Positions 1-64,000 of a stretch of 64,000 nt of DNA are shown in pieces; the stretch's first letter is position 1; each line of letters begins with the position of its first letter. The stretch is taken from positions 1,016 to 65,015 of the IMG/VR virus record IMGVR_UViG_3300009705_000015; one strand, given 5' to 3'. The position numbers and the translations under genes are program-made. The DNA comes from a virus (Duplodnaviria > Caudoviricetes). The notes beneath the pieces were generated by a model. That model saw only the letters and a program-made list of their open reading frames with translations. It was not told the DNA's origin and ran no database searches.

Positions 1-1
1 A

Positions 2-394
2 ATGAGAATCCGCAAACAAATGAATGCACCTCTTAACCAAATCACCAAAGCCGCTATCCGCCAACCAACCGCAGGTGGCTCAAACGCTGATGGATATGCA
101 GTTCAATGGTGCTTGAATCGCCTTGAGCCTATGTCTGGCAACCGTATGTTATTCGTTATCTCTGACGGACAACCAGCGGGTCCTTGTCCACCAACCATGA
201 ACTGTGATGAACACTTAATCCATGTCGTGAGCAACGCCAACAAAGACATTGGATTGTTCTCCGTTGGAATTGACGGAATGGACACCAGCGCATATTATCC
301 AAACGCTGTCCGTGTCAACAATAGCAAGAACTTAATCCGTGAATCAATGCCGGTTATCCGTAAAATGGTTCGCACCATCAAGAACAAAGCATGA
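2..394 (+). CDS. C-terminal part of a vWA-domain protein (CobT-like), 5' truncated
   Basis: LFVISDGQP and DGYAVQW motifs plus SVGI strand, typical of CobT-like vWA C-termini; frame is open at the window edge. Confidence 0.7.
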   Translation: MRIRKQMNAPLNQITKAAIRQPTAGGSNADGYAVQWCLNRLEPMSGNRMLFVISDGQPAGPCPPTMNCDEHLIHVVSNANKDIGLFSVGIDGMDTSAYYPNAVRVNNSKNLIRESMPVIRKMVRTIKNKA

Positions 395-403
395 GGGATT
401 CCA

Positions 404-1858
404 ATGAGTCCGGCCTATCCATCATACCAAGCCACTTATGGTGGCCATACGGTGCATTCAATGACCGATACCATAGAGGCTGCTCTCAATCACTTTGGCC
501 ATCATACACAGGATGGTCTCATCTCGCATCAATCTCGCAGCGCCCAAAAAAGTGGCCAGCCTGATACGTTCAGGAGGTTGCTGAATCAAGAATATCCAGC
601 CACCGAATACAACAAATATACCATAAGAATGAACCTTGCTGATAGGTTAAATCTCAAGCAAAAGTATTGGGCGATTGAGAACACCCCTGCCAATCATTCC
701 GATATCGCCATGCGACTCGATGTCGATGTTGACATTGCCAATGAATCATATGGCCGTTCAATTGAAATCGAATCCAATCTGTCTCATATGGATATTTTCC
801 GATTGGCACATCGCTCTAATCCACATATCGGAATCATGGGTATGATGAGCAAACAAGCGCATCGTGATTTGGTTGATGAAGCCAATGTTCTTGGTGTGGA
901 ATCAGAACTCCAGCACCAGATTGGTAATACCATGCCTCTCATCTGGAAACAAATAGCCGATAGAATCGCTTTGGAATGGGGCGAGAATATGGTCGCTGGA
1001 TATACCATTCTTCAAGTTCTTAAGACCGAGATTAACCAACCACCCGTATCGGCACATAGCCACATTAGTGAGCATCCCGATAGTAATGCGTTAAACACCG
1101 CCTATTGCCGTTTGTTTCAACCGGATGGTGCATCACACCCATTGCTCTCCCAATACCCCATAATGTGCTACAATGGCATCAGTCCAGATGTGCATGAGGG
1201 TGATATTCTAATCGTGCCAATCAAGAATTGGGTTGGAACAGGATTCATGTTGGATGCAGTTCGTCAATCTGGAACAATCGTTGGACCCATAATCATGTCC
1301 TGTGCAGAAGAGGATAGCGACTTCGATGTGATTCCACCCGATTGGTGGAGATTCAATCCCGACAATGATTCTGGGATGGATGAGATATGTAGTCGTGTTG
1401 ATGAATATGTTCGCATGACTACTGAACAAGTGGATGAATTGGTGCTTCTCTTGGATGGCGATACTGCAAAGGCAACCTATGGATTTCAATTGAATGAATC
1501 GGTGTTTGTTCATCCAACCAAAAAGGATGCCTTTGACCACAGCATTGCTATGTCGATTCTGGCGAGCGAGGTTGATACGGGTGCGGTTGTTATCCCTATT
1601 GATGAAACCGAGTTCATTCCAGCATGGAAAGACAAGCGAGAATGCAAGACAATCGACACCGCATCTCCAGCATTTGCTCACTATCACGATGAACTCCGAT
1701 GCAAAGCCTGTAATGGTCGTGTGCTGGTGAAAATGTCATTCCCCAATCGACAAGCCAACGCTGCTTGTCCTCATTGTAAAGCCGACAAAGCAATCCAATT
1801 CCCCCATCTGATATCGGTGTCAACCGAACAATTTAAGACGGTGGGAATACACGAATGA
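404..1858 (+). CDS. hypothetical protein with C-terminal Zn ribbon
   Basis: 484-aa ORF; CKAC...CPHC near the C-terminus. Confidence 0.7.
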   Translation: MSPAYPSYQATYGGHTVHSMTDTIEAALNHFGHHTQDGLISHQSRSAQKSGQPDTFRRLLNQEYPATEYNKYTIRMNLADRLNLKQKYWAIENTPANHSDIAMRLDVDVDIANESYGRSIEIESNLSHMDIFRLAHRSNPHIGIMGMMSKQAHRDLVDEANVLGVESELQHQIGNTMPLIWKQIADRIALEWGENMVAGYTILQVLKTEINQPPVSAHSHISEHPDSNALNTAYCRLFQPDGASHPLLSQYPIMCYNGISPDVHEGDILIVPIKNWVGTGFMLDAVRQSGTIVGPIIMSCAEEDSDFDVIPPDWWRFNPDNDSGMDEICSRVDEYVRMTTEQVDELVLLLDGDTAKATYGFQLNESVFVHPTKKDAFDHSIAMSILASEVDTGAVVIPIDETEFIPAWKDKRECKTIDTASPAFAHYHDELRCKACNGRVLVKMSFPNRQANAACPHCKADKAIQFPHLISVSTEQFKTVGIHE

Positions 1859-1868
1859 AGTGATACCT

Positions 1869-2348
1869 ATGGCTACTAAAATACCGAACCCCCTGATGAA
1901 ATCAATCCTGACTACTTTAGTGAACTCCCAAGCAACGGGTCCATTGACTTCTGCTCAAATCTGCGAACGTGTAAATGCCGACCCAAATCTCCCAGAGAAC
2001 TATCAACAGACTCCAAAAAAATTAGCATTTGTCTTGAAACAAGTCGCTCGAATCGTTGATGGCGTTGACTCGATAGTGATGAGTCGCAACGGCACGAGCC
2101 ATCATGGCAATGCCAGATTCCGTGTTGGATTCCAAACCGATATGACTTTGGATGAAGCCGAGCAAGCAGCAGGTGTTATCAAAAAACCAAAGGCAAATCT
2201 CAAACAAATCACCGTCAATCTCCCAGCAGATTGCGTTGACTACATCAAGGCGTGGAGAGAATCTGGCGTGGCCGCAGGTCGAATTGTTCAGAACCTCATC
2301 CGTGCCGATATTGAAGCCAATGGCTTGCCATCTAAGAAGGGCGAATGA
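1869..2348 (+). CDS. putative DNA-binding regulator (N-terminal wHTH-like, C-terminal ribbon-helix-helix)
   Basis: C-terminal KQITVNLPADCVDYIKAW...AAGRIVQNLI fits the RHH pattern. Confidence 0.55.
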   Translation: MATKIPNPLMKSILTTLVNSQATGPLTSAQICERVNADPNLPENYQQTPKKLAFVLKQVARIVDGVDSIVMSRNGTSHHGNARFRVGFQTDMTLDEAEQAAGVIKKPKANLKQITVNLPADCVDYIKAWRESGVAAGRIVQNLIRADIEANGLPSKKGE

Positions 2349-2464
2349 GTATGGCTACAAAGAAGCATAAGGCGCATCCAAAGGGCATCTGGCCGAACAT
2401 CAAGCAAGACAAACGCAATCCACGAAAGAGTTCAACGACTACTTTGACATTCAAAAAGAAGTGA
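2345..2464 (+). CDS. small basic peptide (39 aa, MSMATKKHKAHPKG...)
   Basis: ATGA overlap with the upstream stop; below the ORF-track cutoff. Confidence 0.3.
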   Translation: MSMATKKHKAHPKGIWPNIKQDKRNPRKSSTTTLTFKKK

Positions 2465-2659
2465 ATGATTCACTTGATAGTGAATCCAAATCTCCTGTTT
2501 ATTCGTCTGGCGAAAGCCTTCTTCGTTGTCGATTTACGAATCAATTTTCAGACTATTCGCGATTGCGAATAATTAGGCTTATCGAACTCAATACCATTTC
2601 ACGTTCAAACAGAACGTCGATTATTCTCCAGCCTGTCGATTTGTTGAATATCCCAAGAC

Positions 2660-2690
2660 ATTGATAAATCGAAGCATTGATAAGGTGCAA
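2660..2690 (+). promoter_or_regulatory. class A promoter (tandem ATTGATA box plus TATA-like TTGATAAG)
   Basis: attgataaatcgaagcattgataagg; ATG 29 nt after the start of the second TTGATA. Confidence 0.7.
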
Positions 2691-2705
2691 CCGTCAGCAC
2701 CCACC

Positions 2706-3113
2706 ATGTCGAACCACTTTGACAACCGAACCGATGCCCAAAAAAAGACAGCAGCAAAGAAGCACTATCTCGGTGCTTTGTTCCATTCTGTCTTTTACGA
2801 TAACGAACAAAGAGACCGCCCAATCGTTGGTGATACGGTCATGTCCAGCACAGCAAACACATTAGTTCGCAACAAAATGGCTATGATTCACACATTCCCA
2901 ATGCCTGATGGTTCAATCAAAGTATGTCTTGGAATGATGAAATCTGGATGCAAAGTCTATGGTGAAAATGCAAACCTTTGGACTATCGTTGATGGCAAGA
3001 CCACTTCAATCTCTTCATACCCACGATACAAGCACGAGCGAGTATTCATCAATTCAGTTCGTGATGCTTGCTACAAATTGACTAATGGAAAGTTCTCCCT
3101 AAAGGGTCTTTGA
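2706..3113 (+). CDS. hypothetical protein (class A cassette)
   Basis: ORF; start placed at the leaderless ATG after the promoter. Confidence 0.7.
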   Translation: MSNHFDNRTDAQKKTAAKKHYLGALFHSVFYDNEQRDRPIVGDTVMSSTANTLVRNKMAMIHTFPMPDGSIKVCLGMMKSGCKVYGENANLWTIVDGKTTSISSYPRYKHERVFINSVRDACYKLTNGKFSLKGL

Positions 3114-3207
3114 AATCAATCAACCGCCGCCTGAAAAAAGGCGATTTAATGGGTAATTCCATTGATATTCCCAAAGCATTGATAAGGGTGTAGCCCAACG
3201 CATAGAT

Positions 3208-3561
3208 ATGAGCGCACAGACAGACTCGACTCGAATTGAGATTCGCACACGAAAAGGTGTCGAGATAATGTTCAATGTTGATAACTCAACCGACAAGACC
3301 GTCAAGACCGGAGTTATTACTCACCGATTCAATCAAGGCGAAGGCCGAACTCACGCAATCGGATGCGGTGCAATCAACCGAGAATCCAGAGGAACCGCAG
3401 CAGTCAATGATAGACACCGCAACCATGTTGAAATCCGCATGGTCGGATTCACCATTGAACAATCCGCTGGAATCATCTATTCCGACTTCATCAACGAAGG
3501 CAGCATGACAATCGCAGAAGCGGTTGCTTGCATGGGTCAATGCAAGTGCGTTAAGGCATGA
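3208..3561 (+). CDS. hypothetical protein (class A cassette)
   Basis: ORF preceded by cattgatattcccaaagcattgataaggg at 3160-3188. Confidence 0.7.
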   Translation: MSAQTDSTRIEIRTRKGVEIMFNVDNSTDKTVKTGVITHRFNQGEGRTHAIGCGAINRESRGTAAVNDRHRNHVEIRMVGFTIEQSAGIIYSDFINEGSMTIAEAVACMGQCKCVKA

Positions 3562-3625
3562 GCCACATACCCACCATCGAGGCATCCTCGCCCTTTGATA
3601 AGGGTGGGTTGACCCTTGAGGATTT

Positions 3626-3823
3626 ATGACCAAGTTCAGAGTTCGTGTCGATTTAGGAACTCAAGGTTGCGTTGACATAACCAAAGAAGGGAATGTCGGC
3701 GAAGCGTTGAGAGCCGCATATGAAGAATGCAGAAAACGAAAGACAAATCCCATTGCTGTCAATGTTCAGCAAGTGGTGGAGTCTGACCCAAAATGGCAAG
3801 CCACCAACCCCTCACGCTCGTGA
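3626..3823 (+). CDS. small hypothetical protein
   Basis: ORF preceded by ttgataagggtggg. Confidence 0.6.
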   Translation: MTKFRVRVDLGTQGCVDITKEGNVGEALRAAYEECRKRKTNPIAVNVQQVVESDPKWQATNPSRS

Positions 3824-4044
3824 GTCTGGCAACAGGTGGCTCGACAGGGCGATTGCATATCATGGAGGGCATAAGCCCCAAGACGGTCTGTGGGCGAACC
3901 ACAGACGACTCCATTGTCCATGAGGGCGTGTGGGTCGAAGAGATACTCAACAACGGCGATATGAGCAAAGCAACATCAGTGTGCGCTCGATGCCGTGCAG
4001 CCGTGAATAAGTTAAGGGCTATTGTCAATAACCCCAAGCCTTGA
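3820..4044 (+). CDS. small Zn-binding hypothetical protein
   Basis: GTGA overlap with the upstream gene; H..CG...CARC. Confidence 0.5.
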   Translation: MSLATGGSTGRLHIMEGISPKTVCGRTTDDSIVHEGVWVEEILNNGDMSKATSVCARCRAAVNKLRAIVNNPKP

Positions 4045-4053
4045 TGGAGGGTC

Positions 4054-4401
4054 ATGCAAGTGGTCGAGATTGGATTGATGCGCTGGGTCGTGAGTGGCCG
4101 CTTGGGAATGGAACTGTGGGGATTTATTGACGACGACTCCGATTGCAGTTCAAACCCAGATGCGATTGTTCGCATTTCACCCCTTCATTGGGATTTTACT
4201 TTTCCAAATACTCAAGGTTCTGGCCGTGTCCGAATCGGTGCGGGCTGCACATACAATCCTCTCCAGATGATTGAAGCAATGTGGCAACAAATTATCGAAT
4301 CCGATAACAAGAATCCAACGCTGGTAATCGACATGGATTTTGACAATTTCACGTTCGACCCAGACAAACCATTTGGTGAACTTGGGGCGGATTGGGAATG
4401 A
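4054..4401 (+). CDS. hypothetical protein
   Basis: ORF with GGAGG upstream, in the operon. Confidence 0.55.
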   Translation: MQVVEIGLMRWVVSGRLGMELWGFIDDDSDCSSNPDAIVRISPLHWDFTFPNTQGSGRVRIGAGCTYNPLQMIEAMWQQIIESDNKNPTLVIDMDFDNFTFDPDKPFGELGADWE

Positions 4402-4685
4402 TGGTTTGGGTCCATAAAAACGACGATGGTTCAACAGAACTTGTCGGCTATGACAAGGGAATGAGAATCATTGCTCGGCTCATTGAGAACGGCGACGATT
4501 GGTCAATCACCAGCAAGAATGGAGATACATACTCGATGAAAGGTTCTGCTTGTCCAGACCCAATCGACTTCATATTCAAGTTAATCTCACCCGTCAATCC
4601 AAATCCTGATGGCGAGGACATTCCCTATCTCCGATTCCAAAACGACTCCACAGGTGAATGCTGGGAGGTATGGGCTGTCAAGTGA
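4398..4685 (+). CDS. hypothetical protein
   Basis: ATGA-coupled ORF. Confidence 0.55.
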   Translation: MMVWVHKNDDGSTELVGYDKGMRIIARLIENGDDWSITSKNGDTYSMKGSACPDPIDFIFKLISPVNPNPDGEDIPYLRFQNDSTGECWEVWAVK

Positions 4686-4763
4686 TGGCCGACCCGATAC
4701 GCAGGTGGGCTGACGGCTTATCAATGTTTTGGTTCTCAATGTTTTTGGATTTTAGTGATTATT

Positions 4764-6614
4764 ATGGCAACAAGAGATGAATCAATCCGTTCATGGATTC
4801 GCACGAACTACCCAAACCAATCAATCCGTGCCAACATGAGTTATGGTCAATTGGTCAGAATTGTTCAAGACCTGTCTGGAGGTTTGCCAGATGTTTTGGG
4901 AGAAGTTCCTGACGATATGAAATCGACACGGATATTTGGCTCGATACAACCAACAACAACGGACAGTTCTGGAACGTCAAATCTGAAAATTGGAACAACA
5001 TCAACCGGCGCATCTGGCAGCAATGCCGCAGCAACAATCACCGATGGCAAATTGAATCTCACATTGCCGAGAGGAACAACGGGAACCACAGGTGCATCTG
5101 GGGCATCTGGGGCAACAGGCTCAACCGGCGCTGATGGGTCGCAAGGCATTCAAGGCATTCAAGGCTCTCAAGGAATACAAGGAGATGAAGGCTCTCAAGG
5201 AACTGCTGGGGCGGCGGGTTCTCAAGGTATTCAAGGTGCTACGGGAACCACAGGTTCTCAAGGTGCTACGGGTCCAGCAGGACTCCAATGGCGAGGTGCT
5301 TGGTCGTCAGCAACCGCATATATCGTATCTGATGTTTCATCCGATTCAGGCCATTCATACGTTTGCATCGTGGCGAATCAATATCGACAACCTCCCAACG
5401 CAACCTATTGGGAATTGCTCGCTGACGCTGGTGCTGCGGGTCCGACAGGTTCAACGGGTCCTCAAGGAGATGTTGGAACAACCGGCTCTCAAGGTGCGAC
5501 CGGCTCAACAGGCTCACAGGGTCCTCAAGGAGATGCTGGCTCTCAAGGTATTCAAGGTAATCAAGGAGTTCAAGGCACTGCTGGAACCACAGGTTCAACG
5601 GGTTCAACGGGGGCGCAGGGTGCAACGGGTTCATCAGGACTTGGAGTTCCTGCTGGTGGTGCAGCACATAAAGCATTGACCAAAATTGATGCCACCGATA
5701 ACAACACCCAATGGGGCGGGGTTATCGAGTTCGCTCAAGCCGATATACCATCTGCACCAGCAACGGGGAATATCCGAATCGGTGCTGGCAACAACAGCAA
5801 CACATTCGCCATCAACACCGAACATGGCTACATCAACATGGGAATGCAAAACGGTGGAACATGGGCGCACATGAAAACAAGTGCAACATACTTCTATTTT
5901 CACAGGTCAATTCAATTGGATGGTGGCGACGGATTGTATGCGTATGATGGCGATTTTTGGGTCAAGACCGACGACAAGAATAACGCACATCACGAGCGTT
6001 TGACAATTCTCGGTGGAGATAGTCTCGTTGCTGGTGAAACACGAATAGGGATTGACAAAACAACCCCAGCAACCGAACTCGATGTGAATGGAACAATTCG
6101 CCAATCTGCGACTACAAATGCAATCGTCTATGCCGATGCAAACGGCGACCTCACCCCATTGACGATTGGTGCTAATCTCACGCTCACAGGGAACTCTTTG
6201 GCCGCATCTGGTGGTGGTGGTGGAGGAACAAATCTATTGCCACCGACTCTCCAGCCTGTTCCTGATGGTGGATTCATTCCCCAAAACCTCAACAAAGTGA
6301 TTGCTTTGGGTGGCGATGGCAGCCCTATGATAATTGACTTGCCACCAACAACCCCAACACATCAAATTACAATCACGAACACGGCATCGACTCCTGTGTT
6401 GGTTCAATTGACTCCAGCCTCATTCCCTCCGATTCTGTGGACTAAAATGAATGGCCAAACAGGAATCCCGATGCAAGGAGGGATGCTGACAGTTCATGCA
6501 GGTGTCAGTGTGAATGCCGTCTATACTAATGATGATGGGGGCGGTCAACCCAGATACTACATCGAAACATTCAATGTCAGCGAAGAAGGTCGAACCATAG
6601 ATATTGCACCATGA
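4764..6614 (+). CDS. collagen-like (Gly-X-Y) fibre protein
   Basis: Two G-X-Y runs flank a WRGAWSSATAY...SYVC...YWELL module; RIGIDKTTPATELDVNG fibre motif. Confidence 0.8.
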   Translation: MATRDESIRSWIRTNYPNQSIRANMSYGQLVRIVQDLSGGLPDVLGEVPDDMKSTRIFGSIQPTTTDSSGTSNLKIGTTSTGASGSNAAATITDGKLNLTLPRGTTGTTGASGASGATGSTGADGSQGIQGIQGSQGIQGDEGSQGTAGAAGSQGIQGATGTTGSQGATGPAGLQWRGAWSSATAYIVSDVSSDSGHSYVCIVANQYRQPPNATYWELLADAGAAGPTGSTGPQGDVGTTGSQGATGSTGSQGPQGDAGSQGIQGNQGVQGTAGTTGSTGSTGAQGATGSSGLGVPAGGAAHKALTKIDATDNNTQWGGVIEFAQADIPSAPATGNIRIGAGNNSNTFAINTEHGYINMGMQNGGTWAHMKTSATYFYFHRSIQLDGGDGLYAYDGDFWVKTDDKNNAHHERLTILGGDSLVAGETRIGIDKTTPATELDVNGTIRQSATTNAIVYADANGDLTPLTIGANLTLTGNSLAASGGGGGGTNLLPPTLQPVPDGGFIPQNLNKVIALGGDGSPMIIDLPPTTPTHQITITNTASTPVLVQLTPASFPPILWTKMNGQTGIPMQGGMLTVHAGVSVNAVYTNDDGGGQPRYYIETFNVSEEGRTIDIAP

Positions 6615-6648
6615 AGCATTTATAGTGGAGTCTCATCAGTGAAACTCC

Positions 6649-6828
6649 ATGACCGAACCATCCAATCCCAAAGGCATATTCAATGGGAGTCTATGCGACC
6701 GTTGCGGGGCTGTAATCAACCAATACAACACGAGGGCTGGTCGTGGCAAAACCGCATCCAAAATACTCTGTGGCAAATGCTATTTGATAAGCAAGAGAGA
6801 ACAAAGAATAAGAGATGGAATGCTTTGA
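6649..6828 (+). CDS. small Zn-finger protein (59 aa)
   Basis: Own translation MTEPSNPKGIFNGSLCDRC...LCGKCY; TTTATAG box 30 nt upstream. Confidence 0.6.
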   Translation: MTEPSNPKGIFNGSLCDRCGAVINQYNTRAGRGKTASKILCGKCYLISKREQRIRDGML

Positions 6829-6871
6829 TATTGCGACCCTTTGATAAGGGTGGGATTTGACTCGCTAATCT

Positions 6872-7240
6872 ATGATAACTGACGACCCAGCGGAATACGC
6901 AATGTGGCAACAGGAACAAATCCGTGATGCTGAAATGGCGGAGGAACACCATCTGGAACAATTGCACGAGGCCACGAACGTAATGAAGCAAATCCATGAA
7001 GTGGTTGACATCAATTGGATTGCCATGAAGCGTGAGCAAAATATGTCAGAGTCGATTATCAATTCCATCAAGGAGAGTCTTAAAACACATCGAGACAAGA
7101 GCCATGTATTCCATTGCATCATGTCGCCGATTCTCCAAGCATTGAATGAATCTGAATACTTGCTCGAAGCGAGTCGTGATATATTCGTTGACCCAAACAG
7201 TAAAAGTGCTGGTGAGGCTGGGGAGATTAAGGGGGATTGA
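6872..7240 (+). CDS. hypothetical protein
   Basis: ORF with a tandem TTGATA promoter at 6824-6854. Confidence 0.65.
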   Translation: MITDDPAEYAMWQQEQIRDAEMAEEHHLEQLHEATNVMKQIHEVVDINWIAMKREQNMSESIINSIKESLKTHRDKSHVFHCIMSPILQALNESEYLLEASRDIFVDPNSKSAGEAGEIKGD

Positions 7241-7243
7241 AAT

Positions 7244-9496
7244 GTGTCTGATGAAAAACCAACAAGGCCATTCCGATACATCTCTTGCTTCTCTGGAATC
7301 GAAGCCGCATCCGTCGCTTGGGAACCACTTGGATGGGAACCTGCAGCATTCTGTGAAATCGAGCCATTCCCATCTGCGGTCTTGGCAAAACGATTCCCAG
7401 ATGTTCCAAATCTCGGAGATATTACAAAGGTGAATTGGGATGAATGGAAAGACAAAGACATTGACCTTATCATCGGAGGCTCACCATGCCAATCGTTTTC
7501 TGTTGCAGGAAAGCGACTTGGATTGGATGATGCTCGTGGGAACTTGGCAATCGAGTTCTGCCGCATTATTGACACGGTTCGACCAACATGGTTCATCCTT
7601 GAAAATGTCGCTGGTCTCCTGTCGTCTGACGGAGGGAGGGATTTTGGTTCCCTTATCGAACTCATGGGGGAATGCGGGTATGGGGTCTCATACAGGATTC
7701 TTGACGCTCAACACTTCGGAGTTCCCCAACGCCGTCGTCGAGTCTTCGTTGTTGGACATATTAGAGCCGATTGGCGACATTCCGCAGCGGTATTATTTGA
7801 GCAAAGCAGCCTGCAGCGGAATCATTCGCCGACACACGGAGGCGAGAGCAAAGAGGATGCCAGAAGTTCTCCAGAAGGCTTTGGAGAGAGGGGCAGCGGG
7901 GATGGTAAATCTCCCGATACTCGAAGAAGAGTAAAGACCGAGACCTATGGAATCGGTGGTGGCCAAGCCGCCCAATGGACTAATCCAGCCGCCAATCTCG
8001 CACCAACACTTCATTGTCAATCGGATTGCGCTCTTGTCGGACATGAAGTCGATGATTCGGCATTTGCATTTGTTGAATCCATGAATCACGATTCAGATGG
8101 CAAAGCACGACGACAGATTCGAGTCAAAGGAGATAAGACCAACACCGTTGGAACAACGAGTCAAGGTGGAACAACCCATGCGACTATGGTTGCACAGGAA
8201 ACTGACGACCCAGCAGCATTCGCATTCAATCAAGGATTGACTAAGAATGGCAAAGGGATTCTCCGTCAACCCGTGAATATCACAGGCGACACGACCAACA
8301 CTATTTCAACAACCCAAAACCCACGAAACGCTGCAACAATGGTTGCACAGGATATGGACCCAGATGCCTTCGCATTCGTTGAGGGTATGAACCAAGCCAA
8401 AGACGGTTCGACACGCAAGCAAGTGAACGTGAAGGGCGACAAAACCAATTCTCTATCCACGCACCACGATACCAGCACGAATGCAACAATGATTGCACAG
8501 GCTCATCCATCTGGTGTCGATTGGGATGGTGAACTGCCAATCGGTATCGGAGGCAATCAATCCAACCAACAAACAGTCAATTCGTTGATGGAGAACAAAT
8601 CTCCAACATTGGCGGTTGATGCTCGCAATGCGGTTGCAGTTCCGATTCCAGATACAGCATTTGTTCTCGATGGAGTCAATTCCAATTCGATGAAATCATC
8701 CAACCCAGATTCTGGAATCCACGAAGAATCAATATCTCCGACTCTTGACACATCAGCACCAACACCGGCCAAGAATCAAGGCGGGCTGGCGATTCTCCAA
8801 GAGGATTCCGTTTTGCCTATTCAGATATTCACGAAGGGTCAAAATGGAACAGGAGTCGGTCAGGCTGGTGCGCCTTCATACACATTAAGTGAAATGGGGA
8901 ATGAAGGGATTATTTCAATTCCCAATGATGAGGGAGATGATGTTGCAGCATTCACATCAGTGGGAGATGGCCGTGTCTTTGAATCAAAGGTTCACCCAAC
9001 ACTTTCATCATCTGGTGGTGGCCAAGCGGGTCAAGGTTATCCTGCAGTTCGTCAAGAAGGAGTTCCACGCCAGCCTGCGGTTGCCGTTGCTATCAATGAC
9101 GACCATGAGGGTCGGCTTGTTGGTGGAGATGGTTCACGAACAGGAACTGTGTTGAGTCAACCACATAAATATCAATCCCAAATACTTGAGAAGCGAGATA
9201 TGATTGTTCGTCGATTGACTCCAAAAGAATGTGAGCGATTGCAGGGATTCCCAGATGATTGGACTAAAATTGAATGGAATGGCAAATCGGCTGATGATTG
9301 TCCTGATGGCCACCGATACAAAGCGTGTGGGAACTCGATGGCCGTGCCGGTCATTCGATGGCTTGGCGTGAGGATTCAGAACGTGCATAATGCAATTCCA
9401 GAAGTTCCATTGCCAGATGATGATGATACGCTCTTAGCCGATTTCAAAGACGGTGTGGCGGTCGGTCAAAAGACAATGGATTCGTGGTTTTCATAA
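7244..9496 (+). CDS. DNA (cytosine-5) methyltransferase with expanded variable region
   Basis: Motifs FSGIEA (I), GSPCQSFS (IV), ENV (VI), QRRRRVF (VIII), RRLTPKECERLQGFP (IX), GNSMAVPV (X). Confidence 0.95.
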   Translation: MSDEKPTRPFRYISCFSGIEAASVAWEPLGWEPAAFCEIEPFPSAVLAKRFPDVPNLGDITKVNWDEWKDKDIDLIIGGSPCQSFSVAGKRLGLDDARGNLAIEFCRIIDTVRPTWFILENVAGLLSSDGGRDFGSLIELMGECGYGVSYRILDAQHFGVPQRRRRVFVVGHIRADWRHSAAVLFEQSSLQRNHSPTHGGESKEDARSSPEGFGERGSGDGKSPDTRRRVKTETYGIGGGQAAQWTNPAANLAPTLHCQSDCALVGHEVDDSAFAFVESMNHDSDGKARRQIRVKGDKTNTVGTTSQGGTTHATMVAQETDDPAAFAFNQGLTKNGKGILRQPVNITGDTTNTISTTQNPRNAATMVAQDMDPDAFAFVEGMNQAKDGSTRKQVNVKGDKTNSLSTHHDTSTNATMIAQAHPSGVDWDGELPIGIGGNQSNQQTVNSLMENKSPTLAVDARNAVAVPIPDTAFVLDGVNSNSMKSSNPDSGIHEESISPTLDTSAPTPAKNQGGLAILQEDSVLPIQIFTKGQNGTGVGQAGAPSYTLSEMGNEGIISIPNDEGDDVAAFTSVGDGRVFESKVHPTLSSSGGGQAGQGYPAVRQEGVPRQPAVAVAINDDHEGRLVGGDGSRTGTVLSQPHKYQSQILEKRDMIVRRLTPKECERLQGFPDDWTKIEWNGKSADDCPDGHRYKACGNSMAVPVIRWLGVRIQNVHNAIPEVPLPDDDDTLLADFKDGVAVGQKTMDSWFS

Positions 9497-9768
9497 TGAC
9501 AAGAAACCAGCAATGTCGAATGCAAATTAAACAAGCATTACAGGGAATGAATGTTGGTGATGAGTTCGGTTTGGATGAATTAGTCGAAGCAATGAGAATC
9601 CCCAAATCCCCAGATAGAAGGGGGTTGAGAATGCAACAACCCCGTCAACGAGTCGCAATGATATTGACGGAATGGGTGAACCACAGATTCGTCGTCAGAG
9701 CGCAGTTAAATCAACAGACAACCATCCTATACAGGTTGGTCAAATCGGTTGATGATTGGCATGGATAG
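9496..9768 (+). CDS. small putative wHTH protein
   Basis: TAATG coupling to the MTase stop; helix-helix-wing pattern by eye. Confidence 0.45.
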   Translation: MTRNQQCRMQIKQALQGMNVGDEFGLDELVEAMRIPKSPDRRGLRMQQPRQRVAMILTEWVNHRFVVRAQLNQQTTILYRLVKSVDDWHG

Positions 9769-9823
9769 TCGCAACCTCAATACTACGAAAGTGTGAATAA
9801 CCACTTAGCGATAGGTCAATGAT

Positions 9824-10396
9824 ATGGATGAAACCATTGATGATGTTGACAAGGCCGATGTAATGGTGAAATCGAAACACGATGAATCGCTCGTGAGATT
9901 CGTTGCTCATCTCTTGGTGAGGGGCAAAACTGAATCAGAAGTCAAAAGGAACTTGATTGAAAATAGTCTGTTTAACTCTTCAAGCCCAGCCGACAAATGG
10001 CGTTCTCTTATTCGACAGGCGCAGATTGTTGCAGAGGACATTAAGTGGATGGTCGTGGCGAAAGCGGAGATGGATGATATTGAACATCAGAGGCTCGATT
10101 CATTTGGTCGAAGGCGACGAGCGATTGCTCGGCTCGAAGCGGTGATTGAATCGGCACATGACCAAGCGGATTCCGTCAGCAAATTGAATAGCGTTTCATT
10201 CATGCTTGGTGGTCTCATCAAGGCTCAAGAGTCAATGGATAAGTTCACGGGCGCACAGGAGGCCGCACCACAGGTTGTTGTCAATGTTGGATATGACCCG
10301 CTTCAACAATTCAGAGAAGTCATACAGGATGCAATTGAAATCATAGATGTTGAAGACGATTCAGATTCAGATGATGGAACAACAGATTCAGATTGA
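9824..10396 (+). CDS. putative terminase small subunit
   Basis: HTH-like N-terminus, helical middle, VVVNV strand and acidic IIDVE tail typical of TerS; late-type promoter. Confidence 0.5.
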   Translation: MDETIDDVDKADVMVKSKHDESLVRFVAHLLVRGKTESEVKRNLIENSLFNSSSPADKWRSLIRQAQIVAEDIKWMVVAKAEMDDIEHQRLDSFGRRRRAIARLEAVIESAHDQADSVSKLNSVSFMLGGLIKAQESMDKFTGAQEAAPQVVVNVGYDPLQQFREVIQDAIEIIDVEDDSDSDDGTTDSD

Positions 10397-10399
10397 ACC

Positions 10400-11170
10400 G
10401 CATATGCGATTCGCAACAGCAGGCTGTCAGCAGCAAGTGGTATTGAACTCAATATATCGCAGCACCGATTTACAACGTGAGATAGCAATTAACAAGGCAT
10501 CGACAGAAAAAAAAGCATGACCGAGAGCCTGTCTTTTATTCGGGTCAGGGAACGTGAGAATCCCAGAATCCGGTGCTGGGAATTATCCAGCAAGAGTCGC
10601 AGCACTATTCCAGCCACCAGCCCAAGCGCAGCAAACAATCAATCGACGGTTTTTCAGACGACCAAATTAAAAACCCAATCACACCCTCGCATCGACGAAC
10701 AAAAAACGCTATACTGCGAGCCTGTTGTTTTTCAAGGGTGCCTGACAAAAAGGGCATCGACACTTTTCCAGACGACCAAAGAATCTGGTGCTGCAGATTA
10801 TCCAGCAAGGAGGAATGGATAGAGGAACAGAACGTGCGATTTGGTATTGAGTTCAATATCACACATAGCCTATCGACACCATTCCAGACGACCAAGTGAA
10901 ACACGCCGGACCCAGACAAAATAACCGTGCTACTGCGAGCCTGTTTTTTCTTGCTAAAAAGCGTTTTAATCCCATCGACACTATTCTCAAAAAACAGGTA
11001 TTGACTTCAATATATCCGTGCTGCGAATTACCCTCAATCGCACGTTGTCCATCTCCAGCACAAAACCAGCACCAGATTGATTTGTCGATTATTCTTCGAG
11101 GTTATCGACAACAGATATTGGATTCGATACTCACTAAAGGGGGTTTGTCAAAATTGACAGATTATCTGCT
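10400..11170. repeat. non-coding mosaic of short repeated motifs (candidate pac or ori region)
   Basis: ATCGAC..CAGACGACCAA x3, GAGCCTGT x3, TATTGANNTCAATA x3, ATTATCCAGCAAG x2; no convincing ORF. Confidence 0.7.
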
Positions 11171-11288
11171 GCTCAAATAAATCACTATGGAACAATGCAA
11201 AAAGCCGGTTTTGAGGGCAATTGGTATTGATATACACGAAGCATTGATATAGTGCATAGTGCTACCAATGGATAAGGAGACCGCCAAT

Positions 11289-11819
11289 ATGAGCCAAACT
11301 GAAGAATTAGAAATGAGCCAGACAAACGAACTAACCCTTGATAGGGCAACAGGAACTTTGGTTCCTGCTGTTATGTCAACAGGCGCAGGTTGCGCCGTTG
11401 CATCATGGGCTACTTCGCAGAAGAAGACCGACCGTGCTACTGTTAATGAAGCACCTGCAGAAAAGCAAACCAACGCTGTTGACTTGACCATCATAGACAA
11501 CATCACAGGTGCAACAGACAACATCACCGGAGATGCAACAGTTGGTCTTGATAACCCAGACGCAATCATCACACAGAAATTGGGAACAAAATCCCTTGCT
11601 CTATTACTATTGATGAAACAGAACAAAATCACTTCTCTAAAGCAAGCACAGGAAATGTCCGAATCACTAATCAACGGTGATGTCGCAACACAGGCTACAC
11701 TACTTGGAATTGACTTTGACTCCGAGAGATTCGCTTTTGCTGAAACACTTCTAAAGGGAATCACCAACGATACTCGTGGAATGAAGGCAGGTCGCCAGCA
11801 ATTCACTGACCGTTCTTGA
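11289..11819 (+). CDS. hypothetical protein (class A cassette)
   Basis: ORF after attgatatacacgaagcattgatatag (11226-11252); GC hairpin at about 11851-11876 downstream. Confidence 0.7.
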   Translation: MSQTEELEMSQTNELTLDRATGTLVPAVMSTGAGCAVASWATSQKKTDRATVNEAPAEKQTNAVDLTIIDNITGATDNITGDATVGLDNPDAIITQKLGTKSLALLLLMKQNKITSLKQAQEMSESLINGDVATQATLLGIDFDSERFAFAETLLKGITNDTRGMKAGRQQFTDRS

Positions 11820-12548
11820 ATACCAAGCACGAGTCGAGTCGAGTCTTAGGCTCTCCATCCCTGCGGGGGTGGGGGGTCGTTGAGATGTGATAGTCAATTA
11901 TCCATGCCACCCATCTGGTGGTGTTGGTTGCAGTTCACCCGATACTCACACCGATTGGTGTGGAGATGATGAACAATACCATGCCGGTGATGCTGGAGGG
12001 ATTCATTCCTGAACTGCTCACCTCCAACATCTGTGATGGGTGCGATAGATGCCGCCCATGCGTGTGTGCTGGGGATGGCGTGTGCGTGTCGATTGCTTGA
12101 TGAGCAACGAGATTGCCTCCAAGCGATTCATGCGCTCACAGGCCAAACAAATAAACAAAATGTTCCAGAAGAATTGCAGGCTGGAGGGATGGTTGCTGAC
12201 CAACCCCCCCATCTGTTATCGAGAGCCATATTTATTTTGGATTCCTGTGCAATATCCCCTCGAAAATTATTGTCGTTTTTCACTATTTTTTTTCTTAACT
12301 TTTCATACTACTTCTGTTCTCTAATAATAATTAAACAAACAAGAGGGGTATAGGACACACACACACGATACAAAACCTAAACGCACTACGCAATCTGGAG
12401 GTGTGTGTATGCCTCAAAGGGGGGTCTGGTTCCATTCATTGTTCTAACCCCCTTTAGGGGGTTAATGATTGCAGGCTGGTTTCACAGGCTCAAGAAGCAT
12501 CCCAATCATTCCAAGTCATTGAAATACGGTGAGCGCATCCATCCAGAT

Positions 12549-12788
12549 ATGACCGACTCGATGTTGAAGTGGGGCTATGATAATTATTCCACATACTCAT
12601 CCGTTTGTCCAAACACAGGCTGGGAATTACGGATTCAACGAGTTCGGGTTCGGGCGGTTCGGAACGTATGGGTGATATTTGTCAATGGTGAAGAATACTC
12701 CAATAAGCGACGATACTCGGATGCTCAACGAGCGATTGAGAATTGGGTGAGCGAAGGTTCAATGGAATCTCGACTCACGCTGGTTTGA
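12549..12788 (+). CDS. small hypothetical protein
   Basis: ATG 30 nt after a TTGAAATA box. Confidence 0.55.
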   Translation: MTDSMLKWGYDNYSTYSSVCPNTGWELRIQRVRVRAVRNVWVIFVNGEEYSNKRRYSDAQRAIENWVSEGSMESRLTLV

Positions 12789-12814
12789 AATACAGGATTC
12801 ATCTCCGAGAAGTT

Positions 12815-13015
12815 ATGGCTCGCAGATGTGTTCAAAAGAATTGCACCAACCAACCCAATCGTGGATTCAGGGTTTGCTCAATCCACCGCCCAGATTTATT
12901 GAAAAAACAAAAGGCTGCTTTGGCCAAAGTGAAATCAATCGAAGAGGCAAGTGGAATCCTCAAACAAGGCTCGCCATTATCTGATAGAACATCTCCATCT
13001 GGTGAAGACGAATAG
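12815..13015 (+). CDS. small CCCH-type protein
   Basis: MARRCVQKNC...VCSIH. Confidence 0.5.
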   Translation: MARRCVQKNCTNQPNRGFRVCSIHRPDLLKKQKAALAKVKSIEEASGILKQGSPLSDRTSPSGEDE

Positions 13016-13054
13016 GCCAATACCGTGATAACCCCCCACGCAAGAGGTTGAGTT

Positions 13055-13351
13055 ATGGTTTTGACTCACATTGCTCTTTCAGCAACAGGAACACAGGTCG
13101 TGTCAGCGACTCCGTTTTCAATGTTATCTGGAATAAGTGGCTCTTTCAAACAAGACGAATGCACCATCACCGTGTATGATGCCAAAAGTGTTGCCGATGC
13201 GGTTGCTGGTGCGGTTGCATTTGAGTTCGACGCATACCTGCAAAATCAGTTTTCATTTGTATTCAACGAGGCTATATTCTTGCAGGGAATTGTTGTCAAG
13301 GCAACAATCGTTGGCACGGGTCCGGCAAATATAATTGTCGATTGGGAATGA
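13055..13351 (+). CDS. small beta-rich hypothetical protein (possibly virion)
   Basis: ORF after a late-type GATAACCCCCC promoter. Confidence 0.6.
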   Translation: MVLTHIALSATGTQVVSATPFSMLSGISGSFKQDECTITVYDAKSVADAVAGAVAFEFDAYLQNQFSFVFNEAIFLQGIVVKATIVGTGPANIIVDWE

Positions 13352-13356
13352 TTTGA

Positions 13357-13680
13357 ATGGATTCCGATTTGAACAGTGTTCTGGGCGAAACGGTATTGAA
13401 GCCGATAATGTTGTTGATTCAATCTGGCGACAACGTGAGAATCATAAACGAAGACGACGACATCGGTGAAGTCAAAATCACCAGCACATTCGAGGATATT
13501 ATTGCTGGAATCAGTTCAGCAATGCAAGAAGCATTCAAACATCAAGTCGAGAATCCAAAAGTCATTATGGATATGACTCGTTGCTGCAACCCAGATGGCC
13601 AATTGGAACATTTGGTATTCGACCACGATGCGGAGTCAGGACATAACAACGCTTGTCGATTGCTATGGTCGGCATATTGA
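13357..13680 (+). CDS. hypothetical protein
   Basis: ORF in the operon. Confidence 0.55.
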   Translation: MDSDLNSVLGETVLKPIMLLIQSGDNVRIINEDDDIGEVKITSTFEDIIAGISSAMQEAFKHQVENPKVIMDMTRCCNPDGQLEHLVFDHDAESGHNNACRLLWSAY

Positions 13681-13735
13681 GGAACAAGAGCATTGATATA
13701 CTCGCAACACCACCATGAGGTGGAGGCCGATTGGT

Positions 13736-14536
13736 GTGAGTTCAAAAATAATTCCATTCAATTTCATCGAGATTGATTATGTTGACAAGAGAATAGAGGC
13801 TGTGTTGAATGCTGCTCACCTCGCACAGATTTCAGGCATAGTTCCAGATTGTTGCTATCAAGTGAGCGAGGGCATTGCATACTCTTTGAATGAGATGGGA
13901 TTCCCAGATGCAAAGTCAATGGCCTGTGATGTTTATGGATGGAACCATCACTTCACACGAGCCAAAAGTGGAGAAGCCATAGTCAAAAGGATTCCAAAAC
14001 ATCAGGTCAATCGGCATCCCCAGCGTGGCGGTCGAAAAAAGAAGGAGACGAGGATTTGGCCATATTGCCTCGCCATCCACCACGAACAAGAAGTCGAAGG
14101 AACAGGATATGATGGTCATGTTGTTGCCATGTGCGACGGCTGGGTTCTCGATTCAACCGCCGGTCAATTCACCCGACCAGCAAAGAAGGTTCTTGTTCCT
14201 GACCAATTGATAATTCCATTGAAAGCGTTTGTCGCAATTGACCCAGCACTAATGACAAATGGTTGGTGCGAATGGATAGATACTCACGATGTTGAAGAAG
14301 AATGGTTTTCCAAAAAGTCGATTGCACCAGAATTGGTTTCAATCGGCTCGATGAATGAAATCAAACCGAGCGAATCTGGATTCATGGCGATTTGCCTTCG
14401 ACCAGATATTGACTCCGATAATTGGATGCTGCATACTCCACAGACCAAAACCAATCTCCAGAATACAAATAAAATTATTCTTGAACTGTCAAATCAAATC
14501 CTCAAAGACCCGACAAAGGTTTCAATCGACATATGA
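13736..14536 (+). CDS. transglutaminase/papain-like fold protein
   Basis: CCYQVS ... GHVVA ... VLDSTAGQF gives Cys-His-Asp order; start uncertain (13715 or 13736). Confidence 0.5.
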   Translation: MSSKIIPFNFIEIDYVDKRIEAVLNAAHLAQISGIVPDCCYQVSEGIAYSLNEMGFPDAKSMACDVYGWNHHFTRAKSGEAIVKRIPKHQVNRHPQRGGRKKKETRIWPYCLAIHHEQEVEGTGYDGHVVAMCDGWVLDSTAGQFTRPAKKVLVPDQLIIPLKAFVAIDPALMTNGWCEWIDTHDVEEEWFSKKSIAPELVSIGSMNEIKPSESGFMAICLRPDIDSDNWMLHTPQTKTNLQNTNKIILELSNQILKDPTKVSIDI

Positions 14537-14548
14537 GTCGCATTCATA

Positions 14549-14812
14549 ATGGTGGGGAGACACCCCAAAGTTATGTGTCCAGACGATGCCATAGATGATG
14601 ATGATTCCGTTCAGATTGAAATTAACGGTCGAAGAGAAACCCGTTCTTGGGAACTCAACGCCAACACAGCACCATCGGCGATTGGTGAAAAAGTCCAAAT
14701 GTTATTGATGTCGAATCCTCAACAGGTTTTCAGAATGTTCCGTGCAGATGAAGTCATATTCATCACCGCCGTCGAGGGAGAAGAATGGAAAAGAGTCGAG
14801 AACGAGGATTGA
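14549..14812 (+). CDS. hypothetical protein
   Basis: ORF. Confidence 0.5.
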   Translation: MVGRHPKVMCPDDAIDDDDSVQIEINGRRETRSWELNANTAPSAIGEKVQMLLMSNPQQVFRMFRADEVIFITAVEGEEWKRVENED

Positions 14813-15363
14813 CCAATCCATTAAGTGTTGAACATCTCTTGCTCGTGCGCTCGTTGTATCGTGAACTTCGTGCCGAGAGGCCAGACGAACTCGGTGGGTT
14901 GCCATCAGGAACTTCTTGGTTGAGATGGCGATATCTCCGTGAAGGAACTATTCGTGTGCTGGCGCAAGTCAGGCTGAAAGACGACGACTTTACGTTGTCG
15001 ATTAACCGATATGCCTTCGATTATTACTTCGAGGGTTCACCGATACTACTCAAAGGATTGATTCATCACGAACTGATTCACATAGTTCTCGGTTCGAGCG
15101 AGGGTCATGGACCCATGTTCCAAAGGATGGAGAAGTCTTGGATGGAATATCCAGATTACAAATACCACAGAGCCAAGTTCGTGCGCTCGGTGGAACGGCT
15201 TGAACGTGAAAGAGGCAACCTCCATCGCTATGAATGTCCGAATTGCCAAAAGGTATTATTCCGAACAAGGGCTATGTCTCCCGAATCGGCTTGTCGAGAG
15301 TGCTGCAAAGTATTCAACAAAGGTGTTTGGTGTGAATCCTATGTATTGATAAAGGTGGGATAA
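14785..15363 (+). CDS. SprT-like zinc metalloprotease with Zn ribbon
   Basis: HELIH...GHG..F then YECPNC...CREC. Confidence 0.85.
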   Translation: MEKSRERGLTNPLSVEHLLLVRSLYRELRAERPDELGGLPSGTSWLRWRYLREGTIRVLAQVRLKDDDFTLSINRYAFDYYFEGSPILLKGLIHHELIHIVLGSSEGHGPMFQRMEKSWMEYPDYKYHRAKFVRSVERLERERGNLHRYECPNCQKVLFRTRAMSPESACRECCKVFNKGVWCESYVLIKVG

Positions 15364-15375
15364 CCAGCACGGCTC

Positions 15376-15861
15376 ATGCCGAGAAAAAAACCACTGATAG
15401 GAAAGCGTGAAATGAAGAAAATGTGCCGAACAAATATCCAGATGTCTTTGGAATCCAAAGGACTCCAATGTGAGGATATGACAGCAGGTTCAATCAAATA
15501 CACCGTCGCCAGATACCCACATGAAGAGAATCAGATTGTCGCCGCTATCTATGGCTCAATCAAGGGCTGTGCATCGTTATGGATGAAAGAAGCAGCATTC
15601 GCTCAAATCAAAGAATCATTGCCAGCCGATACTATTGTCGAAGATGTCGCATTATTCCGCAGAGGATTTCAATGGGCGGTTCACTTTGAATCGCACACGG
15701 ATGAGCGAATCGAATTATGTGTCAATGCCTCGATTAGTGCAGGTAATGTCAGACTCAAAAAAACCGAACTCCGCCGTGCAGATGATGTTCGCAGAGATGA
15801 AAGTCGTGCAGAGCGTGAAACCAAAATGGCAGAACGCAAGCGTGATTGGAAAGACGCTTGA
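15376..15861 (+). CDS. hypothetical protein
   Basis: ORF after ttgataaaggtggg. Confidence 0.65.
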   Translation: MPRKKPLIGKREMKKMCRTNIQMSLESKGLQCEDMTAGSIKYTVARYPHEENQIVAAIYGSIKGCASLWMKEAAFAQIKESLPADTIVEDVALFRRGFQWAVHFESHTDERIELCVNASISAGNVRLKKTELRRADDVRRDESRAERETKMAERKRDWKDA

Positions 15862-15906
15862 TTGATATACCGAACCATTGATATAGTGGAACTACTTAGG
15901 ATGGGT

Positions 15907-17040
15907 ATGGCCACCATACCAGAAACCCAGACCACAGCGATATCGGCACTTGCAGAAGTGCTTGAAGTATTACCGACCAGAAGCCAAAAGTTCGCCGGAG
16001 ACCTCGTGTCAAAAGGCAGCAAGTGGGTTCTATCGAGCAAACAAATGTTCTATGTCAACAAGTTCGTCAAAGAAGGCGAAGACGCAACCTCGACAACAGG
16101 CGAAGAGGGCGCTGGTAAAACAATCACCACCGTCAGCACCATCACCCCGTCAACAACCGAGAACATCTCGGAACTGTGCGACCAATTAGAAGCAGTTCGA
16201 CCACACTTGAAATCAAGTGGCCAGAACTTCGCTCAATCCTTGATTCGTCAAGGTCGAAGCAAAGGCTTCTTATCCGCCAAGCAATTGCCATTTGTCCATA
16301 AAATGATTGCAGAAGGCAATGACATGAAAGGCAAACACGCATCGACAATGGCATCCAGAGATGCGGCTCGTGTGGCTCGTGAAGCGGCTCGTGAAGCACA
16401 TCGAATCGCAACCACACCTGTGAGCGATTCAGAAGCAATGACAGGATTTGAAGCAGTTCTCGAATTATTCGACGGTGCTGGTGCAACATTAACACGCACC
16501 AAAATCCACTTGATTACTGATGATGGCCAAGAAGTCGTTGTTCGCTCGAACCGACGCAACGGCGAATCCAATGATGTTCTCTATATCCATAATCATGGCG
16601 CTGACTACAACGACCGTGATTCCCAATTCGGACACATCACCAAATCAACCGCAGGCTGGAACTTCACACCAGCAACCACAGAATCGGTTGTTGCAGTTAT
16701 GACTCAATTCCGCAATGACCCAATCGCAACGGTTTCAGAGATGGGGCGCAAATCCGGTCGCTGTTGCTTCTGCTCTTTGCCTCTAACTGACTTCAAGTCC
16801 ACCGCACACGGCTATGGACCCATCTGTGCCAAGCATTACGCATTACCATACTCTAAGACCACCGCTATGGTCATTGAAGGCACTATCGAAGCACGAGTCG
16901 TTGAAGTCGTTATCCTTCGTGATGATGAAGGGAACTACGCTGTCAAAGACCGTTCCACAGGCGAAACAATCTGCACATTCCAATCCCGTCAAAAGGCAAA
17001 CGAATATGCAGACCAATTCTCCGTTGTCGAAAAGGTTTGA
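15907..17040 (+). CDS. DUF6011-like Zn-finger protein (class A cassette)
   Basis: CCFCSLPLTDFKSTAHGYGPIC motif; duplicated FA..L...G..LS.KQ motif near the N-terminus; promoter at 15861-15887. Confidence 0.75.
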   Translation: MATIPETQTTAISALAEVLEVLPTRSQKFAGDLVSKGSKWVLSSKQMFYVNKFVKEGEDATSTTGEEGAGKTITTVSTITPSTTENISELCDQLEAVRPHLKSSGQNFAQSLIRQGRSKGFLSAKQLPFVHKMIAEGNDMKGKHASTMASRDAARVAREAAREAHRIATTPVSDSEAMTGFEAVLELFDGAGATLTRTKIHLITDDGQEVVVRSNRRNGESNDVLYIHNHGADYNDRDSQFGHITKSTAGWNFTPATTESVVAVMTQFRNDPIATVSEMGRKSGRCCFCSLPLTDFKSTAHGYGPICAKHYALPYSKTTAMVIEGTIEARVVEVVILRDDEGNYAVKDRSTGETICTFQSRQKANEYADQFSVVEKV

Positions 17041-17079
17041 ACAGATAGATTGAATGTGGGCGGCTTGCCTCCTTGTATT

Positions 17080-18615
17080 ATGAGCAAGGCTGGCAATGCT
17101 GTTCTCACAGGCGAACAAGCGAGGGAGATTGCTCTCTATCCAGACCGTTGGGCTTCTTATTTCAGAACCATCAACGGCAAAGCATTCTTGCTGGGAGAGC
17201 GACCGTATCTCCAAGAAGTCTATCGCCACTTTGGTGCAACCGAGCGCAATGACATAACGAAAGTGATTGTTCTCAAGTGTTCTCGCAAGGTTGAAAAAAC
17301 TGAAACCATCTGCAACATTCTCCTGTATGGGTTGCTCAACATTCCATACTTCAATGCGGTCTATACTGCGCCCAGACAACCGCAAGTGAGCCGATTCGTC
17401 GAGGAACGGTTCAATGGGGCTATGATGAGTTCGGTGAACAATGGATGCCTTCTAAAGCAGCGTATCAAGACAAGCGTGAGCCACCAGACATTCGATGTTG
17501 GTGCAAGGTCTTTGAATCACTTCTATGCCTATTCAAATTGGGGAGATGCACATGGGCTTCTTGGTATCGCCGCAGACCTGTGTTGCATTGACGAATATCA
17601 GGATTGCGACCCAGACGTTCTCCCGATGCTGATGGAGATGCTCACCCAATCGAACTTCAAAATAGTGCTTGTATCTGGCACAGCCCGTGAACAAGGCTCG
17701 GAGTTCTGGAGGCTTTGGGAATCCAGCACGAAGGGCGAATGGGATGGCAGCCAATGGGTGCATCAAAACGGCGGTGCAACGCAAGTTCAGAACATCTATG
17801 GCTATCACATAACCCAATTGATTCATCCATCCGTGTCAGACGCCGATATAGAGCAAAAGCGAGGAACATACTCGCCTCGTCGATTTCAAAACGAAGTGCT
17901 TGGCGAGTTCTTTGCCGGTTCTGCAAAACCTCTCACGTTCGATGTTGCGTTGAATTGTATTGACCCCAATAAGTTCCCAGCGGAGTCTCTGGCGATTCCA
18001 GCAGAATCGGTCATGGGAATTGATTGGGGATTGACAACGACAATCGTGATTTGCAGCAAGGATGGAAAAGAGATATTGAATGCAATACGGATTGAGGCGA
18101 GAGGCGATGGAGAATTGGATGAAGTCGCCAGAATCAAAGAACTAATTCTCCGATACAATTGCGTGAAGGTCGTGTGCGATATCGGATATGGTGCAAGACA
18201 AACAAAGGAACTCCAAGACGAGTTCGCCGACCGTGTTTGCTCGTGCTATTATTCATCTCGACCAATGACTCCATATCAGTTCAAGCGAAGAGATAACAAC
18301 CGCAACATAATCAATATGGCCGTTGTCGATAGGACAACGTATGTGGAAAAAACGCTTGAAATTATCAAGAACAAGGAAATCTCTCTCCCATTCAAAGACC
18401 GAGATTTGGAATGGGTTCTCCATGAATGGTGCGCCATCAACAGTTCGGTCGAAGACGACATGAAAAGCCAGAGACAATTGCGAGGGCAAACCTTGACCAA
18501 GTATGGTCGAGATGGCGACGACCACGCATTCCACGCCCTGCTGTATGCGTTGCTGGCTATCGAGATGATGGATGAGGGTGGCGGATTGCCAACCATGAGA
18601 ACCTTTGGTGCTTAG
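17080..18615 (+). CDS. terL: terminase large subunit
   Basis: Walker A-like SRKVEKT, Walker B CCIDE, SGT coupling motif, nuclease GIDWG and DDHAFHA. Confidence 0.9.
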   Translation: MSKAGNAVLTGEQAREIALYPDRWASYFRTINGKAFLLGERPYLQEVYRHFGATERNDITKVIVLKCSRKVEKTETICNILLYGLLNIPYFNAVYTAPRQPQVSRFVEERFNGAMMSSVNNGCLLKQRIKTSVSHQTFDVGARSLNHFYAYSNWGDAHGLLGIAADLCCIDEYQDCDPDVLPMLMEMLTQSNFKIVLVSGTAREQGSEFWRLWESSTKGEWDGSQWVHQNGGATQVQNIYGYHITQLIHPSVSDADIEQKRGTYSPRRFQNEVLGEFFAGSAKPLTFDVALNCIDPNKFPAESLAIPAESVMGIDWGLTTTIVICSKDGKEILNAIRIEARGDGELDEVARIKELILRYNCVKVVCDIGYGARQTKELQDEFADRVCSCYYSSRPMTPYQFKRRDNNRNIINMAVVDRTTYVEKTLEIIKNKEISLPFKDRDLEWVLHEWCAINSSVEDDMKSQRQLRGQTLTKYGRDGDDHAFHALLYALLAIEMMDEGGGLPTMRTFGA

Positions 18616-18941
18616 AGACCAAGCAATCTGGCTTCTGTTGCATCTCGCATCTCGGTGATGATTTGCATTCGGCGTTCACATCTCTTTTCCAATTTGGCAA
18701 CATCGGTTGATTTGGACCCCATGTCTCGCCAATCGACAATGACCAATTTTGTTTCAACGAACTCTTGGCAATCATGGCAGAACCAACGAGTCCATTTACA
18801 CTGCACCTTCGCTTTAATGTTGTCAGTAATTTGTTGAACAAGGAGATTGCATTCGCAGGCTCCGCAGCGTCTTTCTTTATACACATAACCTAAATCAAGA
18901 AGTCCGTTTTCATCTCTTTCTGTTAGTTCTGGTTGCGTCAT
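18612..18941 (-). CDS. Zn-ribbon hypothetical protein
   Basis: CGAC...CHDC; divergent TTGATATA box at about 18978-18986. Confidence 0.6.
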   Translation of the reverse strand: MTQPELTERDENGLLDLGYVYKERRCGACECNLLVQQITDNIKAKVQCKWTRWFCHDCQEFVETKLVIVDWRDMGSKSTDVAKLEKRCERRMQIITEMRDATEARLLGL

Positions 18942-19053
18942 TTGTCTATACCCTCTGTGCTGACCCACCTCGTTGTAGTATATCAAACCCATTGATATTA
19001 CTCACCATTGATACACCGGCACATTGATATAGTGGTGGTGCGTGGTGTGGTTT

Positions 19054-19210
19054 GTAGCAGACAACCACCACCTGCGAGCGAAATCGACGAAGCGCATTGA
19101 GCGCAGACTCCTAAGCCGCCTGTGGGGTCGGCTGCTACAATTCCAGACCAGCGCACCGGCAAACCACAGGCGACGGCTTAGTGGGGAGTTCACGAGGTTG
19201 GCTGGGAATC
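19054..19210 (+). ncRNA. candidate structured ncRNA, about 155 nt
   Basis: Triple ATTGATA promoter (18991/19007/19023) with no ATG at +30; CTAAGCCG/CGGCTTAG, CCTGTGG/CCACAGG and GTAGCAG/CTGCTAC pairings. Confidence 0.6.
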
Positions 19211-19254
19211 CTTTTCACCAATCCATAAAAAACCCCAGCGCCAATGTTATTGGT

Positions 19255-20169
19255 ATGGGCGACGATGAGGTTGATTTAACAGAACTGTCAGCCCGTGCTG
19301 AATTGCTTGCAGAAGCATCTGGGAGAGATGCCAAAGCGGTTCTCGCCGATTTGCTCGACGACGGTGAGATGAATTGGTCGAATGAAAAACAAGGAGTCTT
19401 GGATAGGGCTAATGAGCAAGCCAAGAAGTTCAAGGCTCTCCTTATGACTCTCATTCCCATCATTGCTCTTGTCATAGGCGGAGGGGGTCTGGAGATGCTT
19501 GGAATCGACTTGATGGGTTCGGATGATATAGACGAAGCAGAACGTCAAGACGAGCCTGTAATCACCATATTCTGGGGCTGTATGGATTCGACCGCCGAGA
19601 ATTACGATTCAATGGCCAATGAGGATGATGGCTCGTGCCAATATCCACCACCACCACCGCCTCCACCAGAACCAATCTATGGTTGCACGGACCCAGCAGC
19701 AAACAATTACAATGAGACAGCAACAGATGATGATGGTTCATGTGAATATGACTCATATCAAAATCCAGATAACGGCACTGAATCTGGCAATGAATCTGGC
19801 AATGAAACCGAACCAGCCTGCAATTTATCAGCACTATTCTATCATAGTGAAATCATCTGGACAGAAGAGGACAACAAAACATTGGCAACGGTTCGATGGG
19901 ATGCCGATTTGAACTGCGACCTGACTCACCATATCGAAGTCGATATAACCATCAAGAATGAATCTGGAGATGTTGTTCGCTCAATTTTCACCGGCTACAA
20001 TACAACATATCAAGACCCAGATTGGAAAACATGGACTTGGGATGGTGCGATAACAAACGAAACCTATTCGTTTTGCCTTAGCATTTGGCTTGAGAAGGAT
20101 GGCGAATGGTTCAATACAGATGAAACCAAACATGAAAATCAAATTGCCAAAGTTCCTGAATCGGAATAA
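19255..20169 (+). CDS. membrane-anchored surface protein with GC(T/M)D..A.NY...A..DDGSC repeats
   Basis: One TM helix, two Cys-bounded repeats, poly-Pro linker, beta-rich C-terminus with N-x-T/S sequons. Confidence 0.75.
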   Translation: MGDDEVDLTELSARAELLAEASGRDAKAVLADLLDDGEMNWSNEKQGVLDRANEQAKKFKALLMTLIPIIALVIGGGGLEMLGIDLMGSDDIDEAERQDEPVITIFWGCMDSTAENYDSMANEDDGSCQYPPPPPPPPEPIYGCTDPAANNYNETATDDDGSCEYDSYQNPDNGTESGNESGNETEPACNLSALFYHSEIIWTEEDNKTLATVRWDADLNCDLTHHIEVDITIKNESGDVVRSIFTGYNTTYQDPDWKTWTWDGAITNETYSFCLSIWLEKDGEWFNTDETKHENQIAKVPESE

Positions 20170-20212
20170 TACACGACTATTGTATTAAACCCCAGCCGAT
20201 TCACCAATGGAT

Positions 20213-20425
20213 ATGGAAATCGAAACCATTCTCTTAATCGCAACCGCCGTAGCAATACCAACAGGGCTTTGGCTCAAAGAGCGATACACACGTTTGATGG
20301 CCGATGGTAAAATCACACTTGATGAAGTCATAGGTGAAATCAAAGCAATCGGAGATAAAGCAGAAGAAGTCAAAGCAGAAGTCGAAGAGATAGTCGAGTC
20401 AGATGGTGAGGCTGTTGTCGAATAA
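20213..20425 (+). CDS. small membrane protein (holin-like)
   Basis: N-terminal TM helix, DGKITLDE, acidic tail. Confidence 0.55.
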   Translation: MEIETILLIATAVAIPTGLWLKERYTRLMADGKITLDEVIGEIKAIGDKAEEVKAEVEEIVESDGEAVVE

Positions 20426-20924
20426 GAAGGGAATGTCCTTCAACGACCGCCTGATGCTTCTGGTGGGAGTTCCTGTCGTGCTGGCATGGATGGGCTTCGC
20501 CTGTCTTGTCATTTGGTATGGTCTGCATTCATCTGCAGTTCTTGTCAACATCAAGGATTATACAACCCTCATAGCCATCATTGGTGGACCCGCTTTGCTC
20601 ATCCTCACATCTATTCTTGAACTGTGGAAAAACGAACAGAATCAAGAGATTGGTTCGATGCCAGAGTATTGGGAACATCAAAACACCGATATTCAAAATC
20701 AGGCCGCACATCTCCGAATGGTCGAAACCAAAAACCAGCAGCACGAGCAGATTCTCGAAGCAGAGCGACAGGCTGTGGCATTGGGTCTTATTGGCCTCGA
20801 TACGGACCCAGCAGCAGAACGTGGAGAAGAGGCTAATTCTCAAACCATCGAAAATCCAACCGTTGACGAATTGGATGCAATCGACGAATTGGAATCGCTT
20901 GACATCGAGAACTTGTCAGAATAA
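20415..20924 (+). CDS. two-TM membrane protein
   Basis: Two hydrophobic segments then a coiled/acidic tail; start uncertain. Confidence 0.6.
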   Translation: MSNKKGMSFNDRLMLLVGVPVVLAWMGFACLVIWYGLHSSAVLVNIKDYTTLIAIIGGPALLILTSILELWKNEQNQEIGSMPEYWEHQNTDIQNQAAHLRMVETKNQQHEQILEAERQAVALGLIGLDTDPAAERGEEANSQTIENPTVDELDAIDELESLDIENLSE

Positions 20925-20939
20925 AATTGAGATGATATT

Positions 20940-21221
20940 ATGCCGAATCCTGAAATCGACAACAACCATTTATTCCAATGGACCCAAGCGATTCACAGGG
21001 ATTTATCCAACCTGCGTGATAATCACTTGGCTCATATTGCTGACGACTTGACGACCCTGAAACATGATGTGGCTCGGCTCAAAATTGATGTTGTTGAACT
21101 GAAAGAGATTAAAATTGATGTGCTTGCTGTGATTCGCAGATATTCGAGGCGAGCGATTCTATTCATACTTGCAGGTGTCGCCGCTGGTTTGGGTGTTCCT
21201 GAATTGGTGGGGTTGTTTTGA
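20940..21221 (+). CDS. coiled-coil plus C-terminal TM protein (holin-like architecture)
   Basis: NHLAHI coiled coil followed by AILFILAGVAAGLG. Confidence 0.55.
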   Translation: MPNPEIDNNHLFQWTQAIHRDLSNLRDNHLAHIADDLTTLKHDVARLKIDVVELKEIKIDVLAVIRRYSRRAILFILAGVAAGLGVPELVGLF

Positions 21222-21354
21222 CCATCACCTCACCAATTAGACCTGATGATTGCCCTCCTGACGTTCACGATTGCCTCAAGAACAAAACACGCCTTGCCGA
21301 TATGTGCATCAAGTGTCTTGTTCACCAAGCATCTCTCTGGGGGCGACCATACTA

Positions 21355-21501
21355 ATGCCTCTCGTCTTGGCCAAGTGTCCGGCCTGTGGCCATGAAAAGT
21401 GGACTCGCTCGAACCGACCTAAGTGTGGTTCAAATCAATGCGGGAGACCGCATGGAAACATGAAAATAGTTCAGACCGATAGCAAGCCCAATTGGGATTG
21501 A
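21355..21501 (+). CDS. small Zn-finger protein
   Basis: CPACGH...CGSNQC. Confidence 0.5.
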   Translation: MPLVLAKCPACGHEKWTRSNRPKCGSNQCGRPHGNMKIVQTDSKPNWD

Positions 21502-21562
21502 TATGTTCATCGAAATAATTTGCCGATTCGCTATGCGCTATCGACAATGGAGATTCAAGAAG

Positions 21563-21812
21563 TGAACCCAACCGCCCCATCCCCCGATATTAGCGGAGGC
21601 GAGCGACGAGACTGCCTTAGACCATCCTCCAATTCCCGCACAGATTGTTTGCTTTGGGTCTCTTATGTGAGGTGGCCGTCATGTTTGGCGACGGTCAGGT
21701 TCTGGCAGAGACGAACACTACAACACCTCGACACTTCGCATCTCCCATCCATCCACGCCTGTTGCTCGGATTTCAGTTCTTGCGCCTGTGGGTTGGTCGG
21801 GTTGTTCGCCTC
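21563..21812 (-). ncRNA. candidate structured ncRNA, about 250 nt
   Basis: Minus-strand class A promoter (21835-21862), no ATG at +30; 5' AACCCGACC pairs with 3' GGTTGGGTT; GAGGCGAAC/GTTCGTCTC; CCGTC/GACGG hairpin. Confidence 0.6.
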
Positions 21813-22046
21813 TATTCTGATGCTGGAGATGATACTATATCAATTGTTCGGTCTATCAATGTTGAATATCACAATAGCAATGTTCTTATACTCGTGGCCT
21901 CACCCATAGATTGTCGGGGAACAGCGACAATTCTCACAAACGGCACTCTCGAGAATCGGGAGGGTGTGGACTGCGTGGACTGAACAAATCAATTCTCACG
22001 TTCTCAATTGCCAATGCAATTAAACCATGAGGCGCAACCACCAATC

Positions 22047-24473
22047 ATGTCCGAGCGAAAGCGCAGCATCCGTGAGCGTGTTTTTGGCCGTCAAAGAACC
22101 GATGCGCCCGACCCTGCTGATGTTCAACGATTCACCGATTTGGTGAATGAAGCGAACCAGCCTGAATCTGGATTGCTTTGGGATGGCAAGGCTTTGGCAT
22201 CAATGTCAAGAATCGGTCAAGCCACCAAGAAGGGGCGAGCAGCAGAAGGCAGCGGAACTGATACGCTGGTGTCATATTCCCTCTTGAGAGATATTTCATT
22301 GAAGTCAGAAGTCGTCAATGCTATCCTCCGCAGAACTGTCGATGATTGTCTGGGGAATGGATATGAGTTCATCCTCCCCGTTGGCGAAGAGACCGGAGAT
22401 GCTGACCAATTGAAGAAGGCACGAGAATGGTTCAAGAATCCTAATCCTGACGATAATGGCAACGAATGGTTGGAATCCCTCATCTATGATTTGGCTTTGT
22501 TCGGAGATGCCTATCTGGAACTCGATGGGTCCGAAGACAAGAACACGGGTGGCAAAGGTGTCAAGTGGACATATGGAGGCGACCTCGTGAGCGTATGGCC
22601 TATCCCATCTGAACAAATGACTCTCCTTGCTGGCAATCGACGACCAGCCCCACCAAGAATGGCATATGAGCAAAAACTGAATGGCGAGACTCGTCAATTC
22701 TCATCTGACAAAGTGCTTCACATATCGAAGTTCAAACACGACCGAGCGTATGGAACATCTCCGCTTATCTCTTTATTGAACGTAATTTCAGGACACATGA
22801 ATCTGTCAAATTATCTCAACGAACTCTATACAGGAACTCTCCCCAAGACCATCCTGAATGTTGGCGATATATCCAACGGCGAGATGAAAGCAATGCTCGC
22901 TCTCCTTGAACAACAATTGACCGGAGGCAAATCGCCATTCGGTCTGGTCGCCGTCAATGGTGGAACGGGATTCAATATGCACCGAGTTCTCGATTCAACC
23001 CGTGAAGGGGCGCAATTGGATTTGCTCTATTACTATCGTGAAGAGATATGTGCTGTGTTTGGAATCCCACCGATGAAATTGGGCTGGGTTCAGACAGGCA
23101 AAATGTCGAATCCCGAACAGCAATTGGATGCGTGGTATGATGTGATTGAATCATTCCATCGTCGAATTGAAGCCGTCATTAACAATCGACTTCTCCCCTT
23201 GCTGGGAATCACCGATTGGCAATTCGATTTCATCACAGTTCGCCCAAGCCGTGAGAAGGAACTTGCTGAAACCCGCAAGGCCGAATCATTGGCAATCAGC
23301 CATTTGCGACAGGAGAGCATAGTCAGCATCAATGAAGGCCGTATGATGCTCGGTCTTGAACGTCTAAGCGAGCCAGAAGCCGACGACCCATTCTTTTTAT
23401 CTCCAAAGTTATCCATTAACATGGGTGCGGAGGATTCTGCGGAGGAAAATCCAACAACACCTCCATCTCTTGAAGAATTATTCCCTCCCGATTCAACACC
23501 AGATGGTGAAGGAAAATATGCTGGCGAGCATCCAGCAATGACCGATATCCATCCAGCACCAGAACTATCAAATGATATTCGGCTCGATATGGGTTCTCGA
23601 AGAGTCAAAGCATCTGGCGAATATGAATCGCTCATCAGCAATTCCCAGACTTTGCTCGATGCAACATTTGAAGACAATCAACAAACATTCGCAACCGATG
23701 TTCTCGCCAGCCTGAATGATTTGTTCGCAGCAGGAGATGAAGCGGTTGAGATTCCCGATATTGAAATCGACATACCTGTGAAGTCATATCGTCGCAAGGC
23801 AAAAATCAATCTCGACGACATCGAAGTCGCATTTGGCCGTATTGATGCCAATATCGCAACAACGCTGGAAAAGCAAATTGTCGAGGCTGAACTCTTGCTG
23901 ACTACAACGTATGGAGAATCTCTGGGATTGACTCTTGCACCGACCGGAATGGCGAGCGCATTGATGGCCGACGACATTGCTGCTATTGCATTCTGGCGAA
24001 GGAGATGGGTCATACCAGCCCTTCGCCGAACTCTTGGCTCACATAGGGCTAATATCACCACCGTCTTTGAACAGATGGTTGGAGAAGGCCAATCGTGGAA
24101 ATGGGCTTCTGGCCGAATGAAAGAACTCATTGACCCATCTGGTTCAAAATATCCAAAATACTTTTACAATCGAATCGCTCGAACCGAGACTCGTCGAGTC
24201 GTTGAGAACTCCCACATTTCAGGATTGCGCCGAGCCGGATTCAAATATGTTGAGCGACTCGTTGAAATCGACACCCAAACCGACAAGGATTTATGTGCGC
24301 CGTATGAAGGTGCTGTGTATAAAATCGAAGACTCGAACTCCGTGATTCCAGCCCATCCAAATTGCCGTTGCACGTTCGTTGCACGAGATGGAGAACCTGC
24401 TTCGACCGTGCCAGCATCAGATGTGTTGGTTCCAGCAATTGAAACCCTCCCAGAGCGTGAAGGTGGCAATTGA
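22047..24473 (+). CDS. portal protein fused to a MuF/SPP1 gp7-like head morphogenesis domain
   Basis: L.LFGDAY, YGTSP, ICAVFGIPP and SINEGR..LGL portal motifs; RIARTE and PAHPNCRC MuF motifs. Confidence 0.9.
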   Translation: MSERKRSIRERVFGRQRTDAPDPADVQRFTDLVNEANQPESGLLWDGKALASMSRIGQATKKGRAAEGSGTDTLVSYSLLRDISLKSEVVNAILRRTVDDCLGNGYEFILPVGEETGDADQLKKAREWFKNPNPDDNGNEWLESLIYDLALFGDAYLELDGSEDKNTGGKGVKWTYGGDLVSVWPIPSEQMTLLAGNRRPAPPRMAYEQKLNGETRQFSSDKVLHISKFKHDRAYGTSPLISLLNVISGHMNLSNYLNELYTGTLPKTILNVGDISNGEMKAMLALLEQQLTGGKSPFGLVAVNGGTGFNMHRVLDSTREGAQLDLLYYYREEICAVFGIPPMKLGWVQTGKMSNPEQQLDAWYDVIESFHRRIEAVINNRLLPLLGITDWQFDFITVRPSREKELAETRKAESLAISHLRQESIVSINEGRMMLGLERLSEPEADDPFFLSPKLSINMGAEDSAEENPTTPPSLEELFPPDSTPDGEGKYAGEHPAMTDIHPAPELSNDIRLDMGSRRVKASGEYESLISNSQTLLDATFEDNQQTFATDVLASLNDLFAAGDEAVEIPDIEIDIPVKSYRRKAKINLDDIEVAFGRIDANIATTLEKQIVEAELLLTTTYGESLGLTLAPTGMASALMADDIAAIAFWRRRWVIPALRRTLGSHRANITTVFEQMVGEGQSWKWASGRMKELIDPSGSKYPKYFYNRIARTETRRVVENSHISGLRRAGFKYVERLVEIDTQTDKDLCAPYEGAVYKIEDSNSVIPAHPNCRCTFVARDGEPASTVPASDVLVPAIETLPEREGGN

Positions 24474-24877
24474 TGAGCAAGAGCAAGGCAATGAATCTGG
24501 CGAGGATGCTCAAGGCGAGAACCGCCATTGCTCTCGGCTCTATGTCGATTACAGGAACAACCATGCCGAGCGCACTTGACAAGGTGGCTCATTTGATTCT
24601 TGGAGAAGCCAAAAAGTTAGCACCTGTCGAGACGGGTGCATTGAGAGCATCCGGTCGGGTTGTTCGTGTTAATCAATATCAACGCATCGTGCAATTCGGT
24701 GGGTCCGGTTCTGGTGTGAACTACGCACAGGCTGTGGAGTTCGGAACCATGAGGCAACGACCTCAACCATTCTTATATCCAGCCGTGATGAAGAACAAGA
24801 AGGCAATCAAAGGTCTCATCATCAACGATGTGAACAAGTCATTGAGCCGTGTGGCCAGAATGGGGTCAAGCAAATGA
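24473..24877 (+). CDS. HK97 gp10-like neck/tail completion protein
   Basis: APVETGALRAS, YA..VEFGT..RPQPFLYPA. Confidence 0.85.
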   Translation: MSKSKAMNLARMLKARTAIALGSMSITGTTMPSALDKVAHLILGEAKKLAPVETGALRASGRVVRVNQYQRIVQFGGSGSGVNYAQAVEFGTMRQRPQPFLYPAVMKNKKAIKGLIINDVNKSLSRVARMGSSK

Positions 24878-24937
24878 CGAGCATTGCTGGCCGTGATGCT
24901 GACCACCGCTGGTGCAGACAATCCAAAGTGTGGATTC

Positions 24938-25171
24938 TCAAGCGACTATCGAATCAGAGCCGCAAGAAGCCGCCATTGAATAAGACCCAAAGGGCATGAA
25001 GTATTCGCTGTCGTCAAAATGACTTTGCTTGATTACTCGGCGACACATAACGCCGTCGATTGTTGTCCAGATTGAACCAGCGGTTCGGCGTTCAACGGTG
25101 AAATACCAATGGCATTCTGAATCGCAAACGGAGGTTGCTCGGTATGTTTGGCCTGCTGTGAATTGGGTCAT
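24938..25171 (-). CDS. small hypothetical protein (class A cassette)
   Basis: MTQFTAGQTY...; minus-strand promoter at 25193-25222. Confidence 0.65.
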   Translation of the reverse strand: MTQFTAGQTYRATSVCDSECHWYFTVERRTAGSIWTTIDGVMCRRVIKQSHFDDSEYFMPFGSYSMAASCGSDSIVA

Positions 25172-25249
25172 ATCTAATGCTACACCTCCGAGTATATCAA
25201 TGCTTTGGCAATCACAATGTTTAAGTATCTCATTGCTTTGGGATAGGGG

Positions 25250-25750
25250 ATGAACATATTCATACTTGACACTGACCCACGCCAAGCCGCTGAAAACCTC
25301 GCTGACGTTCATACAATCAAAATGGCGCTGGAGTCAGCCCAAATCCTGACGACCTGTTTGTATCTGGTGGGGGTTGATGAATCGGAGATGCCTTTGACTA
25401 AATCTGGAACTCCATACAAGCCAACCCACCGGAATCACCCCTGCACCATCTGGGCGCAATCGACTCGAAGCAATTTCATCTGGCTGGCGCAACACGGCTG
25501 GTGGATATGCCAAGAATACTCCAACCGATATGGAAAAGTTCACGCTTGTCAATTGCCAATCGAACAGTTAATTTCAATGGCTCATCATATTCCAGACGGT
25601 GAACTGACACCGTTTGTTCAAGCAATGCCAGACGAGTTCAAGCACGAAAGTGCGGTTGTTGCATATCGCCGATACTACATCGAGGGCAAATCTAAAATCG
25701 TCAAATGGGCGAATGGCCGACCAGCACCGGCATGGTTCTCAAGACATTGA
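25250..25750 (+). CDS. pyrimidine-dimer DNA glycosylase / endonuclease V-like protein
   Basis: MNIFILD..P, KMALESAQIL, YKPTHRNHPCTIW, QAMPD, AYRRYY. Confidence 0.85.
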   Translation: MNIFILDTDPRQAAENLADVHTIKMALESAQILTTCLYLVGVDESEMPLTKSGTPYKPTHRNHPCTIWAQSTRSNFIWLAQHGWWICQEYSNRYGKVHACQLPIEQLISMAHHIPDGELTPFVQAMPDEFKHESAVVAYRRYYIEGKSKIVKWANGRPAPAWFSRH

Positions 25751-25791
25751 TACGCCAAAGGATTGATAAGGGGCAACCCACAGGGGTGTAT

Positions 25792-26091
25792 ATGACCCAC
25801 GAAGCATTCGAGATGCAAACGCCATGCCAAACCCCAACACCTGTCTTTGATTCGGTCGATTGGGCGTTCCAGAACAACAGCCTCCAAGTCGGATGGTTGC
25901 CAAAAGACCATCCAGAGTTCGTCAGATATGAACAAGCACATTGGAATGTTGTAGCATGGTCGCCAGATTGGGTTCAGTATACCATCCCCGTAGTCAGCCA
26001 AGAGTTCGCTACTGCACTTCTTAATGAGTTCCACGCAATGAATTGGAACTCAATGCTGATAACTTATGATGTTGGATTGTTCAACCGTTGA
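25792..26091 (+). CDS. hypothetical protein (class A cassette)
   Basis: cattgatacgccaaaggattgataagggg then ATG at +29. Confidence 0.65.
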   Translation: MTHEAFEMQTPCQTPTPVFDSVDWAFQNNSLQVGWLPKDHPEFVRYEQAHWNVVAWSPDWVQYTIPVVSQEFATALLNEFHAMNWNSMLITYDVGLFNR

Positions 26092-26144
26092 ATCCACCAG
26101 ACCAAACAGAAGGGTGATAACCCCCCTCGCTCAACCATTGAGGC

Positions 26145-27713
26145 ATGAGTCAACCTATTCGTGCTGTGGTGCTTGATATTGACGACTACAAGGCTCGTGG
26201 TGGCAATAGCCGTCAGGTGTCTATGAAAATGAACTTTGAGATTCCATTCGAGATTGACACATCGAACAAGGCCGTTGATGGATATACTCCTGACCCAGAT
26301 GATGTGATAGTGCGTGGACCCGTGTATGTTGGCAATGCCGATATGCTTGACCGCCACAGTGAACTCGTCGCCCCAGAAGCAATTCTAAACGCTTGGGGGA
26401 ACTACTCAAAGAATCCTGTAATACTATACAACCACAGCAAGGATGCTGGGGTCATTGGGCGAATGCTCGATGTTGAGATGGGTATGTGGGATGGTATCGA
26501 AGGCGAAGTTCCAATCGGGCGAGCCTTGATTGATGGTGGCGAGAAGGCCATCGTCAGGAAAATACGCAAGGGAATGCTTCGTGCGTTCTCTATTGGATTC
26601 ATTGCCAAAGCCGCTATCAAAGAATGTGCTGACGAGGATTCATGTTATCTGACCTTCACCGATATTGATTGGCTTGAGACCAGCGTGGTTGATGTTCCAG
26701 CCTCACCCAACGCACTATTCCAAGTCGAGAAGCACATAATTGGATATGAAGACTTAGGAGATTCATTCGCAATAGTATTCGAGAAGGAGTATTCCGATGA
26801 TGAGGATATTGCTGACGAGGATGATGATGATGATATGGTTGTCGAAGAATCGGTTGGTTGCGGAGGTTGCGGAACGTGCAATTGCGGTTCAAAGGTTATC
26901 GAGGCCGATACCGAACAGGATTTGGCAATCGACGAATCGACAACAATCTCGGAATTGAAAGACTTAATTTCAAGCCTAAACGATAGACTCGATGCGATTT
27001 CACCTATCTCTGAACCTCAATCCTCCAAAAGTGAATGCACCGAATCGCTTAATACCCCAATAGATGAAGACATAGGATATACAGCGAAGGCGAACACTAT
27101 GACTGACGAAACAATCATCGAAACCGCAGAACAAGAATCTCTTGTTGTTGTTGAAGACTCTATTACTACACCTGAACTCGAAATCAAAACTGTTGAAGAA
27201 TCAACAGAAGAGGTTGTAGTTAAGGCAACAGAAGAAGCAACAGAAGAAGCAGAAGAACTCCCAGCAGAAGAACTCCCAGCAGAAGTCGTTGAAGAGGTTG
27301 CAGAAGCAACAGAAGAGGAATCTGCACCATCTGACCCAACAACCACAGCAATACTTATTGAAGTCGTGAAGGCATTAACAGGTGTCGAGGCTCGTTTGTC
27401 AACAATCGAATCTCACGTTGCTGTTGATGATGAAATCAATTCCCTCAAGGCTCAATTAGAAGCCCTGAAAACCGAGAAGGATGCTGCAATCGCAGAAGCC
27501 GCACTTGAAGCAGAAGTCTCCAAGCGAGTCGCAGCACTTGTTGGAGAAGTTCCTGCTGCTGAATTATCAGCAAACCCAAAATCCATTGGCGGGGCAACAG
27601 TTCCTAAAGTGAACAAGTCCATCACACGCCACGACCCACAGCCTGTAGTATCACATGGCATGAACGGTCTTGCATCATGGTTGGAAAACCAAATCTCAAG
27701 CAGAGGTGCTTGA
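26145..27713 (+). CDS. HK97-type prohead protease with acidic scaffold C-terminus
   Basis: NPVILYNH, IG, AFSIGF, ETSVVDVPASPNA; Glu-rich coiled C-terminal half. Confidence 0.9.
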   Translation: MSQPIRAVVLDIDDYKARGGNSRQVSMKMNFEIPFEIDTSNKAVDGYTPDPDDVIVRGPVYVGNADMLDRHSELVAPEAILNAWGNYSKNPVILYNHSKDAGVIGRMLDVEMGMWDGIEGEVPIGRALIDGGEKAIVRKIRKGMLRAFSIGFIAKAAIKECADEDSCYLTFTDIDWLETSVVDVPASPNALFQVEKHIIGYEDLGDSFAIVFEKEYSDDEDIADEDDDDDMVVEESVGCGGCGTCNCGSKVIEADTEQDLAIDESTTISELKDLISSLNDRLDAISPISEPQSSKSECTESLNTPIDEDIGYTAKANTMTDETIIETAEQESLVVVEDSITTPELEIKTVEESTEEVVVKATEEATEEAEELPAEELPAEVVEEVAEATEEESAPSDPTTTAILIEVVKALTGVEARLSTIESHVAVDDEINSLKAQLEALKTEKDAAIAEAALEAEVSKRVAALVGEVPAAELSANPKSIGGATVPKVNKSITRHDPQPVVSHGMNGLASWLENQISSRGA

Positions 27714-27747
27714 ATCACAGTCCAAAGGGCAATAAATAAAAACGGAG

Positions 27748-28815
27748 ATGAATGATATGACAACTGAAATTAACTTTACTGATATGGTCAGCCGTGTGAA
27801 AGACGCACTTGCTGGCGATTCCGCCTCGAATGGTGCAACCTTTTTTCCAACTGAAACCGCTGATGAGATTATTCAGATAGTGTATGAACGTAATTTCATG
27901 CGCTCTCTATTCCCATCTATGCCAATGTCAACCAGAACTGTTAAGGTTCCAAAATTGAATGGCAGCGTTGGATTCCACCGCCAGACTCTTGCTCAAACAA
28001 AAGCCGGAACTGCATCTGATGAATCAACCCAGACTTCAACAGAAGTCGATTTGACTTTGAAGACCATGATTGCCAACATTCCAATCGGGAACTATTTGAT
28101 TGCATACGGTGTCGAAGGTTTGTTATCCGTTCTCCGTGATGATATCGCTTCTCGCCTTGCATACAATGAAGAATCCCTATTGATTAACGGTGATACTGAA
28201 CTCACACTTGCTGACAACATCAACGGTGTCTATGCTTTGCCAAACAACGCACATGGTATCAACATCACAGCAGGAACAGAACAGAATGATTACCTTCTGA
28301 ACTTCAATGGTCTTCGCAAATTGGCTGGTGCAACATCTGTATCGGTTAGTGGAACATTCGCTTTGAGCCACCTTCGCTCTGCAATCAACAATCTCGGTGT
28401 CTATGCTGACAATCGTGCTGAACTCTCTTTGATTGTTCCTCGAAACCTTGAAGTTCAATTGCTTGGAATGACCGAACTTCAAACTGTCGATAAGTATGGT
28501 GCTGGCGCAACAATTCTCTCTGGAGAACTTGGCCGCATTTACGGAATCCGTGTGTTCGCAACAGGAGTTATCCCAACCAACCTAAATTGGCTTGGCAAGT
28601 TCGACAACACAGTTCTCACCAAGACCGTTGCTCTATTACTGAACAACCGTTCTCCACTGATTGGAAATCCAACTGACCCTGACCGCAGATTCAGCATGGG
28701 ATTCCTTGATGAGCCGACCAAAGACCGATTCGTCTTAATCCCTCGTCAAGACCTTGCATTCAATGTCCGTTATTCAGAGGCCGTGTGCCTAATGACAGGC
28801 ATAGCAACAGTCTGA
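27748..28815 (+). CDS. major capsid protein (HK97 fold)
   Basis: Follows the protease; EESLLINGD, FNGLRK, GRIYGIRV patterns. Confidence 0.9.
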   Translation: MNDMTTEINFTDMVSRVKDALAGDSASNGATFFPTETADEIIQIVYERNFMRSLFPSMPMSTRTVKVPKLNGSVGFHRQTLAQTKAGTASDESTQTSTEVDLTLKTMIANIPIGNYLIAYGVEGLLSVLRDDIASRLAYNEESLLINGDTELTLADNINGVYALPNNAHGINITAGTEQNDYLLNFNGLRKLAGATSVSVSGTFALSHLRSAINNLGVYADNRAELSLIVPRNLEVQLLGMTELQTVDKYGAGATILSGELGRIYGIRVFATGVIPTNLNWLGKFDNTVLTKTVALLLNNRSPLIGNPTDPDRRFSMGFLDEPTKDRFVLIPRQDLAFNVRYSEAVCLMTGIATV

Positions 28816-28824
28816 TTCTGATTA

Positions 28825-28881
28825 GAGTCGCCTATCCAACATGGGTATAGCGTGAGCCATCCCCAAAATGGGATGCGACTC
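28825..28881 (+). terminator. structured 3' element after the capsid gene (three-way junction)
   Basis: GAGTCGC/GCGACTC outer stem with two inner hairpins (one is CATCCC/GGGATG). Confidence 0.5.
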
Positions 28882-28913
28882 CGTGATAAACCATGAAGGA
28901 TAAGGGATAGATA

Positions 28914-29573
28914 ATGACAGCAATCGACTACTGCACACTTGCCGATGTCGAAGCGTATGCTGGCGTTGACTTCTCTGATGGAATCGGACCCACCGATGCT
29001 CAAATCCTATTGATGATTGGAAACGCATCCCGATTGATGGATGCTTATGCTGGCAAACAATTCGCTGGCGCTGAACAACATGAAGAATGGTTCGACACAG
29101 GTTTTGGTTCCTCCAATTTCACGTTGTCAGAACGACCCGTCATAAGTATCACTTCATTCCATATTGTCAGTTCGTCAGGTGTTGAAACCCTCTTGAGCAA
29201 AGGCCGAGTCGGGAACACCAACGACTATTATTTGGCAGACCCAGAAGCGGGTCTCATCCGTATGTTTTACGCATTCCAATACAACGCTCAATCTCGATTG
29301 AAAGCAGTATATCAGGCTGGTGCAACCACACCTCCAGCCGATGTCAAAATGGCCACCATTCTTCATGTTGTCAGGTCGTGCGCTCGTGCGGCCATGAATG
29401 ACGAAAACTGTATGGAGAGAGTCAAGGAGTTCTGGATTGGACTTCTCAAAGACAGCAATAGTGAGTATCGTGATTTGCTTGAGATGGTGAAATCACATCA
29501 CCTCATCGGAGTCGCATCGTGGGGTCAAAATAACGCACCCCAGAATTATTCTGGAATCGGTCGGGGCTGGTGA
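28914..29573 (+). CDS. head-tail connector (gp6-like)
   Basis: YCTLADV start, AS..MD.Y, Y.AG...PADVK.A. Confidence 0.8.
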   Translation: MTAIDYCTLADVEAYAGVDFSDGIGPTDAQILLMIGNASRLMDAYAGKQFAGAEQHEEWFDTGFGSSNFTLSERPVISITSFHIVSSSGVETLLSKGRVGNTNDYYLADPEAGLIRMFYAFQYNAQSRLKAVYQAGATTPPADVKMATILHVVRSCARAAMNDENCMERVKEFWIGLLKDSNSEYRDLLEMVKSHHLIGVASWGQNNAPQNYSGIGRGW

Positions 29574-30085
29574 TACGTTTGGCAATCGGAGATACAGGTC
29601 TGCCGTCGATTGACCCACACACTACTCTCGCCAACCTTATTGAAGCCAATATGGTTTCACCAGATGGCGTCTGGACACCTGTTGTAAATCCCGAATGGCT
29701 CGAATACAAAAAGCAAAAGACATATCAAATCGCAATTCAACCCATGATTGGATTGACAAGTGAAGCATTCTTCGATTCAACATCGACAACGATTGCGAAG
29801 ACTTCTCAATGGTTCGGTCGTGTGTGTTTGTTCGCACCAACCCGTGTGAAATGCTGGGAGATGATGGCCAAGTTCTTGGTGGTGATGAACAACGGCGTTC
29901 TCACGTTCCCATCGGCTGGATTGGAACCTGCTGGCAATGGTGCATATCAATATGCCAGAATTACAAGGTCAGATGAATCCAAACCTGTTCGGTATTTTGA
30001 GCCTGAATGTGGACCCTCTGGAGATGCTGGAAACTGTATCGGATATCGCACCGATTACACGGTGGAATTGAGATGGGGCGAATGA
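29570..30085 (+). CDS. putative tail terminator/completion protein
   Basis: Coupled to the connector; size and synteny. Confidence 0.5.
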   Translation: MIRLAIGDTGLPSIDPHTTLANLIEANMVSPDGVWTPVVNPEWLEYKKQKTYQIAIQPMIGLTSEAFFDSTSTTIAKTSQWFGRVCLFAPTRVKCWEMMAKFLVVMNNGVLTFPSAGLEPAGNGAYQYARITRSDESKPVRYFEPECGPSGDAGNCIGYRTDYTVELRWGE

Positions 30086-30171
30086 TTTATCCATTTAACG
30101 AATGGGGTTTTTGAAACATTGTTGTTCCAAACCATTGATATAGTCGAACCTGTTGGCTATGTTTGAGCATC

Positions 30172-30420
30172 ATGCAAACGAGCCAATACGATAACCAAGA
30201 CGAGCCAAGAACCCATAGTGGAATGAACTACATTTGTTCATTCAACGATATGAAAAAAGCAAACGCCATCCATGCTACATTGACAGAGATTGGAATGGTT
30301 GTTGAAATGGTCAAAAAACCAAATGGTTGGGGCTATCATGCACACCTATACACCAACGATGAAACCTTGAAAGTCCAAGTAATCAATGGTGAAGACTCAT
30401 TGTATTTGACCGAGATGTGA
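30172..30420 (+). CDS. small hypothetical protein (class A cassette)
   Basis: Promoter at 30117-30144. Confidence 0.6.
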   Translation: MQTSQYDNQDEPRTHSGMNYICSFNDMKKANAIHATLTEIGMVVEMVKKPNGWGYHAHLYTNDETLKVQVINGEDSLYLTEM

Positions 30421-30424
30421 GACT

Positions 30425-30694
30425 GTGCAACAGCAAATCCACACCCTGATGAGGGGCTTGGGCGTTGAGGATGAATCATTCACCCTCCACGAGCCTCTCA
30501 CGGACACACACCATGTTTTCACGACCTATGGGGTCGTTGAATGGATAACGAACAATGGTGGTGAATCGGCGATTCAAAGAGTCGTTGAGTTCCTGACCGT
30601 TTGTCCAGATGGAAAAACAGTTCGTGAGTTATTCATTGACATTGCCAAAGGCTCAATCGACTTGAGTTCAGACCCAGATTTCAAATCAAAGTGA
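30425..30694 (+). CDS. small hypothetical protein
   Basis: ORF. Confidence 0.5.
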   Translation: MQQQIHTLMRGLGVEDESFTLHEPLTDTHHVFTTYGVVEWITNNGGESAIQRVVEFLTVCPDGKTVRELFIDIAKGSIDLSSDPDFKSK

Positions 30695-31093
30695 TTTGTA
30701 TTCTGACGATTCTTTCAAGTCTGCGATTATTTGTTCTTCTGACCATCCATGTGCCATCAATTGCACGGTGTAGTGTTGGAGGCCACCAGCATCGGCTTCA
30801 CGCTTCAGGACTTCTTTGAATGCACTTTTGACAAAATCCTCTGGCGCAAGACCAGATGTTTCTGCTTCGACTTCTTCAACGAGTTCGGGAACTGCGACTT
30901 CTTCAACAACCTCTTCGACTTCTTCAACAACCTCTTCGACTACTTCTTCGACCACAGGTTCGACTTCTTCAAGCGATTCCAGATGGGCTTCGATTCGAGC
31001 CAATAGTTCGGCTTTTGTTCCACCGATTGCGAGTTCATGTTCCTCTGCAAGTGCGAGTAATTTTGTCTTGGACAATCCTTTCAGGTCAGTCAT
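30686..31093 (-). CDS. SAP/HeH domain + acidic linker + DUF4214-like domain protein
   Basis: LSKTKL...GTKAELLARI; (V)EE repeats; VLKREADAGGLQHY...SSEY. Confidence 0.75.
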   Translation of the reverse strand: MTDLKGLSKTKLLALAEEHELAIGGTKAELLARIEAHLESLEEVEPVVEEVVEEVVEEVEEVVEEVAVPELVEEVEAETSGLAPEDFVKSAFKEVLKREADAGGLQHYTVQLMAHGWSEEQIIADLKESSEYKSL

Positions 31094-31228
31094 ACCCGAA
31101 AGGTGGGGCTTGGGGGTTAAATTAGTATCGGTCTCGATAAGGTGTCGATTCCTGAACGTGAAAATCATTTGGAACAATAGCATTGATATTCCGATATGTT
31201 GATATAGTCGGTGGTGTTGGTTCAACAC

Positions 31229-31543
31229 ATGAGCGCAATTAGCCCCTCTATCAAGCAATACCTGTGGACTGACATCTATGGCCAAGAAGTGTATGAAGAC
31301 GATTTGGTGGCATCATACCACCAAATATATGCAAAGGATTCCTATTTATTAGGAACTCTTGAAGCAATCGAACAAGACTATGCCGGATGCCCTTGCGGTG
31401 AACCACACCTTCGCATTGCAGTTATTCAAGAAGTCTCCAACGGTGTTCCAACAACCCTCCCAGAAGCAGACCGATACTTTGCATATCCATCATGTGTTCC
31501 AATCGAGCAAGGTGGGGCAGTTATCTCACTTCTCAAAATCTGA
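31229..31543 (+). CDS. hypothetical protein (class A cassette)
   Basis: cattgatattccgatatgttgatatag then ATG at +30. Confidence 0.65.
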   Translation: MSAISPSIKQYLWTDIYGQEVYEDDLVASYHQIYAKDSYLLGTLEAIEQDYAGCPCGEPHLRIAVIQEVSNGVPTTLPEADRYFAYPSCVPIEQGGAVISLLKI

Positions 31544-31585
31544 ATCGGGCAATTCTTTAAGAATAGTCGGTGCTGACTATCGTTT

Positions 31586-31666
31586 GCACCGGCACACCTC
31601 CCAATTGGGCGGCGAAGGGGTCGGTGCGAGGTGTTTGGTAATTCCTCTCTTAACCCTTCGTCGCCC
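31586..31666 (+). ncRNA. candidate small pseudoknotted RNA
   Basis: 13-bp stem 31607-31619/31654-31666; its loop is complementary to 31586-31600; TTTAAG box 30 nt upstream. Confidence 0.45.
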
Positions 31667-31706
31667 ACCTCTCATTCTTAACCCCAGCACAGCACACTTA
31701 GATATC

Positions 31707-32411
31707 GTGCCGATTAAGGACCCAATCAAACGGGCTGCATATTCCAAAGCATATCATAAGAGATGGTATGAGCAAAATAAGAACAATCGAGTCAAAGAAG
31801 TCGCCGTCAGGAAAAAGAGCATCCGTGAATGGATGAGGCTGCTTAAAGAGAGCCTGTTTTGTTCCAGATGTGGACTAAGTGGCAAAGACAACGCTTGGGC
31901 TATGGAGTTCCACCACCAAGACCCAACGAAGAAAGAATCTCTTGTATCTGGGATGGTGTCTGGTGGATATGCAAAGGCTCGAATCATGGAGGAGATTGAG
32001 AAGTGTGATGTGGTGTGTGCATCGTGCCATCGCAAAGAACACTATCAAGAGCATCAGCAATCGCTCGAAGACGGAACTGAATCAATTTGGACTGCAGCAG
32101 GTAAATCTGGGGCGAAGTTCGAGGTGCATGGAAACGACGATATGACAAGGAACAAGAAGCGAAGGCGCAAGCGAAGGCAACAACGATTGCGAGAGGCACG
32201 AGGCACGAACAACAATTCGGGTCCGCAAAGAATGAACAAAGACGATATCGACACCATGTTATTCAAAATGGAAAATGGTGCGAAGTTATCCAAATCAGAA
32301 GTGAAGAGATTCAGAATGCTGATTGGTCGAGAGCAGGCTGGATTAGAAGTCGAAGGCGATTGCGAACATATTGAGTTCGATACCAACATAAACCGAGAAC
32401 GTGAATCGTGA
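31707..32411 (+). CDS. HNH endonuclease-like protein
   Basis: CSRCG...EFHHQDP..K...EIEKCDVVCASCH; GTG start after a TTAACCCC promoter. Confidence 0.8.
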   Translation: MPIKDPIKRAAYSKAYHKRWYEQNKNNRVKEVAVRKKSIREWMRLLKESLFCSRCGLSGKDNAWAMEFHHQDPTKKESLVSGMVSGGYAKARIMEEIEKCDVVCASCHRKEHYQEHQQSLEDGTESIWTAAGKSGAKFEVHGNDDMTRNKKRRRKRRQQRLREARGTNNNSGPQRMNKDDIDTMLFKMENGAKLSKSEVKRFRMLIGREQAGLEVEGDCEHIEFDTNINRERES

Positions 32412-32414
32412 TTC

Positions 32415-33563
32415 ATGGCTTGGGGCGCACTTGCACTTTCACGATTTGCTCGAACTGCACCAGAATGGGCGGCGCAGACAAGACGGGGAACAAACCCAGC
32501 ATCGTTTGAATGGAAAACCAAAGCCATTGCGAATGGGAATTATTACCAATTAAGTGGAATCAACGCTTCTCCGAATGTAATCCTCCCAACCGTTGCTGCT
32601 GGGTATTCGTTTTCAATCGGTGTGCGATTCAAACCAACAGCCTCATTGCCAATCGGGCTGTGGGAGATTGTCGATACCAGCGGCAATGACATTCTCGCTC
32701 TTGAAATCAACGCTGCTAATGCGGTTCAAATCACATTCGGGGCGGTTGGATATGTCGGGTCTGTGAACATCACACCGAACTCGTGGAACTACGTTCTAAT
32801 GACCATCCAAGACAATGTATTCACTATCTATGTCAATGATGTTGCTTGGAGTCATAGCCATTCTGTTCCAGCAAATATGTCAACCGCCGTCTCGTGGAGA
32901 TTGGGCGTTGCCAGAACCGCATTCTTTGAAGGACTCATCACGGAGGCTTGGGTTGCATCGGGATGGCAACCAACCGCATCAGACGCCACCATCCTATACA
33001 ATGGAGGCTCAACCTTCGACCTGACCCAAACAATAGCCCCAATCAATCCAATGCTGGGATATATGACAGCGTGGTGGAATGGTCAAAATACAGGAACAAC
33101 CGCATTCTTTGGTCAGGCTCGGTCTTATTGGTCAACCAAAGTGGCTGGAGGCGACCTCGCATGGGTCGGGAATGGTGGAGGCATAGCGACATTACCCAGC
33201 GTATCTGCGACCAGACCAGCGAATCGAAGCAACACATACTCCAGATTGGCTACATTAGCATCCCTGTGGGCGTCTGGAACAGCAATCGACAGTAAGACAC
33301 CACTTGGGGTCGGCGTGGTCTTAGAGGCGTCTGCACCACACTTCTTGCCCTATCCTCAAACGGGATGGGGAATCAAGGCTGGTGCTGGGTCATTCACCGG
33401 AGTTCTCGATGTTCCACGACAAACCCCTCAATTGGCGATATCGGGAACTCTCCAAGAACAAGGACAATCGGCATGGCCGAATGTTGGTGATGGAACTCTC
33501 CAATACGCATTGGATGGTCGAACCGTCAATCGGCTATTGCCAACCTTTGCCAAGAAGTCTTGA
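32415..33563 (+). CDS. LamG/concanavalin A-like domain virion protein
   Basis: FSIGVRFKP, WNYV, IYVN, FEGLITE, LYNGG. Confidence 0.7.
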   Translation: MAWGALALSRFARTAPEWAAQTRRGTNPASFEWKTKAIANGNYYQLSGINASPNVILPTVAAGYSFSIGVRFKPTASLPIGLWEIVDTSGNDILALEINAANAVQITFGAVGYVGSVNITPNSWNYVLMTIQDNVFTIYVNDVAWSHSHSVPANMSTAVSWRLGVARTAFFEGLITEAWVASGWQPTASDATILYNGGSTFDLTQTIAPINPMLGYMTAWWNGQNTGTTAFFGQARSYWSTKVAGGDLAWVGNGGGIATLPSVSATRPANRSNTYSRLATLASLWASGTAIDSKTPLGVGVVLEASAPHFLPYPQTGWGIKAGAGSFTGVLDVPRQTPQLAISGTLQEQGQSAWPNVGDGTLQYALDGRTVNRLLPTFAKKS

Positions 33564-33564
33564 T

Positions 33565-33918
33565 TCAAGCATTCTGACGAGCCTGAAATCCAGCGCTGAA
33601 TGCGTTGGATGCGACTCCTGTTGCGAATGCAATTCCTGTGGTTGAGCGCACACCCAAGAGGTTATACTTGTTGAAGACCATTGTTCCGAACTTTGCTTGG
33701 CAACGGTCTGCTTGCTCATATCCAGCGGAGTATGCTTGTTGCATCTCTTCACGGGTTTGGGAGAATCGAGCCTTGTTGAATGAAGGCTTTTGTTCGTTTG
33801 CTGCGAAGACTCGTGCTTGCATATCCATGTATGCTGTGATTACTTCATCAGGTAGTGCAACATTGGTGTTCCATGTGCGGCTGTCGTCGGCGTATTGGTT
33901 TGGGCTGTTGTTGTCCAT
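33565..33918 (-). CDS. hypothetical protein (class A cassette)
   Basis: Minus-strand cattgatataccgacacccttaataggggg upstream. Confidence 0.65.
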   Translation of the reverse strand: MDNNSPNQYADDSRTWNTNVALPDEVITAYMDMQARVFAANEQKPSFNKARFSQTREEMQQAYSAGYEQADRCQAKFGTMVFNKYNLLGVRSTTGIAFATGVASNAFSAGFQARQNA

Positions 33919-34209
33919 GTTTAGTGCTGCAGGTTCCCCCTATTAAGGGTGTCGGTATATCAATGGTTTGAACCCCTTATTATTCTCAATATGGTGGTTA
34001 TCGAATGGAATAATTATGATTCAAAACATTGAAATTATCCCACCATTGATGAATCGAAGGATTAAATAGGTGGGTTTTCATGGATGATTTGGAGGGTGCG
34101 TGAACTCCCCATCTGTTTCAGGTTCTATCTCAAAGCGCATCCTCCAAATCAATCTCAATCTCACGTTCTCGCCAAAGGCTTGAAGAGGTTCGAGGGCTTC
34201 GAGTCTTTT

Positions 34210-35553
34210 ATGGCGAGGATATTATGGGGTTCAGAGCAACCCCTCCGACCAACAGGCTATGCGGTTGTCAGCCGTGAAATTATCAAACGATTGATTGCAG
34301 ATTATGGACATGAAGTTCATGTCATAGGTTGGGATTACAACGGCGAGGATTTCAAACACGAAGAAGGATGGATATTGAAACACTGTGGACTTCAATTCGG
34401 TGCATCAGAACCTCTTCAAATCGGCGTTGAAAACAGCCCAACCGTCTTGGACTATCACCTTCAAACCGTTGAGCCTGATGTTTATTTGAGCCTTGTTGAT
34501 TGCTGGTTTTGTGGCCACATGGTTCAATCGACAAACAAGGCTGGAGTTCCATACATTGGATATTTTCCAATCGACGGAGTTCCTATTTCAAACCAATGGA
34601 CACCTATTCTGGCGCACACCCACACCCCTCTATGGATGAGCGAGTTCGGTCGCCAGCAGTTCAAGGAGTTCGTGGCCAAATACCGACCAGATGGAAATGG
34701 ACATGAGAACTTGAAAATGCCTGACCTTGACCGATTCAATTTGGATAACGACGACGACTTTCCAATGATTCATCACGGCGTTGACATTGATACATTCAAA
34801 CCTCTATCGCTCACGGACAAAGAGATAATGAGGGGCAAATTGGGAATCAAATGGGAGACCGTCTTGAGTTCAATCGGGCGCAACACCAATCGCAAGCAGA
34901 TTCCAAGACTCTTGAGGGCGTTGAGAATTGCTCTTGATAAATTGGGAGATGATAATGCCATTGGTATAATTTTGCATTGCGGCGACCCTCTTGACCAAAT
35001 GAATCAGGGCGGTTGGAAACTGCCAGAACTCATCAAGCAATATGAACTCGTTGGGAATGTCATGTTCTCCGATGGTTCAAGCAATCCACTTCATGGAATA
35101 AGTCGTGAGGATATCGCCAATCTATTAGGTTGCTCGGATGCTCATGTGCTGGCAACAGGTGGAGAAGGATTTGGAATCCCATCGGCAGAAGCAATGGGAG
35201 TCGGAATCCCGATAATCCTCCCAGATAATTCAACGGGTCCAGAACTTATTGGACTCAATAATGAAAGAGGCTGGCTCGTGCCGTGTTCCGATTCGATAAC
35301 GGGTCCGAGATGGGGTGTCGATTTGGGGCTGGTTGACATTGAAGCGTTGGCCGATACCTTGATTGAACTTCACCAATCTCCGATTGAACGTATAAAAAGA
35401 GGCAAAGCGGCTCGCAAGTTCGTGGTCGAAAATCTCGATTGGGATTTGATAACTCGTCAGTTCCACGATTTGATTGAATCCAGAATCGGTATGAACCATC
35501 CCATGCAAGAATTATTGGAATCTCGTGCTGGGGGCGAAGAACCTGTCGAATAA
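34210..35553 (+). CDS. GT-B (family 4-like) glycosyltransferase
   Basis: PTGYA, IHHGVD..F, GRN..RK, GEGFGIP..EAM. Confidence 0.9.
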   Translation: MARILWGSEQPLRPTGYAVVSREIIKRLIADYGHEVHVIGWDYNGEDFKHEEGWILKHCGLQFGASEPLQIGVENSPTVLDYHLQTVEPDVYLSLVDCWFCGHMVQSTNKAGVPYIGYFPIDGVPISNQWTPILAHTHTPLWMSEFGRQQFKEFVAKYRPDGNGHENLKMPDLDRFNLDNDDDFPMIHHGVDIDTFKPLSLTDKEIMRGKLGIKWETVLSSIGRNTNRKQIPRLLRALRIALDKLGDDNAIGIILHCGDPLDQMNQGGWKLPELIKQYELVGNVMFSDGSSNPLHGISREDIANLLGCSDAHVLATGGEGFGIPSAEAMGVGIPIILPDNSTGPELIGLNNERGWLVPCSDSITGPRWGVDLGLVDIEALADTLIELHQSPIERIKRGKAARKFVVENLDWDLITRQFHDLIESRIGMNHPMQELLESRAGGEEPVE

Positions 35554-35920
35554 GCACCCACAGCGCAAGCGAACCCAAGAACCCCCCAAGAAGGTGTCTG
35601 GCGTGGTCAAGAAGCCACGAGTTATCAAGAAGCCCATTACTTGCGGGTCTCGCAACAAGACGGTCTGTGAGAAGCATGAGAAGCCATGTGCAATCCATGT
35701 CGATTATCCACCAAATGACGACCGACTCAAGTGGAGAGCAAAATTAACTGAAATCGGCGCACCATCTCACGATTCGGATAGCGAACACCGATGCAAACAT
35801 TGTATGGAGGAACGCTTGCAGCACAGCCCCCACCAGAACCTCGAAGTCGAGGGTTTGAATGCCATGCAATCTGCAAGGCTGACTCGTGAAAGTGGTCGGT
35901 TCATTAGAAGGGCTGAATAA
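35525..35920 (+). CDS. basic Cys/His-rich hypothetical protein
   Basis: ORF; start uncertain. Confidence 0.5.
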   Translation: MLGAKNLSNKHPQRKRTQEPPKKVSGVVKKPRVIKKPITCGSRNKTVCEKHEKPCAIHVDYPPNDDRLKWRAKLTEIGAPSHDSDSEHRCKHCMEERLQHSPHQNLEVEGLNAMQSARLTRESGRFIRRAE

Positions 35921-35967
35921 ACACCGTTAAGAACCCCAACGAAGACAGGATGGGCTAAGGGATTACA

Positions 35968-36363
35968 ATGGCAATTCATTCATACACAGGTTGCACCGGC
36001 AAAATCACGGCAAACGGAACTGTCATTGGATTCGTGTCTGGTGATTTCAGCCTCGCAACGGCAACAGGAAAATACATCACACTTGGAACAAACACCAACA
36101 CCTCACATACTCGTGGTGTCAGAACCGTCAGTGGTTCGCTCAAGAAGGCTTGGGGAATCTCCGATGATGAACTATACATCTGGTATAATACTGACCTTGA
36201 ATATACAATCGTTTTTGATGCCGACCAAGCGGGAACTAAATCCTATACTTGTTCGGGCTGCGTCTTGACCGACCTTGCTATCGAAGGACTTGAAGCAGGT
36301 GGCGACGGGGCATTGATGGTCAATGCTTCATTTGAGGGCTTGACGTTCAGTCGAGCAGTGTGA
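35968..36363 (+). CDS. tail tube protein
   Basis: 131-aa beta-rich protein directly upstream of the chaperone and tape measure genes. Confidence 0.7.
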   Translation: MAIHSYTGCTGKITANGTVIGFVSGDFSLATATGKYITLGTNTNTSHTRGVRTVSGSLKKAWGISDDELYIWYNTDLEYTIVFDADQAGTKSYTCSGCVLTDLAIEGLEAGGDGALMVNASFEGLTFSRAV

Positions 36364-36374
36364 GGTGATTTAGA

Positions 36375-36737
36375 TTGGCTCAATGGTTGGATTCCACGCT
36401 GGACAAAGCAAATGCAGACATCGAAGTCGATATGACAGGCGTGGGTCTGGTCGGCGAGGATGGAAAAGAAGTCAAGGTTCTCATGGCTCGACCGATTTCA
36501 GCAGCGGAATATCAAGTTCTGAAATCCGACCCACAGGCTCAAAAGTTAAAGGGCGAAGACCGAACAGAATATCTCGGACTTCGCATGACATTCGAGATGC
36601 TCGCCAAGTGCGATGCAACATTAACTTGGGGTTCATTCCAGAAATTACCTCTCAATATGCTTGGCAAATTAGCCCAAGCAGTTATACAATCAGTAGGCCA
36701 ACCCACCGAGTCCGGTGGTGGTGTGCTGGGGGAATGA
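36375..36737 (+). CDS. tail assembly chaperone (gpG-like)
   Basis: Synteny; ends CTG GGG GAA TGA. Confidence 0.75.
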   Translation: MAQWLDSTLDKANADIEVDMTGVGLVGEDGKEVKVLMARPISAAEYQVLKSDPQAQKLKGEDRTEYLGLRMTFEMLAKCDATLTWGSFQKLPLNMLGKLAQAVIQSVGQPTESGGGVLGE

Positions 36738-36907
36738 CGACCTTCGCAAAATCGAGCGAAGGCCAATTCTATTTTCATCTATTTTCACACTTAGGAATCA
36801 CGCCACAGGATTGGCGTGAACTCGACCCACGAGATGCTGCATTCTTGGCGAATGCTTTTGTTCAAATGAATGAGAATAAGGCACGACAACAAAGGAGGTC
36901 TCGTTGA
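36728..36907 (+). CDS. -1 frameshift extension of the tail chaperone (gpGT-like)
   Basis: Slippery GGGGGAA at 36728-36734; the -1 frame is open to 36907 (LGITPQDWRELDP). Confidence 0.7.
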   Translation, partial: GGMTTFAKSSEGQFYFHLFSHLGITPQDWRELDPRDAAFLANAFVQMNENKARQQRRSR

Positions 36908-39177
36908 TGTCTAATGACATGAATCTCAAGGTTGTTCTCGATGCTCAAACCGGCGGGTTCAGCAAAGGAATGAAATCAATGCAGCAAGGCTTGTCTGCAT
37001 CCGGCGGCTCTATGGCGAAGTTCTCAAGTATGGCCAAAATGGGATTCGTTGCGATTGGTGTTGCGGCTGCTGCGGCGGGTGCAATGATTCTCACATCATT
37101 CATCATCAAGGCGACCAAGCAATTCATCGAGTTCGAGGAGACGATGATTAAGACGGCGGCAATCATGGGTAAAACCGGCATGGATGAACTGCCAAAATTA
37201 ACTTCTGAAATTAAGCAATTGGGTGCTGAAACCAAGACGACAACCCAAGAGGTTGCAGAAGCAGCACAGATTCTTGCTCTCGCAGGTCTGGGCGAATCGG
37301 AGATGGTTGATGATGGCGCACTTCGCAACCTCAACAACCTCGCAATCGCAGCAGGAATTACTCTCCCAGAAGCGGCGGCTGTCGCAATCTCAACCCTCAA
37401 GGGAATGCAAATGGAAACCAGCGAACTGCGAAAAGTCAATGATATTCTGCTCAATACGCTCTCCAGCACGTTCACCGATATCACATCTCTCGGAGAAGCA
37501 ATGAAGTTCCTCGCCCCAACCGCTTCTGCGGCTGGAGTTAGTCTTGAAGAAGCGGCTGCGGCGGCTGGTATTCTTGGGAACGCCGGACTCAAAGGTTCGA
37601 TGGCTGGAACAGGCTTGCGTATGATGATAACCAAATTGCTCAAGCCAACAGAAGCGGCTCGAATCCAGATGGAAAAATTGGCACTTGACATATTCACATT
37701 GACTCCTGCTGGTGCGGCGGCGAAGGCTTCTTTAGGTAGTGTCAGACGAACATTGGATGCGGCCAAAATGTCTGCAGAAGCCACGAATGCTCAAATGACA
37801 GCACTTAACGAAGTGTTGTCGGATTTGTCGATTGAGCAACAAACCAATAGCCTCGCCATAATGAAAATCAAGAGGCGAGCCGAGAAGGAGGGTCGTGAAT
37901 TAAGCAAACGTGAAGTCGAACAAATCGACAGGCTGGAAAATGCAAATGACGATTTGAATATCACTATGGCCGAGCGCAGAATCGAGCAACAAATCGTTGG
38001 CGCACAGCAGAAAAAGACCAACGCAACCATCTCCGAACAAGCGAAAGAATACTCCAATTTGAACAAAACCGTCAGTGAGCAAACAACAGGAATCACGAGC
38101 CTTTCCGATGTGTTCCATCAATTAGAAGCGGCTGGCGCAACAACCTCCCAGATGCTTGCTATATTCGGTGTTCGTGGTGGAACGGCGGCGAATGCTTTGC
38201 TCGCCAATGTTGATGCTATGGATGAACTCACAGGTGCAAACAAATCGGCTCAAGAAGGGCTTGGATTGACGGCGGAGATGGTTGATGTGATGGGAACATC
38301 AACCTCATATGCTTTGGCAACATTGAACTCGGAATGGAAAGCATTCATGCTTCAAATCGGTGAAGAGTTCGCACCCATGTTGGTTGCAGAAGTCATACCG
38401 GCTCTGCGAGAATTGATTGCATCGTTGTTGCCATTGGTTCCAACATTTGCAGAATTGGCGGTGTCTTTGGGTGAGGTTCTCCCTCCGATAATAGAAGCGT
38501 TGATTCCGATACTCACCAATTTGGGAACTATCCTTAAATTGCTTGCACCATTCATCACCCTAATCGGCTACGCTATGGAGTTATGGTTCTTGTTCATGGA
38601 ACCTGTGTTTGGTTTGGTTGGAGATTTATCGCAAGCACTTATTGACCTTATGAATGGCGACTTTGAAGGATTCATTGGGAGTATCGCATCGGCATTTGGA
38701 AATCTGATTCTGGTTCTCAATCCTGTGTATAGAATGTTGACGGCAATCGCCGAGATGCTCAACGATACAGCAATTGGAGAAGCGGCTGATGATGCAGGGT
38801 TTAATCTCGGCTCGGCGGCTGCGGGCGCAGGTGTTGGATTCGCCGTTGGTGGACCCGTTGGTGCTGCAATCGGAGGTGCGGTCGGTGGATTCTTCTTTGC
38901 TGATGGTGGAATTGTTGACAAGCCAACATTGGGAATCGTTGGAGAGGCCGGACCCGAAGCCGTTATTCCCCTCAATAAATTGGATGGCATCATTGCCAAT
39001 TCCAGCAAGCACGATTCAGCATCCTCTTCACCATCATCATCTCTGACCATCAATGGTGGAATCCACATCGGCGCAGGGAATAACCTCAATAAGCGAGATG
39101 TGAAGTCTGCAATTGAGCAAGTTCTCCCGTCGATGTTATCGGCTGGAACAAGGTCTGGCGCACGGGGGGTTATTTGA
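36907..39177 (+). CDS. tape measure protein (TP901-like core)
   Basis: LGEAMKFLAP.A...G.SLEE.AA..G.L.N.G.KGS.AGTGLR; FADGGIV..PT..GEAGPEAVIPL. Confidence 0.93.
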   Translation: MSNDMNLKVVLDAQTGGFSKGMKSMQQGLSASGGSMAKFSSMAKMGFVAIGVAAAAAGAMILTSFIIKATKQFIEFEETMIKTAAIMGKTGMDELPKLTSEIKQLGAETKTTTQEVAEAAQILALAGLGESEMVDDGALRNLNNLAIAAGITLPEAAAVAISTLKGMQMETSELRKVNDILLNTLSSTFTDITSLGEAMKFLAPTASAAGVSLEEAAAAAGILGNAGLKGSMAGTGLRMMITKLLKPTEAARIQMEKLALDIFTLTPAGAAAKASLGSVRRTLDAAKMSAEATNAQMTALNEVLSDLSIEQQTNSLAIMKIKRRAEKEGRELSKREVEQIDRLENANDDLNITMAERRIEQQIVGAQQKKTNATISEQAKEYSNLNKTVSEQTTGITSLSDVFHQLEAAGATTSQMLAIFGVRGGTAANALLANVDAMDELTGANKSAQEGLGLTAEMVDVMGTSTSYALATLNSEWKAFMLQIGEEFAPMLVAEVIPALRELIASLLPLVPTFAELAVSLGEVLPPIIEALIPILTNLGTILKLLAPFITLIGYAMELWFLFMEPVFGLVGDLSQALIDLMNGDFEGFIGSIASAFGNLILVLNPVYRMLTAIAEMLNDTAIGEAADDAGFNLGSAAAGAGVGFAVGGPVGAAIGGAVGGFFFADGGIVDKPTLGIVGEAGPEAVIPLNKLDGIIANSSKHDSASSSPSSSLTINGGIHIGAGNNLNKRDVKSAIEQVLPSMLSAGTRSGARGVI

Positions 39178-42100
39178 TGGCATCAACAACACAGAAAATA
39201 ACCTTCGTCTATTCAAGACAGAAGAATGGTTTATGTGAAGTTCAACGATGGTGGCCAGCGTATATCAAGAATGATGGCGTTGGCGGATTGACCGTTGACC
39301 CCGTTTTATTCCGGTCAACATTTGGACCCGATACAATCGCAGATGAAGGGCGAGGTTTGATGGATGAGGCCAATACTGCTGGTCTGCGTGTCGAGATGAT
39401 TGGATTCGATGGGTCAGCACCATCTGGAACTCCATCACTTGAAATTATCGGCAGCGGCACACTTGATGCACGATGCGTTCTCACCCACGAGGATGGAACA
39501 AAAACCGAATGGAGATTCATTGGACCCAGCGCAGATGGGATTCTGGCAACAGGCTCGGCTGGATATGGTGCATCCGACAGGCACAGAGCCATGTCGATGA
39601 ATGATGGAATGAATCCAGCAACCTTAGCATCATCGGGTCCATATCCTGTATTTGCCACCATGCAAGACTTTGCCGATTGGTTGGATGGATATGTGAATCA
39701 CGGATTCGGTGCATACGTTGCTGGATTTGACGAAAATGCAGCCTCGTATTCATTCTTGCCTGCTGGCCTTATCGAACCCGATACAAGTGCTTGGCCACCG
39801 GCAAATGCTGACCCAAGACAGGATGCGGCAAACAAAGCGGCGATTCCAACCTCAAGCAAAATGTGTGCAACAATTTTCATGCCATTGTTATTGGATAACA
39901 ACCAAATGAGGGATTCTCAATCTGGAAATACCGCCACCAGCGACATAGTGAAGGGGCAATGGGATGGTGCAACCATCGAAACCGGCGCAGGGAACTCCGG
40001 CGCATATTTTAACTTCTATGACGAGGGAATGACTCGCTATGACCAATCGCCGAACCGAGAAGGCGGGGCGGTTATTTACAAACAATTAGGGAACTCCGGC
40101 GACCATAAGCCAGCAAAGGTTGGTTCTTATCATACAACCGACCCAACATACAACCCAGACAACATAGATGATTTCATCAATAATGATTCCGACCCATCAT
40201 CATCGGCATATGGGGGTCCATCATATCGAATGCGAACTGCACTTGCTTGCTTCTTGAAGGATGGAACGTATTTGCTCACCGGAGGCTCATTCATCCCCTA
40301 TATCTATGACCCAGCACGAACCATTGGCGGCTCGAATGGCAACACTTGTTATGCGGTGTGGAATGGCGATAAGGGAATAGCAAACACACCGGCTGAAATC
40401 CTCGCCGTTGATACAGATGAAATGTCGTCAGCACAGATATTCCCATTGACGGAGTTCGTGCAGGGTCCACTTTGTTCTGGGGCGCAGGGATGGAATTGGG
40501 ATGCCGATGTTGATGGATTGACAACCTATATGAATTGGATTTATTACACACAAGAGCAAACCGATTTGAAGGCTCAATATGATACTACAACCTATTCAGG
40601 GCAAACCCGACCGAACTCATGCACTAAAATTGGTCAACCCAGACAAGGTTTGGTTCGACCGAATCCCATCCGAGCCAAAATATATGCGGCTGAACAAATC
40701 GGAACAACGAATGCGACAGGATTGGCGGGGATAACCACAGGTGAATGCAAGGGAGTTCTGAAGGTTTGGATTGAGAAAATGGGAACCAAATCGGTTCATG
40801 TTCCAAGCGGTATGCCCGTGAACTTAGACTTCTTGGGATTGATGGATGGAACAAAGGATATTGTTGGGAACAACGATGTGCAATATATGATTGGAACAAA
40901 TACCCCCAAAGTCGGTGCAACCGAAAATTATCAATTGGGCGATACAGGAACGGCGGCAACAACCGGAACTTTACTCGGCGTTTCACGTTCAGGCTGGTGG
41001 ATTCCATCAATTTCAACCACCCTCACGGCGGTCAATAAATCGACAATTGTTGCTGGTGCAACCGGCACATTCACGGGTGTGTTGTTGGAGTTCTATATCA
41101 ATCAAGAAGTGGATTTGCCAGACATTGCATCATATGAAGAGGGTGGATGGGCTTGTCAGGGCTTGATGGGTGGTGCAGAAGTTCAATATGGAACCGGCAC
41201 ATACACAACAGGGTCTTGGCCATACCAACCTCTCAATGACCCAACAAATGGAACTCTCGGCGGCACGGGTCAGAAGTATTCGCCAAATGCAAAAAACAAG
41301 TATAATATCCCAGCGGCTCAATTTGATGGCAAAAACGCATTGCCATTCTATTCTTTTCCAACAGGACTTGGATGGAATGCAGGCTGGAATCAAGCGGGTC
41401 AAAATGTTCCAACGGCGGCGGGGCATGATTACAGGCACCCAACCGTTGCCGTCAATTCACCACAGGCCACATGGGTTTCAGACTTTTCTGGTTATCAAGA
41501 CGACCAACAAATAACACCACGAGGATTGTCAATCGTGGCAGCCGATGATAGTCGATACCTAATGACTCCGACTGCTCAAGGAATCGGCGGTGGAATGTTG
41601 AGATTGCCAGCACCACCCAATTTTGGTCTTGCTGACTATTACTATTCCCCAACAGAAGTGCTACATCTCGACGATGGCACTAATGCGCCGATTTACGGCG
41701 ACTTCTCTGGATATTTTGCCTATGGACCCCTTGATGTTGCTGCTGCAGACAGTTCCATATTTAAGTCAGATACGACCGATGCGAGATGGCGAAGCAAATC
41801 AATGGTCATGCCATTATATTCATACATGGAAAATCGAACCGGCGATTCTGGATTCGATAAGACCCTCCCATCGTCTTGGAGAGTCGGTCGAAACCGACCT
41901 TATCCAATCCACGAAAGGATAGGCACTAAGGGTGGTTATGGACCCCTGTCTGGATTGAATTATTGGGCGATAAATAATGCAAATGCGGCTCACAGCAGCA
42001 ACCGCCCACAGGTTGGTGAAGAGACCATTATGACAGGATTGGCTGAAATAGGCTGCTCTCCGATTTGGCTTGACTTGACTATTCGAGCGTGGTGGCCAAC

Positions 42101-44141
42101 CCAAACCGACCGCATGACTCTAATTGAGTTCGATACGGGCGCACCCTCAATGTATCATGGCAGACACGCATTCACGACTCGTGGAACTGCAATGGCAGAG
42201 TCAATGAGAAGTGGATTCTTGCCTCGAAGTCAAGGTGGTTCAAGTTCCAACAGACCCGAATGGACTTCTTGGGAGTCGATGATTATTAACTCACAGGTCA
42301 GCCAACACATTGGGAACACAGAACTGTTCATCTGGGGCGGCTCGAAGACCTTTGACTCAACCGGATTCGATGCGGCTGCATGGAAAAACACCCTCACCAA
42401 TCCAGCCAATGGATGGATATTCAATTCGGCAATGGGGTCAAACAATGTTGGATGGGGCAATATGTCTAATGGATATGGAACAGGCACACCCACCACCATT
42501 TCAGAAGGTTATCACACTATCCGAACAACATTCGATGAAGAGGGAATGCTTCTCAACATTGATGGCACTACAATCGGCAAAGACTTGAACGTGAACAATC
42601 CGGTTTGGGGCTTCGCCATTCAAATGTCGAATGCCGGTGGTGCTGGCGCACGGGCTTCAACCTCACCAATCATTGACCCAAATAATTACTATCTATTCCC
42701 ATCAGGGATGGCATACAATAAGAGCCAAGCCGATTTGCAGATTGATGAAATGGTTGTTCGTCAAATACCATCTCTCCCAATGACACCATTCCCCGTTGAT
42801 ACAATTACGCAGCAGGTTGCTGGGGTTGGAAAATACACAGCACTATCTATCGAGGCCGATAACATTTCAGTCAACGCTGGAATGAACGTGAGAGTCTCAA
42901 TTTGTCCGGTGTCGGCAAATGTCGGCGGTCGTGAGATTGAAGGAGGAACTCCATACACCGGATTCAGCAACATGGATTGCGGCTTCGTTGGTGGATATGG
43001 CTCTGTCGATTTATCCACCTTGCCAGCCGATGCAATCACCAATGGATTCGTTATCCGATTCCTGTTTTTCACCCCAACCGCTTCTGACCCATCCCTCCAG
43101 CCTGTGAATTGGTCTTCGACACCAATAGTTCGAGCATGGACTTTGGAATATGACCTATCTCCGACATCAACAATTGCTTGCACGGGCAACACATTCAACG
43201 GCGACACCGTTGCACCAATCGACACGAAGGTCGGACACATAGTATCATTTAGAGGAACTGCAACCACCACCGATATTGACAGAACAATGTCGTCAGTTCG
43301 ATTCAATTTTGGAGATGGCGTGTCAACCGATTGGTTGCCATTCACCGACCAAACCCTTCAAAGCAACACATTCGATACGGCTCATTCTTATCTGACAACA
43401 GGAACTTATTCAGCAACACTTGAAGTCAGAGATGATGTTGGGAATCTCGCCACATCAGCGGCCTTGAGCGTGGTTGTTGCCAATGCACCTCCGGTCGCAA
43501 TCCTCCGTGCTGTGCCTTCTTTGGTTCGTGCTGGAGATGTTTGCACTTTGGATGCAACCGATTCATTCGATGTCAATGCCGGTGGCTCTTTGACCTCATA
43601 TACATTCGACTTTGGAGATGGCTCTGGAACAATCACGCAAGGCACACCAACGGCTCAACATACATATGCGGCGGCTGGTGAGTATCGAGCGACTCTCACA
43701 GTTCTGGATGCAGATTCGGCGGTATCTCAAACAGCATCGTCGATTGTCAAGTGTTTGCCAGCAACCCTCATTGTTCCATTAGTCTTCAACACCAAACCAA
43801 GAGCATTCAATCGCACACGCTCGGCGGAGATTGGCATGACTCCGGTTCTTGATGCGGTCTATCCTGAAATGACCGATACGGGCAATCGGTCAGATACGTT
43901 CTCATTGTCTGGAATGTTTTTGAAATCGACAGCCAATTCCGATATAGGATTCGTCGAAGAATTACTGCTGACGGGCGCACTTGTTGAGTTCCTGTATGAG
44001 AATGTTGACTATGTTGGCAACCCATCTGGCAAAGTATTCACAGGGCGAATCACTTCATTCGATTATGAACGTCAAGGCGGCGAACATGGCCAAACCCCAT
44101 ACACGATAACTTTGGTTCGAGAAGCCGGACTTGGAGTATGA
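39177..44141 (+). CDS. large tail protein with C-terminal PKD domains
   Basis: Follows the tape measure gene; FNFGDG and FDFGDG...HTY...GEY.ATLTV PKD motifs. Confidence 0.8.
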   Translation: MASTTQKITFVYSRQKNGLCEVQRWWPAYIKNDGVGGLTVDPVLFRSTFGPDTIADEGRGLMDEANTAGLRVEMIGFDGSAPSGTPSLEIIGSGTLDARCVLTHEDGTKTEWRFIGPSADGILATGSAGYGASDRHRAMSMNDGMNPATLASSGPYPVFATMQDFADWLDGYVNHGFGAYVAGFDENAASYSFLPAGLIEPDTSAWPPANADPRQDAANKAAIPTSSKMCATIFMPLLLDNNQMRDSQSGNTATSDIVKGQWDGATIETGAGNSGAYFNFYDEGMTRYDQSPNREGGAVIYKQLGNSGDHKPAKVGSYHTTDPTYNPDNIDDFINNDSDPSSSAYGGPSYRMRTALACFLKDGTYLLTGGSFIPYIYDPARTIGGSNGNTCYAVWNGDKGIANTPAEILAVDTDEMSSAQIFPLTEFVQGPLCSGAQGWNWDADVDGLTTYMNWIYYTQEQTDLKAQYDTTTYSGQTRPNSCTKIGQPRQGLVRPNPIRAKIYAAEQIGTTNATGLAGITTGECKGVLKVWIEKMGTKSVHVPSGMPVNLDFLGLMDGTKDIVGNNDVQYMIGTNTPKVGATENYQLGDTGTAATTGTLLGVSRSGWWIPSISTTLTAVNKSTIVAGATGTFTGVLLEFYINQEVDLPDIASYEEGGWACQGLMGGAEVQYGTGTYTTGSWPYQPLNDPTNGTLGGTGQKYSPNAKNKYNIPAAQFDGKNALPFYSFPTGLGWNAGWNQAGQNVPTAAGHDYRHPTVAVNSPQATWVSDFSGYQDDQQITPRGLSIVAADDSRYLMTPTAQGIGGGMLRLPAPPNFGLADYYYSPTEVLHLDDGTNAPIYGDFSGYFAYGPLDVAAADSSIFKSDTTDARWRSKSMVMPLYSYMENRTGDSGFDKTLPSSWRVGRNRPYPIHERIGTKGGYGPLSGLNYWAINNANAAHSSNRPQVGEETIMTGLAEIGCSPIWLDLTIRAWWPTQTDRMTLIEFDTGAPSMYHGRHAFTTRGTAMAESMRSGFLPRSQGGSSSNRPEWTSWESMIINSQVSQHIGNTELFIWGGSKTFDSTGFDAAAWKNTLTNPANGWIFNSAMGSNNVGWGNMSNGYGTGTPTTISEGYHTIRTTFDEEGMLLNIDGTTIGKDLNVNNPVWGFAIQMSNAGGAGARASTSPIIDPNNYYLFPSGMAYNKSQADLQIDEMVVRQIPSLPMTPFPVDTITQQVAGVGKYTALSIEADNISVNAGMNVRVSICPVSANVGGREIEGGTPYTGFSNMDCGFVGGYGSVDLSTLPADAITNGFVIRFLFFTPTASDPSLQPVNWSSTPIVRAWTLEYDLSPTSTIACTGNTFNGDTVAPIDTKVGHIVSFRGTATTTDIDRTMSSVRFNFGDGVSTDWLPFTDQTLQSNTFDTAHSYLTTGTYSATLEVRDDVGNLATSAALSVVVANAPPVAILRAVPSLVRAGDVCTLDATDSFDVNAGGSLTSYTFDFGDGSGTITQGTPTAQHTYAAAGEYRATLTVLDADSAVSQTASSIVKCLPATLIVPLVFNTKPRAFNRTRSAEIGMTPVLDAVYPEMTDTGNRSDTFSLSGMFLKSTANSDIGFVEELLLTGALVEFLYENVDYVGNPSGKVFTGRITSFDYERQGGEHGQTPYTITLVREAGLGV

Positions 44142-44274
44142 TTATACGACCGATATTGACTCCAATACATCGGAATATCAATACGAACTTCGAGAGTATA
44201 TGAACTCCGCAAAAAAGAACCTAAGTATTGATATACCGACACATTGATATAGTCGAGGCTACACCATTCAAATT

Positions 44275-44696
44275 GTCCGAGCATCCAGCCGAACACCCGA
44301 CTCCCCCAAAGCGGGGCTGAGAACGGTGGGAGTCTGGCGGCTAAGACCGATGCGCCTCCGCATGAAAAGTGCGGGGGATAAAATTGGAAACGAGAGCGAT
44401 TAGAGTCCTCAAGCCTTGAGCCTCCAGAGTCTCCCAAGCAGGTTAAAATGTGCGGGATTACGGCATGGTAGCAAGACAGGATTAGTGTCCACCCTTTGGC
44501 GAGGGTGGTTGGGTATATGATTTGTTTGCGAATATCAGATATTCACAGAACGCACCGACTTCACCTATTTACACGGTGATGTCGATTGTCAGTATGTGTT
44601 TGCTCTCGTTCCCCTGCCTGTCAGAAAGAGTATCGGCGCACTACGCCAAGTGTGTCGAGAGGGTATCTGGCAAGGGTGGGCGCATCGGTTTGGGCT
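44275..44696 (+). ncRNA. candidate large structured ncRNA, about 420 nt
   Basis: Class A promoter 44227-44253 with no ATG at +30; long-range helices 44344-44356/44679-44691 and 44389-44398/44601-44610; several local hairpins. Confidence 0.7.
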
Positions 44697-44752
44697 TCTT
44701 ATTCCATTGATATTACCAAAGCATTGATAAGGGGGAACTGCCAGCGTTGGAT

Positions 44753-45097
44753 ATGACCCAACAGTCAAAGCCAACCAGCCTAAAAGACCGAATGACCAAA
44801 ATGGGGCAAAATAGCCTTTATCCTAATCACATCATCCACCCGATGATGCCAACGGATGCAACCCCTTTGATGCAGAAAATGGTTGAGAACTTTTGCTCTT
44901 ATAATGATACATGGGTCAGCACCCACATGGATAGAGACTTTCTCCTTAGCCTAAACAAATCGCAATACCAATCTCACCGCAATGGCTACAACGCCTCTCC
45001 TGAACAAAGCGAAGCAATCAACGCTCTCGTTGCAGCAGAAGTCTTTGAACTCAATACCACATACAAGCCGGTTCTTATCCTCATCAATTGGGTTTAA
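44753..45097 (+). CDS. hypothetical protein (class A cassette)
   Basis: cattgatattaccaaagcattgataaggggg then ATG at +29. Confidence 0.65.
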   Translation: MTQQSKPTSLKDRMTKMGQNSLYPNHIIHPMMPTDATPLMQKMVENFCSYNDTWVSTHMDRDFLLSLNKSQYQSHRNGYNASPEQSEAINALVAAEVFELNTTYKPVLILINWV

Positions 45098-45141
45098 TCA
45101 AAAGCGAATCCGTGATAAGCCCCAAGCGTTCCACTTGAAGT

Positions 45142-46968
45142 GTGGTTGACGATAGCATAGAGCGATTCCACCGGCTGGTGCGGTCGCCAGAGGATGCGAT
45201 GGTGATTACACCACCTCAACCCCTTCTCGATGAGATAGAGCGTCTTGGACAAGACCCTCGCCGACCACGAACAGCAATTGCGAGATGGGCTTCAAGAATC
45301 TGGTTGGAACACGCTCACACGGCTCGGCTCGAAGGTATCTCCGATAATGAAATTGATTCCACGCATAGTGAAAAAGAATTGATGGAACGGCCATCTCATT
45401 ATCCTGATGATTGGGGTCTTGATTTGATTCCATTCCCATCCGACTTGGGCGGTTCATGGACACGAGATAAGACAACAACGCTCGCATACACCAGCCTCAC
45501 CACACCAAGACCATTCGACCCTCAATTGCATGGTGATGTTGGAACCAGCCCAGACCAAGCACTTGGGTTTGGATATAATTATCAAGGCAAATCGGGATTC
45601 CCAGACCAGCACGACATTGTTGCTCGTCGTGGCGGGGGTCCTCGTGGCGGATTCGCAATGACGACGGGTCCAACAGAAGGTGCATATCCCACAGCAATCC
45701 TCCCACAGCCCGTGTTCAATTTAGGGCGTCTGGGCTTCTCTAATGGAGGTTGGAATCCTGAAGGGCTACAATGGACAAACAGACCCAAGAGGATGCGCTT
45801 AGGAGGTCTTAGGAACGGCTGGGCGCATCGTGTGTTCTTCGCTCGCTCTCGTCGTGTGATGTTCCGCAATTTATTCGGTGCGATTTCAGAAGACGAAGCG
45901 ACTCCACTATGCCCGACCGTAGTGGTCAATGGAATGAATGACCTTCATGGAATACTATCGGTTTCAATGGACAAGACGTTCAATGCACCAACAATTTGCT
46001 CTATCGAAGTCAATAACCCATCTGGTCGTCGAACAGGAACTATCGTCGTTGGCGATACGATTCAGATTTATGCAGCACCGAGAACTTGGGCTGACCCTCC
46101 TTTGGTGTTCACCGGATATGTCTCCGAGATTAACGAATCGACAGAATCAATATCAGTTCGATGTTCAGATGCTCTCGGCTATCTCGGAATCGAAGTTATC
46201 AAATCCGAGCCTCATTATTATCAAACAGATGCGGCGACCGTTATCAAAGACTTCATTGCTAATTCAAATTATTCGCCACCAATCGGTCGGATATTGAATC
46301 AATCATTCGTTATCCTCCCAGCAGGCATTCTCTTTGCTGGAATGACAAGACTCAAAGCGGTGCAGGGGATATTGAACATCATCAACAGCACACCAAATCT
46401 CATTCAATTGTATTGCTCGCCAGATGGAATGATTTGTATGAAGCGGCTCAAAGAAGTTCACGATTCGACAACCATTCCGTATGTTGGAGGGCGACTCCCC
46501 AGAACTGCATCACCTCAAGACTTCTATGCTACGGGAATTGAACGTGAAAGCGGAGATTCAACGGGATTCAATGTGGTCGTGGTTAGCAATCCAAAATTGA
46601 ACATATTGGTCAGCATTCCGGTGAAGGGTTCACTTGCTTATCCAAACATTCCGGTTGAAAGAATTATCAAAGACGAGTCGATTATCAATGACAATCAAGC
46701 CAAAATGGTCGGGGAATATATGTTGAATACTCAAGGATTGGCGAAGACCAGATGGGTCGTTGAAGGAATCCCAGAGCGATTGGATATTGAAACCGGACAA
46801 ATCATGGAGTTCGCATCGGTTGAGGCGAGTCTTGCAGGGCGACAAAGGATATTCAATGTGTCTTGGCAAATCAGCCCAGCAATGTCAACCATGACTTTGA
46901 ATGTTGGCCGACAAGCACCAGACCTGCTCTCGACTTTGAAGTTCGCAGCAGGAATAAATCAGGGCTGA
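45142..46968 (+). CDS. baseplate hub / tail-tip protein (gpD/Tal-like C-terminal half)
   Basis: VFTGYV...VRCSD and hub-like architecture; position in the tail module. Confidence 0.6.
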   Translation: MVDDSIERFHRLVRSPEDAMVITPPQPLLDEIERLGQDPRRPRTAIARWASRIWLEHAHTARLEGISDNEIDSTHSEKELMERPSHYPDDWGLDLIPFPSDLGGSWTRDKTTTLAYTSLTTPRPFDPQLHGDVGTSPDQALGFGYNYQGKSGFPDQHDIVARRGGGPRGGFAMTTGPTEGAYPTAILPQPVFNLGRLGFSNGGWNPEGLQWTNRPKRMRLGGLRNGWAHRVFFARSRRVMFRNLFGAISEDEATPLCPTVVVNGMNDLHGILSVSMDKTFNAPTICSIEVNNPSGRRTGTIVVGDTIQIYAAPRTWADPPLVFTGYVSEINESTESISVRCSDALGYLGIEVIKSEPHYYQTDAATVIKDFIANSNYSPPIGRILNQSFVILPAGILFAGMTRLKAVQGILNIINSTPNLIQLYCSPDGMICMKRLKEVHDSTTIPYVGGRLPRTASPQDFYATGIERESGDSTGFNVVVVSNPKLNILVSIPVKGSLAYPNIPVERIIKDESIINDNQAKMVGEYMLNTQGLAKTRWVVEGIPERLDIETGQIMEFASVEASLAGRQRIFNVSWQISPAMSTMTLNVGRQAPDLLSTLKFAAGINQG

Positions 46969-47161
46969 TATTGGATTCGATATGAAAGTCGCTGATTTCA
47001 GCAACCCCCCAGCGGGTTGATGAAATGCAATTTGACGTTCTATTTGCCTGTCATATTGAACTCAATAGCATTGTCGATGTTTCAGGCTGGCTCGAAACGA
47101 CCGATTTCATTGCTGATTAAAGAACCAAAGCATTGATATAGTGGAATGCACACCGTTGTTT

Positions 47162-47665
47162 GTAGCCGGAACATCAGGCCACCGACGACCCTCGACAATA
47201 ACCGACCACTTTTGAGTCGGCTGGCGGGGATTATTTGAAACGCTACACACCTCAACATGGTGGATAGGGTGCGTGAGTCTCCTTCGAGGAGAACGGATGA
47301 AATAGCCACCTCCCAGATGTTGAGGCGTTCTAAAGACGAGCCTGTGCAGCACCTCGTGAACATCACTTGGTCAGACACCAGCGGAGAACTTAAAGTGGAA
47401 TTGGTTGAAAACCAATGAGAACGGGAGGCATGAGTCTTTCTCCCTCGTTTCAAATACATGGTGAGAATCTCTCCCTTAGCGGGGAGGGTCGTTGCCTTCA
47501 ACCGCACAGGGGGGAGGTCAATCAGAAACATCGAGTTCGTCTTTATTCGGGTGCAAACCGGAACTGAAAGGGTGGCGGGGGTGTGGGCGACAAGCGAAGA
47601 GTTCTATCAACCTCACCGATGATTTGGTTTAGCGACCATCTCATCGGTGCTGGTTGGCCACTTCA
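47162..47665 (+). ncRNA. candidate large structured ncRNA, about 500 nt
   Basis: Class A promoter at 47116-47142; nested helices 47183-93/47484-94, 47232-42/47446-56 (perfect 11 bp), 47250-58/47317-25, 47614-22/47641-49. Confidence 0.75.
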
Positions 47666-47719
47666 CCTTCTTTCATCCTTAGCAACAACCACTTAAAGCG
47701 GCGAGGATTACCATTTGAT

Positions 47720-50700
47720 GTGCCACCAGCGCCAGCAATAACCCCCTCCACAGGAATGCCGGTTGATACGGTGGATATGATTCCACCAATCGGGAGTCGG
47801 GGCTTGCCCTTGACCCTCGTTTTTCACGATAGCATTGACGACACCATTGCCGATGCAGCCAATTCCCGTATGGCTCTCTGGGATGAAGCGGTTTGGACAC
47901 CGAGAGCGACGAATGCGGTCGGTGCATCTGGAACTGTAATCAATCCCAAAGGGGTCGTGCCATCAACAACAACATTCGACAAATCAAGTTATCCACCAAC
48001 ACCAACCAATCTCGGAATGGAACAAATCCCAAGAGCGTTTGGATTGCGAATCGCAACAACCGCACCCAGATTGAATCATGCGAGAGGGCATTTGCTTCAA
48101 GGACAAACAGGTCAAGACATTGGGGCGAGTCGCCACTATCCAGAACAAGTGAAAGGAACTTGCGGATTTGGAGGCTTGTCGATTACAGAAGCGGGTCAAT
48201 TCACATCTCATCCAACAGAAGGCTACACATCGGCTCGTGCTGGGAATCACACTTGGTCTCAAACATCAAGGTCTCAAACATCTCAATTTGACCAGATGGC
48301 CGGAATGCCATTCGTTGAAGGAACATTCTCCAGCACAGAATCCACATGGATTGGGGGTCCTCAAGTGGCCAACATAGCCCACAGTGTTGCTGGCGATATT
48401 CCATCAAATGGTCTTGGGATAATTTATGGAGATAAGCACAATTCACAGTTCCAAACCACGCTTGTATCGAGTCCGATATTGTCAACGGCGACAACGTGTG
48501 GAATCGCTTTCACCGAAGACGAACATACATTCTCATCTCATTGGGTCATAAATCTCCGAACAGACCAACCATTCGTTGAAACGGGTCAAGACATTTCAAT
48601 GCCAGATGGATTGACAGGCTGGTCAGTGATGGGTCAAGCGTCTGCTCGCCATGCCAATGCTGCGTTCAGTGGTGAAGACACCATCCAACAAATCCTCACA
48701 CACGATGCAATATCCAATGGCACAGCCCCACCTCAATCGAAGGAAAACACGACTCTTGGTCGTGTTGATTTGGGCGCAAGTGTGGTTGTCGATTCAGCAG
48801 GTTTGATTGGATATGAAGGTGTGATTGTAGCCAGCGCATTCTTCGCACCAACGAGAGACACCGACCCGACCCAGATTCAAGGTGCAATATCCAACGACAC
48901 CACCTCGAAGGGCTATGCGGGGATTAACATTCAAGTTCATAGTGGAATGACGGCCAGACGAAACCAGACACCATTGATTGATACTGGACCCGAACCCTAT
49001 CTCTATGGAACCGATGGTTTAGTAGTCATGCCAATGACCGATATGGTCAAGACATATGCAGGTCGAGGAATCGGACACACTGTTCCAGCCTCAACAAATG
49101 CAAACAACACATGGGTTCGGAACTTTGGTCGTGTCAGAGATGATGGGTCGGGATTGCCAAGTCAAGCCCCAGCGGTTGGCGATACCACCGCCAAGCCATT
49201 TGGGAATGGGCTAATCGAACGTAAAGGGGCGGGTCGAGCCACTAAAATTGTTGGCTCGAATGCGTGTTCGGTTGGTTCGCCAGAGTCGATTGATTTAGAA
49301 TACAGCACAGGCCGTTGGATTGCAGATGGAGTTCCAACCAAAGTTCAAGTCATTCCCTCAATTGTTGGCTACACCGATGTGGTTGTTGCTGCCGGTGCTG
49401 CAAAATTAGCAGCCAATCCCGCAGCACCAAACCAAACATTCCGCAAGCCAATCGTGGATTATCACGTTCTGGTATCGGTTATTGACCCCAATAATGTTCC
49501 TGCTGCGGTTGCCGATACTGACCCAGCGAACACGAACATTGGTCAACCAACGAACAGGAATGCGCCGATGTCAAATCGACTACACATTGATGCTAATTAT
49601 CAAGACATTCCATGCACTATTTATCACGCTATTTTCAGAATTGACCCGACCAATCTGGAACAGATATTTATTGAATCTGGTGCTGGAGTTATGGCCGGTT
49701 TGGATGCCACCAATTTTGATTGTAAAGCATCCATCATCCCTCGTCATTCTTTCACCGATGGTGAATATGCTCAACAAGGTTGGGGTCTTCACCAAGCGAC
49801 ACCATTCCGACCGATAGCATTGGCCGACTCGAATACTCGGATTCCAAAATTATGCGCCGCCATCGAGGCTGGTGGATTCTATCAACGAGGTGGGATTTCA
49901 CATCTCTGGGATGCCTCCATCTATGAAGGTGAACTCTTTGTTGGGGCTGATTTCATTGACTCACATGACCTATGTGTAGCCACCGGCACGAAGGATGGCC
50001 ACACCACATTTGGTGTGTTTGGCAATGGTCAAATATGGCCAGATGGAACTCCATCCCCTCAACGACCAAAGGGAACTGAATTGATGGTGTGGCGATACTC
50101 GCCGACCCTCGACCCTCTTTGGACTAAAGACACCACATTTGCCAGCAATCCAATCAAGGATATGTTCCCAAAGTCAGTGGTATCGGTGGCATATGATACC
50201 TCTTGCGACACCATGACGAGAGCATCCACCGACTTGTTGAATATATCACGAACTGCAATCGGAATCGGTGCGGTCTGGAATCTCCACGATTGGGTTATGC
50301 CACAGATTGAAATGATGAGATATTTGGGTCGTGAAGAGAAGGATGCGGTGGTTCATCCTTTATCATCACAGGCTGCATCTCCACCTCTCCCCATCTATCA
50401 CCCAACGCTTCATTGTTCCAGCCTGCGAATCATGGAGGATGGTCGGATGGCTATGGCGGCGGTGCATATCGACTACATCAAAACCGAGAATGATTATCCA
50501 GCGGTTGACATCAAATATCCTTTGAATCCTGACCTTGACACGGGCGGTTGTCCTGCTGGATATTACCAATCTGGTGGCAAGTGCATTCCACTTGATGGTG
50601 GTCAAAGCGACAATCCATCGGGATATGGTTCAGACCCAGCATCTGGAGATGTAGTTCCCGAACCAACCGGCGCACCATCACCCGTCAATGGGTCAGGTGG

Positions 50701-53700
50701 TTCGACTCCCAAGAGCGATAACTTCTCCGCATATCCAACATGGTCGAAACTGATGGCGAACACACAGGCTCGCTCGTTGATTTTGATGTTCACCGATGTC
50801 AAAGAGGATGAACAAACAGGACTCGCCAAGCGTGGGCGAGCGTTGTTTGATATTCGATGGGAGACCATTCCTATGGGAGATGGAGAAGTTCCAGATACTA
50901 TCGCCAACCAAATGTGGGTTGATGGAGATACTTGGTGGTCAGGTGCAAGAATCTCATATTGGTATGCCGAATCTGGACAACAAGCAATTCCAATCACATA
51001 TGGTTCATATCCCGATTGCCGAATGACTTTTGCACATTTACCACGTTCATTGCCATTCATCGAAAATATAATTATTGGGTCCAATACGGTTGGAACTATC
51101 CGTTCTGGATTCCCGCAGATTCAGCCGATTACCACAGCACGAACTTTGAGCGTTGCTTTGCCATTTATCAATGCAAATCTCGGCCAGCCTGTGAGCGCAT
51201 GGTCGGTTGAGCGCATTGCGTTTTTGACATTGACTCGGTTCGTGGCAACGACAATCGGCTTTGCTGACTTTGGCTCTGGTGCGAATCCTCACCAAGAACT
51301 TGGGTGGTCTGGTTGGTCATTCCCTCGTGGCCTCTATGACCCAGCAGCATTCGGAGATAACACTTTATTCTTTTCAGATGCGCCAGAATCAACAGAAGCA
51401 GAACCACCAATCGGTGGTGTCATTGTTCCAACCGAGCAAGGGATATTCGCTGGATTCGGAGATATTATTGACGATAATGCTGGAGGGGCGAATCCATACG
51501 CACCAGCATTTGCATATTCTCTCGATTGTTCAGCCATCACATATCCTGTGAACCTTGAATCATTCAGAGCATACAAAGCCGGTGGAACAGGAGAACAATT
51601 GTTGAATCCACCAAGAACCTGTGGTGGTTTGACAGAAGTTCTCGCCAACATAATGGACCCAGCGCAATCGACTTATTTTGCTCTCGACCAAGAATATGTC
51701 AACACCGGAGAGCCTCCATTCCAGATTATTGGAACTTCATTGGTGAGAACATACAACCCCTTCAATCCTCCAACGATTGAAGCGCAGATGCTTTGGACTT
51801 CAATAACTCTTGGTGGAACTACAATTCCATTCGTGTTTCATGGAACAGAAGGCCACCGATTGATGCGGGGTGGACAAGGTGGATGGTCGCATCACGGACC
51901 CCTCCACTATGGAATCTCAACCAAATTGCATCCATACCGTGTCGATAGAGTCTTCAAACAAGTTCACGGTGGTGTTGGCTACAATTTGCCGATTCATTTG
52001 CTCAAGCCTCCTGCTGTCCATGTGCGAGCGAGAGCCGGAGGGCGCAATTCTCTTGAACTTGAAATGGAGACTCCATTCCACCGAACTGACAACATTCACT
52101 TGCTCGGTGCTGCGACTTTCAACACCGGATTTGAACTCGGTGGGGAATCTCCAGCAGGTCAAGCACGACCCGTTGCTGGTCAATACTTCTTGCGAACTAA
52201 TCTATGGGATAAACCAATGTGGCCAACGGGTGGTGCAAAGCCAGCCAAGACTCTTGGGCTTGGTGCATACACGAGAGTTCACGGACCCATTGTCAGTGGC
52301 TCATATGGGCTTGAGGCATTCTGGTCAGACCATCCAACCGACCACTTTCATGCTGCGGCGATACCAATTCTCCCCAACACCGATTATGACCTATCTATGA
52401 TTCAAAATAGCCGATACTCACCAATGATGCTTGGTCGAATCAAGGAAATGAGTCGGCACGATATGATTGCTGTGTCAGAACAATTGATGTCGTCTGTTGA
52501 CGTTCATGTATCGAAAAGTTCTCGACCAATGTGGGATTCTGGCGGAATCGTATCGGCTCAAGGTATTGGGTATAAGGATGCGGTTGCGGGTCCATACATG
52601 ATTCAAACACAATCCTCGATGGATGGTGAGAACTTGAAGGGTCCGGCGACTATGGCCGGTGGTTCGGGTCCACAGTGTCTCGGTCATGGCCAACGTATAG
52701 TCAGAACTCCAGATGGAACTCTTCACCAATTCCAATTCCACAGGTCGGTTCAATCTGGGTCGCTCAATCTCCCCCAATGGTGTCATTTGAAAAAGCCAAT
52801 TCATGCGGATTTGTTTTACAATCGCAGAGCAATGAAACCAGACCAAGACGCTGCGGTGTTCGGTGGCAAGGATGAATGTGGACCCACATTGGCATCCGTT
52901 GGTGCTGGGATGAGTCAAGGTGAATACCATAAAGGCCGAGTCATGGGGGCTGCGTTTTGTTCCGATTCAAATGGAACTCTCCATGCGGTTATTGAATATC
53001 ATCCAAATCCAAATGATGTGCCAAGCCATCAAGCGCATGAACTGTATTATCATAAGGCTGAAAGAACCATGTCAACATACAATCCAGAACCCGTTTATGA
53101 TTGGGATTGGTCAGTTCACACACCCGTGTTGATTCAATCTGGATTGACAGGAACAACAGAATCGGGAGGAACTCGATGGGATTTGAGGCAACCATCTCTC
53201 GTGTGCGATTCTCAAGACAAATTGCATCTCGCCGTTGTCCAAGTTCTATCCACCGTTGGTGGTTCAGGATTGCCTCAATCGACAAGGATATTCTATACTT
53301 GTAAATTGGATAGTGAACCATCATTCGCCGATTGGGTTCCATTGGATTCCACAGCACGGCCTGACGACAATAGGTGGCAATTGGTTCACGGCTCGATTCC
53401 TGATGCTGGCTATACTACGCTCAACCAAGCATCGGTGGGTCCACATTACACCAATTTCAACGCAGAGCCAAAGGTTTGTCTTCGTGGCGACAACCTGCCT
53501 GTTGTATTTTATCGAGGTTTTCCAATCCAATCGTTTGGAATTGCTGACAGGAACTATTCGGCGATATATGCCAACATAGGAATAAGCCCAAATGTATTGT
53601 CAAACGACCCATCAGGGAGATACGCATTCGACACCAAACGATGTTATCATGTGGTTGGATTGCCACCAGATGCAAAGAATACTCTTGAGCCATACAATGT

Positions 53701-54631
53701 CGTGTATTATGACGCAATCATAGATGAGCGAGATAGAGCATTGGTCGTGTCGTGCAAGGATGATAGAGACACCTCGTTGGCCAAAACATTCGCACCAAGA
53801 CAAACACTTCTCACCGTCTTTGATACTCGCAAGACACTTGCTGAACAATACGATGCAATCAATGGACTTGGCAATCACATAACGGTCTGGCGTGGACCCG
53901 TGTATAATGGAACAAGCGAACTGAAAGCCGTTGACCCATCATATCGAGATTTGACTTTAAGCACGGATGGAAAAGGCAACATTCATCTGGTAATGACTTT
54001 CAGTATGATTGGCGAAGACGATGGGAGACTCGGAGAAGTGTATCGAGATGCTGCTTCTCCACAGGTCAGACAATCGGCGCTGGGTCCACTTCAATGGGCG
54101 GCGACTCCAACGGGCAAACTGAACGTCAGCGGGGTCGAAACCCCATATCTGGGTGGATTCATCAAGCCAAACATTTCACCGAATTGGTCTGGGGCGGTTG
54201 TTCCACCATATCCACCATACATGGATTCAACCACAGGCCGTGAATATCAACATATTTTGCATTGCTGGATTCCGTCGATTGAGTTCGACACGACTGCGAA
54301 CGTATTACGCTCAATCAATATCCGCTGGCTATCCGTGCCATCTCTCCGATGGGATAACGCCAACAACACTTGGAGTCCTGTTGGCTCGGCTCAAACAATG
54401 GCCGGTCAAGAGGATTTTCCACACCATTCGACTCAATTGCGCTATCAACGATTCTGGGGATATGATGCGTCAGAGATTGATTTGAGATGGTTCACCAACG
54501 AAACCTCATGGTATCGAACAGGACATAAAGGCGCAGATTTGTATTATCCATCGGCTGGCGGAGTTCAAATGCAAATGGGAGATTCTCAAACGAAAGGTGA
54601 AGGAATCGCAGGTTATCCAGACGGGCTGTGA
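47720..54631 (+). CDS. giant (about 2300 aa) putative tail/receptor-binding protein
   Basis: Uninterrupted Pro/Gly/Thr-rich ORF with SD..G.LH-like propeller repeats near the C-terminus; start uncertain. Confidence 0.7.
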   Translation: MPPAPAITPSTGMPVDTVDMIPPIGSRGLPLTLVFHDSIDDTIADAANSRMALWDEAVWTPRATNAVGASGTVINPKGVVPSTTTFDKSSYPPTPTNLGMEQIPRAFGLRIATTAPRLNHARGHLLQGQTGQDIGASRHYPEQVKGTCGFGGLSITEAGQFTSHPTEGYTSARAGNHTWSQTSRSQTSQFDQMAGMPFVEGTFSSTESTWIGGPQVANIAHSVAGDIPSNGLGIIYGDKHNSQFQTTLVSSPILSTATTCGIAFTEDEHTFSSHWVINLRTDQPFVETGQDISMPDGLTGWSVMGQASARHANAAFSGEDTIQQILTHDAISNGTAPPQSKENTTLGRVDLGASVVVDSAGLIGYEGVIVASAFFAPTRDTDPTQIQGAISNDTTSKGYAGINIQVHSGMTARRNQTPLIDTGPEPYLYGTDGLVVMPMTDMVKTYAGRGIGHTVPASTNANNTWVRNFGRVRDDGSGLPSQAPAVGDTTAKPFGNGLIERKGAGRATKIVGSNACSVGSPESIDLEYSTGRWIADGVPTKVQVIPSIVGYTDVVVAAGAAKLAANPAAPNQTFRKPIVDYHVLVSVIDPNNVPAAVADTDPANTNIGQPTNRNAPMSNRLHIDANYQDIPCTIYHAIFRIDPTNLEQIFIESGAGVMAGLDATNFDCKASIIPRHSFTDGEYAQQGWGLHQATPFRPIALADSNTRIPKLCAAIEAGGFYQRGGISHLWDASIYEGELFVGADFIDSHDLCVATGTKDGHTTFGVFGNGQIWPDGTPSPQRPKGTELMVWRYSPTLDPLWTKDTTFASNPIKDMFPKSVVSVAYDTSCDTMTRASTDLLNISRTAIGIGAVWNLHDWVMPQIEMMRYLGREEKDAVVHPLSSQAASPPLPIYHPTLHCSSLRIMEDGRMAMAAVHIDYIKTENDYPAVDIKYPLNPDLDTGGCPAGYYQSGGKCIPLDGGQSDNPSGYGSDPASGDVVPEPTGAPSPVNGSGGSTPKSDNFSAYPTWSKLMANTQARSLILMFTDVKEDEQTGLAKRGRALFDIRWETIPMGDGEVPDTIANQMWVDGDTWWSGARISYWYAESGQQAIPITYGSYPDCRMTFAHLPRSLPFIENIIIGSNTVGTIRSGFPQIQPITTARTLSVALPFINANLGQPVSAWSVERIAFLTLTRFVATTIGFADFGSGANPHQELGWSGWSFPRGLYDPAAFGDNTLFFSDAPESTEAEPPIGGVIVPTEQGIFAGFGDIIDDNAGGANPYAPAFAYSLDCSAITYPVNLESFRAYKAGGTGEQLLNPPRTCGGLTEVLANIMDPAQSTYFALDQEYVNTGEPPFQIIGTSLVRTYNPFNPPTIEAQMLWTSITLGGTTIPFVFHGTEGHRLMRGGQGGWSHHGPLHYGISTKLHPYRVDRVFKQVHGGVGYNLPIHLLKPPAVHVRARAGGRNSLELEMETPFHRTDNIHLLGAATFNTGFELGGESPAGQARPVAGQYFLRTNLWDKPMWPTGGAKPAKTLGLGAYTRVHGPIVSGSYGLEAFWSDHPTDHFHAAAIPILPNTDYDLSMIQNSRYSPMMLGRIKEMSRHDMIAVSEQLMSSVDVHVSKSSRPMWDSGGIVSAQGIGYKDAVAGPYMIQTQSSMDGENLKGPATMAGGSGPQCLGHGQRIVRTPDGTLHQFQFHRSVQSGSLNLPQWCHLKKPIHADLFYNRRAMKPDQDAAVFGGKDECGPTLASVGAGMSQGEYHKGRVMGAAFCSDSNGTLHAVIEYHPNPNDVPSHQAHELYYHKAERTMSTYNPEPVYDWDWSVHTPVLIQSGLTGTTESGGTRWDLRQPSLVCDSQDKLHLAVVQVLSTVGGSGLPQSTRIFYTCKLDSEPSFADWVPLDSTARPDDNRWQLVHGSIPDAGYTTLNQASVGPHYTNFNAEPKVCLRGDNLPVVFYRGFPIQSFGIADRNYSAIYANIGISPNVLSNDPSGRYAFDTKRCYHVVGLPPDAKNTLEPYNVVYYDAIIDERDRALVVSCKDDRDTSLAKTFAPRQTLLTVFDTRKTLAEQYDAINGLGNHITVWRGPVYNGTSELKAVDPSYRDLTLSTDGKGNIHLVMTFSMIGEDDGRLGEVYRDAASPQVRQSALGPLQWAATPTGKLNVSGVETPYLGGFIKPNISPNWSGAVVPPYPPYMDSTTGREYQHILHCWIPSIEFDTTANVLRSINIRWLSVPSLRWDNANNTWSPVGSAQTMAGQEDFPHHSTQLRYQRFWGYDASEIDLRWFTNETSWYRTGHKGADLYYPSAGGVQMQMGDSQTKGEGIAGYPDGL

Positions 54632-54730
54632 AAATTGATATTGAACTCAATATCCAATTACCAAATACATCGAGGAACAAAACCATTGAGATTCCGAACA
54701 TACTATAAGGGGGAACTCCCACGACTGTAT

Positions 54731-55003
54731 ATGAGCAGCCAATACCTCCGCACATACTTCAACGAGCGCAACCTCCCAGAACGCATCATCACGGTGAACT
54801 TCGTGTATGACTTTGGCGACAGGTCAGCAATCCACATGATTGAATCCTCCGCTGTTATCGACATGGTTCTCAATGTTGCACCAGCAAAAGAACAAGAGAA
54901 CATCGCAAACATGATTCGCAAAATTGAGTTCTCAAACCCAAACGCAATTCACGGATTCATTGACCACTTGGCATATTGCTATGTGGACATGAACTTCTAT
55001 TGA
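54731..55003 (+). CDS. hypothetical protein (class A cassette)
   Basis: cattgagattccgaacatactataaggggg upstream. Confidence 0.65.
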   Translation: MSSQYLRTYFNERNLPERIITVNFVYDFGDRSAIHMIESSAVIDMVLNVAPAKEQENIANMIRKIEFSNPNAIHGFIDHLAYCYVDMNFY

Positions 55004-55018
55004 AAATAAAAAAAGGAG

Positions 55019-55426
55019 ATGAACAGAATGACATACGCAGTAAAAATGATTAACAGACAACCAGACTATGAAGCCGAATACCCTCACACCGTTGAGGATG
55101 GAATTATGCACTATCGTGGATTCAGCACATTCCCAGACCAATCTGGGTTTTATGGCGATGATATTGATTGCATCACGACCTTCGTTTGCCGAACTACTGA
55201 CCTTCGTGTCGCTATGGCGGACAAGCCACGAGGCTGGACAGTCATGTCATGCCAACACCCAATGCAAGGCGATGAGAAGGGCTACAAGCAACGCCCATAC
55301 TTCTTCGTTCCTCAAACTGACAAGTTCATCGCTACGGCTGAATCGAACCTCGCTGAATCCGACTTATCGGACTCCGACAAAGACGAGGTTCGTGCGCTCT
55401 GGGAATCATACGGATGGTTCGCTTGA
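55019..55426 (+). CDS. hypothetical protein
   Basis: ORF with AGGAG upstream. Confidence 0.6.
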   Translation: MNRMTYAVKMINRQPDYEAEYPHTVEDGIMHYRGFSTFPDQSGFYGDDIDCITTFVCRTTDLRVAMADKPRGWTVMSCQHPMQGDEKGYKQRPYFFVPQTDKFIATAESNLAESDLSDSDKDEVRALWESYGWFA

Positions 55427-55625
55427 ATTGATATTCTGATTTGATACTCAATAAGCATTGATAGAAGCCCTGCAATCCATCTGCATCATTAGCCCCCCAT
55501 AGGGGGGCTATATCAATCAATCAAACCCACAGGGGTGTTAGAACACATATACGATAGTCAATATGTATGTGTATGAGCATAGGGGGTGATTCCATTGATT
55601 AAGGTGGGATGCTGGTGTCTTGGAT

Positions 55626-57371
55626 ATGGCAATCGTGAGAATCGACATTCCCTCTCGTGCAGAACTGCCCGATGAATGGGAACAAGTCAGACCGCACTTT
55701 CCGATGCCAGCCCCAAGAAAATATCAAGACGATGCGTTGTCGGTTATGTATTGGGCTTTGGATAATGACGACTTCGACAACATCGTGATTGAAGCACCCA
55801 CAGGAATCGGCAAATCAGCAATCGCTATGACCGTGCAAAACCGTTTTCAATCCGCATACCTCCTGACTCCATCTCTTGGCCTTGCAGACCAATACAAGCG
55901 TGATTATGGCCATGCCTTGAAAGAAGTCAAAGGCCGTTCCAATTTTGCCTGCTGGGTTAATTCTGGAACTGCCGATAAGGGTCCATGTTATGTTGGCAAG
56001 AAGCGGTGTCCACACACCAAAGAAGCCGACCCTTGTCCGTATTATGCACAGAAGTTCGAGGCTGTAAATGCAAGAATCACCCTTTCAAATCCAGCATATT
56101 TATTCCGAGTTATCAAATCCCCAGACCAATCATTTGGTCAACGAGACTTCGCCATAATCGACGAGGCTCACGGCATGGAGGGATTCCTGATGGGCTTGAT
56201 GGAGGTTCGTGTCAATCAAGTGGATTTCAACCGTGTGTTTGGGGCAAAGACTCCATTCCCAATGCACTATCACCCAGCCGATTGGGTTGACGATATAACC
56301 AAATTGCACGAGGGTGCGACGAAGACTTTGACAAGTGCAGAAGAGGATGAGAACGTGAATCTCGTGGATGAAATGCGAGGAATTATTTCACGAACTGCAA
56401 CATTGCTGGAATTGCTTGCTGTGCCAAATGATGTAGTGGTCGAACTCGACCATGACAGAAGAGGCAACCGAGTTCTCATTGTTAAACCGATTCGAGTCAG
56501 CAAATTAGCACCGGATATATTGGAGTCAATAAGCCGCCAGCGGATATTTATGTCTGCAACAATTCTCAATGTTGACGAGTTCTTGGCTGGGCTTGGACTC
56601 TCCGACCAAAAGACTCTCTTCATCCGAATCACAGAATCGCCATTCCCAAAGGAGAACTTCAATGTTCACTATGCACCAACAGGCTCAATGTCATATGCTC
56701 GCCGTGAGAAGTCGATTCCTCGTCAGGTCAAGGCAATCGCAGCAATCATGGAGAAGTGGCCAGATAAGCGAGGCGTTGTCCTCCCTCACACCCATGCAAT
56801 CCGCAAAGGATTGGTCGAGGGGCTACAAGCAGCCGGTCTTGGAGACCGAATCATAACTCACGATTCAAACGGCCATGCACGTTCACTTGCGCTTGATAAG
56901 TTCTTCACTTCAGAGCGTGATGATTTAGTTCTCATTTCAACCTATGTCGGCGAAGGATTCGACTTCAAGGGCAGGCTGGCGGAATGGTTGGTCATATCCA
57001 AAATACCATATCTATTCACACCAGACCCACAGGTCGCTCAAAGGATGGAACAAGACGAGCATGAATGGCGAAGAGAACACGAAGGCACACCTAAATGCCC
57101 CTATGAACCTCCGAACAAATACAGTGGAAATCTATGCTCATCATTCACTTGTCCTAAACCATGTCAATCGTGGTTCAATGTGGCAACCACTTTGAAATTG
57201 GTTCAAGGTGCTGGGAGAATCAACAGAACTCCAGATGATGTTGGCCACTTGTTCATCCTCGACCAATCGTGGGAACGCTATTATCGACTAAACGGACATC
57301 TCTTGCCTTCGTGGTTCAGGAATGCAATCCAACCAGCACCAGCGTGGTTGAAACGCCATCTGGTGTTATGA
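55626..57371 (+). CDS. Rad3/XPD/DinG-family SF2 helicase
   Basis: EAPTGIGKS, KGRSNF.C, Cys cluster ending CPYY, IIDEAH, MSAT, EGFDF, QGAGRINR. Confidence 0.93.
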   Translation: MAIVRIDIPSRAELPDEWEQVRPHFPMPAPRKYQDDALSVMYWALDNDDFDNIVIEAPTGIGKSAIAMTVQNRFQSAYLLTPSLGLADQYKRDYGHALKEVKGRSNFACWVNSGTADKGPCYVGKKRCPHTKEADPCPYYAQKFEAVNARITLSNPAYLFRVIKSPDQSFGQRDFAIIDEAHGMEGFLMGLMEVRVNQVDFNRVFGAKTPFPMHYHPADWVDDITKLHEGATKTLTSAEEDENVNLVDEMRGIISRTATLLELLAVPNDVVVELDHDRRGNRVLIVKPIRVSKLAPDILESISRQRIFMSATILNVDEFLAGLGLSDQKTLFIRITESPFPKENFNVHYAPTGSMSYARREKSIPRQVKAIAAIMEKWPDKRGVVLPHTHAIRKGLVEGLQAAGLGDRIITHDSNGHARSLALDKFFTSERDDLVLISTYVGEGFDFKGRLAEWLVISKIPYLFTPDPQVAQRMEQDEHEWRREHEGTPKCPYEPPNKYSGNLCSSFTCPKPCQSWFNVATTLKLVQGAGRINRTPDDVGHLFILDQSWERYYRLNGHLLPSWFRNAIQPAPAWLKRHLVL

Positions 57372-57439
57372 ATATGAATGGTTTGGTGTGCTAAGTGGAG
57401 AACAGAAGTATTGATAAGGGTGATGGTGGTGCGACAAAC

Positions 57440-57598
57440 ATGAGCGACAAAGAAGCCGACGAACAATCCCGCCGCATGGCTATTGCAGAAAGCGGAATAT
57501 ACCGTTCTATGAAACAACATAAAGAAGCACAGAAAAAAGGCGCAGACCTGTATGACAGGTTTGCTAAAATGATTGCTGAAAGAGATGGAGATGAATGA
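57440..57598 (+). CDS. small hypothetical protein
   Basis: ATG after ttgataagggtg. Confidence 0.5.
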   Translation: MSDKEADEQSRRMAIAESGIYRSMKQHKEAQKKGADLYDRFAKMIAERDGDE

Positions 57599-57923
57599 TA
57601 TGTTCCACTCACGCCTATACACAGCCCGAATTGAAGAACTGAAAAATGTTGAGATTAAATACACTCCAGACGGTGAACCGCACTACAACACATTGAACCA
57701 TTGGAACAATGAGGATTGGTTTGGTTCACTTTGTAATGTATCTGGAACAGGAAAATACCGATTCAACCAAGTGGGAACTGACGGATTCGCATGGAGTCAA
57801 ATGCGATTCAAGAACAAAGACGATGCGATTGCATACCTTTGTCATGGAGTCCAACGATACTATCAAGTCAAAGAAGGCGACGGACAATATGAAGTTCGCA
57901 CATACTACATGGAGGGATATTGA
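57591..57923 (+). CDS. hypothetical protein
   Basis: Coupled ORF. Confidence 0.55.
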   Translation: MNDMFHSRLYTARIEELKNVEIKYTPDGEPHYNTLNHWNNEDWFGSLCNVSGTGKYRFNQVGTDGFAWSQMRFKNKDDAIAYLCHGVQRYYQVKEGDGQYEVRTYYMEGY

Positions 57924-58173
57924 AATGCAAAAGACAATCGTAGTCATTATTGACGGTAAAAAAGAAACCGCTGAAGGAGATGCTGGTCTAATTGAGACCC
58001 TTGCCGATTGGGCGAGCGTGAATGGATATGGACACTATATCTATGACCACACATTGACAAATACCACAGGAGATGAAAGCAAATGAAATGGACAGTTAAA
58101 TTGAATGGGAATATAGTATTCCAGAGCGAATCATTGCACGAATGCACGAATCATGTGAACAAGAATATCAAGC

Positions 58174-58488
58174 GTGTCAATCAACATCAAAAGGTCAGCA
58201 TCAGCAGACTCGCACACGAACAAGGAGATGAATGAGATGTTTAAGTGGATATTAAAAAAGCAATACGATTGCATGGGGTGGGTCTCCGATAATGATGGAG
58301 AAGTCATGGTTGGAAAAACCGACGAACATAACGATTCAAATGTGCTGGATTGGTTCATGGGGAATATCCATGAAGCCGATTCCATATCCAACATGGATTT
58401 CATCAGGATTGATTCTTGCTGGAGATTATTCAACCACTTTGACTTCAAAGACCGTGAAGTATTTTGCCACGATATGGGTGGTGTTTGA
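58174..58488 (+). CDS. hypothetical protein
   Basis: ORF in a dense operon; start uncertain. Confidence 0.45.
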   Translation: MSINIKRSASADSHTNKEMNEMFKWILKKQYDCMGWVSDNDGEVMVGKTDEHNDSNVLDWFMGNIHEADSISNMDFIRIDSCWRLFNHFDFKDREVFCHDMGGV

Positions 58489-58709
58489 AATGACGACACG
58501 ACACACCTTGAAAGGATGCAAAATAGATGCGAACTTTCATCGGGTTATATCTGATGAAATAGACAGATTGTTGTTGCTTGCGAATCAACGAATCGTGCCG
58601 GTTGAAGTGGCACTTGGTTCGGTTGAATTGGCAATAGAGTTCCATAAGGATGATGATGGATTGCCGATTGAAAACCAACCATTTATGACAATTACAATCA
58701 ACAAAGAGG

Positions 58710-59837
58710 TTGAATGATATGAGCGCACTTCTCACCAGACAGGCTCGCCGCTGGAAATCCCAACAGGTTGCTCACGATATGCCACACGAACTCTATGAGG
58801 CATTGGCATCAGGCCGAGCAAAGGCATATGAACGCCGTGTGATTCGCAATCTGGCAAAGGTTTCAAACATCATTTCAGATGATGGTGGCATTCGCAGTTA
58901 TGATGATTTCAGCACCGATTGGAATTACTCTCGCTCGGTCTTTGGCCACACCAACAAATGTGAATTATGTGGCCACGCACCAATCGTGGAGAACTGTGTT
59001 TTAGTCGATGAAGTCAATGGCACTGAAATAATGATTGGGAACACCTGTGTTCACCGCTACATCGAGATTCGAGACCCAGCAACAGGTCGAGTATTGAATG
59101 ACAAAGAGAAGTCGGCATTCCTGAAAGAGAACATGACCAAAGCAAAGGCCGAGTTCAAGAAGCAAGAGTTCGCAGCCTCATATCCAAATGTTATGAATGA
59201 CTTGAAGCGATATGAGTCAATGATGAACTCTCGAAAGGTTTCAAAGTCATTGGCCAGAACAGTTCTCAATCGGATAGTCAAGTATGGCTTCTTGGGTCCA
59301 AAGCAACGCCGCCAATGGGATGATTTCATGTTCGATGCAGAGAAAGAACTCTCCGCATACAATGTGCGTATAACGCAACGCAAGGCAGAAGCAAGAATGC
59401 GAGCCGAGCGCAACCACGAAGCATCGGCGAACTTCGCTCAACAGATAGCAAAGAACCGCAATCTATGGGCTGCAGAAGCAGAAACATTCATCGAATTGAG
59501 CATTGACATTGAAGACGAATTAAATGCTTGGGAGAAGGAGATGGTTGGTCGAGTCCAAAGTAAAATCCGAGATGAGGGAGGTATCGCCGCATTGCGTGGA
59601 GGTTATCTCCGATTCCGTGAAGAACTCGTTGCTCGCCATATGATTGCCAATGGTCTTGATATTCCATTGCCACCCGTTGCAGAACGTCTAATGGCCTTGA
59701 AAAACACAGGAAAATTGAACAAGTGGGAGACCGATTTCATCCAATCTCTGATGGGGCGATTCGCTCAAGGCCGGTCAATATCGACAGGTCAACAGACCGT
59801 TGTTGACAAATTATTATCGAAGGAGGTGAAGGCGTGA
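58710..59837 (+). CDS. hypothetical protein with Zn-binding motif
   Basis: CELCGH...IGNTCV; LN.WE..F/M motif occurs twice. Confidence 0.7.
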   Translation: MNDMSALLTRQARRWKSQQVAHDMPHELYEALASGRAKAYERRVIRNLAKVSNIISDDGGIRSYDDFSTDWNYSRSVFGHTNKCELCGHAPIVENCVLVDEVNGTEIMIGNTCVHRYIEIRDPATGRVLNDKEKSAFLKENMTKAKAEFKKQEFAASYPNVMNDLKRYESMMNSRKVSKSLARTVLNRIVKYGFLGPKQRRQWDDFMFDAEKELSAYNVRITQRKAEARMRAERNHEASANFAQQIAKNRNLWAAEAETFIELSIDIEDELNAWEKEMVGRVQSKIRDEGGIAALRGGYLRFREELVARHMIANGLDIPLPPVAERLMALKNTGKLNKWETDFIQSLMGRFAQGRSISTGQQTVVDKLLSKEVKA

Positions 59838-60049
59838 TTCCAGATTTACAATACTATATGATTGACTTCTGCGAACCCACCTTGAGTCCTGAACTTTTCA
59901 GAGCAATAAACGGTCAAGTTCTCAATGTCATGGTTCAATACGCTCATTCACAGGGCTGGATGATTGTTCCAATGGGGGATTCCAGACCAAGCGGTCAACA
60001 GATGAATGCCAAACTGCAATACCCAGCACGAATGGAGGATGGGCGATAA
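59834..60049 (+). CDS. small hypothetical protein
   Basis: GTGA-coupled ORF. Confidence 0.45.
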   Translation: MIPDLQYYMIDFCEPTLSPELFRAINGQVLNVMVQYAHSQGWMIVPMGDSRPSGQQMNAKLQYPARMEDGR

Positions 60050-60529
60050 TGTCAGGCTGGAAAAGTTATACTTGTAAATTATGCAAGCGGTCTTTCAAGG
60101 GCATCAATCGACACATTGCTGGTGTCGGACATTCCCTATCCAAAGGTGGATATTGCTGTGATAAATGCAACCGTTCTCACGTTCTCCCAGCACGAATGAA
60201 AGGCGAACATCTATGACCGATTTGACCTCAAATGAAATCCCACCAGCAATGGTTTTTGCTTGGGATGGTGAAGACCAATTGCGAGATATTCATTCGGCAA
60301 AACGCTCGCATTCTGTTTGTCCAACCTGCAATGTCATTGCTGAAATCTGGGAGTTCCGATTGGAACCGATTGAACGCCATCCGAATTATTTGAGAGTTCA
60401 TCGTGGCAAACATTCCTGTGGAATCCATTTGGCATCGGTGAATCCGATGCGATTCGATGGCTGGACAATTAAAGAACAGAACCATTGATATACCGAACCT
60501 CTTATAAGGGGGGATGCTCACGCAAGGAT

Positions 60530-60880
60530 ATGAGCCAACAAACTGACTCCGCCCGAACCAACAACCTCGACCTTATGATTGCACAGGCAATGAAGTCGAA
60601 GTCCAAGAAGCAATACCGAGTCGCTGGCGTTATGGTCGTTGCTGACCAAGAGAAGTTCAACGCTGCGAACCGTGCCAAATTGCACATGAGCGCAGATGGC
60701 GAGCAAATCGTCTGGTCTCAAGCAATCGCTTCACTATCATCCAAAACCATCACCGACACTATCACTTTTATGAACAGCAACACTACTACATGGTGGGGCT
60801 ACCGAACAACCGAGTTCGTCGTCTATGATGTTCTTAACCAAGAAGTCGCATTCGTTGGCGTGGACCCACGCACCTTCTGA
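60530..60880 (+). CDS. hypothetical protein (class A cassette)
   Basis: cattgatataccgaacctcttataagggggg upstream. Confidence 0.65.
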   Translation: MSQQTDSARTNNLDLMIAQAMKSKSKKQYRVAGVMVVADQEKFNAANRAKLHMSADGEQIVWSQAIASLSSKTITDTITFMNSNTTTWWGYRTTEFVVYDVLNQEVAFVGVDPRTF

Positions 60881-60923
60881 ATCTGATTCGGTTTCATAAG
60901 GGTGGGTGAAACCCGTCTAATCC

Positions 60924-62948
60924 ATGACGGATGCAGATGCTACACCGAGCAAGCCAATCGTTAGGCAATCTGCAGATGCAGCGAGCCGCTATGAATCGAC
61001 TATCGCTGGATTCGATATGGCATTCACATTCCTATCATCTGCGAAGGGTCGGATGGACTTCACCGCCGAATATGAAGGCAAGCCACTTGGCAAGTTCAAT
61101 GTCCTCTCACAGCATTCTCTCGCACGATTGGCGAAGGCATTGAAATTAGAGGATTCAATAAAATCCGATTTCATCACCGCCGGATTGTCGGTCGGAATCT
61201 CTCTTCAAAATGGCGACTATGTTCCAGCAGCAATGCCAGATAGAATCGAGATTGAGCAAAATGAATATGAAGGCCGCAGTTCGTCATTAGGTGTTATTGA
61301 CTCCAATACGGTTGATACGTTCCTGAACCAAAAAAATCTGCTGGACAGAATAAATGAGATTCTTCACAGTTCACGATTGACTCCATTCATTGGTGATGAT
61401 GCCAACCTGCTGTTGACATTCTTGGTTTTCCTGTCATGCAAGACCGAGCATCCTTTGAATCTGGAGATGATTGGCGCATCATCATCTGGAAAAACATACT
61501 TGACATTGACGGCTCGGAATGGATTCCCCAAGTCAATGTGCATGGTCTTGGCCGGTGCATCCAAAGAGGCTCTGAAATATGATTATGACGAAGTGAGCGA
61601 CGATGGTGAGTATATCGTCAATGTCGGGAATCGCTGCATCGTGATTCTGGAAAAGGATGAATCTCTTCAATTCATGCGCCGAATGAAGCCGTTGATGTCT
61701 GGTGATGATAAAGAATTGCTGCGGAAAACCCCAATCAAGAATGAAATGACCGGCGAGATTGAAACCCGTGATTTCATCATTCGTGGCCAACCTTCATTCA
61801 TCACGCTGACGACTCGCAATCCAAGTGAAGAAGAACAAATCACCCGTCAATTACTAATGACTCCTGACACCACACCTGACAAGGTTGAAGCGGTTGTCTT
61901 CAATACTCTCCGAGCAAAGGCTCGCCCAGAAGAATTATCACTTCATCCCGATTTGCATCTGCTTCAAGCATCCATGTTGAAATTACAAAACCAACGAGTT
62001 CGGAATATATTCGCACCATTGATGGCTGACTTTTTTCCATCAACATCGGCACAGCACCAACGAGACATCACCAAAGTGTTGTCGATTATTGACACCATCA
62101 CGCTTCTGCATCAGAATCAACGACCGACACACGAATCAAACGATGAAGTATTCATATTGAGTTCGATAGAGGATAATGTTGCAGGTCTGATTCTTTGCGA
62201 TTTGGTTTTGAGAGCCAGCCTGTCTGGAGTTCCAGAGGATTCGTGGATGGTTTTCAACGAACTGAAGAAAATGGTTGACAGCAATCGAGGATTGTCGGAG
62301 GATAACATTCTCCAATGGTTGCACATTCACGCATTCTCATGCTCTAAGAACGCCCTCAAGGAGAAGCATCTGCCAACGCTGGAGGATGCGGGCTTGGTCG
62401 AAGTTAAGAGTCGTGGAGGTGGTCGTGGAGGTGGTCGAAAGACATGGAACATAGTCAAGACCCGAACAGGATTGATGGATAACTATGCGCTCGCACCATT
62501 ATTTATCGAAGCGGTTCGCAAGAATCTGAATAATACAATGGCCGACTTCAACGATATTCTGGAGGATGCCCTCCCAGCGATTATGAAATCGACACTTCGA
62601 GATGGAGATGCTGATTTATTGAAGCAGGCTGGTTGTTTGACCAAAGCCGATTCGCTGGTTTGGCGGTCGTTGATTCTCCCATCATACTTGACCGATACTT
62701 CAAAAGGAGTTCTCTATGATATTGTTGGCGATAGCCCACATAAGCCAACATTGTTTGGTTCACGCTGCTCGTGGCTCAATTTGAACGTGAAAGCGGTTGC
62801 GACCGATGCTCTCAAGGCCAAGAATAAGGTGCGAAAGAAGGTTCAAACAATAGCCCAGACTTCGCTTGAGTCAGACGATTCCGACCTGTGGGAACAGATT
62901 GCGAATGCACACCTTGACACCCTCGACCCAGACTATTCGGCTTCATAA
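60924..62948 (+). CDS. P-loop ATPase, putative replicative helicase-like protein with wHTH-like region
   Basis: Walker A GASSSGKT, VILE Walker B-like, ITLTT, E.ITR; lies next to the SSB gene. Confidence 0.7.
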   Translation: MTDADATPSKPIVRQSADAASRYESTIAGFDMAFTFLSSAKGRMDFTAEYEGKPLGKFNVLSQHSLARLAKALKLEDSIKSDFITAGLSVGISLQNGDYVPAAMPDRIEIEQNEYEGRSSSLGVIDSNTVDTFLNQKNLLDRINEILHSSRLTPFIGDDANLLLTFLVFLSCKTEHPLNLEMIGASSSGKTYLTLTARNGFPKSMCMVLAGASKEALKYDYDEVSDDGEYIVNVGNRCIVILEKDESLQFMRRMKPLMSGDDKELLRKTPIKNEMTGEIETRDFIIRGQPSFITLTTRNPSEEEQITRQLLMTPDTTPDKVEAVVFNTLRAKARPEELSLHPDLHLLQASMLKLQNQRVRNIFAPLMADFFPSTSAQHQRDITKVLSIIDTITLLHQNQRPTHESNDEVFILSSIEDNVAGLILCDLVLRASLSGVPEDSWMVFNELKKMVDSNRGLSEDNILQWLHIHAFSCSKNALKEKHLPTLEDAGLVEVKSRGGGRGGGRKTWNIVKTRTGLMDNYALAPLFIEAVRKNLNNTMADFNDILEDALPAIMKSTLRDGDADLLKQAGCLTKADSLVWRSLILPSYLTDTSKGVLYDIVGDSPHKPTLFGSRCSWLNLNVKAVATDALKAKNKVRKKVQTIAQTSLESDDSDLWEQIANAHLDTLDPDYSAS

Positions 62949-62972
62949 GGGTGGGGAATCTCTGGGTGAATT

Positions 62973-64000
62973 ATGTCAGCCAACAAGACTGCAACAACCG
63001 CCCTGCCTCCGACAGCATCCAAGCGACTCATGCCATTTATTGAGCGTGGGATTGCCAATGGGATATTCAAAGACGCATCTCCTGTGGTTGATATGTTCAA
63101 TCGAAAATCCCACGACGCTTCTCTAAAGGAGACCATTGATTCTCTTGGTGGACTTGCATCAGAAGTCGCTCAAGCATTCTTGACCGATATTGTCCTGACC
63201 GATTTGACTTCAATTCTTCGCCAAAAGCGATACGCTGCTCACGTTCAAGTGTGGTCGGTATCTCACAGCACCATTGGCGCTGCATCTGGCAATCCACGAC
63301 CTGTCTGCAACATATTCGGCCAAGCCGTTATGATGGATGGCGACGATGAAATGGATGCCGCACTATTCTCCATGTCTCTATGGGATGAGGATGCTTCTGT
63401 TGGTGATGATGTTGAAGTCGATGGCATCTATGAAGTCAGCGTTTCATGCCGCAATCTGGATGCACCTTCGCTTGATTTGAAGGCTCTCACAGGATTGACC
63501 TCATTCGTCGAAGAAGAATATGCTCACGCCGATTCAGTTCAATTGCTCAAAGACACATATGATGTTGTCGATATCGCAGACCTTGAAGACGACCTTTCCA
63601 AAGGCCGCAACGATTACCGTTTGATTGAAGCAACCGTGTCATATTCTGGAGTTCAGAACTCTCGTGCTGGCAACCAATTCGGCAAAATACTGTTGAAGGA
63701 TGAATCAACCATGACTCTCGAAGCAATCGAATCGGGCGAATCTCTGATGCTCAATGCACTTTGCTCTCCAGATATCGCTTTGAAGTTCGGCAAATACTCC
63801 AAAATCCTCGCTCTAATCACTACTAAAGTGCAAGGCGAATACGGCCTATCGGCGAACATTGCCGTTGCTGTTCCTGTGATTCTTGTTGCACCAATCCAAG
63901 CGGTTGCTGTTGTCAAGACTGAAAAAGAGGATGATGCTGCTGATTACTTCAAGAAGGCATCTGCTCAAGCAATCAGCCTTGATGATGATGATGATGATGA
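62973..64000 (+). CDS. OB-fold ssDNA-binding (RPA-like) protein, 3' truncated
   Basis: Own translation MSANKTATT...; SLWDEDA and FGKILLKDES OB-like motifs; poly-Asp run at the window end; missing from the ORF track because there is no stop. Confidence 0.6.
   Translation, partial: MSANKTATTALPPTASKRLMPFIERGIANGIFKDASPVVDMFNRKSHDASLKETIDSLGGLASEVAQAFLTDIVLTDLTSILRQKRYAAHVQVWSVSHSTIGAASGNPRPVCNIFGQAVMMDGDDEMDAALFSMSLWDEDASVGDDVEVDGIYEVSVSCRNLDAPSLDLKALTGLTSFVEEEYAHADSVQLLKDTYDVVDIADLEDDLSKGRNDYRLIEATVSYSGVQNSRAGNQFGKILLKDESTMTLEAIESGESLMLNALCSPDIALKFGKYSKILALITTKVQGEYGLSANIAVAVPVILVAPIQAVAVVKTEKEDDAADYFKKASAQAISLDDDDDD

What the first reader, a model, noticed from the sequence alone, without database searches (positions are those of the whole stretch)
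47162..47665. About 500-nt ornate ncRNA between two tail genes
Seen: properly nested long-range helices CGACGACCCTC(47183)/GAGGGTCGTTG(47484), TATTTGAAACG(47232)/CGTTTCAAATA(47446) and CCTCAACAT(47250)/ATGTTGAGG(47317). Local hairpins include TCTCCTTCGAGGAGA, ATTGGTTGAAAACCAAT and CACCGATGA/TCATCGGTG, with a pyrimidine tract after 47660. The promoter lies 29 nt upstream and G-U wobbles favour the + strand. Inference: a large multi-domain RNA of unknown class.
Basis: partly seen in the sequence, partly recalled or inferred. Interest (0 to 1): 0.85.

Follow-up and report, generated by a model that had tools for sequence, protein, structure and literature searches.

The report
Structured RNA leader of tail-fibre gene
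The roughly 570 untranslated bases in front of a marine phage's giant tail-fibre gene look like a genuine folded RNA that belongs to a small, undescribed family of phage RNAs, but its job is still unknown.

Summary
The gap is larger than reported: it runs 46969-47719, because the big ORF most likely starts at GTG 47720. No frame in it is conserved as protein, and no Rfam family matches. A phage-specific promoter word (CATTGATAW, 21 copies in the window against 2.3 expected) sits at 47131-47142.

Relatives with the same gene order also carry 400-935 nt gaps here. Many of them start with a conserved 66-nt two-hairpin module. That module has covariation support: 96% of cells paired, 4 pairs changed on both sides, 0 of 500 shuffles as good.

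A model of this module gives its two best hits in the whole window at 44269-44383 and 47156-47235. These are the starts of the only two long non-coding units among the tail genes. Both hits are weak (E 0.031 and 0.52).

Helix 3 is predicted with P 0.89. Helix 1 is not supported.

RNA-library contigs from three studies lie on 47250-47542.

Verdict: a real + strand structured RNA, a divergent member of a new modular family. Whether it acts as a cis leader or as a stable trans RNA is open.

The parts
47125..47146 (+). Phage promoter word CCAAAGCATTGATATAGTGGAA. It reads as an extended -10 (TGATATAGT, 47134-47142). The inferred transcript start is near 47149-47151.
   Evidence: The word CATTGATAW occurs 21 times in the window against 2.28 expected, and 0 of 100 shuffles reach 21. 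Copies lie just before gene starts. Its role as a promoter is inferred, not shown.
47156..47231 (+). Divergent copy of the family's 5' module. It comprises the word UUGUUUGU; hairpin H2 (47162-47167 with 47177-47182, 5 of 6 pairs); the linker CCGACG; and H3 (47190-47194 with 47225-47229), which encloses the hairpin 47202-47206/47216-47220.
   Evidence: Model R2 hits 47156-47235 at 10.1 bits, E 0.52. This is the second best of 19 hits in a filter-free scan of the whole window. Model R1 gave E 0.041 within the leader. The spacing to the -10 word is 15 nt, against 16 nt in 14 of 19 units. Pairs were checked.
47232..47242 (+). 5' arm of the long-range helix P4 (UAUUUGAAACG). It overlaps the family word UGAAUUGGAAAC.
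   Evidence: Inverted repeat I2. 0 of 500 shuffles give an 11-bp Watson-Crick helix anchored here. Equivalent helices of other sequence occur in other units.
47243..47445 (+). Variable body closed by P4.
   Evidence: From the constrained fold. Helix 3 has pair probability 0.84-0.89. No homologue could be aligned, so there is no covariation test.
47446..47456 (+). 3' arm of P4 (CGUUUCAAAUA).
47467..47518 (+). Long hairpin (11+4+6 pairs). Its three U-G pairs would be A-C mismatches on the other strand.
47250..47542 (.). Stretch held as contigs in RNA libraries of three studies: X17 47251-47542, X18 47250-47538, X20 47253-47417.
   Evidence: The contigs are at least 99% identical. Contigs give no strand or level, and an RNA library can hold DNA. 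Two contigs stop within 4 nt of each other where a contig of DNA run X2 (47516-47830) goes on, which is a weak hint of an RNA end.
47607..47657 (+). Hairpin (47614-47622/47641-47649, plus outer pairs 47608-47612/47652-47656). It is not followed directly by a U run.
   Evidence: No terminator-like site was found in the leader.
47660..47719 (+). Pyrimidine tract (47660-47681), a conserved 3' segment with CAACAACCACTTAAAGCGGC (47683-47702), and GAGGA (47703-47707) before the start codon.
   Evidence: 81% identical to relative L002 over 47667-47719, E 7e-8. nhmmer matches the L002 leader to 47582-47719 at E 2.3e-5. The word is also present in L003 and L045.
47720..54631 (+). Giant tail-fibre-like ORF. 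The likely true start is GTG 47720 (MPPAPAITP...), not TTG 47654.
   Evidence: Alignment with L002, L003, L045, L041 and L068. L002 has an in-frame stop just before the equivalent GTG, and L041 and L068 start at ATG there. There is no Pfam or PHROG match, so 'tail fibre' rests on position and size only.
47082..47531 (-). It is judged not to be a gene.
   Evidence: Only itself among 58 candidates in 5.8 billion proteins. No Pfam or PHROG match. No tblastx match in relatives. It runs across the promoter word.
44262..44700 (+). Second, paralogous non-coding unit (unit A). It lies between the promoter words at 44226-44253 and those at 44705-44730. It holds a 5'-module match at 44269-44383 and a long-range helix 44389-44399/44600-44610.
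   Evidence: R2's best hit in the window, 13.6 bits, E 0.031. Fold z -3.38, 0 of 100 shuffles as good. Anchored helix found in 1 of 500 shuffles. RNA-library contigs at 44385-44535 and 44471-44622. No Rfam match.

Best explanation
Positions 47150-47719 are a + strand, non-coding, folded RNA made from the phage's own promoter word at 47131-47142. It is a divergent member of a so far undescribed, modular family of phage RNAs.

Family layout. Units start about 16 nt after the -10 word with a conserved module: the word UAGAUUGU, hairpin H2, the linker CCGAAG, hairpin H3, and the word UGAAUUGGAAAC. In many units a long helix of free sequence follows and closes a variable, hairpin-rich body.

This locus. 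No second promoter word was seen before GTG 47720, so the RNA is also the 5' leader of the giant tail-fibre-like gene.

Mechanism I think most likely (inferred, about 35-40%). The module at the 5' end of the nascent RNA is a handle for RNA polymerase or a phage or host factor. It acts in cis, nut/put-like, on elongation or on the stability and translation of the long structural mRNA. The conserved C/A/U-rich 3' segment is the ribosome landing site. The folded body survives as a stable fragment.

Shown: non-coding status, family resemblance, covariation in the family module, presence in RNA libraries. Inferred: transcript start, strand in this window, any function.
For: Non-coding.
- tblastx against 42 related loci finds nothing in 46969-47653. 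Protein-level matches begin at 47654-47672.
- The minus 149-aa ORF has no relative, and neither does the 50-aa + ORF.
- The 53-aa + ORF has only two hits, E 1e-4 and 4e-4. The better hit (E 1e-4) is a tandem-repeat protein; the other was not looked at.

Promoter. CATTGATAW occurs 21 times against 2.28 expected, and the copies lie before gene starts.

Synteny. 10 loci plus the window have the 608-aa gene, then a gap, then the big gene. That makes 6 distinct sequences, with gaps of 404-935 nt.

Family module.
- Model R1 finds it in 16 places at E below 1e-4 across 14 loci.
- On 14 distinct sequences, 96.3% of cells pair and 4 pairs have changes on both sides. 0 of 500 shuffles reach this, and slid controls give 44-70%.
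- U-G at one H3 pair in 13 of 14 sequences fixes the + strand.

The window's copies. In a filter-free scan of 128 kb, R2's two best hits of 19 are 44269-44383 (E 0.031) and 47156-47235 (E 0.52). Each lies 15-17 nt after a -10 word, in the only two long non-coding gaps of the tail region.

Post-H3 helix. Shuffles that reach the observed helix: window B 0/500, window A 1/500, L003 2/500, L041 4/500, L093 4/500, L084 15/500, and L100 1/200.

Energy. Forcing H2, H3 and P4 costs 3.0 kcal/mol of 198.9.

3' segment. It is conserved with L002.

Context. The module precedes the portal gene in L084, L093 and L101 and the big tail gene in 6 sequence types. This fits a cis role for long structural genes. 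L002 has a hairpin plus U6 about 50 nt before its start codon.

RNA. Contigs from RNA libraries of three studies lie on 47250-47542.
Against: - The window's match to the module is weak (10.1 bits, E 0.52). Past the promoter word it is not significant by sequence alone.
- The body has no homologue anywhere I searched, so its folds are prediction only.
- Fold z-scores are modest: -2.9 for 47162-47665 and -1.7 for 47250-47542.
- P4 has only 0.03 probability in the unconstrained ensemble.
- The post-H3 helix is absent or not significant in 10 of 17 units, including the closest relative L002: L068 79/500 and L101 500/500; L045 21/200, L022b 24/200, L055b 26/200, L055a 43/200, L092 91/200, L022a 141/200, L089 185/200 and L002 197/200.
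- The RNA-contig ends (47250, about 47540) do not coincide with P4 (47232, 47456). Contigs show neither strand nor transcription.

Against a purely cis role:
- L046 and L092 units end in a strong terminator about 225 nt after the module and face a convergent gene.
- The window's unit A is followed by fresh promoter words.
- No N-, Q- or other antiterminator-like protein was recognised among the 36 ORFs scanned.
Confidence: 0.5

Rival explanations
1. The unit is an independent, stable, trans-acting phage RNA. The conserved 5' module is a protein-binding or processing handle, and the swap-able body is the working part, for example a decoy against a host defence or a regulator of host genes. It merely sits upstream of the tail-fibre gene and lends that gene its promoter.
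For: - Stand-alone units exist. L046 and L092 carry promoter, module, about 150 nt of body and a strong hairpin plus U run, then a convergent gene.
- The window's unit A ends before new promoter words.
- The bodies differ completely between phages whose flanking proteins are 50-70% identical.
- RNA-library contigs from three studies lie on both of the window's units. Two of them stop within 4 nt of each other near 47540, where a DNA contig goes on (weak hint).
Against: - The units examined lie more often directly upstream of a large structural gene on the same strand than facing a convergent gene (four unit types: L046, L089, L092, L100).
- No terminator was found in window B.
- No target, partner protein or seed is known.
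- Contigs cannot show a discrete RNA species.
Confidence: 0.25
2. The stretch is a fast-evolving spacer or recombination junction between tail-gene modules. Only the promoter and the last 50-140 nt before the start codon are functional, and the folding of the body is incidental.
For: - There is no sequence conservation of 47243-47580 with any relative.
- Fold z-scores are modest.
- Gap length varies from 404 to 935 nt.
Against: - The family module shows compensatory changes.
- Other bodies, such as block b2 of L003/L041/L068/L004, keep hairpins through paired changes seen by eye.
- The anchored 11-bp helix arose in 0 of 500 shuffles.
- Unit A folds at z -3.38.
Confidence: 0.15
3. The stretch codes for protein: either the minus-strand 149-aa ORF 47082-47531, or the two + strand ORFs 47257-47418 (53 aa) and 47415-47567 (50 aa), which overlap by ATGA.
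For: - The ORFs exist.
- The ATGA overlap resembles translational coupling.
- The RNA contigs end 7-11 nt outside the minus ORF's ATG at 47531.
Against: - The searches found no credible relatives.
- There is no Pfam or PHROG match for the 149-aa ORF and no tblastx signal in relatives.
- The minus ORF runs over the promoter word, and the RNA contigs stop at 47250, inside that ORF.
- Relatives have no equivalent ORFs.
Confidence: 0.05
4. It is a member of a known RNA class, such as GOLLD, ROOL, a group I or II intron, RNase P, a self-cleaving ribozyme, or a retron or DGR RNA.
For: The only lead is a chance-level partial match to an HDV-like ribozyme model at 47232-47266 (15.5 bits, gathering score 44, E 5.1).
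Against: - No Rfam 15 family reaches its gathering score in the window or in 12 related loci.
- Nothing scores below E 4 in 46800-47900. In L003 6800-7650 the best is a miRNA model at E 0.018, far under its gathering score. Nothing scores below E 7 in unit A.
- There is no tRNA or tmRNA.
- There is no reverse transcriptase among the 36 ORFs scanned.
- The gap shares no repeat with the tail genes.
Confidence: 0.02

Closest known systems
HK022 put RNA (cis-acting, RNA-only processive antiterminator of a lambdoid phage; PMC9378689, seen only as a search listing and the start of the abstract; details recalled)
   Same: A short module of two hairpins, transcribed soon after a phage promoter and lying ahead of long operons. 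A cis action on the transcribing polymerase would explain the fixed 16-nt spacing to the -10 word.
   Different: No anti-pausing or anti-termination activity has been tested. The family module also heads units that end at a strong terminator (L046, L092), which a put-like element would be expected to override. A 200-400 nt structured body follows the module.
Lambda nut sites (boxA plus boxB hairpin), N/Nus antitermination (PMC3177189 and PMC2800207, search listings only; details recalled)
   Same: A conserved single-stranded word (CCGAAG) next to hairpins whose stems covary, placed promoter-proximal in a phage.
   Different: No N-like protein was recognised. The word is not boxA. There are two or three stems instead of one small hairpin.
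GOLLD and ROOL, large ornate RNAs often found in phages and prophages (PMC12286853, search listing and start of abstract only)
   Same: Several hundred nucleotides long, with many hairpins, phage-borne, and of unknown function.
   Different: No match to any Rfam model. Only the 66-nt 5' module is conserved here, while the body is not; GOLLD and ROOL keep a large conserved core (recalled). This RNA lies directly in front of a structural gene as its leader.
Structured 5' leaders and attenuators of long bacterial operons, such as the EAR element or riboswitch leaders (recalled, no call)
   Same: Promoter, then a structured leader, then the gene. One relative (L002) has a terminator hairpin just before the ORF. 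Leader fragments often outlast their mRNA.
   Different: No ligand-binding or known leader family matches. The window's copy has no terminator. The family also occurs as stand-alone units.

Membership tests
Any Rfam 15 family (including GOLLD, ROOL, group I/II introns, RNase P, 6S, tmRNA, small ribozymes) | Covariance-model score at or above the family's gathering score | tested here: not met
   0 matches at gathering score in the 64-kb window and in 12 related loci. In 46800-47900 there are only 4 matches, with E 4.2-9.3 and 12.7-15.5 bits against gathering scores of 35-50. Unit A has 2 matches, with E 7.4 and 9.8.
Retron or DGR template RNA | An adjacent reverse transcriptase gene; for a DGR, a template repeat matching a variable repeat in a target gene | tested here: not met
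   No RT domain in the 36 ORFs scanned with Pfam. blastn of the gap against the window finds only the short promoter-word repeats. The record is about 80% complete, so an RT outside it is not excluded.
New phage 5'-module family (defined here by models R1 and R2) | The module starts a fixed distance after the phage -10 word | tested here: met
   16 nt in 14 of 19 units, 15 nt in window B, 17 nt in window A and L002, 14 nt in L045, and one unit not measured.
New phage 5'-module family (defined here by models R1 and R2) | Hairpin H2 followed by CCGAAG | tested here: met
   Window B has GUAGCC/GGCCAC with 5 of 6 pairs, where GG/CC is swapped to CC/GG relative to L045 and L002, followed by CCGACG (one mismatch).
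New phage 5'-module family (defined here by models R1 and R2) | Hairpin H3 (CUCCCGA-UGCGAG-UCGGGGG) and a significant model score | tested here: inconclusive
   In window B, H3 is replaced by CCUCG/CGGGG around a 30-nt insert that has its own hairpin. R2 scores 10.1 bits, E 0.52 for 128 kb. R1 scores 7.2 bits, E 0.041 for 661 nt. Support comes from its rank (second of 19 hits) and its position behind a promoter word, not from the score.
New phage 5'-module family (defined here by models R1 and R2) | A long helix of free sequence starting at the word after H3 | tested here: met
   Window B has 11 Watson-Crick pairs at 47232/47456, matched by 0 of 500 shuffles. The feature is significant (at or below 15/500 or 1/200) in 7 of 17 units and absent in others, so it is frequent but not universal.
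put-like or nut-like antitermination element | Makes RNA polymerase read through terminators in cis | not testable with these tools
   Only architecture and position could be compared. A terminator lies in the leader of L002 but none in the window.

The most novel reading that the evidence does not exclude
These units are a new class of modular phage RNAs. A conserved promoter-proximal handle is fused to exchangeable, heavily folded cassettes of 150-400 nt. The cassettes accumulate as discrete stable RNAs in the sea and act in trans, for instance as decoys against host immunity or as RNA parts of tail or portal assembly. They sit next to the host-range genes with which they would be exchanged.
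Probability: 0.2. Interest if true: 0.85.

Novelty: new variant of a known kind. Interest (0 to 1): 0.62.

Why it matters
Phage non-coding RNAs of several hundred nucleotides are rare, and those known (GOLLD, ROOL) have no assigned function. Here an uncultured group of marine siphoviruses carries one to several such units in front of portal and tail-fibre genes. They share a covarying 66-nt module but have unrelated bodies, and pieces of them turn up in ocean RNA libraries from three studies.

If the module proves to be an RNA handle for polymerase or a factor, it would be a new antitermination or leader device outside the lambdoid phages. If the bodies act in trans, they would be a new pool of fast-changing phage RNAs beside the host-range genes.

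Either way, the family gives a compact, testable RNA motif. It also corrects the annotation of the tail-fibre gene start.

Tried and rejected
1. Direct homologues of the gap. blastn against the phage records, the 42 viral loci and between the gaps gave nothing but the promoter word and the last 53 nt. Exact-word scans of viral contigs with a 25-nt and a 32-nt word of the window found nothing; records near the window may be left out there.

2. A pattern for the window/L002/L045 type of module found only the L002-type contigs plus 4 chance hits in GC-rich coding DNA.

3. Metagenome contigs gave no relative closer than 71% protein identity.

4. The N-terminus of the big protein gave no loci as a single query. 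As an alignment it gave 8 loci, and only L070 and L075 came from new contigs; their leaders looked the same as L003's and L041's.

5. The conserved block b2 of L003, L041, L068 and L004 is not in the window, nor in L084, L093 or L101. I had thought 47545-47612 might match it by eye; no search supports that.

6. nhmmer with single leaders: L045, L003 and L041 gave no credible hit in the window's gap.

7. Sigma-70 and terminator consensus scans found nothing in the leader.

8. The compact-module pattern is absent from 185,579 species genomes, so there is no host clue. No cultured phage matches.

9. Allowing G-U pairs, the anchored-helix test was not discriminating (10/200 to 134/200 shuffles). 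I redid it with Watson-Crick pairs only.

10. Parts without cover:
- no RNA-library contig on 44636-47181, which holds the 608-aa gene and the small ORF;
- none on 47150-47249 or 47584-47851;
- no contig of DNA run X2 on 47155-47515 or on 44234-44635.
I draw no conclusion on relative expression or on strain-level replacement of the body.

12. Ideas considered and dropped for lack of any test:
- a sigma-dependent pause at the -10-like word TAGATT;
- an SD/anti-SD reading of the H3 strands;
- a short leader peptide starting at the UUG of the word after H3.

Full report
**Setting.** The window is a 65-kb IMG/VR virus record, estimated about 80% complete. Nearly all its long ORFs are on the + strand. 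Pfam identifies a large terminase, a portal protein fused to a MuF domain, a prohead protease, a capsid protein and a tape-measure protein. The tape-measure gene is followed by very large ORFs.

The finding lies between a 608-aa ORF (45142-46968) and a 2325-aa ORF listed from TTG 47654. Neither has a Pfam or PHROG match, so "tail gene" rests on position and size. No cultured phage is close. The 608-aa protein has no tblastn match in 50,697 phage records, and the terminase is about 30% identical to those of Bacillus and Listeria phages.

**The observation.** The three long-range complementarities are real and properly nested.

As a whole, 47162-47665 folds at -184.7 kcal/mol on the + strand (z -2.9, 1 of 100 shuffles as good) and at z -2.0 on the - strand. 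In the ensemble of 47147-47725:
- helix 3 (47250/47325) has probability 0.84-0.89;
- helix 2 (47232/47456) has 0.03;
- helix 1 (47183/47494) has 0.0.

**Extent and coding.** Alignment of the big protein with five relatives puts its start at GTG 47720. L002 has an in-frame stop just before the equivalent GTG, and L041 and L068 start with ATG at that point. The gap is therefore 46969-47719.

- tblastx against the 42 viral loci gives no match in any frame inside 46969-47653.
- The 50-aa + ORF finds nothing.
- The 53-aa + ORF finds two hits, E 1e-4 and 4e-4, among 1.84 billion representatives. The better hit is a tandem-repeat protein; I did not look at the other.
- ARAGORN finds no tRNA or tmRNA.

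**Promoter word.** CATTGATAW occurs 21 times in the window against 2.28 expected (0 of 100 shuffles reach 21), and 16 copies are on the + strand. The longer form GAACcAAAGCATTGATATAGT lies roughly 30-80 nt before the visible ATG in the copies I aligned. It reads as an extended -10 (TGnTATAGT). That it is a promoter is my inference. One copy is at 47131-47142, which is the "promoter 29 nt upstream".

**Relatives.** Ten loci plus the window keep the order 608-aa gene, gap, big gene. They fall into six distinct sequence types with gaps of 404-935 nt. The gaps start with the promoter word.

The window's gap has no nucleotide match to any of them, apart from the promoter word and the 3' end. There, 47667-47719 is 81% identical to L002 (E 7e-8), and nhmmer extends the match to 47582-47719 (E 2.3e-5).

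L003, L041, L068 and L004 share two blocks. In the second block, hairpins keep pairing through paired changes that I saw by eye, for example GUGAAG/CUUCAC against GUGGGG/CCUCAC against GUGGGC/GCCCAC.

**The 5' module.** The first block is a 66-nt module: UAGAUUGU, hairpin H2, CCGAAG, hairpin H3, then UGAAUUG.

- A pattern scan found it in 21 viral stretches.
- Model R1 finds 16 copies at E below 1e-4 in 14 loci.
- On 14 distinct sequences, 96.3% of cells pair, 4 of 16 pairs change on both sides, no shuffle of 500 reaches any of the five measures, and slid registers give 44-70% pairing. That alignment was fitted to the model, which favours the structure somewhat.
- One H3 pair is U-G in 13 of 14 sequences, so the folded strand is the + strand.
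- The module begins 16 nt after the -10 word in 14 of 19 units.

**Where the module sits**:
- before the portal gene in L084, L093 and L101;
- before the big tail gene in six sequence types;
- before the 608-aa gene in L022 and L055;
- facing a convergent gene in L046, L089, L092 and L100.

By my own loose hairpin-plus-U-run scan of 18 units, 6 have a terminator-like site. The strong ones lie about 225 nt after the module in L046 and L092. Another lies 50 nt before the ORF in L002. There is none in the window's units.

**Is the window's RNA a member?** R2 was rebuilt from the 16 copies and run without filters over the whole window. Its two best hits of 19 are 44269-44383 (13.6 bits, E 0.031) and 47156-47235 (10.1 bits, E 0.52).

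Taken alone these scores are marginal. However, both hits lie 15-17 nt after a -10 word, at the head of the only two long ORF-free gaps of the tail region. I take that coincidence as the main argument for homology.

In window B:
- H2 is GUAGCC/GGCCAC, with GG/CC swapped to CC/GG relative to L045 and L002;
- the linker is CCGACG;
- H3 is CCUCG/CGGGG around an inserted hairpin CCGAC/GUCGG.

Directly after the post-H3 word, many units have a long helix whose sequence differs from unit to unit. Counting Watson-Crick pairs only, the number of shuffles that reach the observed helix is as follows.

| Unit | Shuffles reaching it |
|---|---|
| window B (11 bp) | 0/500 |
| window A | 1/500 |
| L003 | 2/500 |
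| L041 | 4/500 |
| L093 | 4/500 |
| L084 | 15/500 |
| L068 | 79/500 |
| L101 | 500/500 |
| L100 | 1/200 |
| L045 | 21/200 |
| L022b | 24/200 |
| L055b | 26/200 |
| L055a | 43/200 |
| L092 | 91/200 |
| L022a | 141/200 |
| L089 | 185/200 |
| L002 | 197/200 |

The feature is therefore frequent (7 of 17 units clearly) but not universal, and the closest relative lacks it. With G-U pairs allowed, the test does not discriminate. Forcing H2, H3 and P4 in 47150-47719 costs 3.0 kcal/mol (-195.9 against -198.9).

**RNA libraries.** Of the runs that hold part of 44100-48100, I laid three RNA libraries from three studies and one DNA run. All are contigs, so they show presence only, and an RNA library can contain DNA.

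- X17 has contigs on 44385-44535 and 47251-47542.
- X18 has contigs on 44471-44622 and 47250-47538.
- X20 has contigs on 47253-47417 and 47870-48033.

The X17 and X18 contigs stop within 4 nt of each other near 47540, where a contig of DNA run X2 (47516-47830) continues. The tool rates that as a weak hint of an RNA end. These ends do not coincide with P4.

**Known families.** No Rfam 15 family reaches its gathering score in the window or in 12 related loci. Permissive searches of both units and of the L003 leader give only chance-level hits. No reverse transcriptase, Cas, TnpB-like or antiterminator protein was recognised among 36 ORFs.

A literature search with five terms (phage, noncoding RNA, tail fiber, metatranscriptom-, structured RNA) listed nothing of this kind. 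That single search is the only basis for my statement that the family is undescribed, besides Rfam.

**Reading.** I conclude that 47150-47719 is a genuine + strand structured RNA and a divergent member of a modular family. The family combines a conserved promoter-proximal module, often a closing helix, a free body, and here a conserved ribosome-landing segment.

Function is inferred only. I favour a cis role as a handle on polymerase or a factor for long structural genes, because most units I examined lie directly in front of such genes and because of the fixed spacing to the promoter. The stand-alone, terminated units of L046 and L092, and the window's unit A, keep a trans-acting stable RNA as a serious rival.

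Supplementary files of papers were not consulted and bear on no claim here.

Noticed in passing
window 44262-44700: A second promoter-driven non-coding unit (unit A). It lies between the 1655-aa PKD-domain ORF and a 114-aa ORF (44753-45097) that has its own promoter words at 44705-44730. It folds at z -3.38, gives R2's best hit in the window, has a long-range helix 44389-44399/44600-44610, and carries contigs from two RNA libraries.
   Followed up: partly
window 21880-22027: A degenerate third copy of the module lies just before the portal gene (22008). A promoter-like GTTCTTATACTCG is followed by CATAGATTGTCGGGGAACAGCGACAAT and a second hairpin. R2 scores it at only 7.1 bits (E 5.8). In relatives L084, L093 and L101 a full module precedes the portal gene.
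   Followed up: partly
window, 21 sites (e.g. 3160, 11242, 15876, 19022, 30133, 44242, 47131, 60483): The phage-specific word CATTGATAW occurs 21 times against 2.3 expected. It often appears as two or three copies about 17 nt apart and lies before gene starts, which frequently read GGATATGA. It is probably the phage's promoter and reads like an extended -10.
   Followed up: partly
window 47654-47719: The 2325-aa ORF as listed starts at TTG 47654. Comparison with five relatives puts the real start at GTG 47720.
   Followed up: yes
L046 2265-2545; L092 (minus strand of the locus): Stand-alone form of the family. It has promoter words, the 66-nt module, about 150 nt of body and a strong hairpin (-18.8 kcal/mol) followed by UUUUUGCU, then a convergent gene. 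This looks like a discrete RNA gene of about 240 nt.
   Followed up: partly
L022 3950-4959; L055 4795-5770: After the 608-aa gene these relatives have about 900 nt without long ORFs. The stretch holds several promoter-like words (TTATATAGG), each followed by GGCCCCTACGGTTAAACAGAG-like starts. This may be an array of several small non-coding units.
   Followed up: no
L002 7120-7175: The closest relative has a hairpin followed by UCUUUUUU about 50 nt before the start codon of its big tail gene. The window has only a hairpin (47607-47657) with a pyrimidine tract further on.
   Followed up: partly
window 4755-6614, 7244-9496, 34084-35553: Other gene content: a collagen-repeat protein, a C-5 cytosine DNA methylase, and a group-1 glycosyltransferase that lies among the structural genes.
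   Followed up: no
family module H3 (e.g. L041 6928-6949): The two strands of H3 read like an anti-Shine-Dalgarno (CCUCCC) and a Shine-Dalgarno-like run (GGGGGGUGA), followed by AUUG/UUG. Short ORFs of different length would start there (8-16 codons in the four I read).
   Followed up: no
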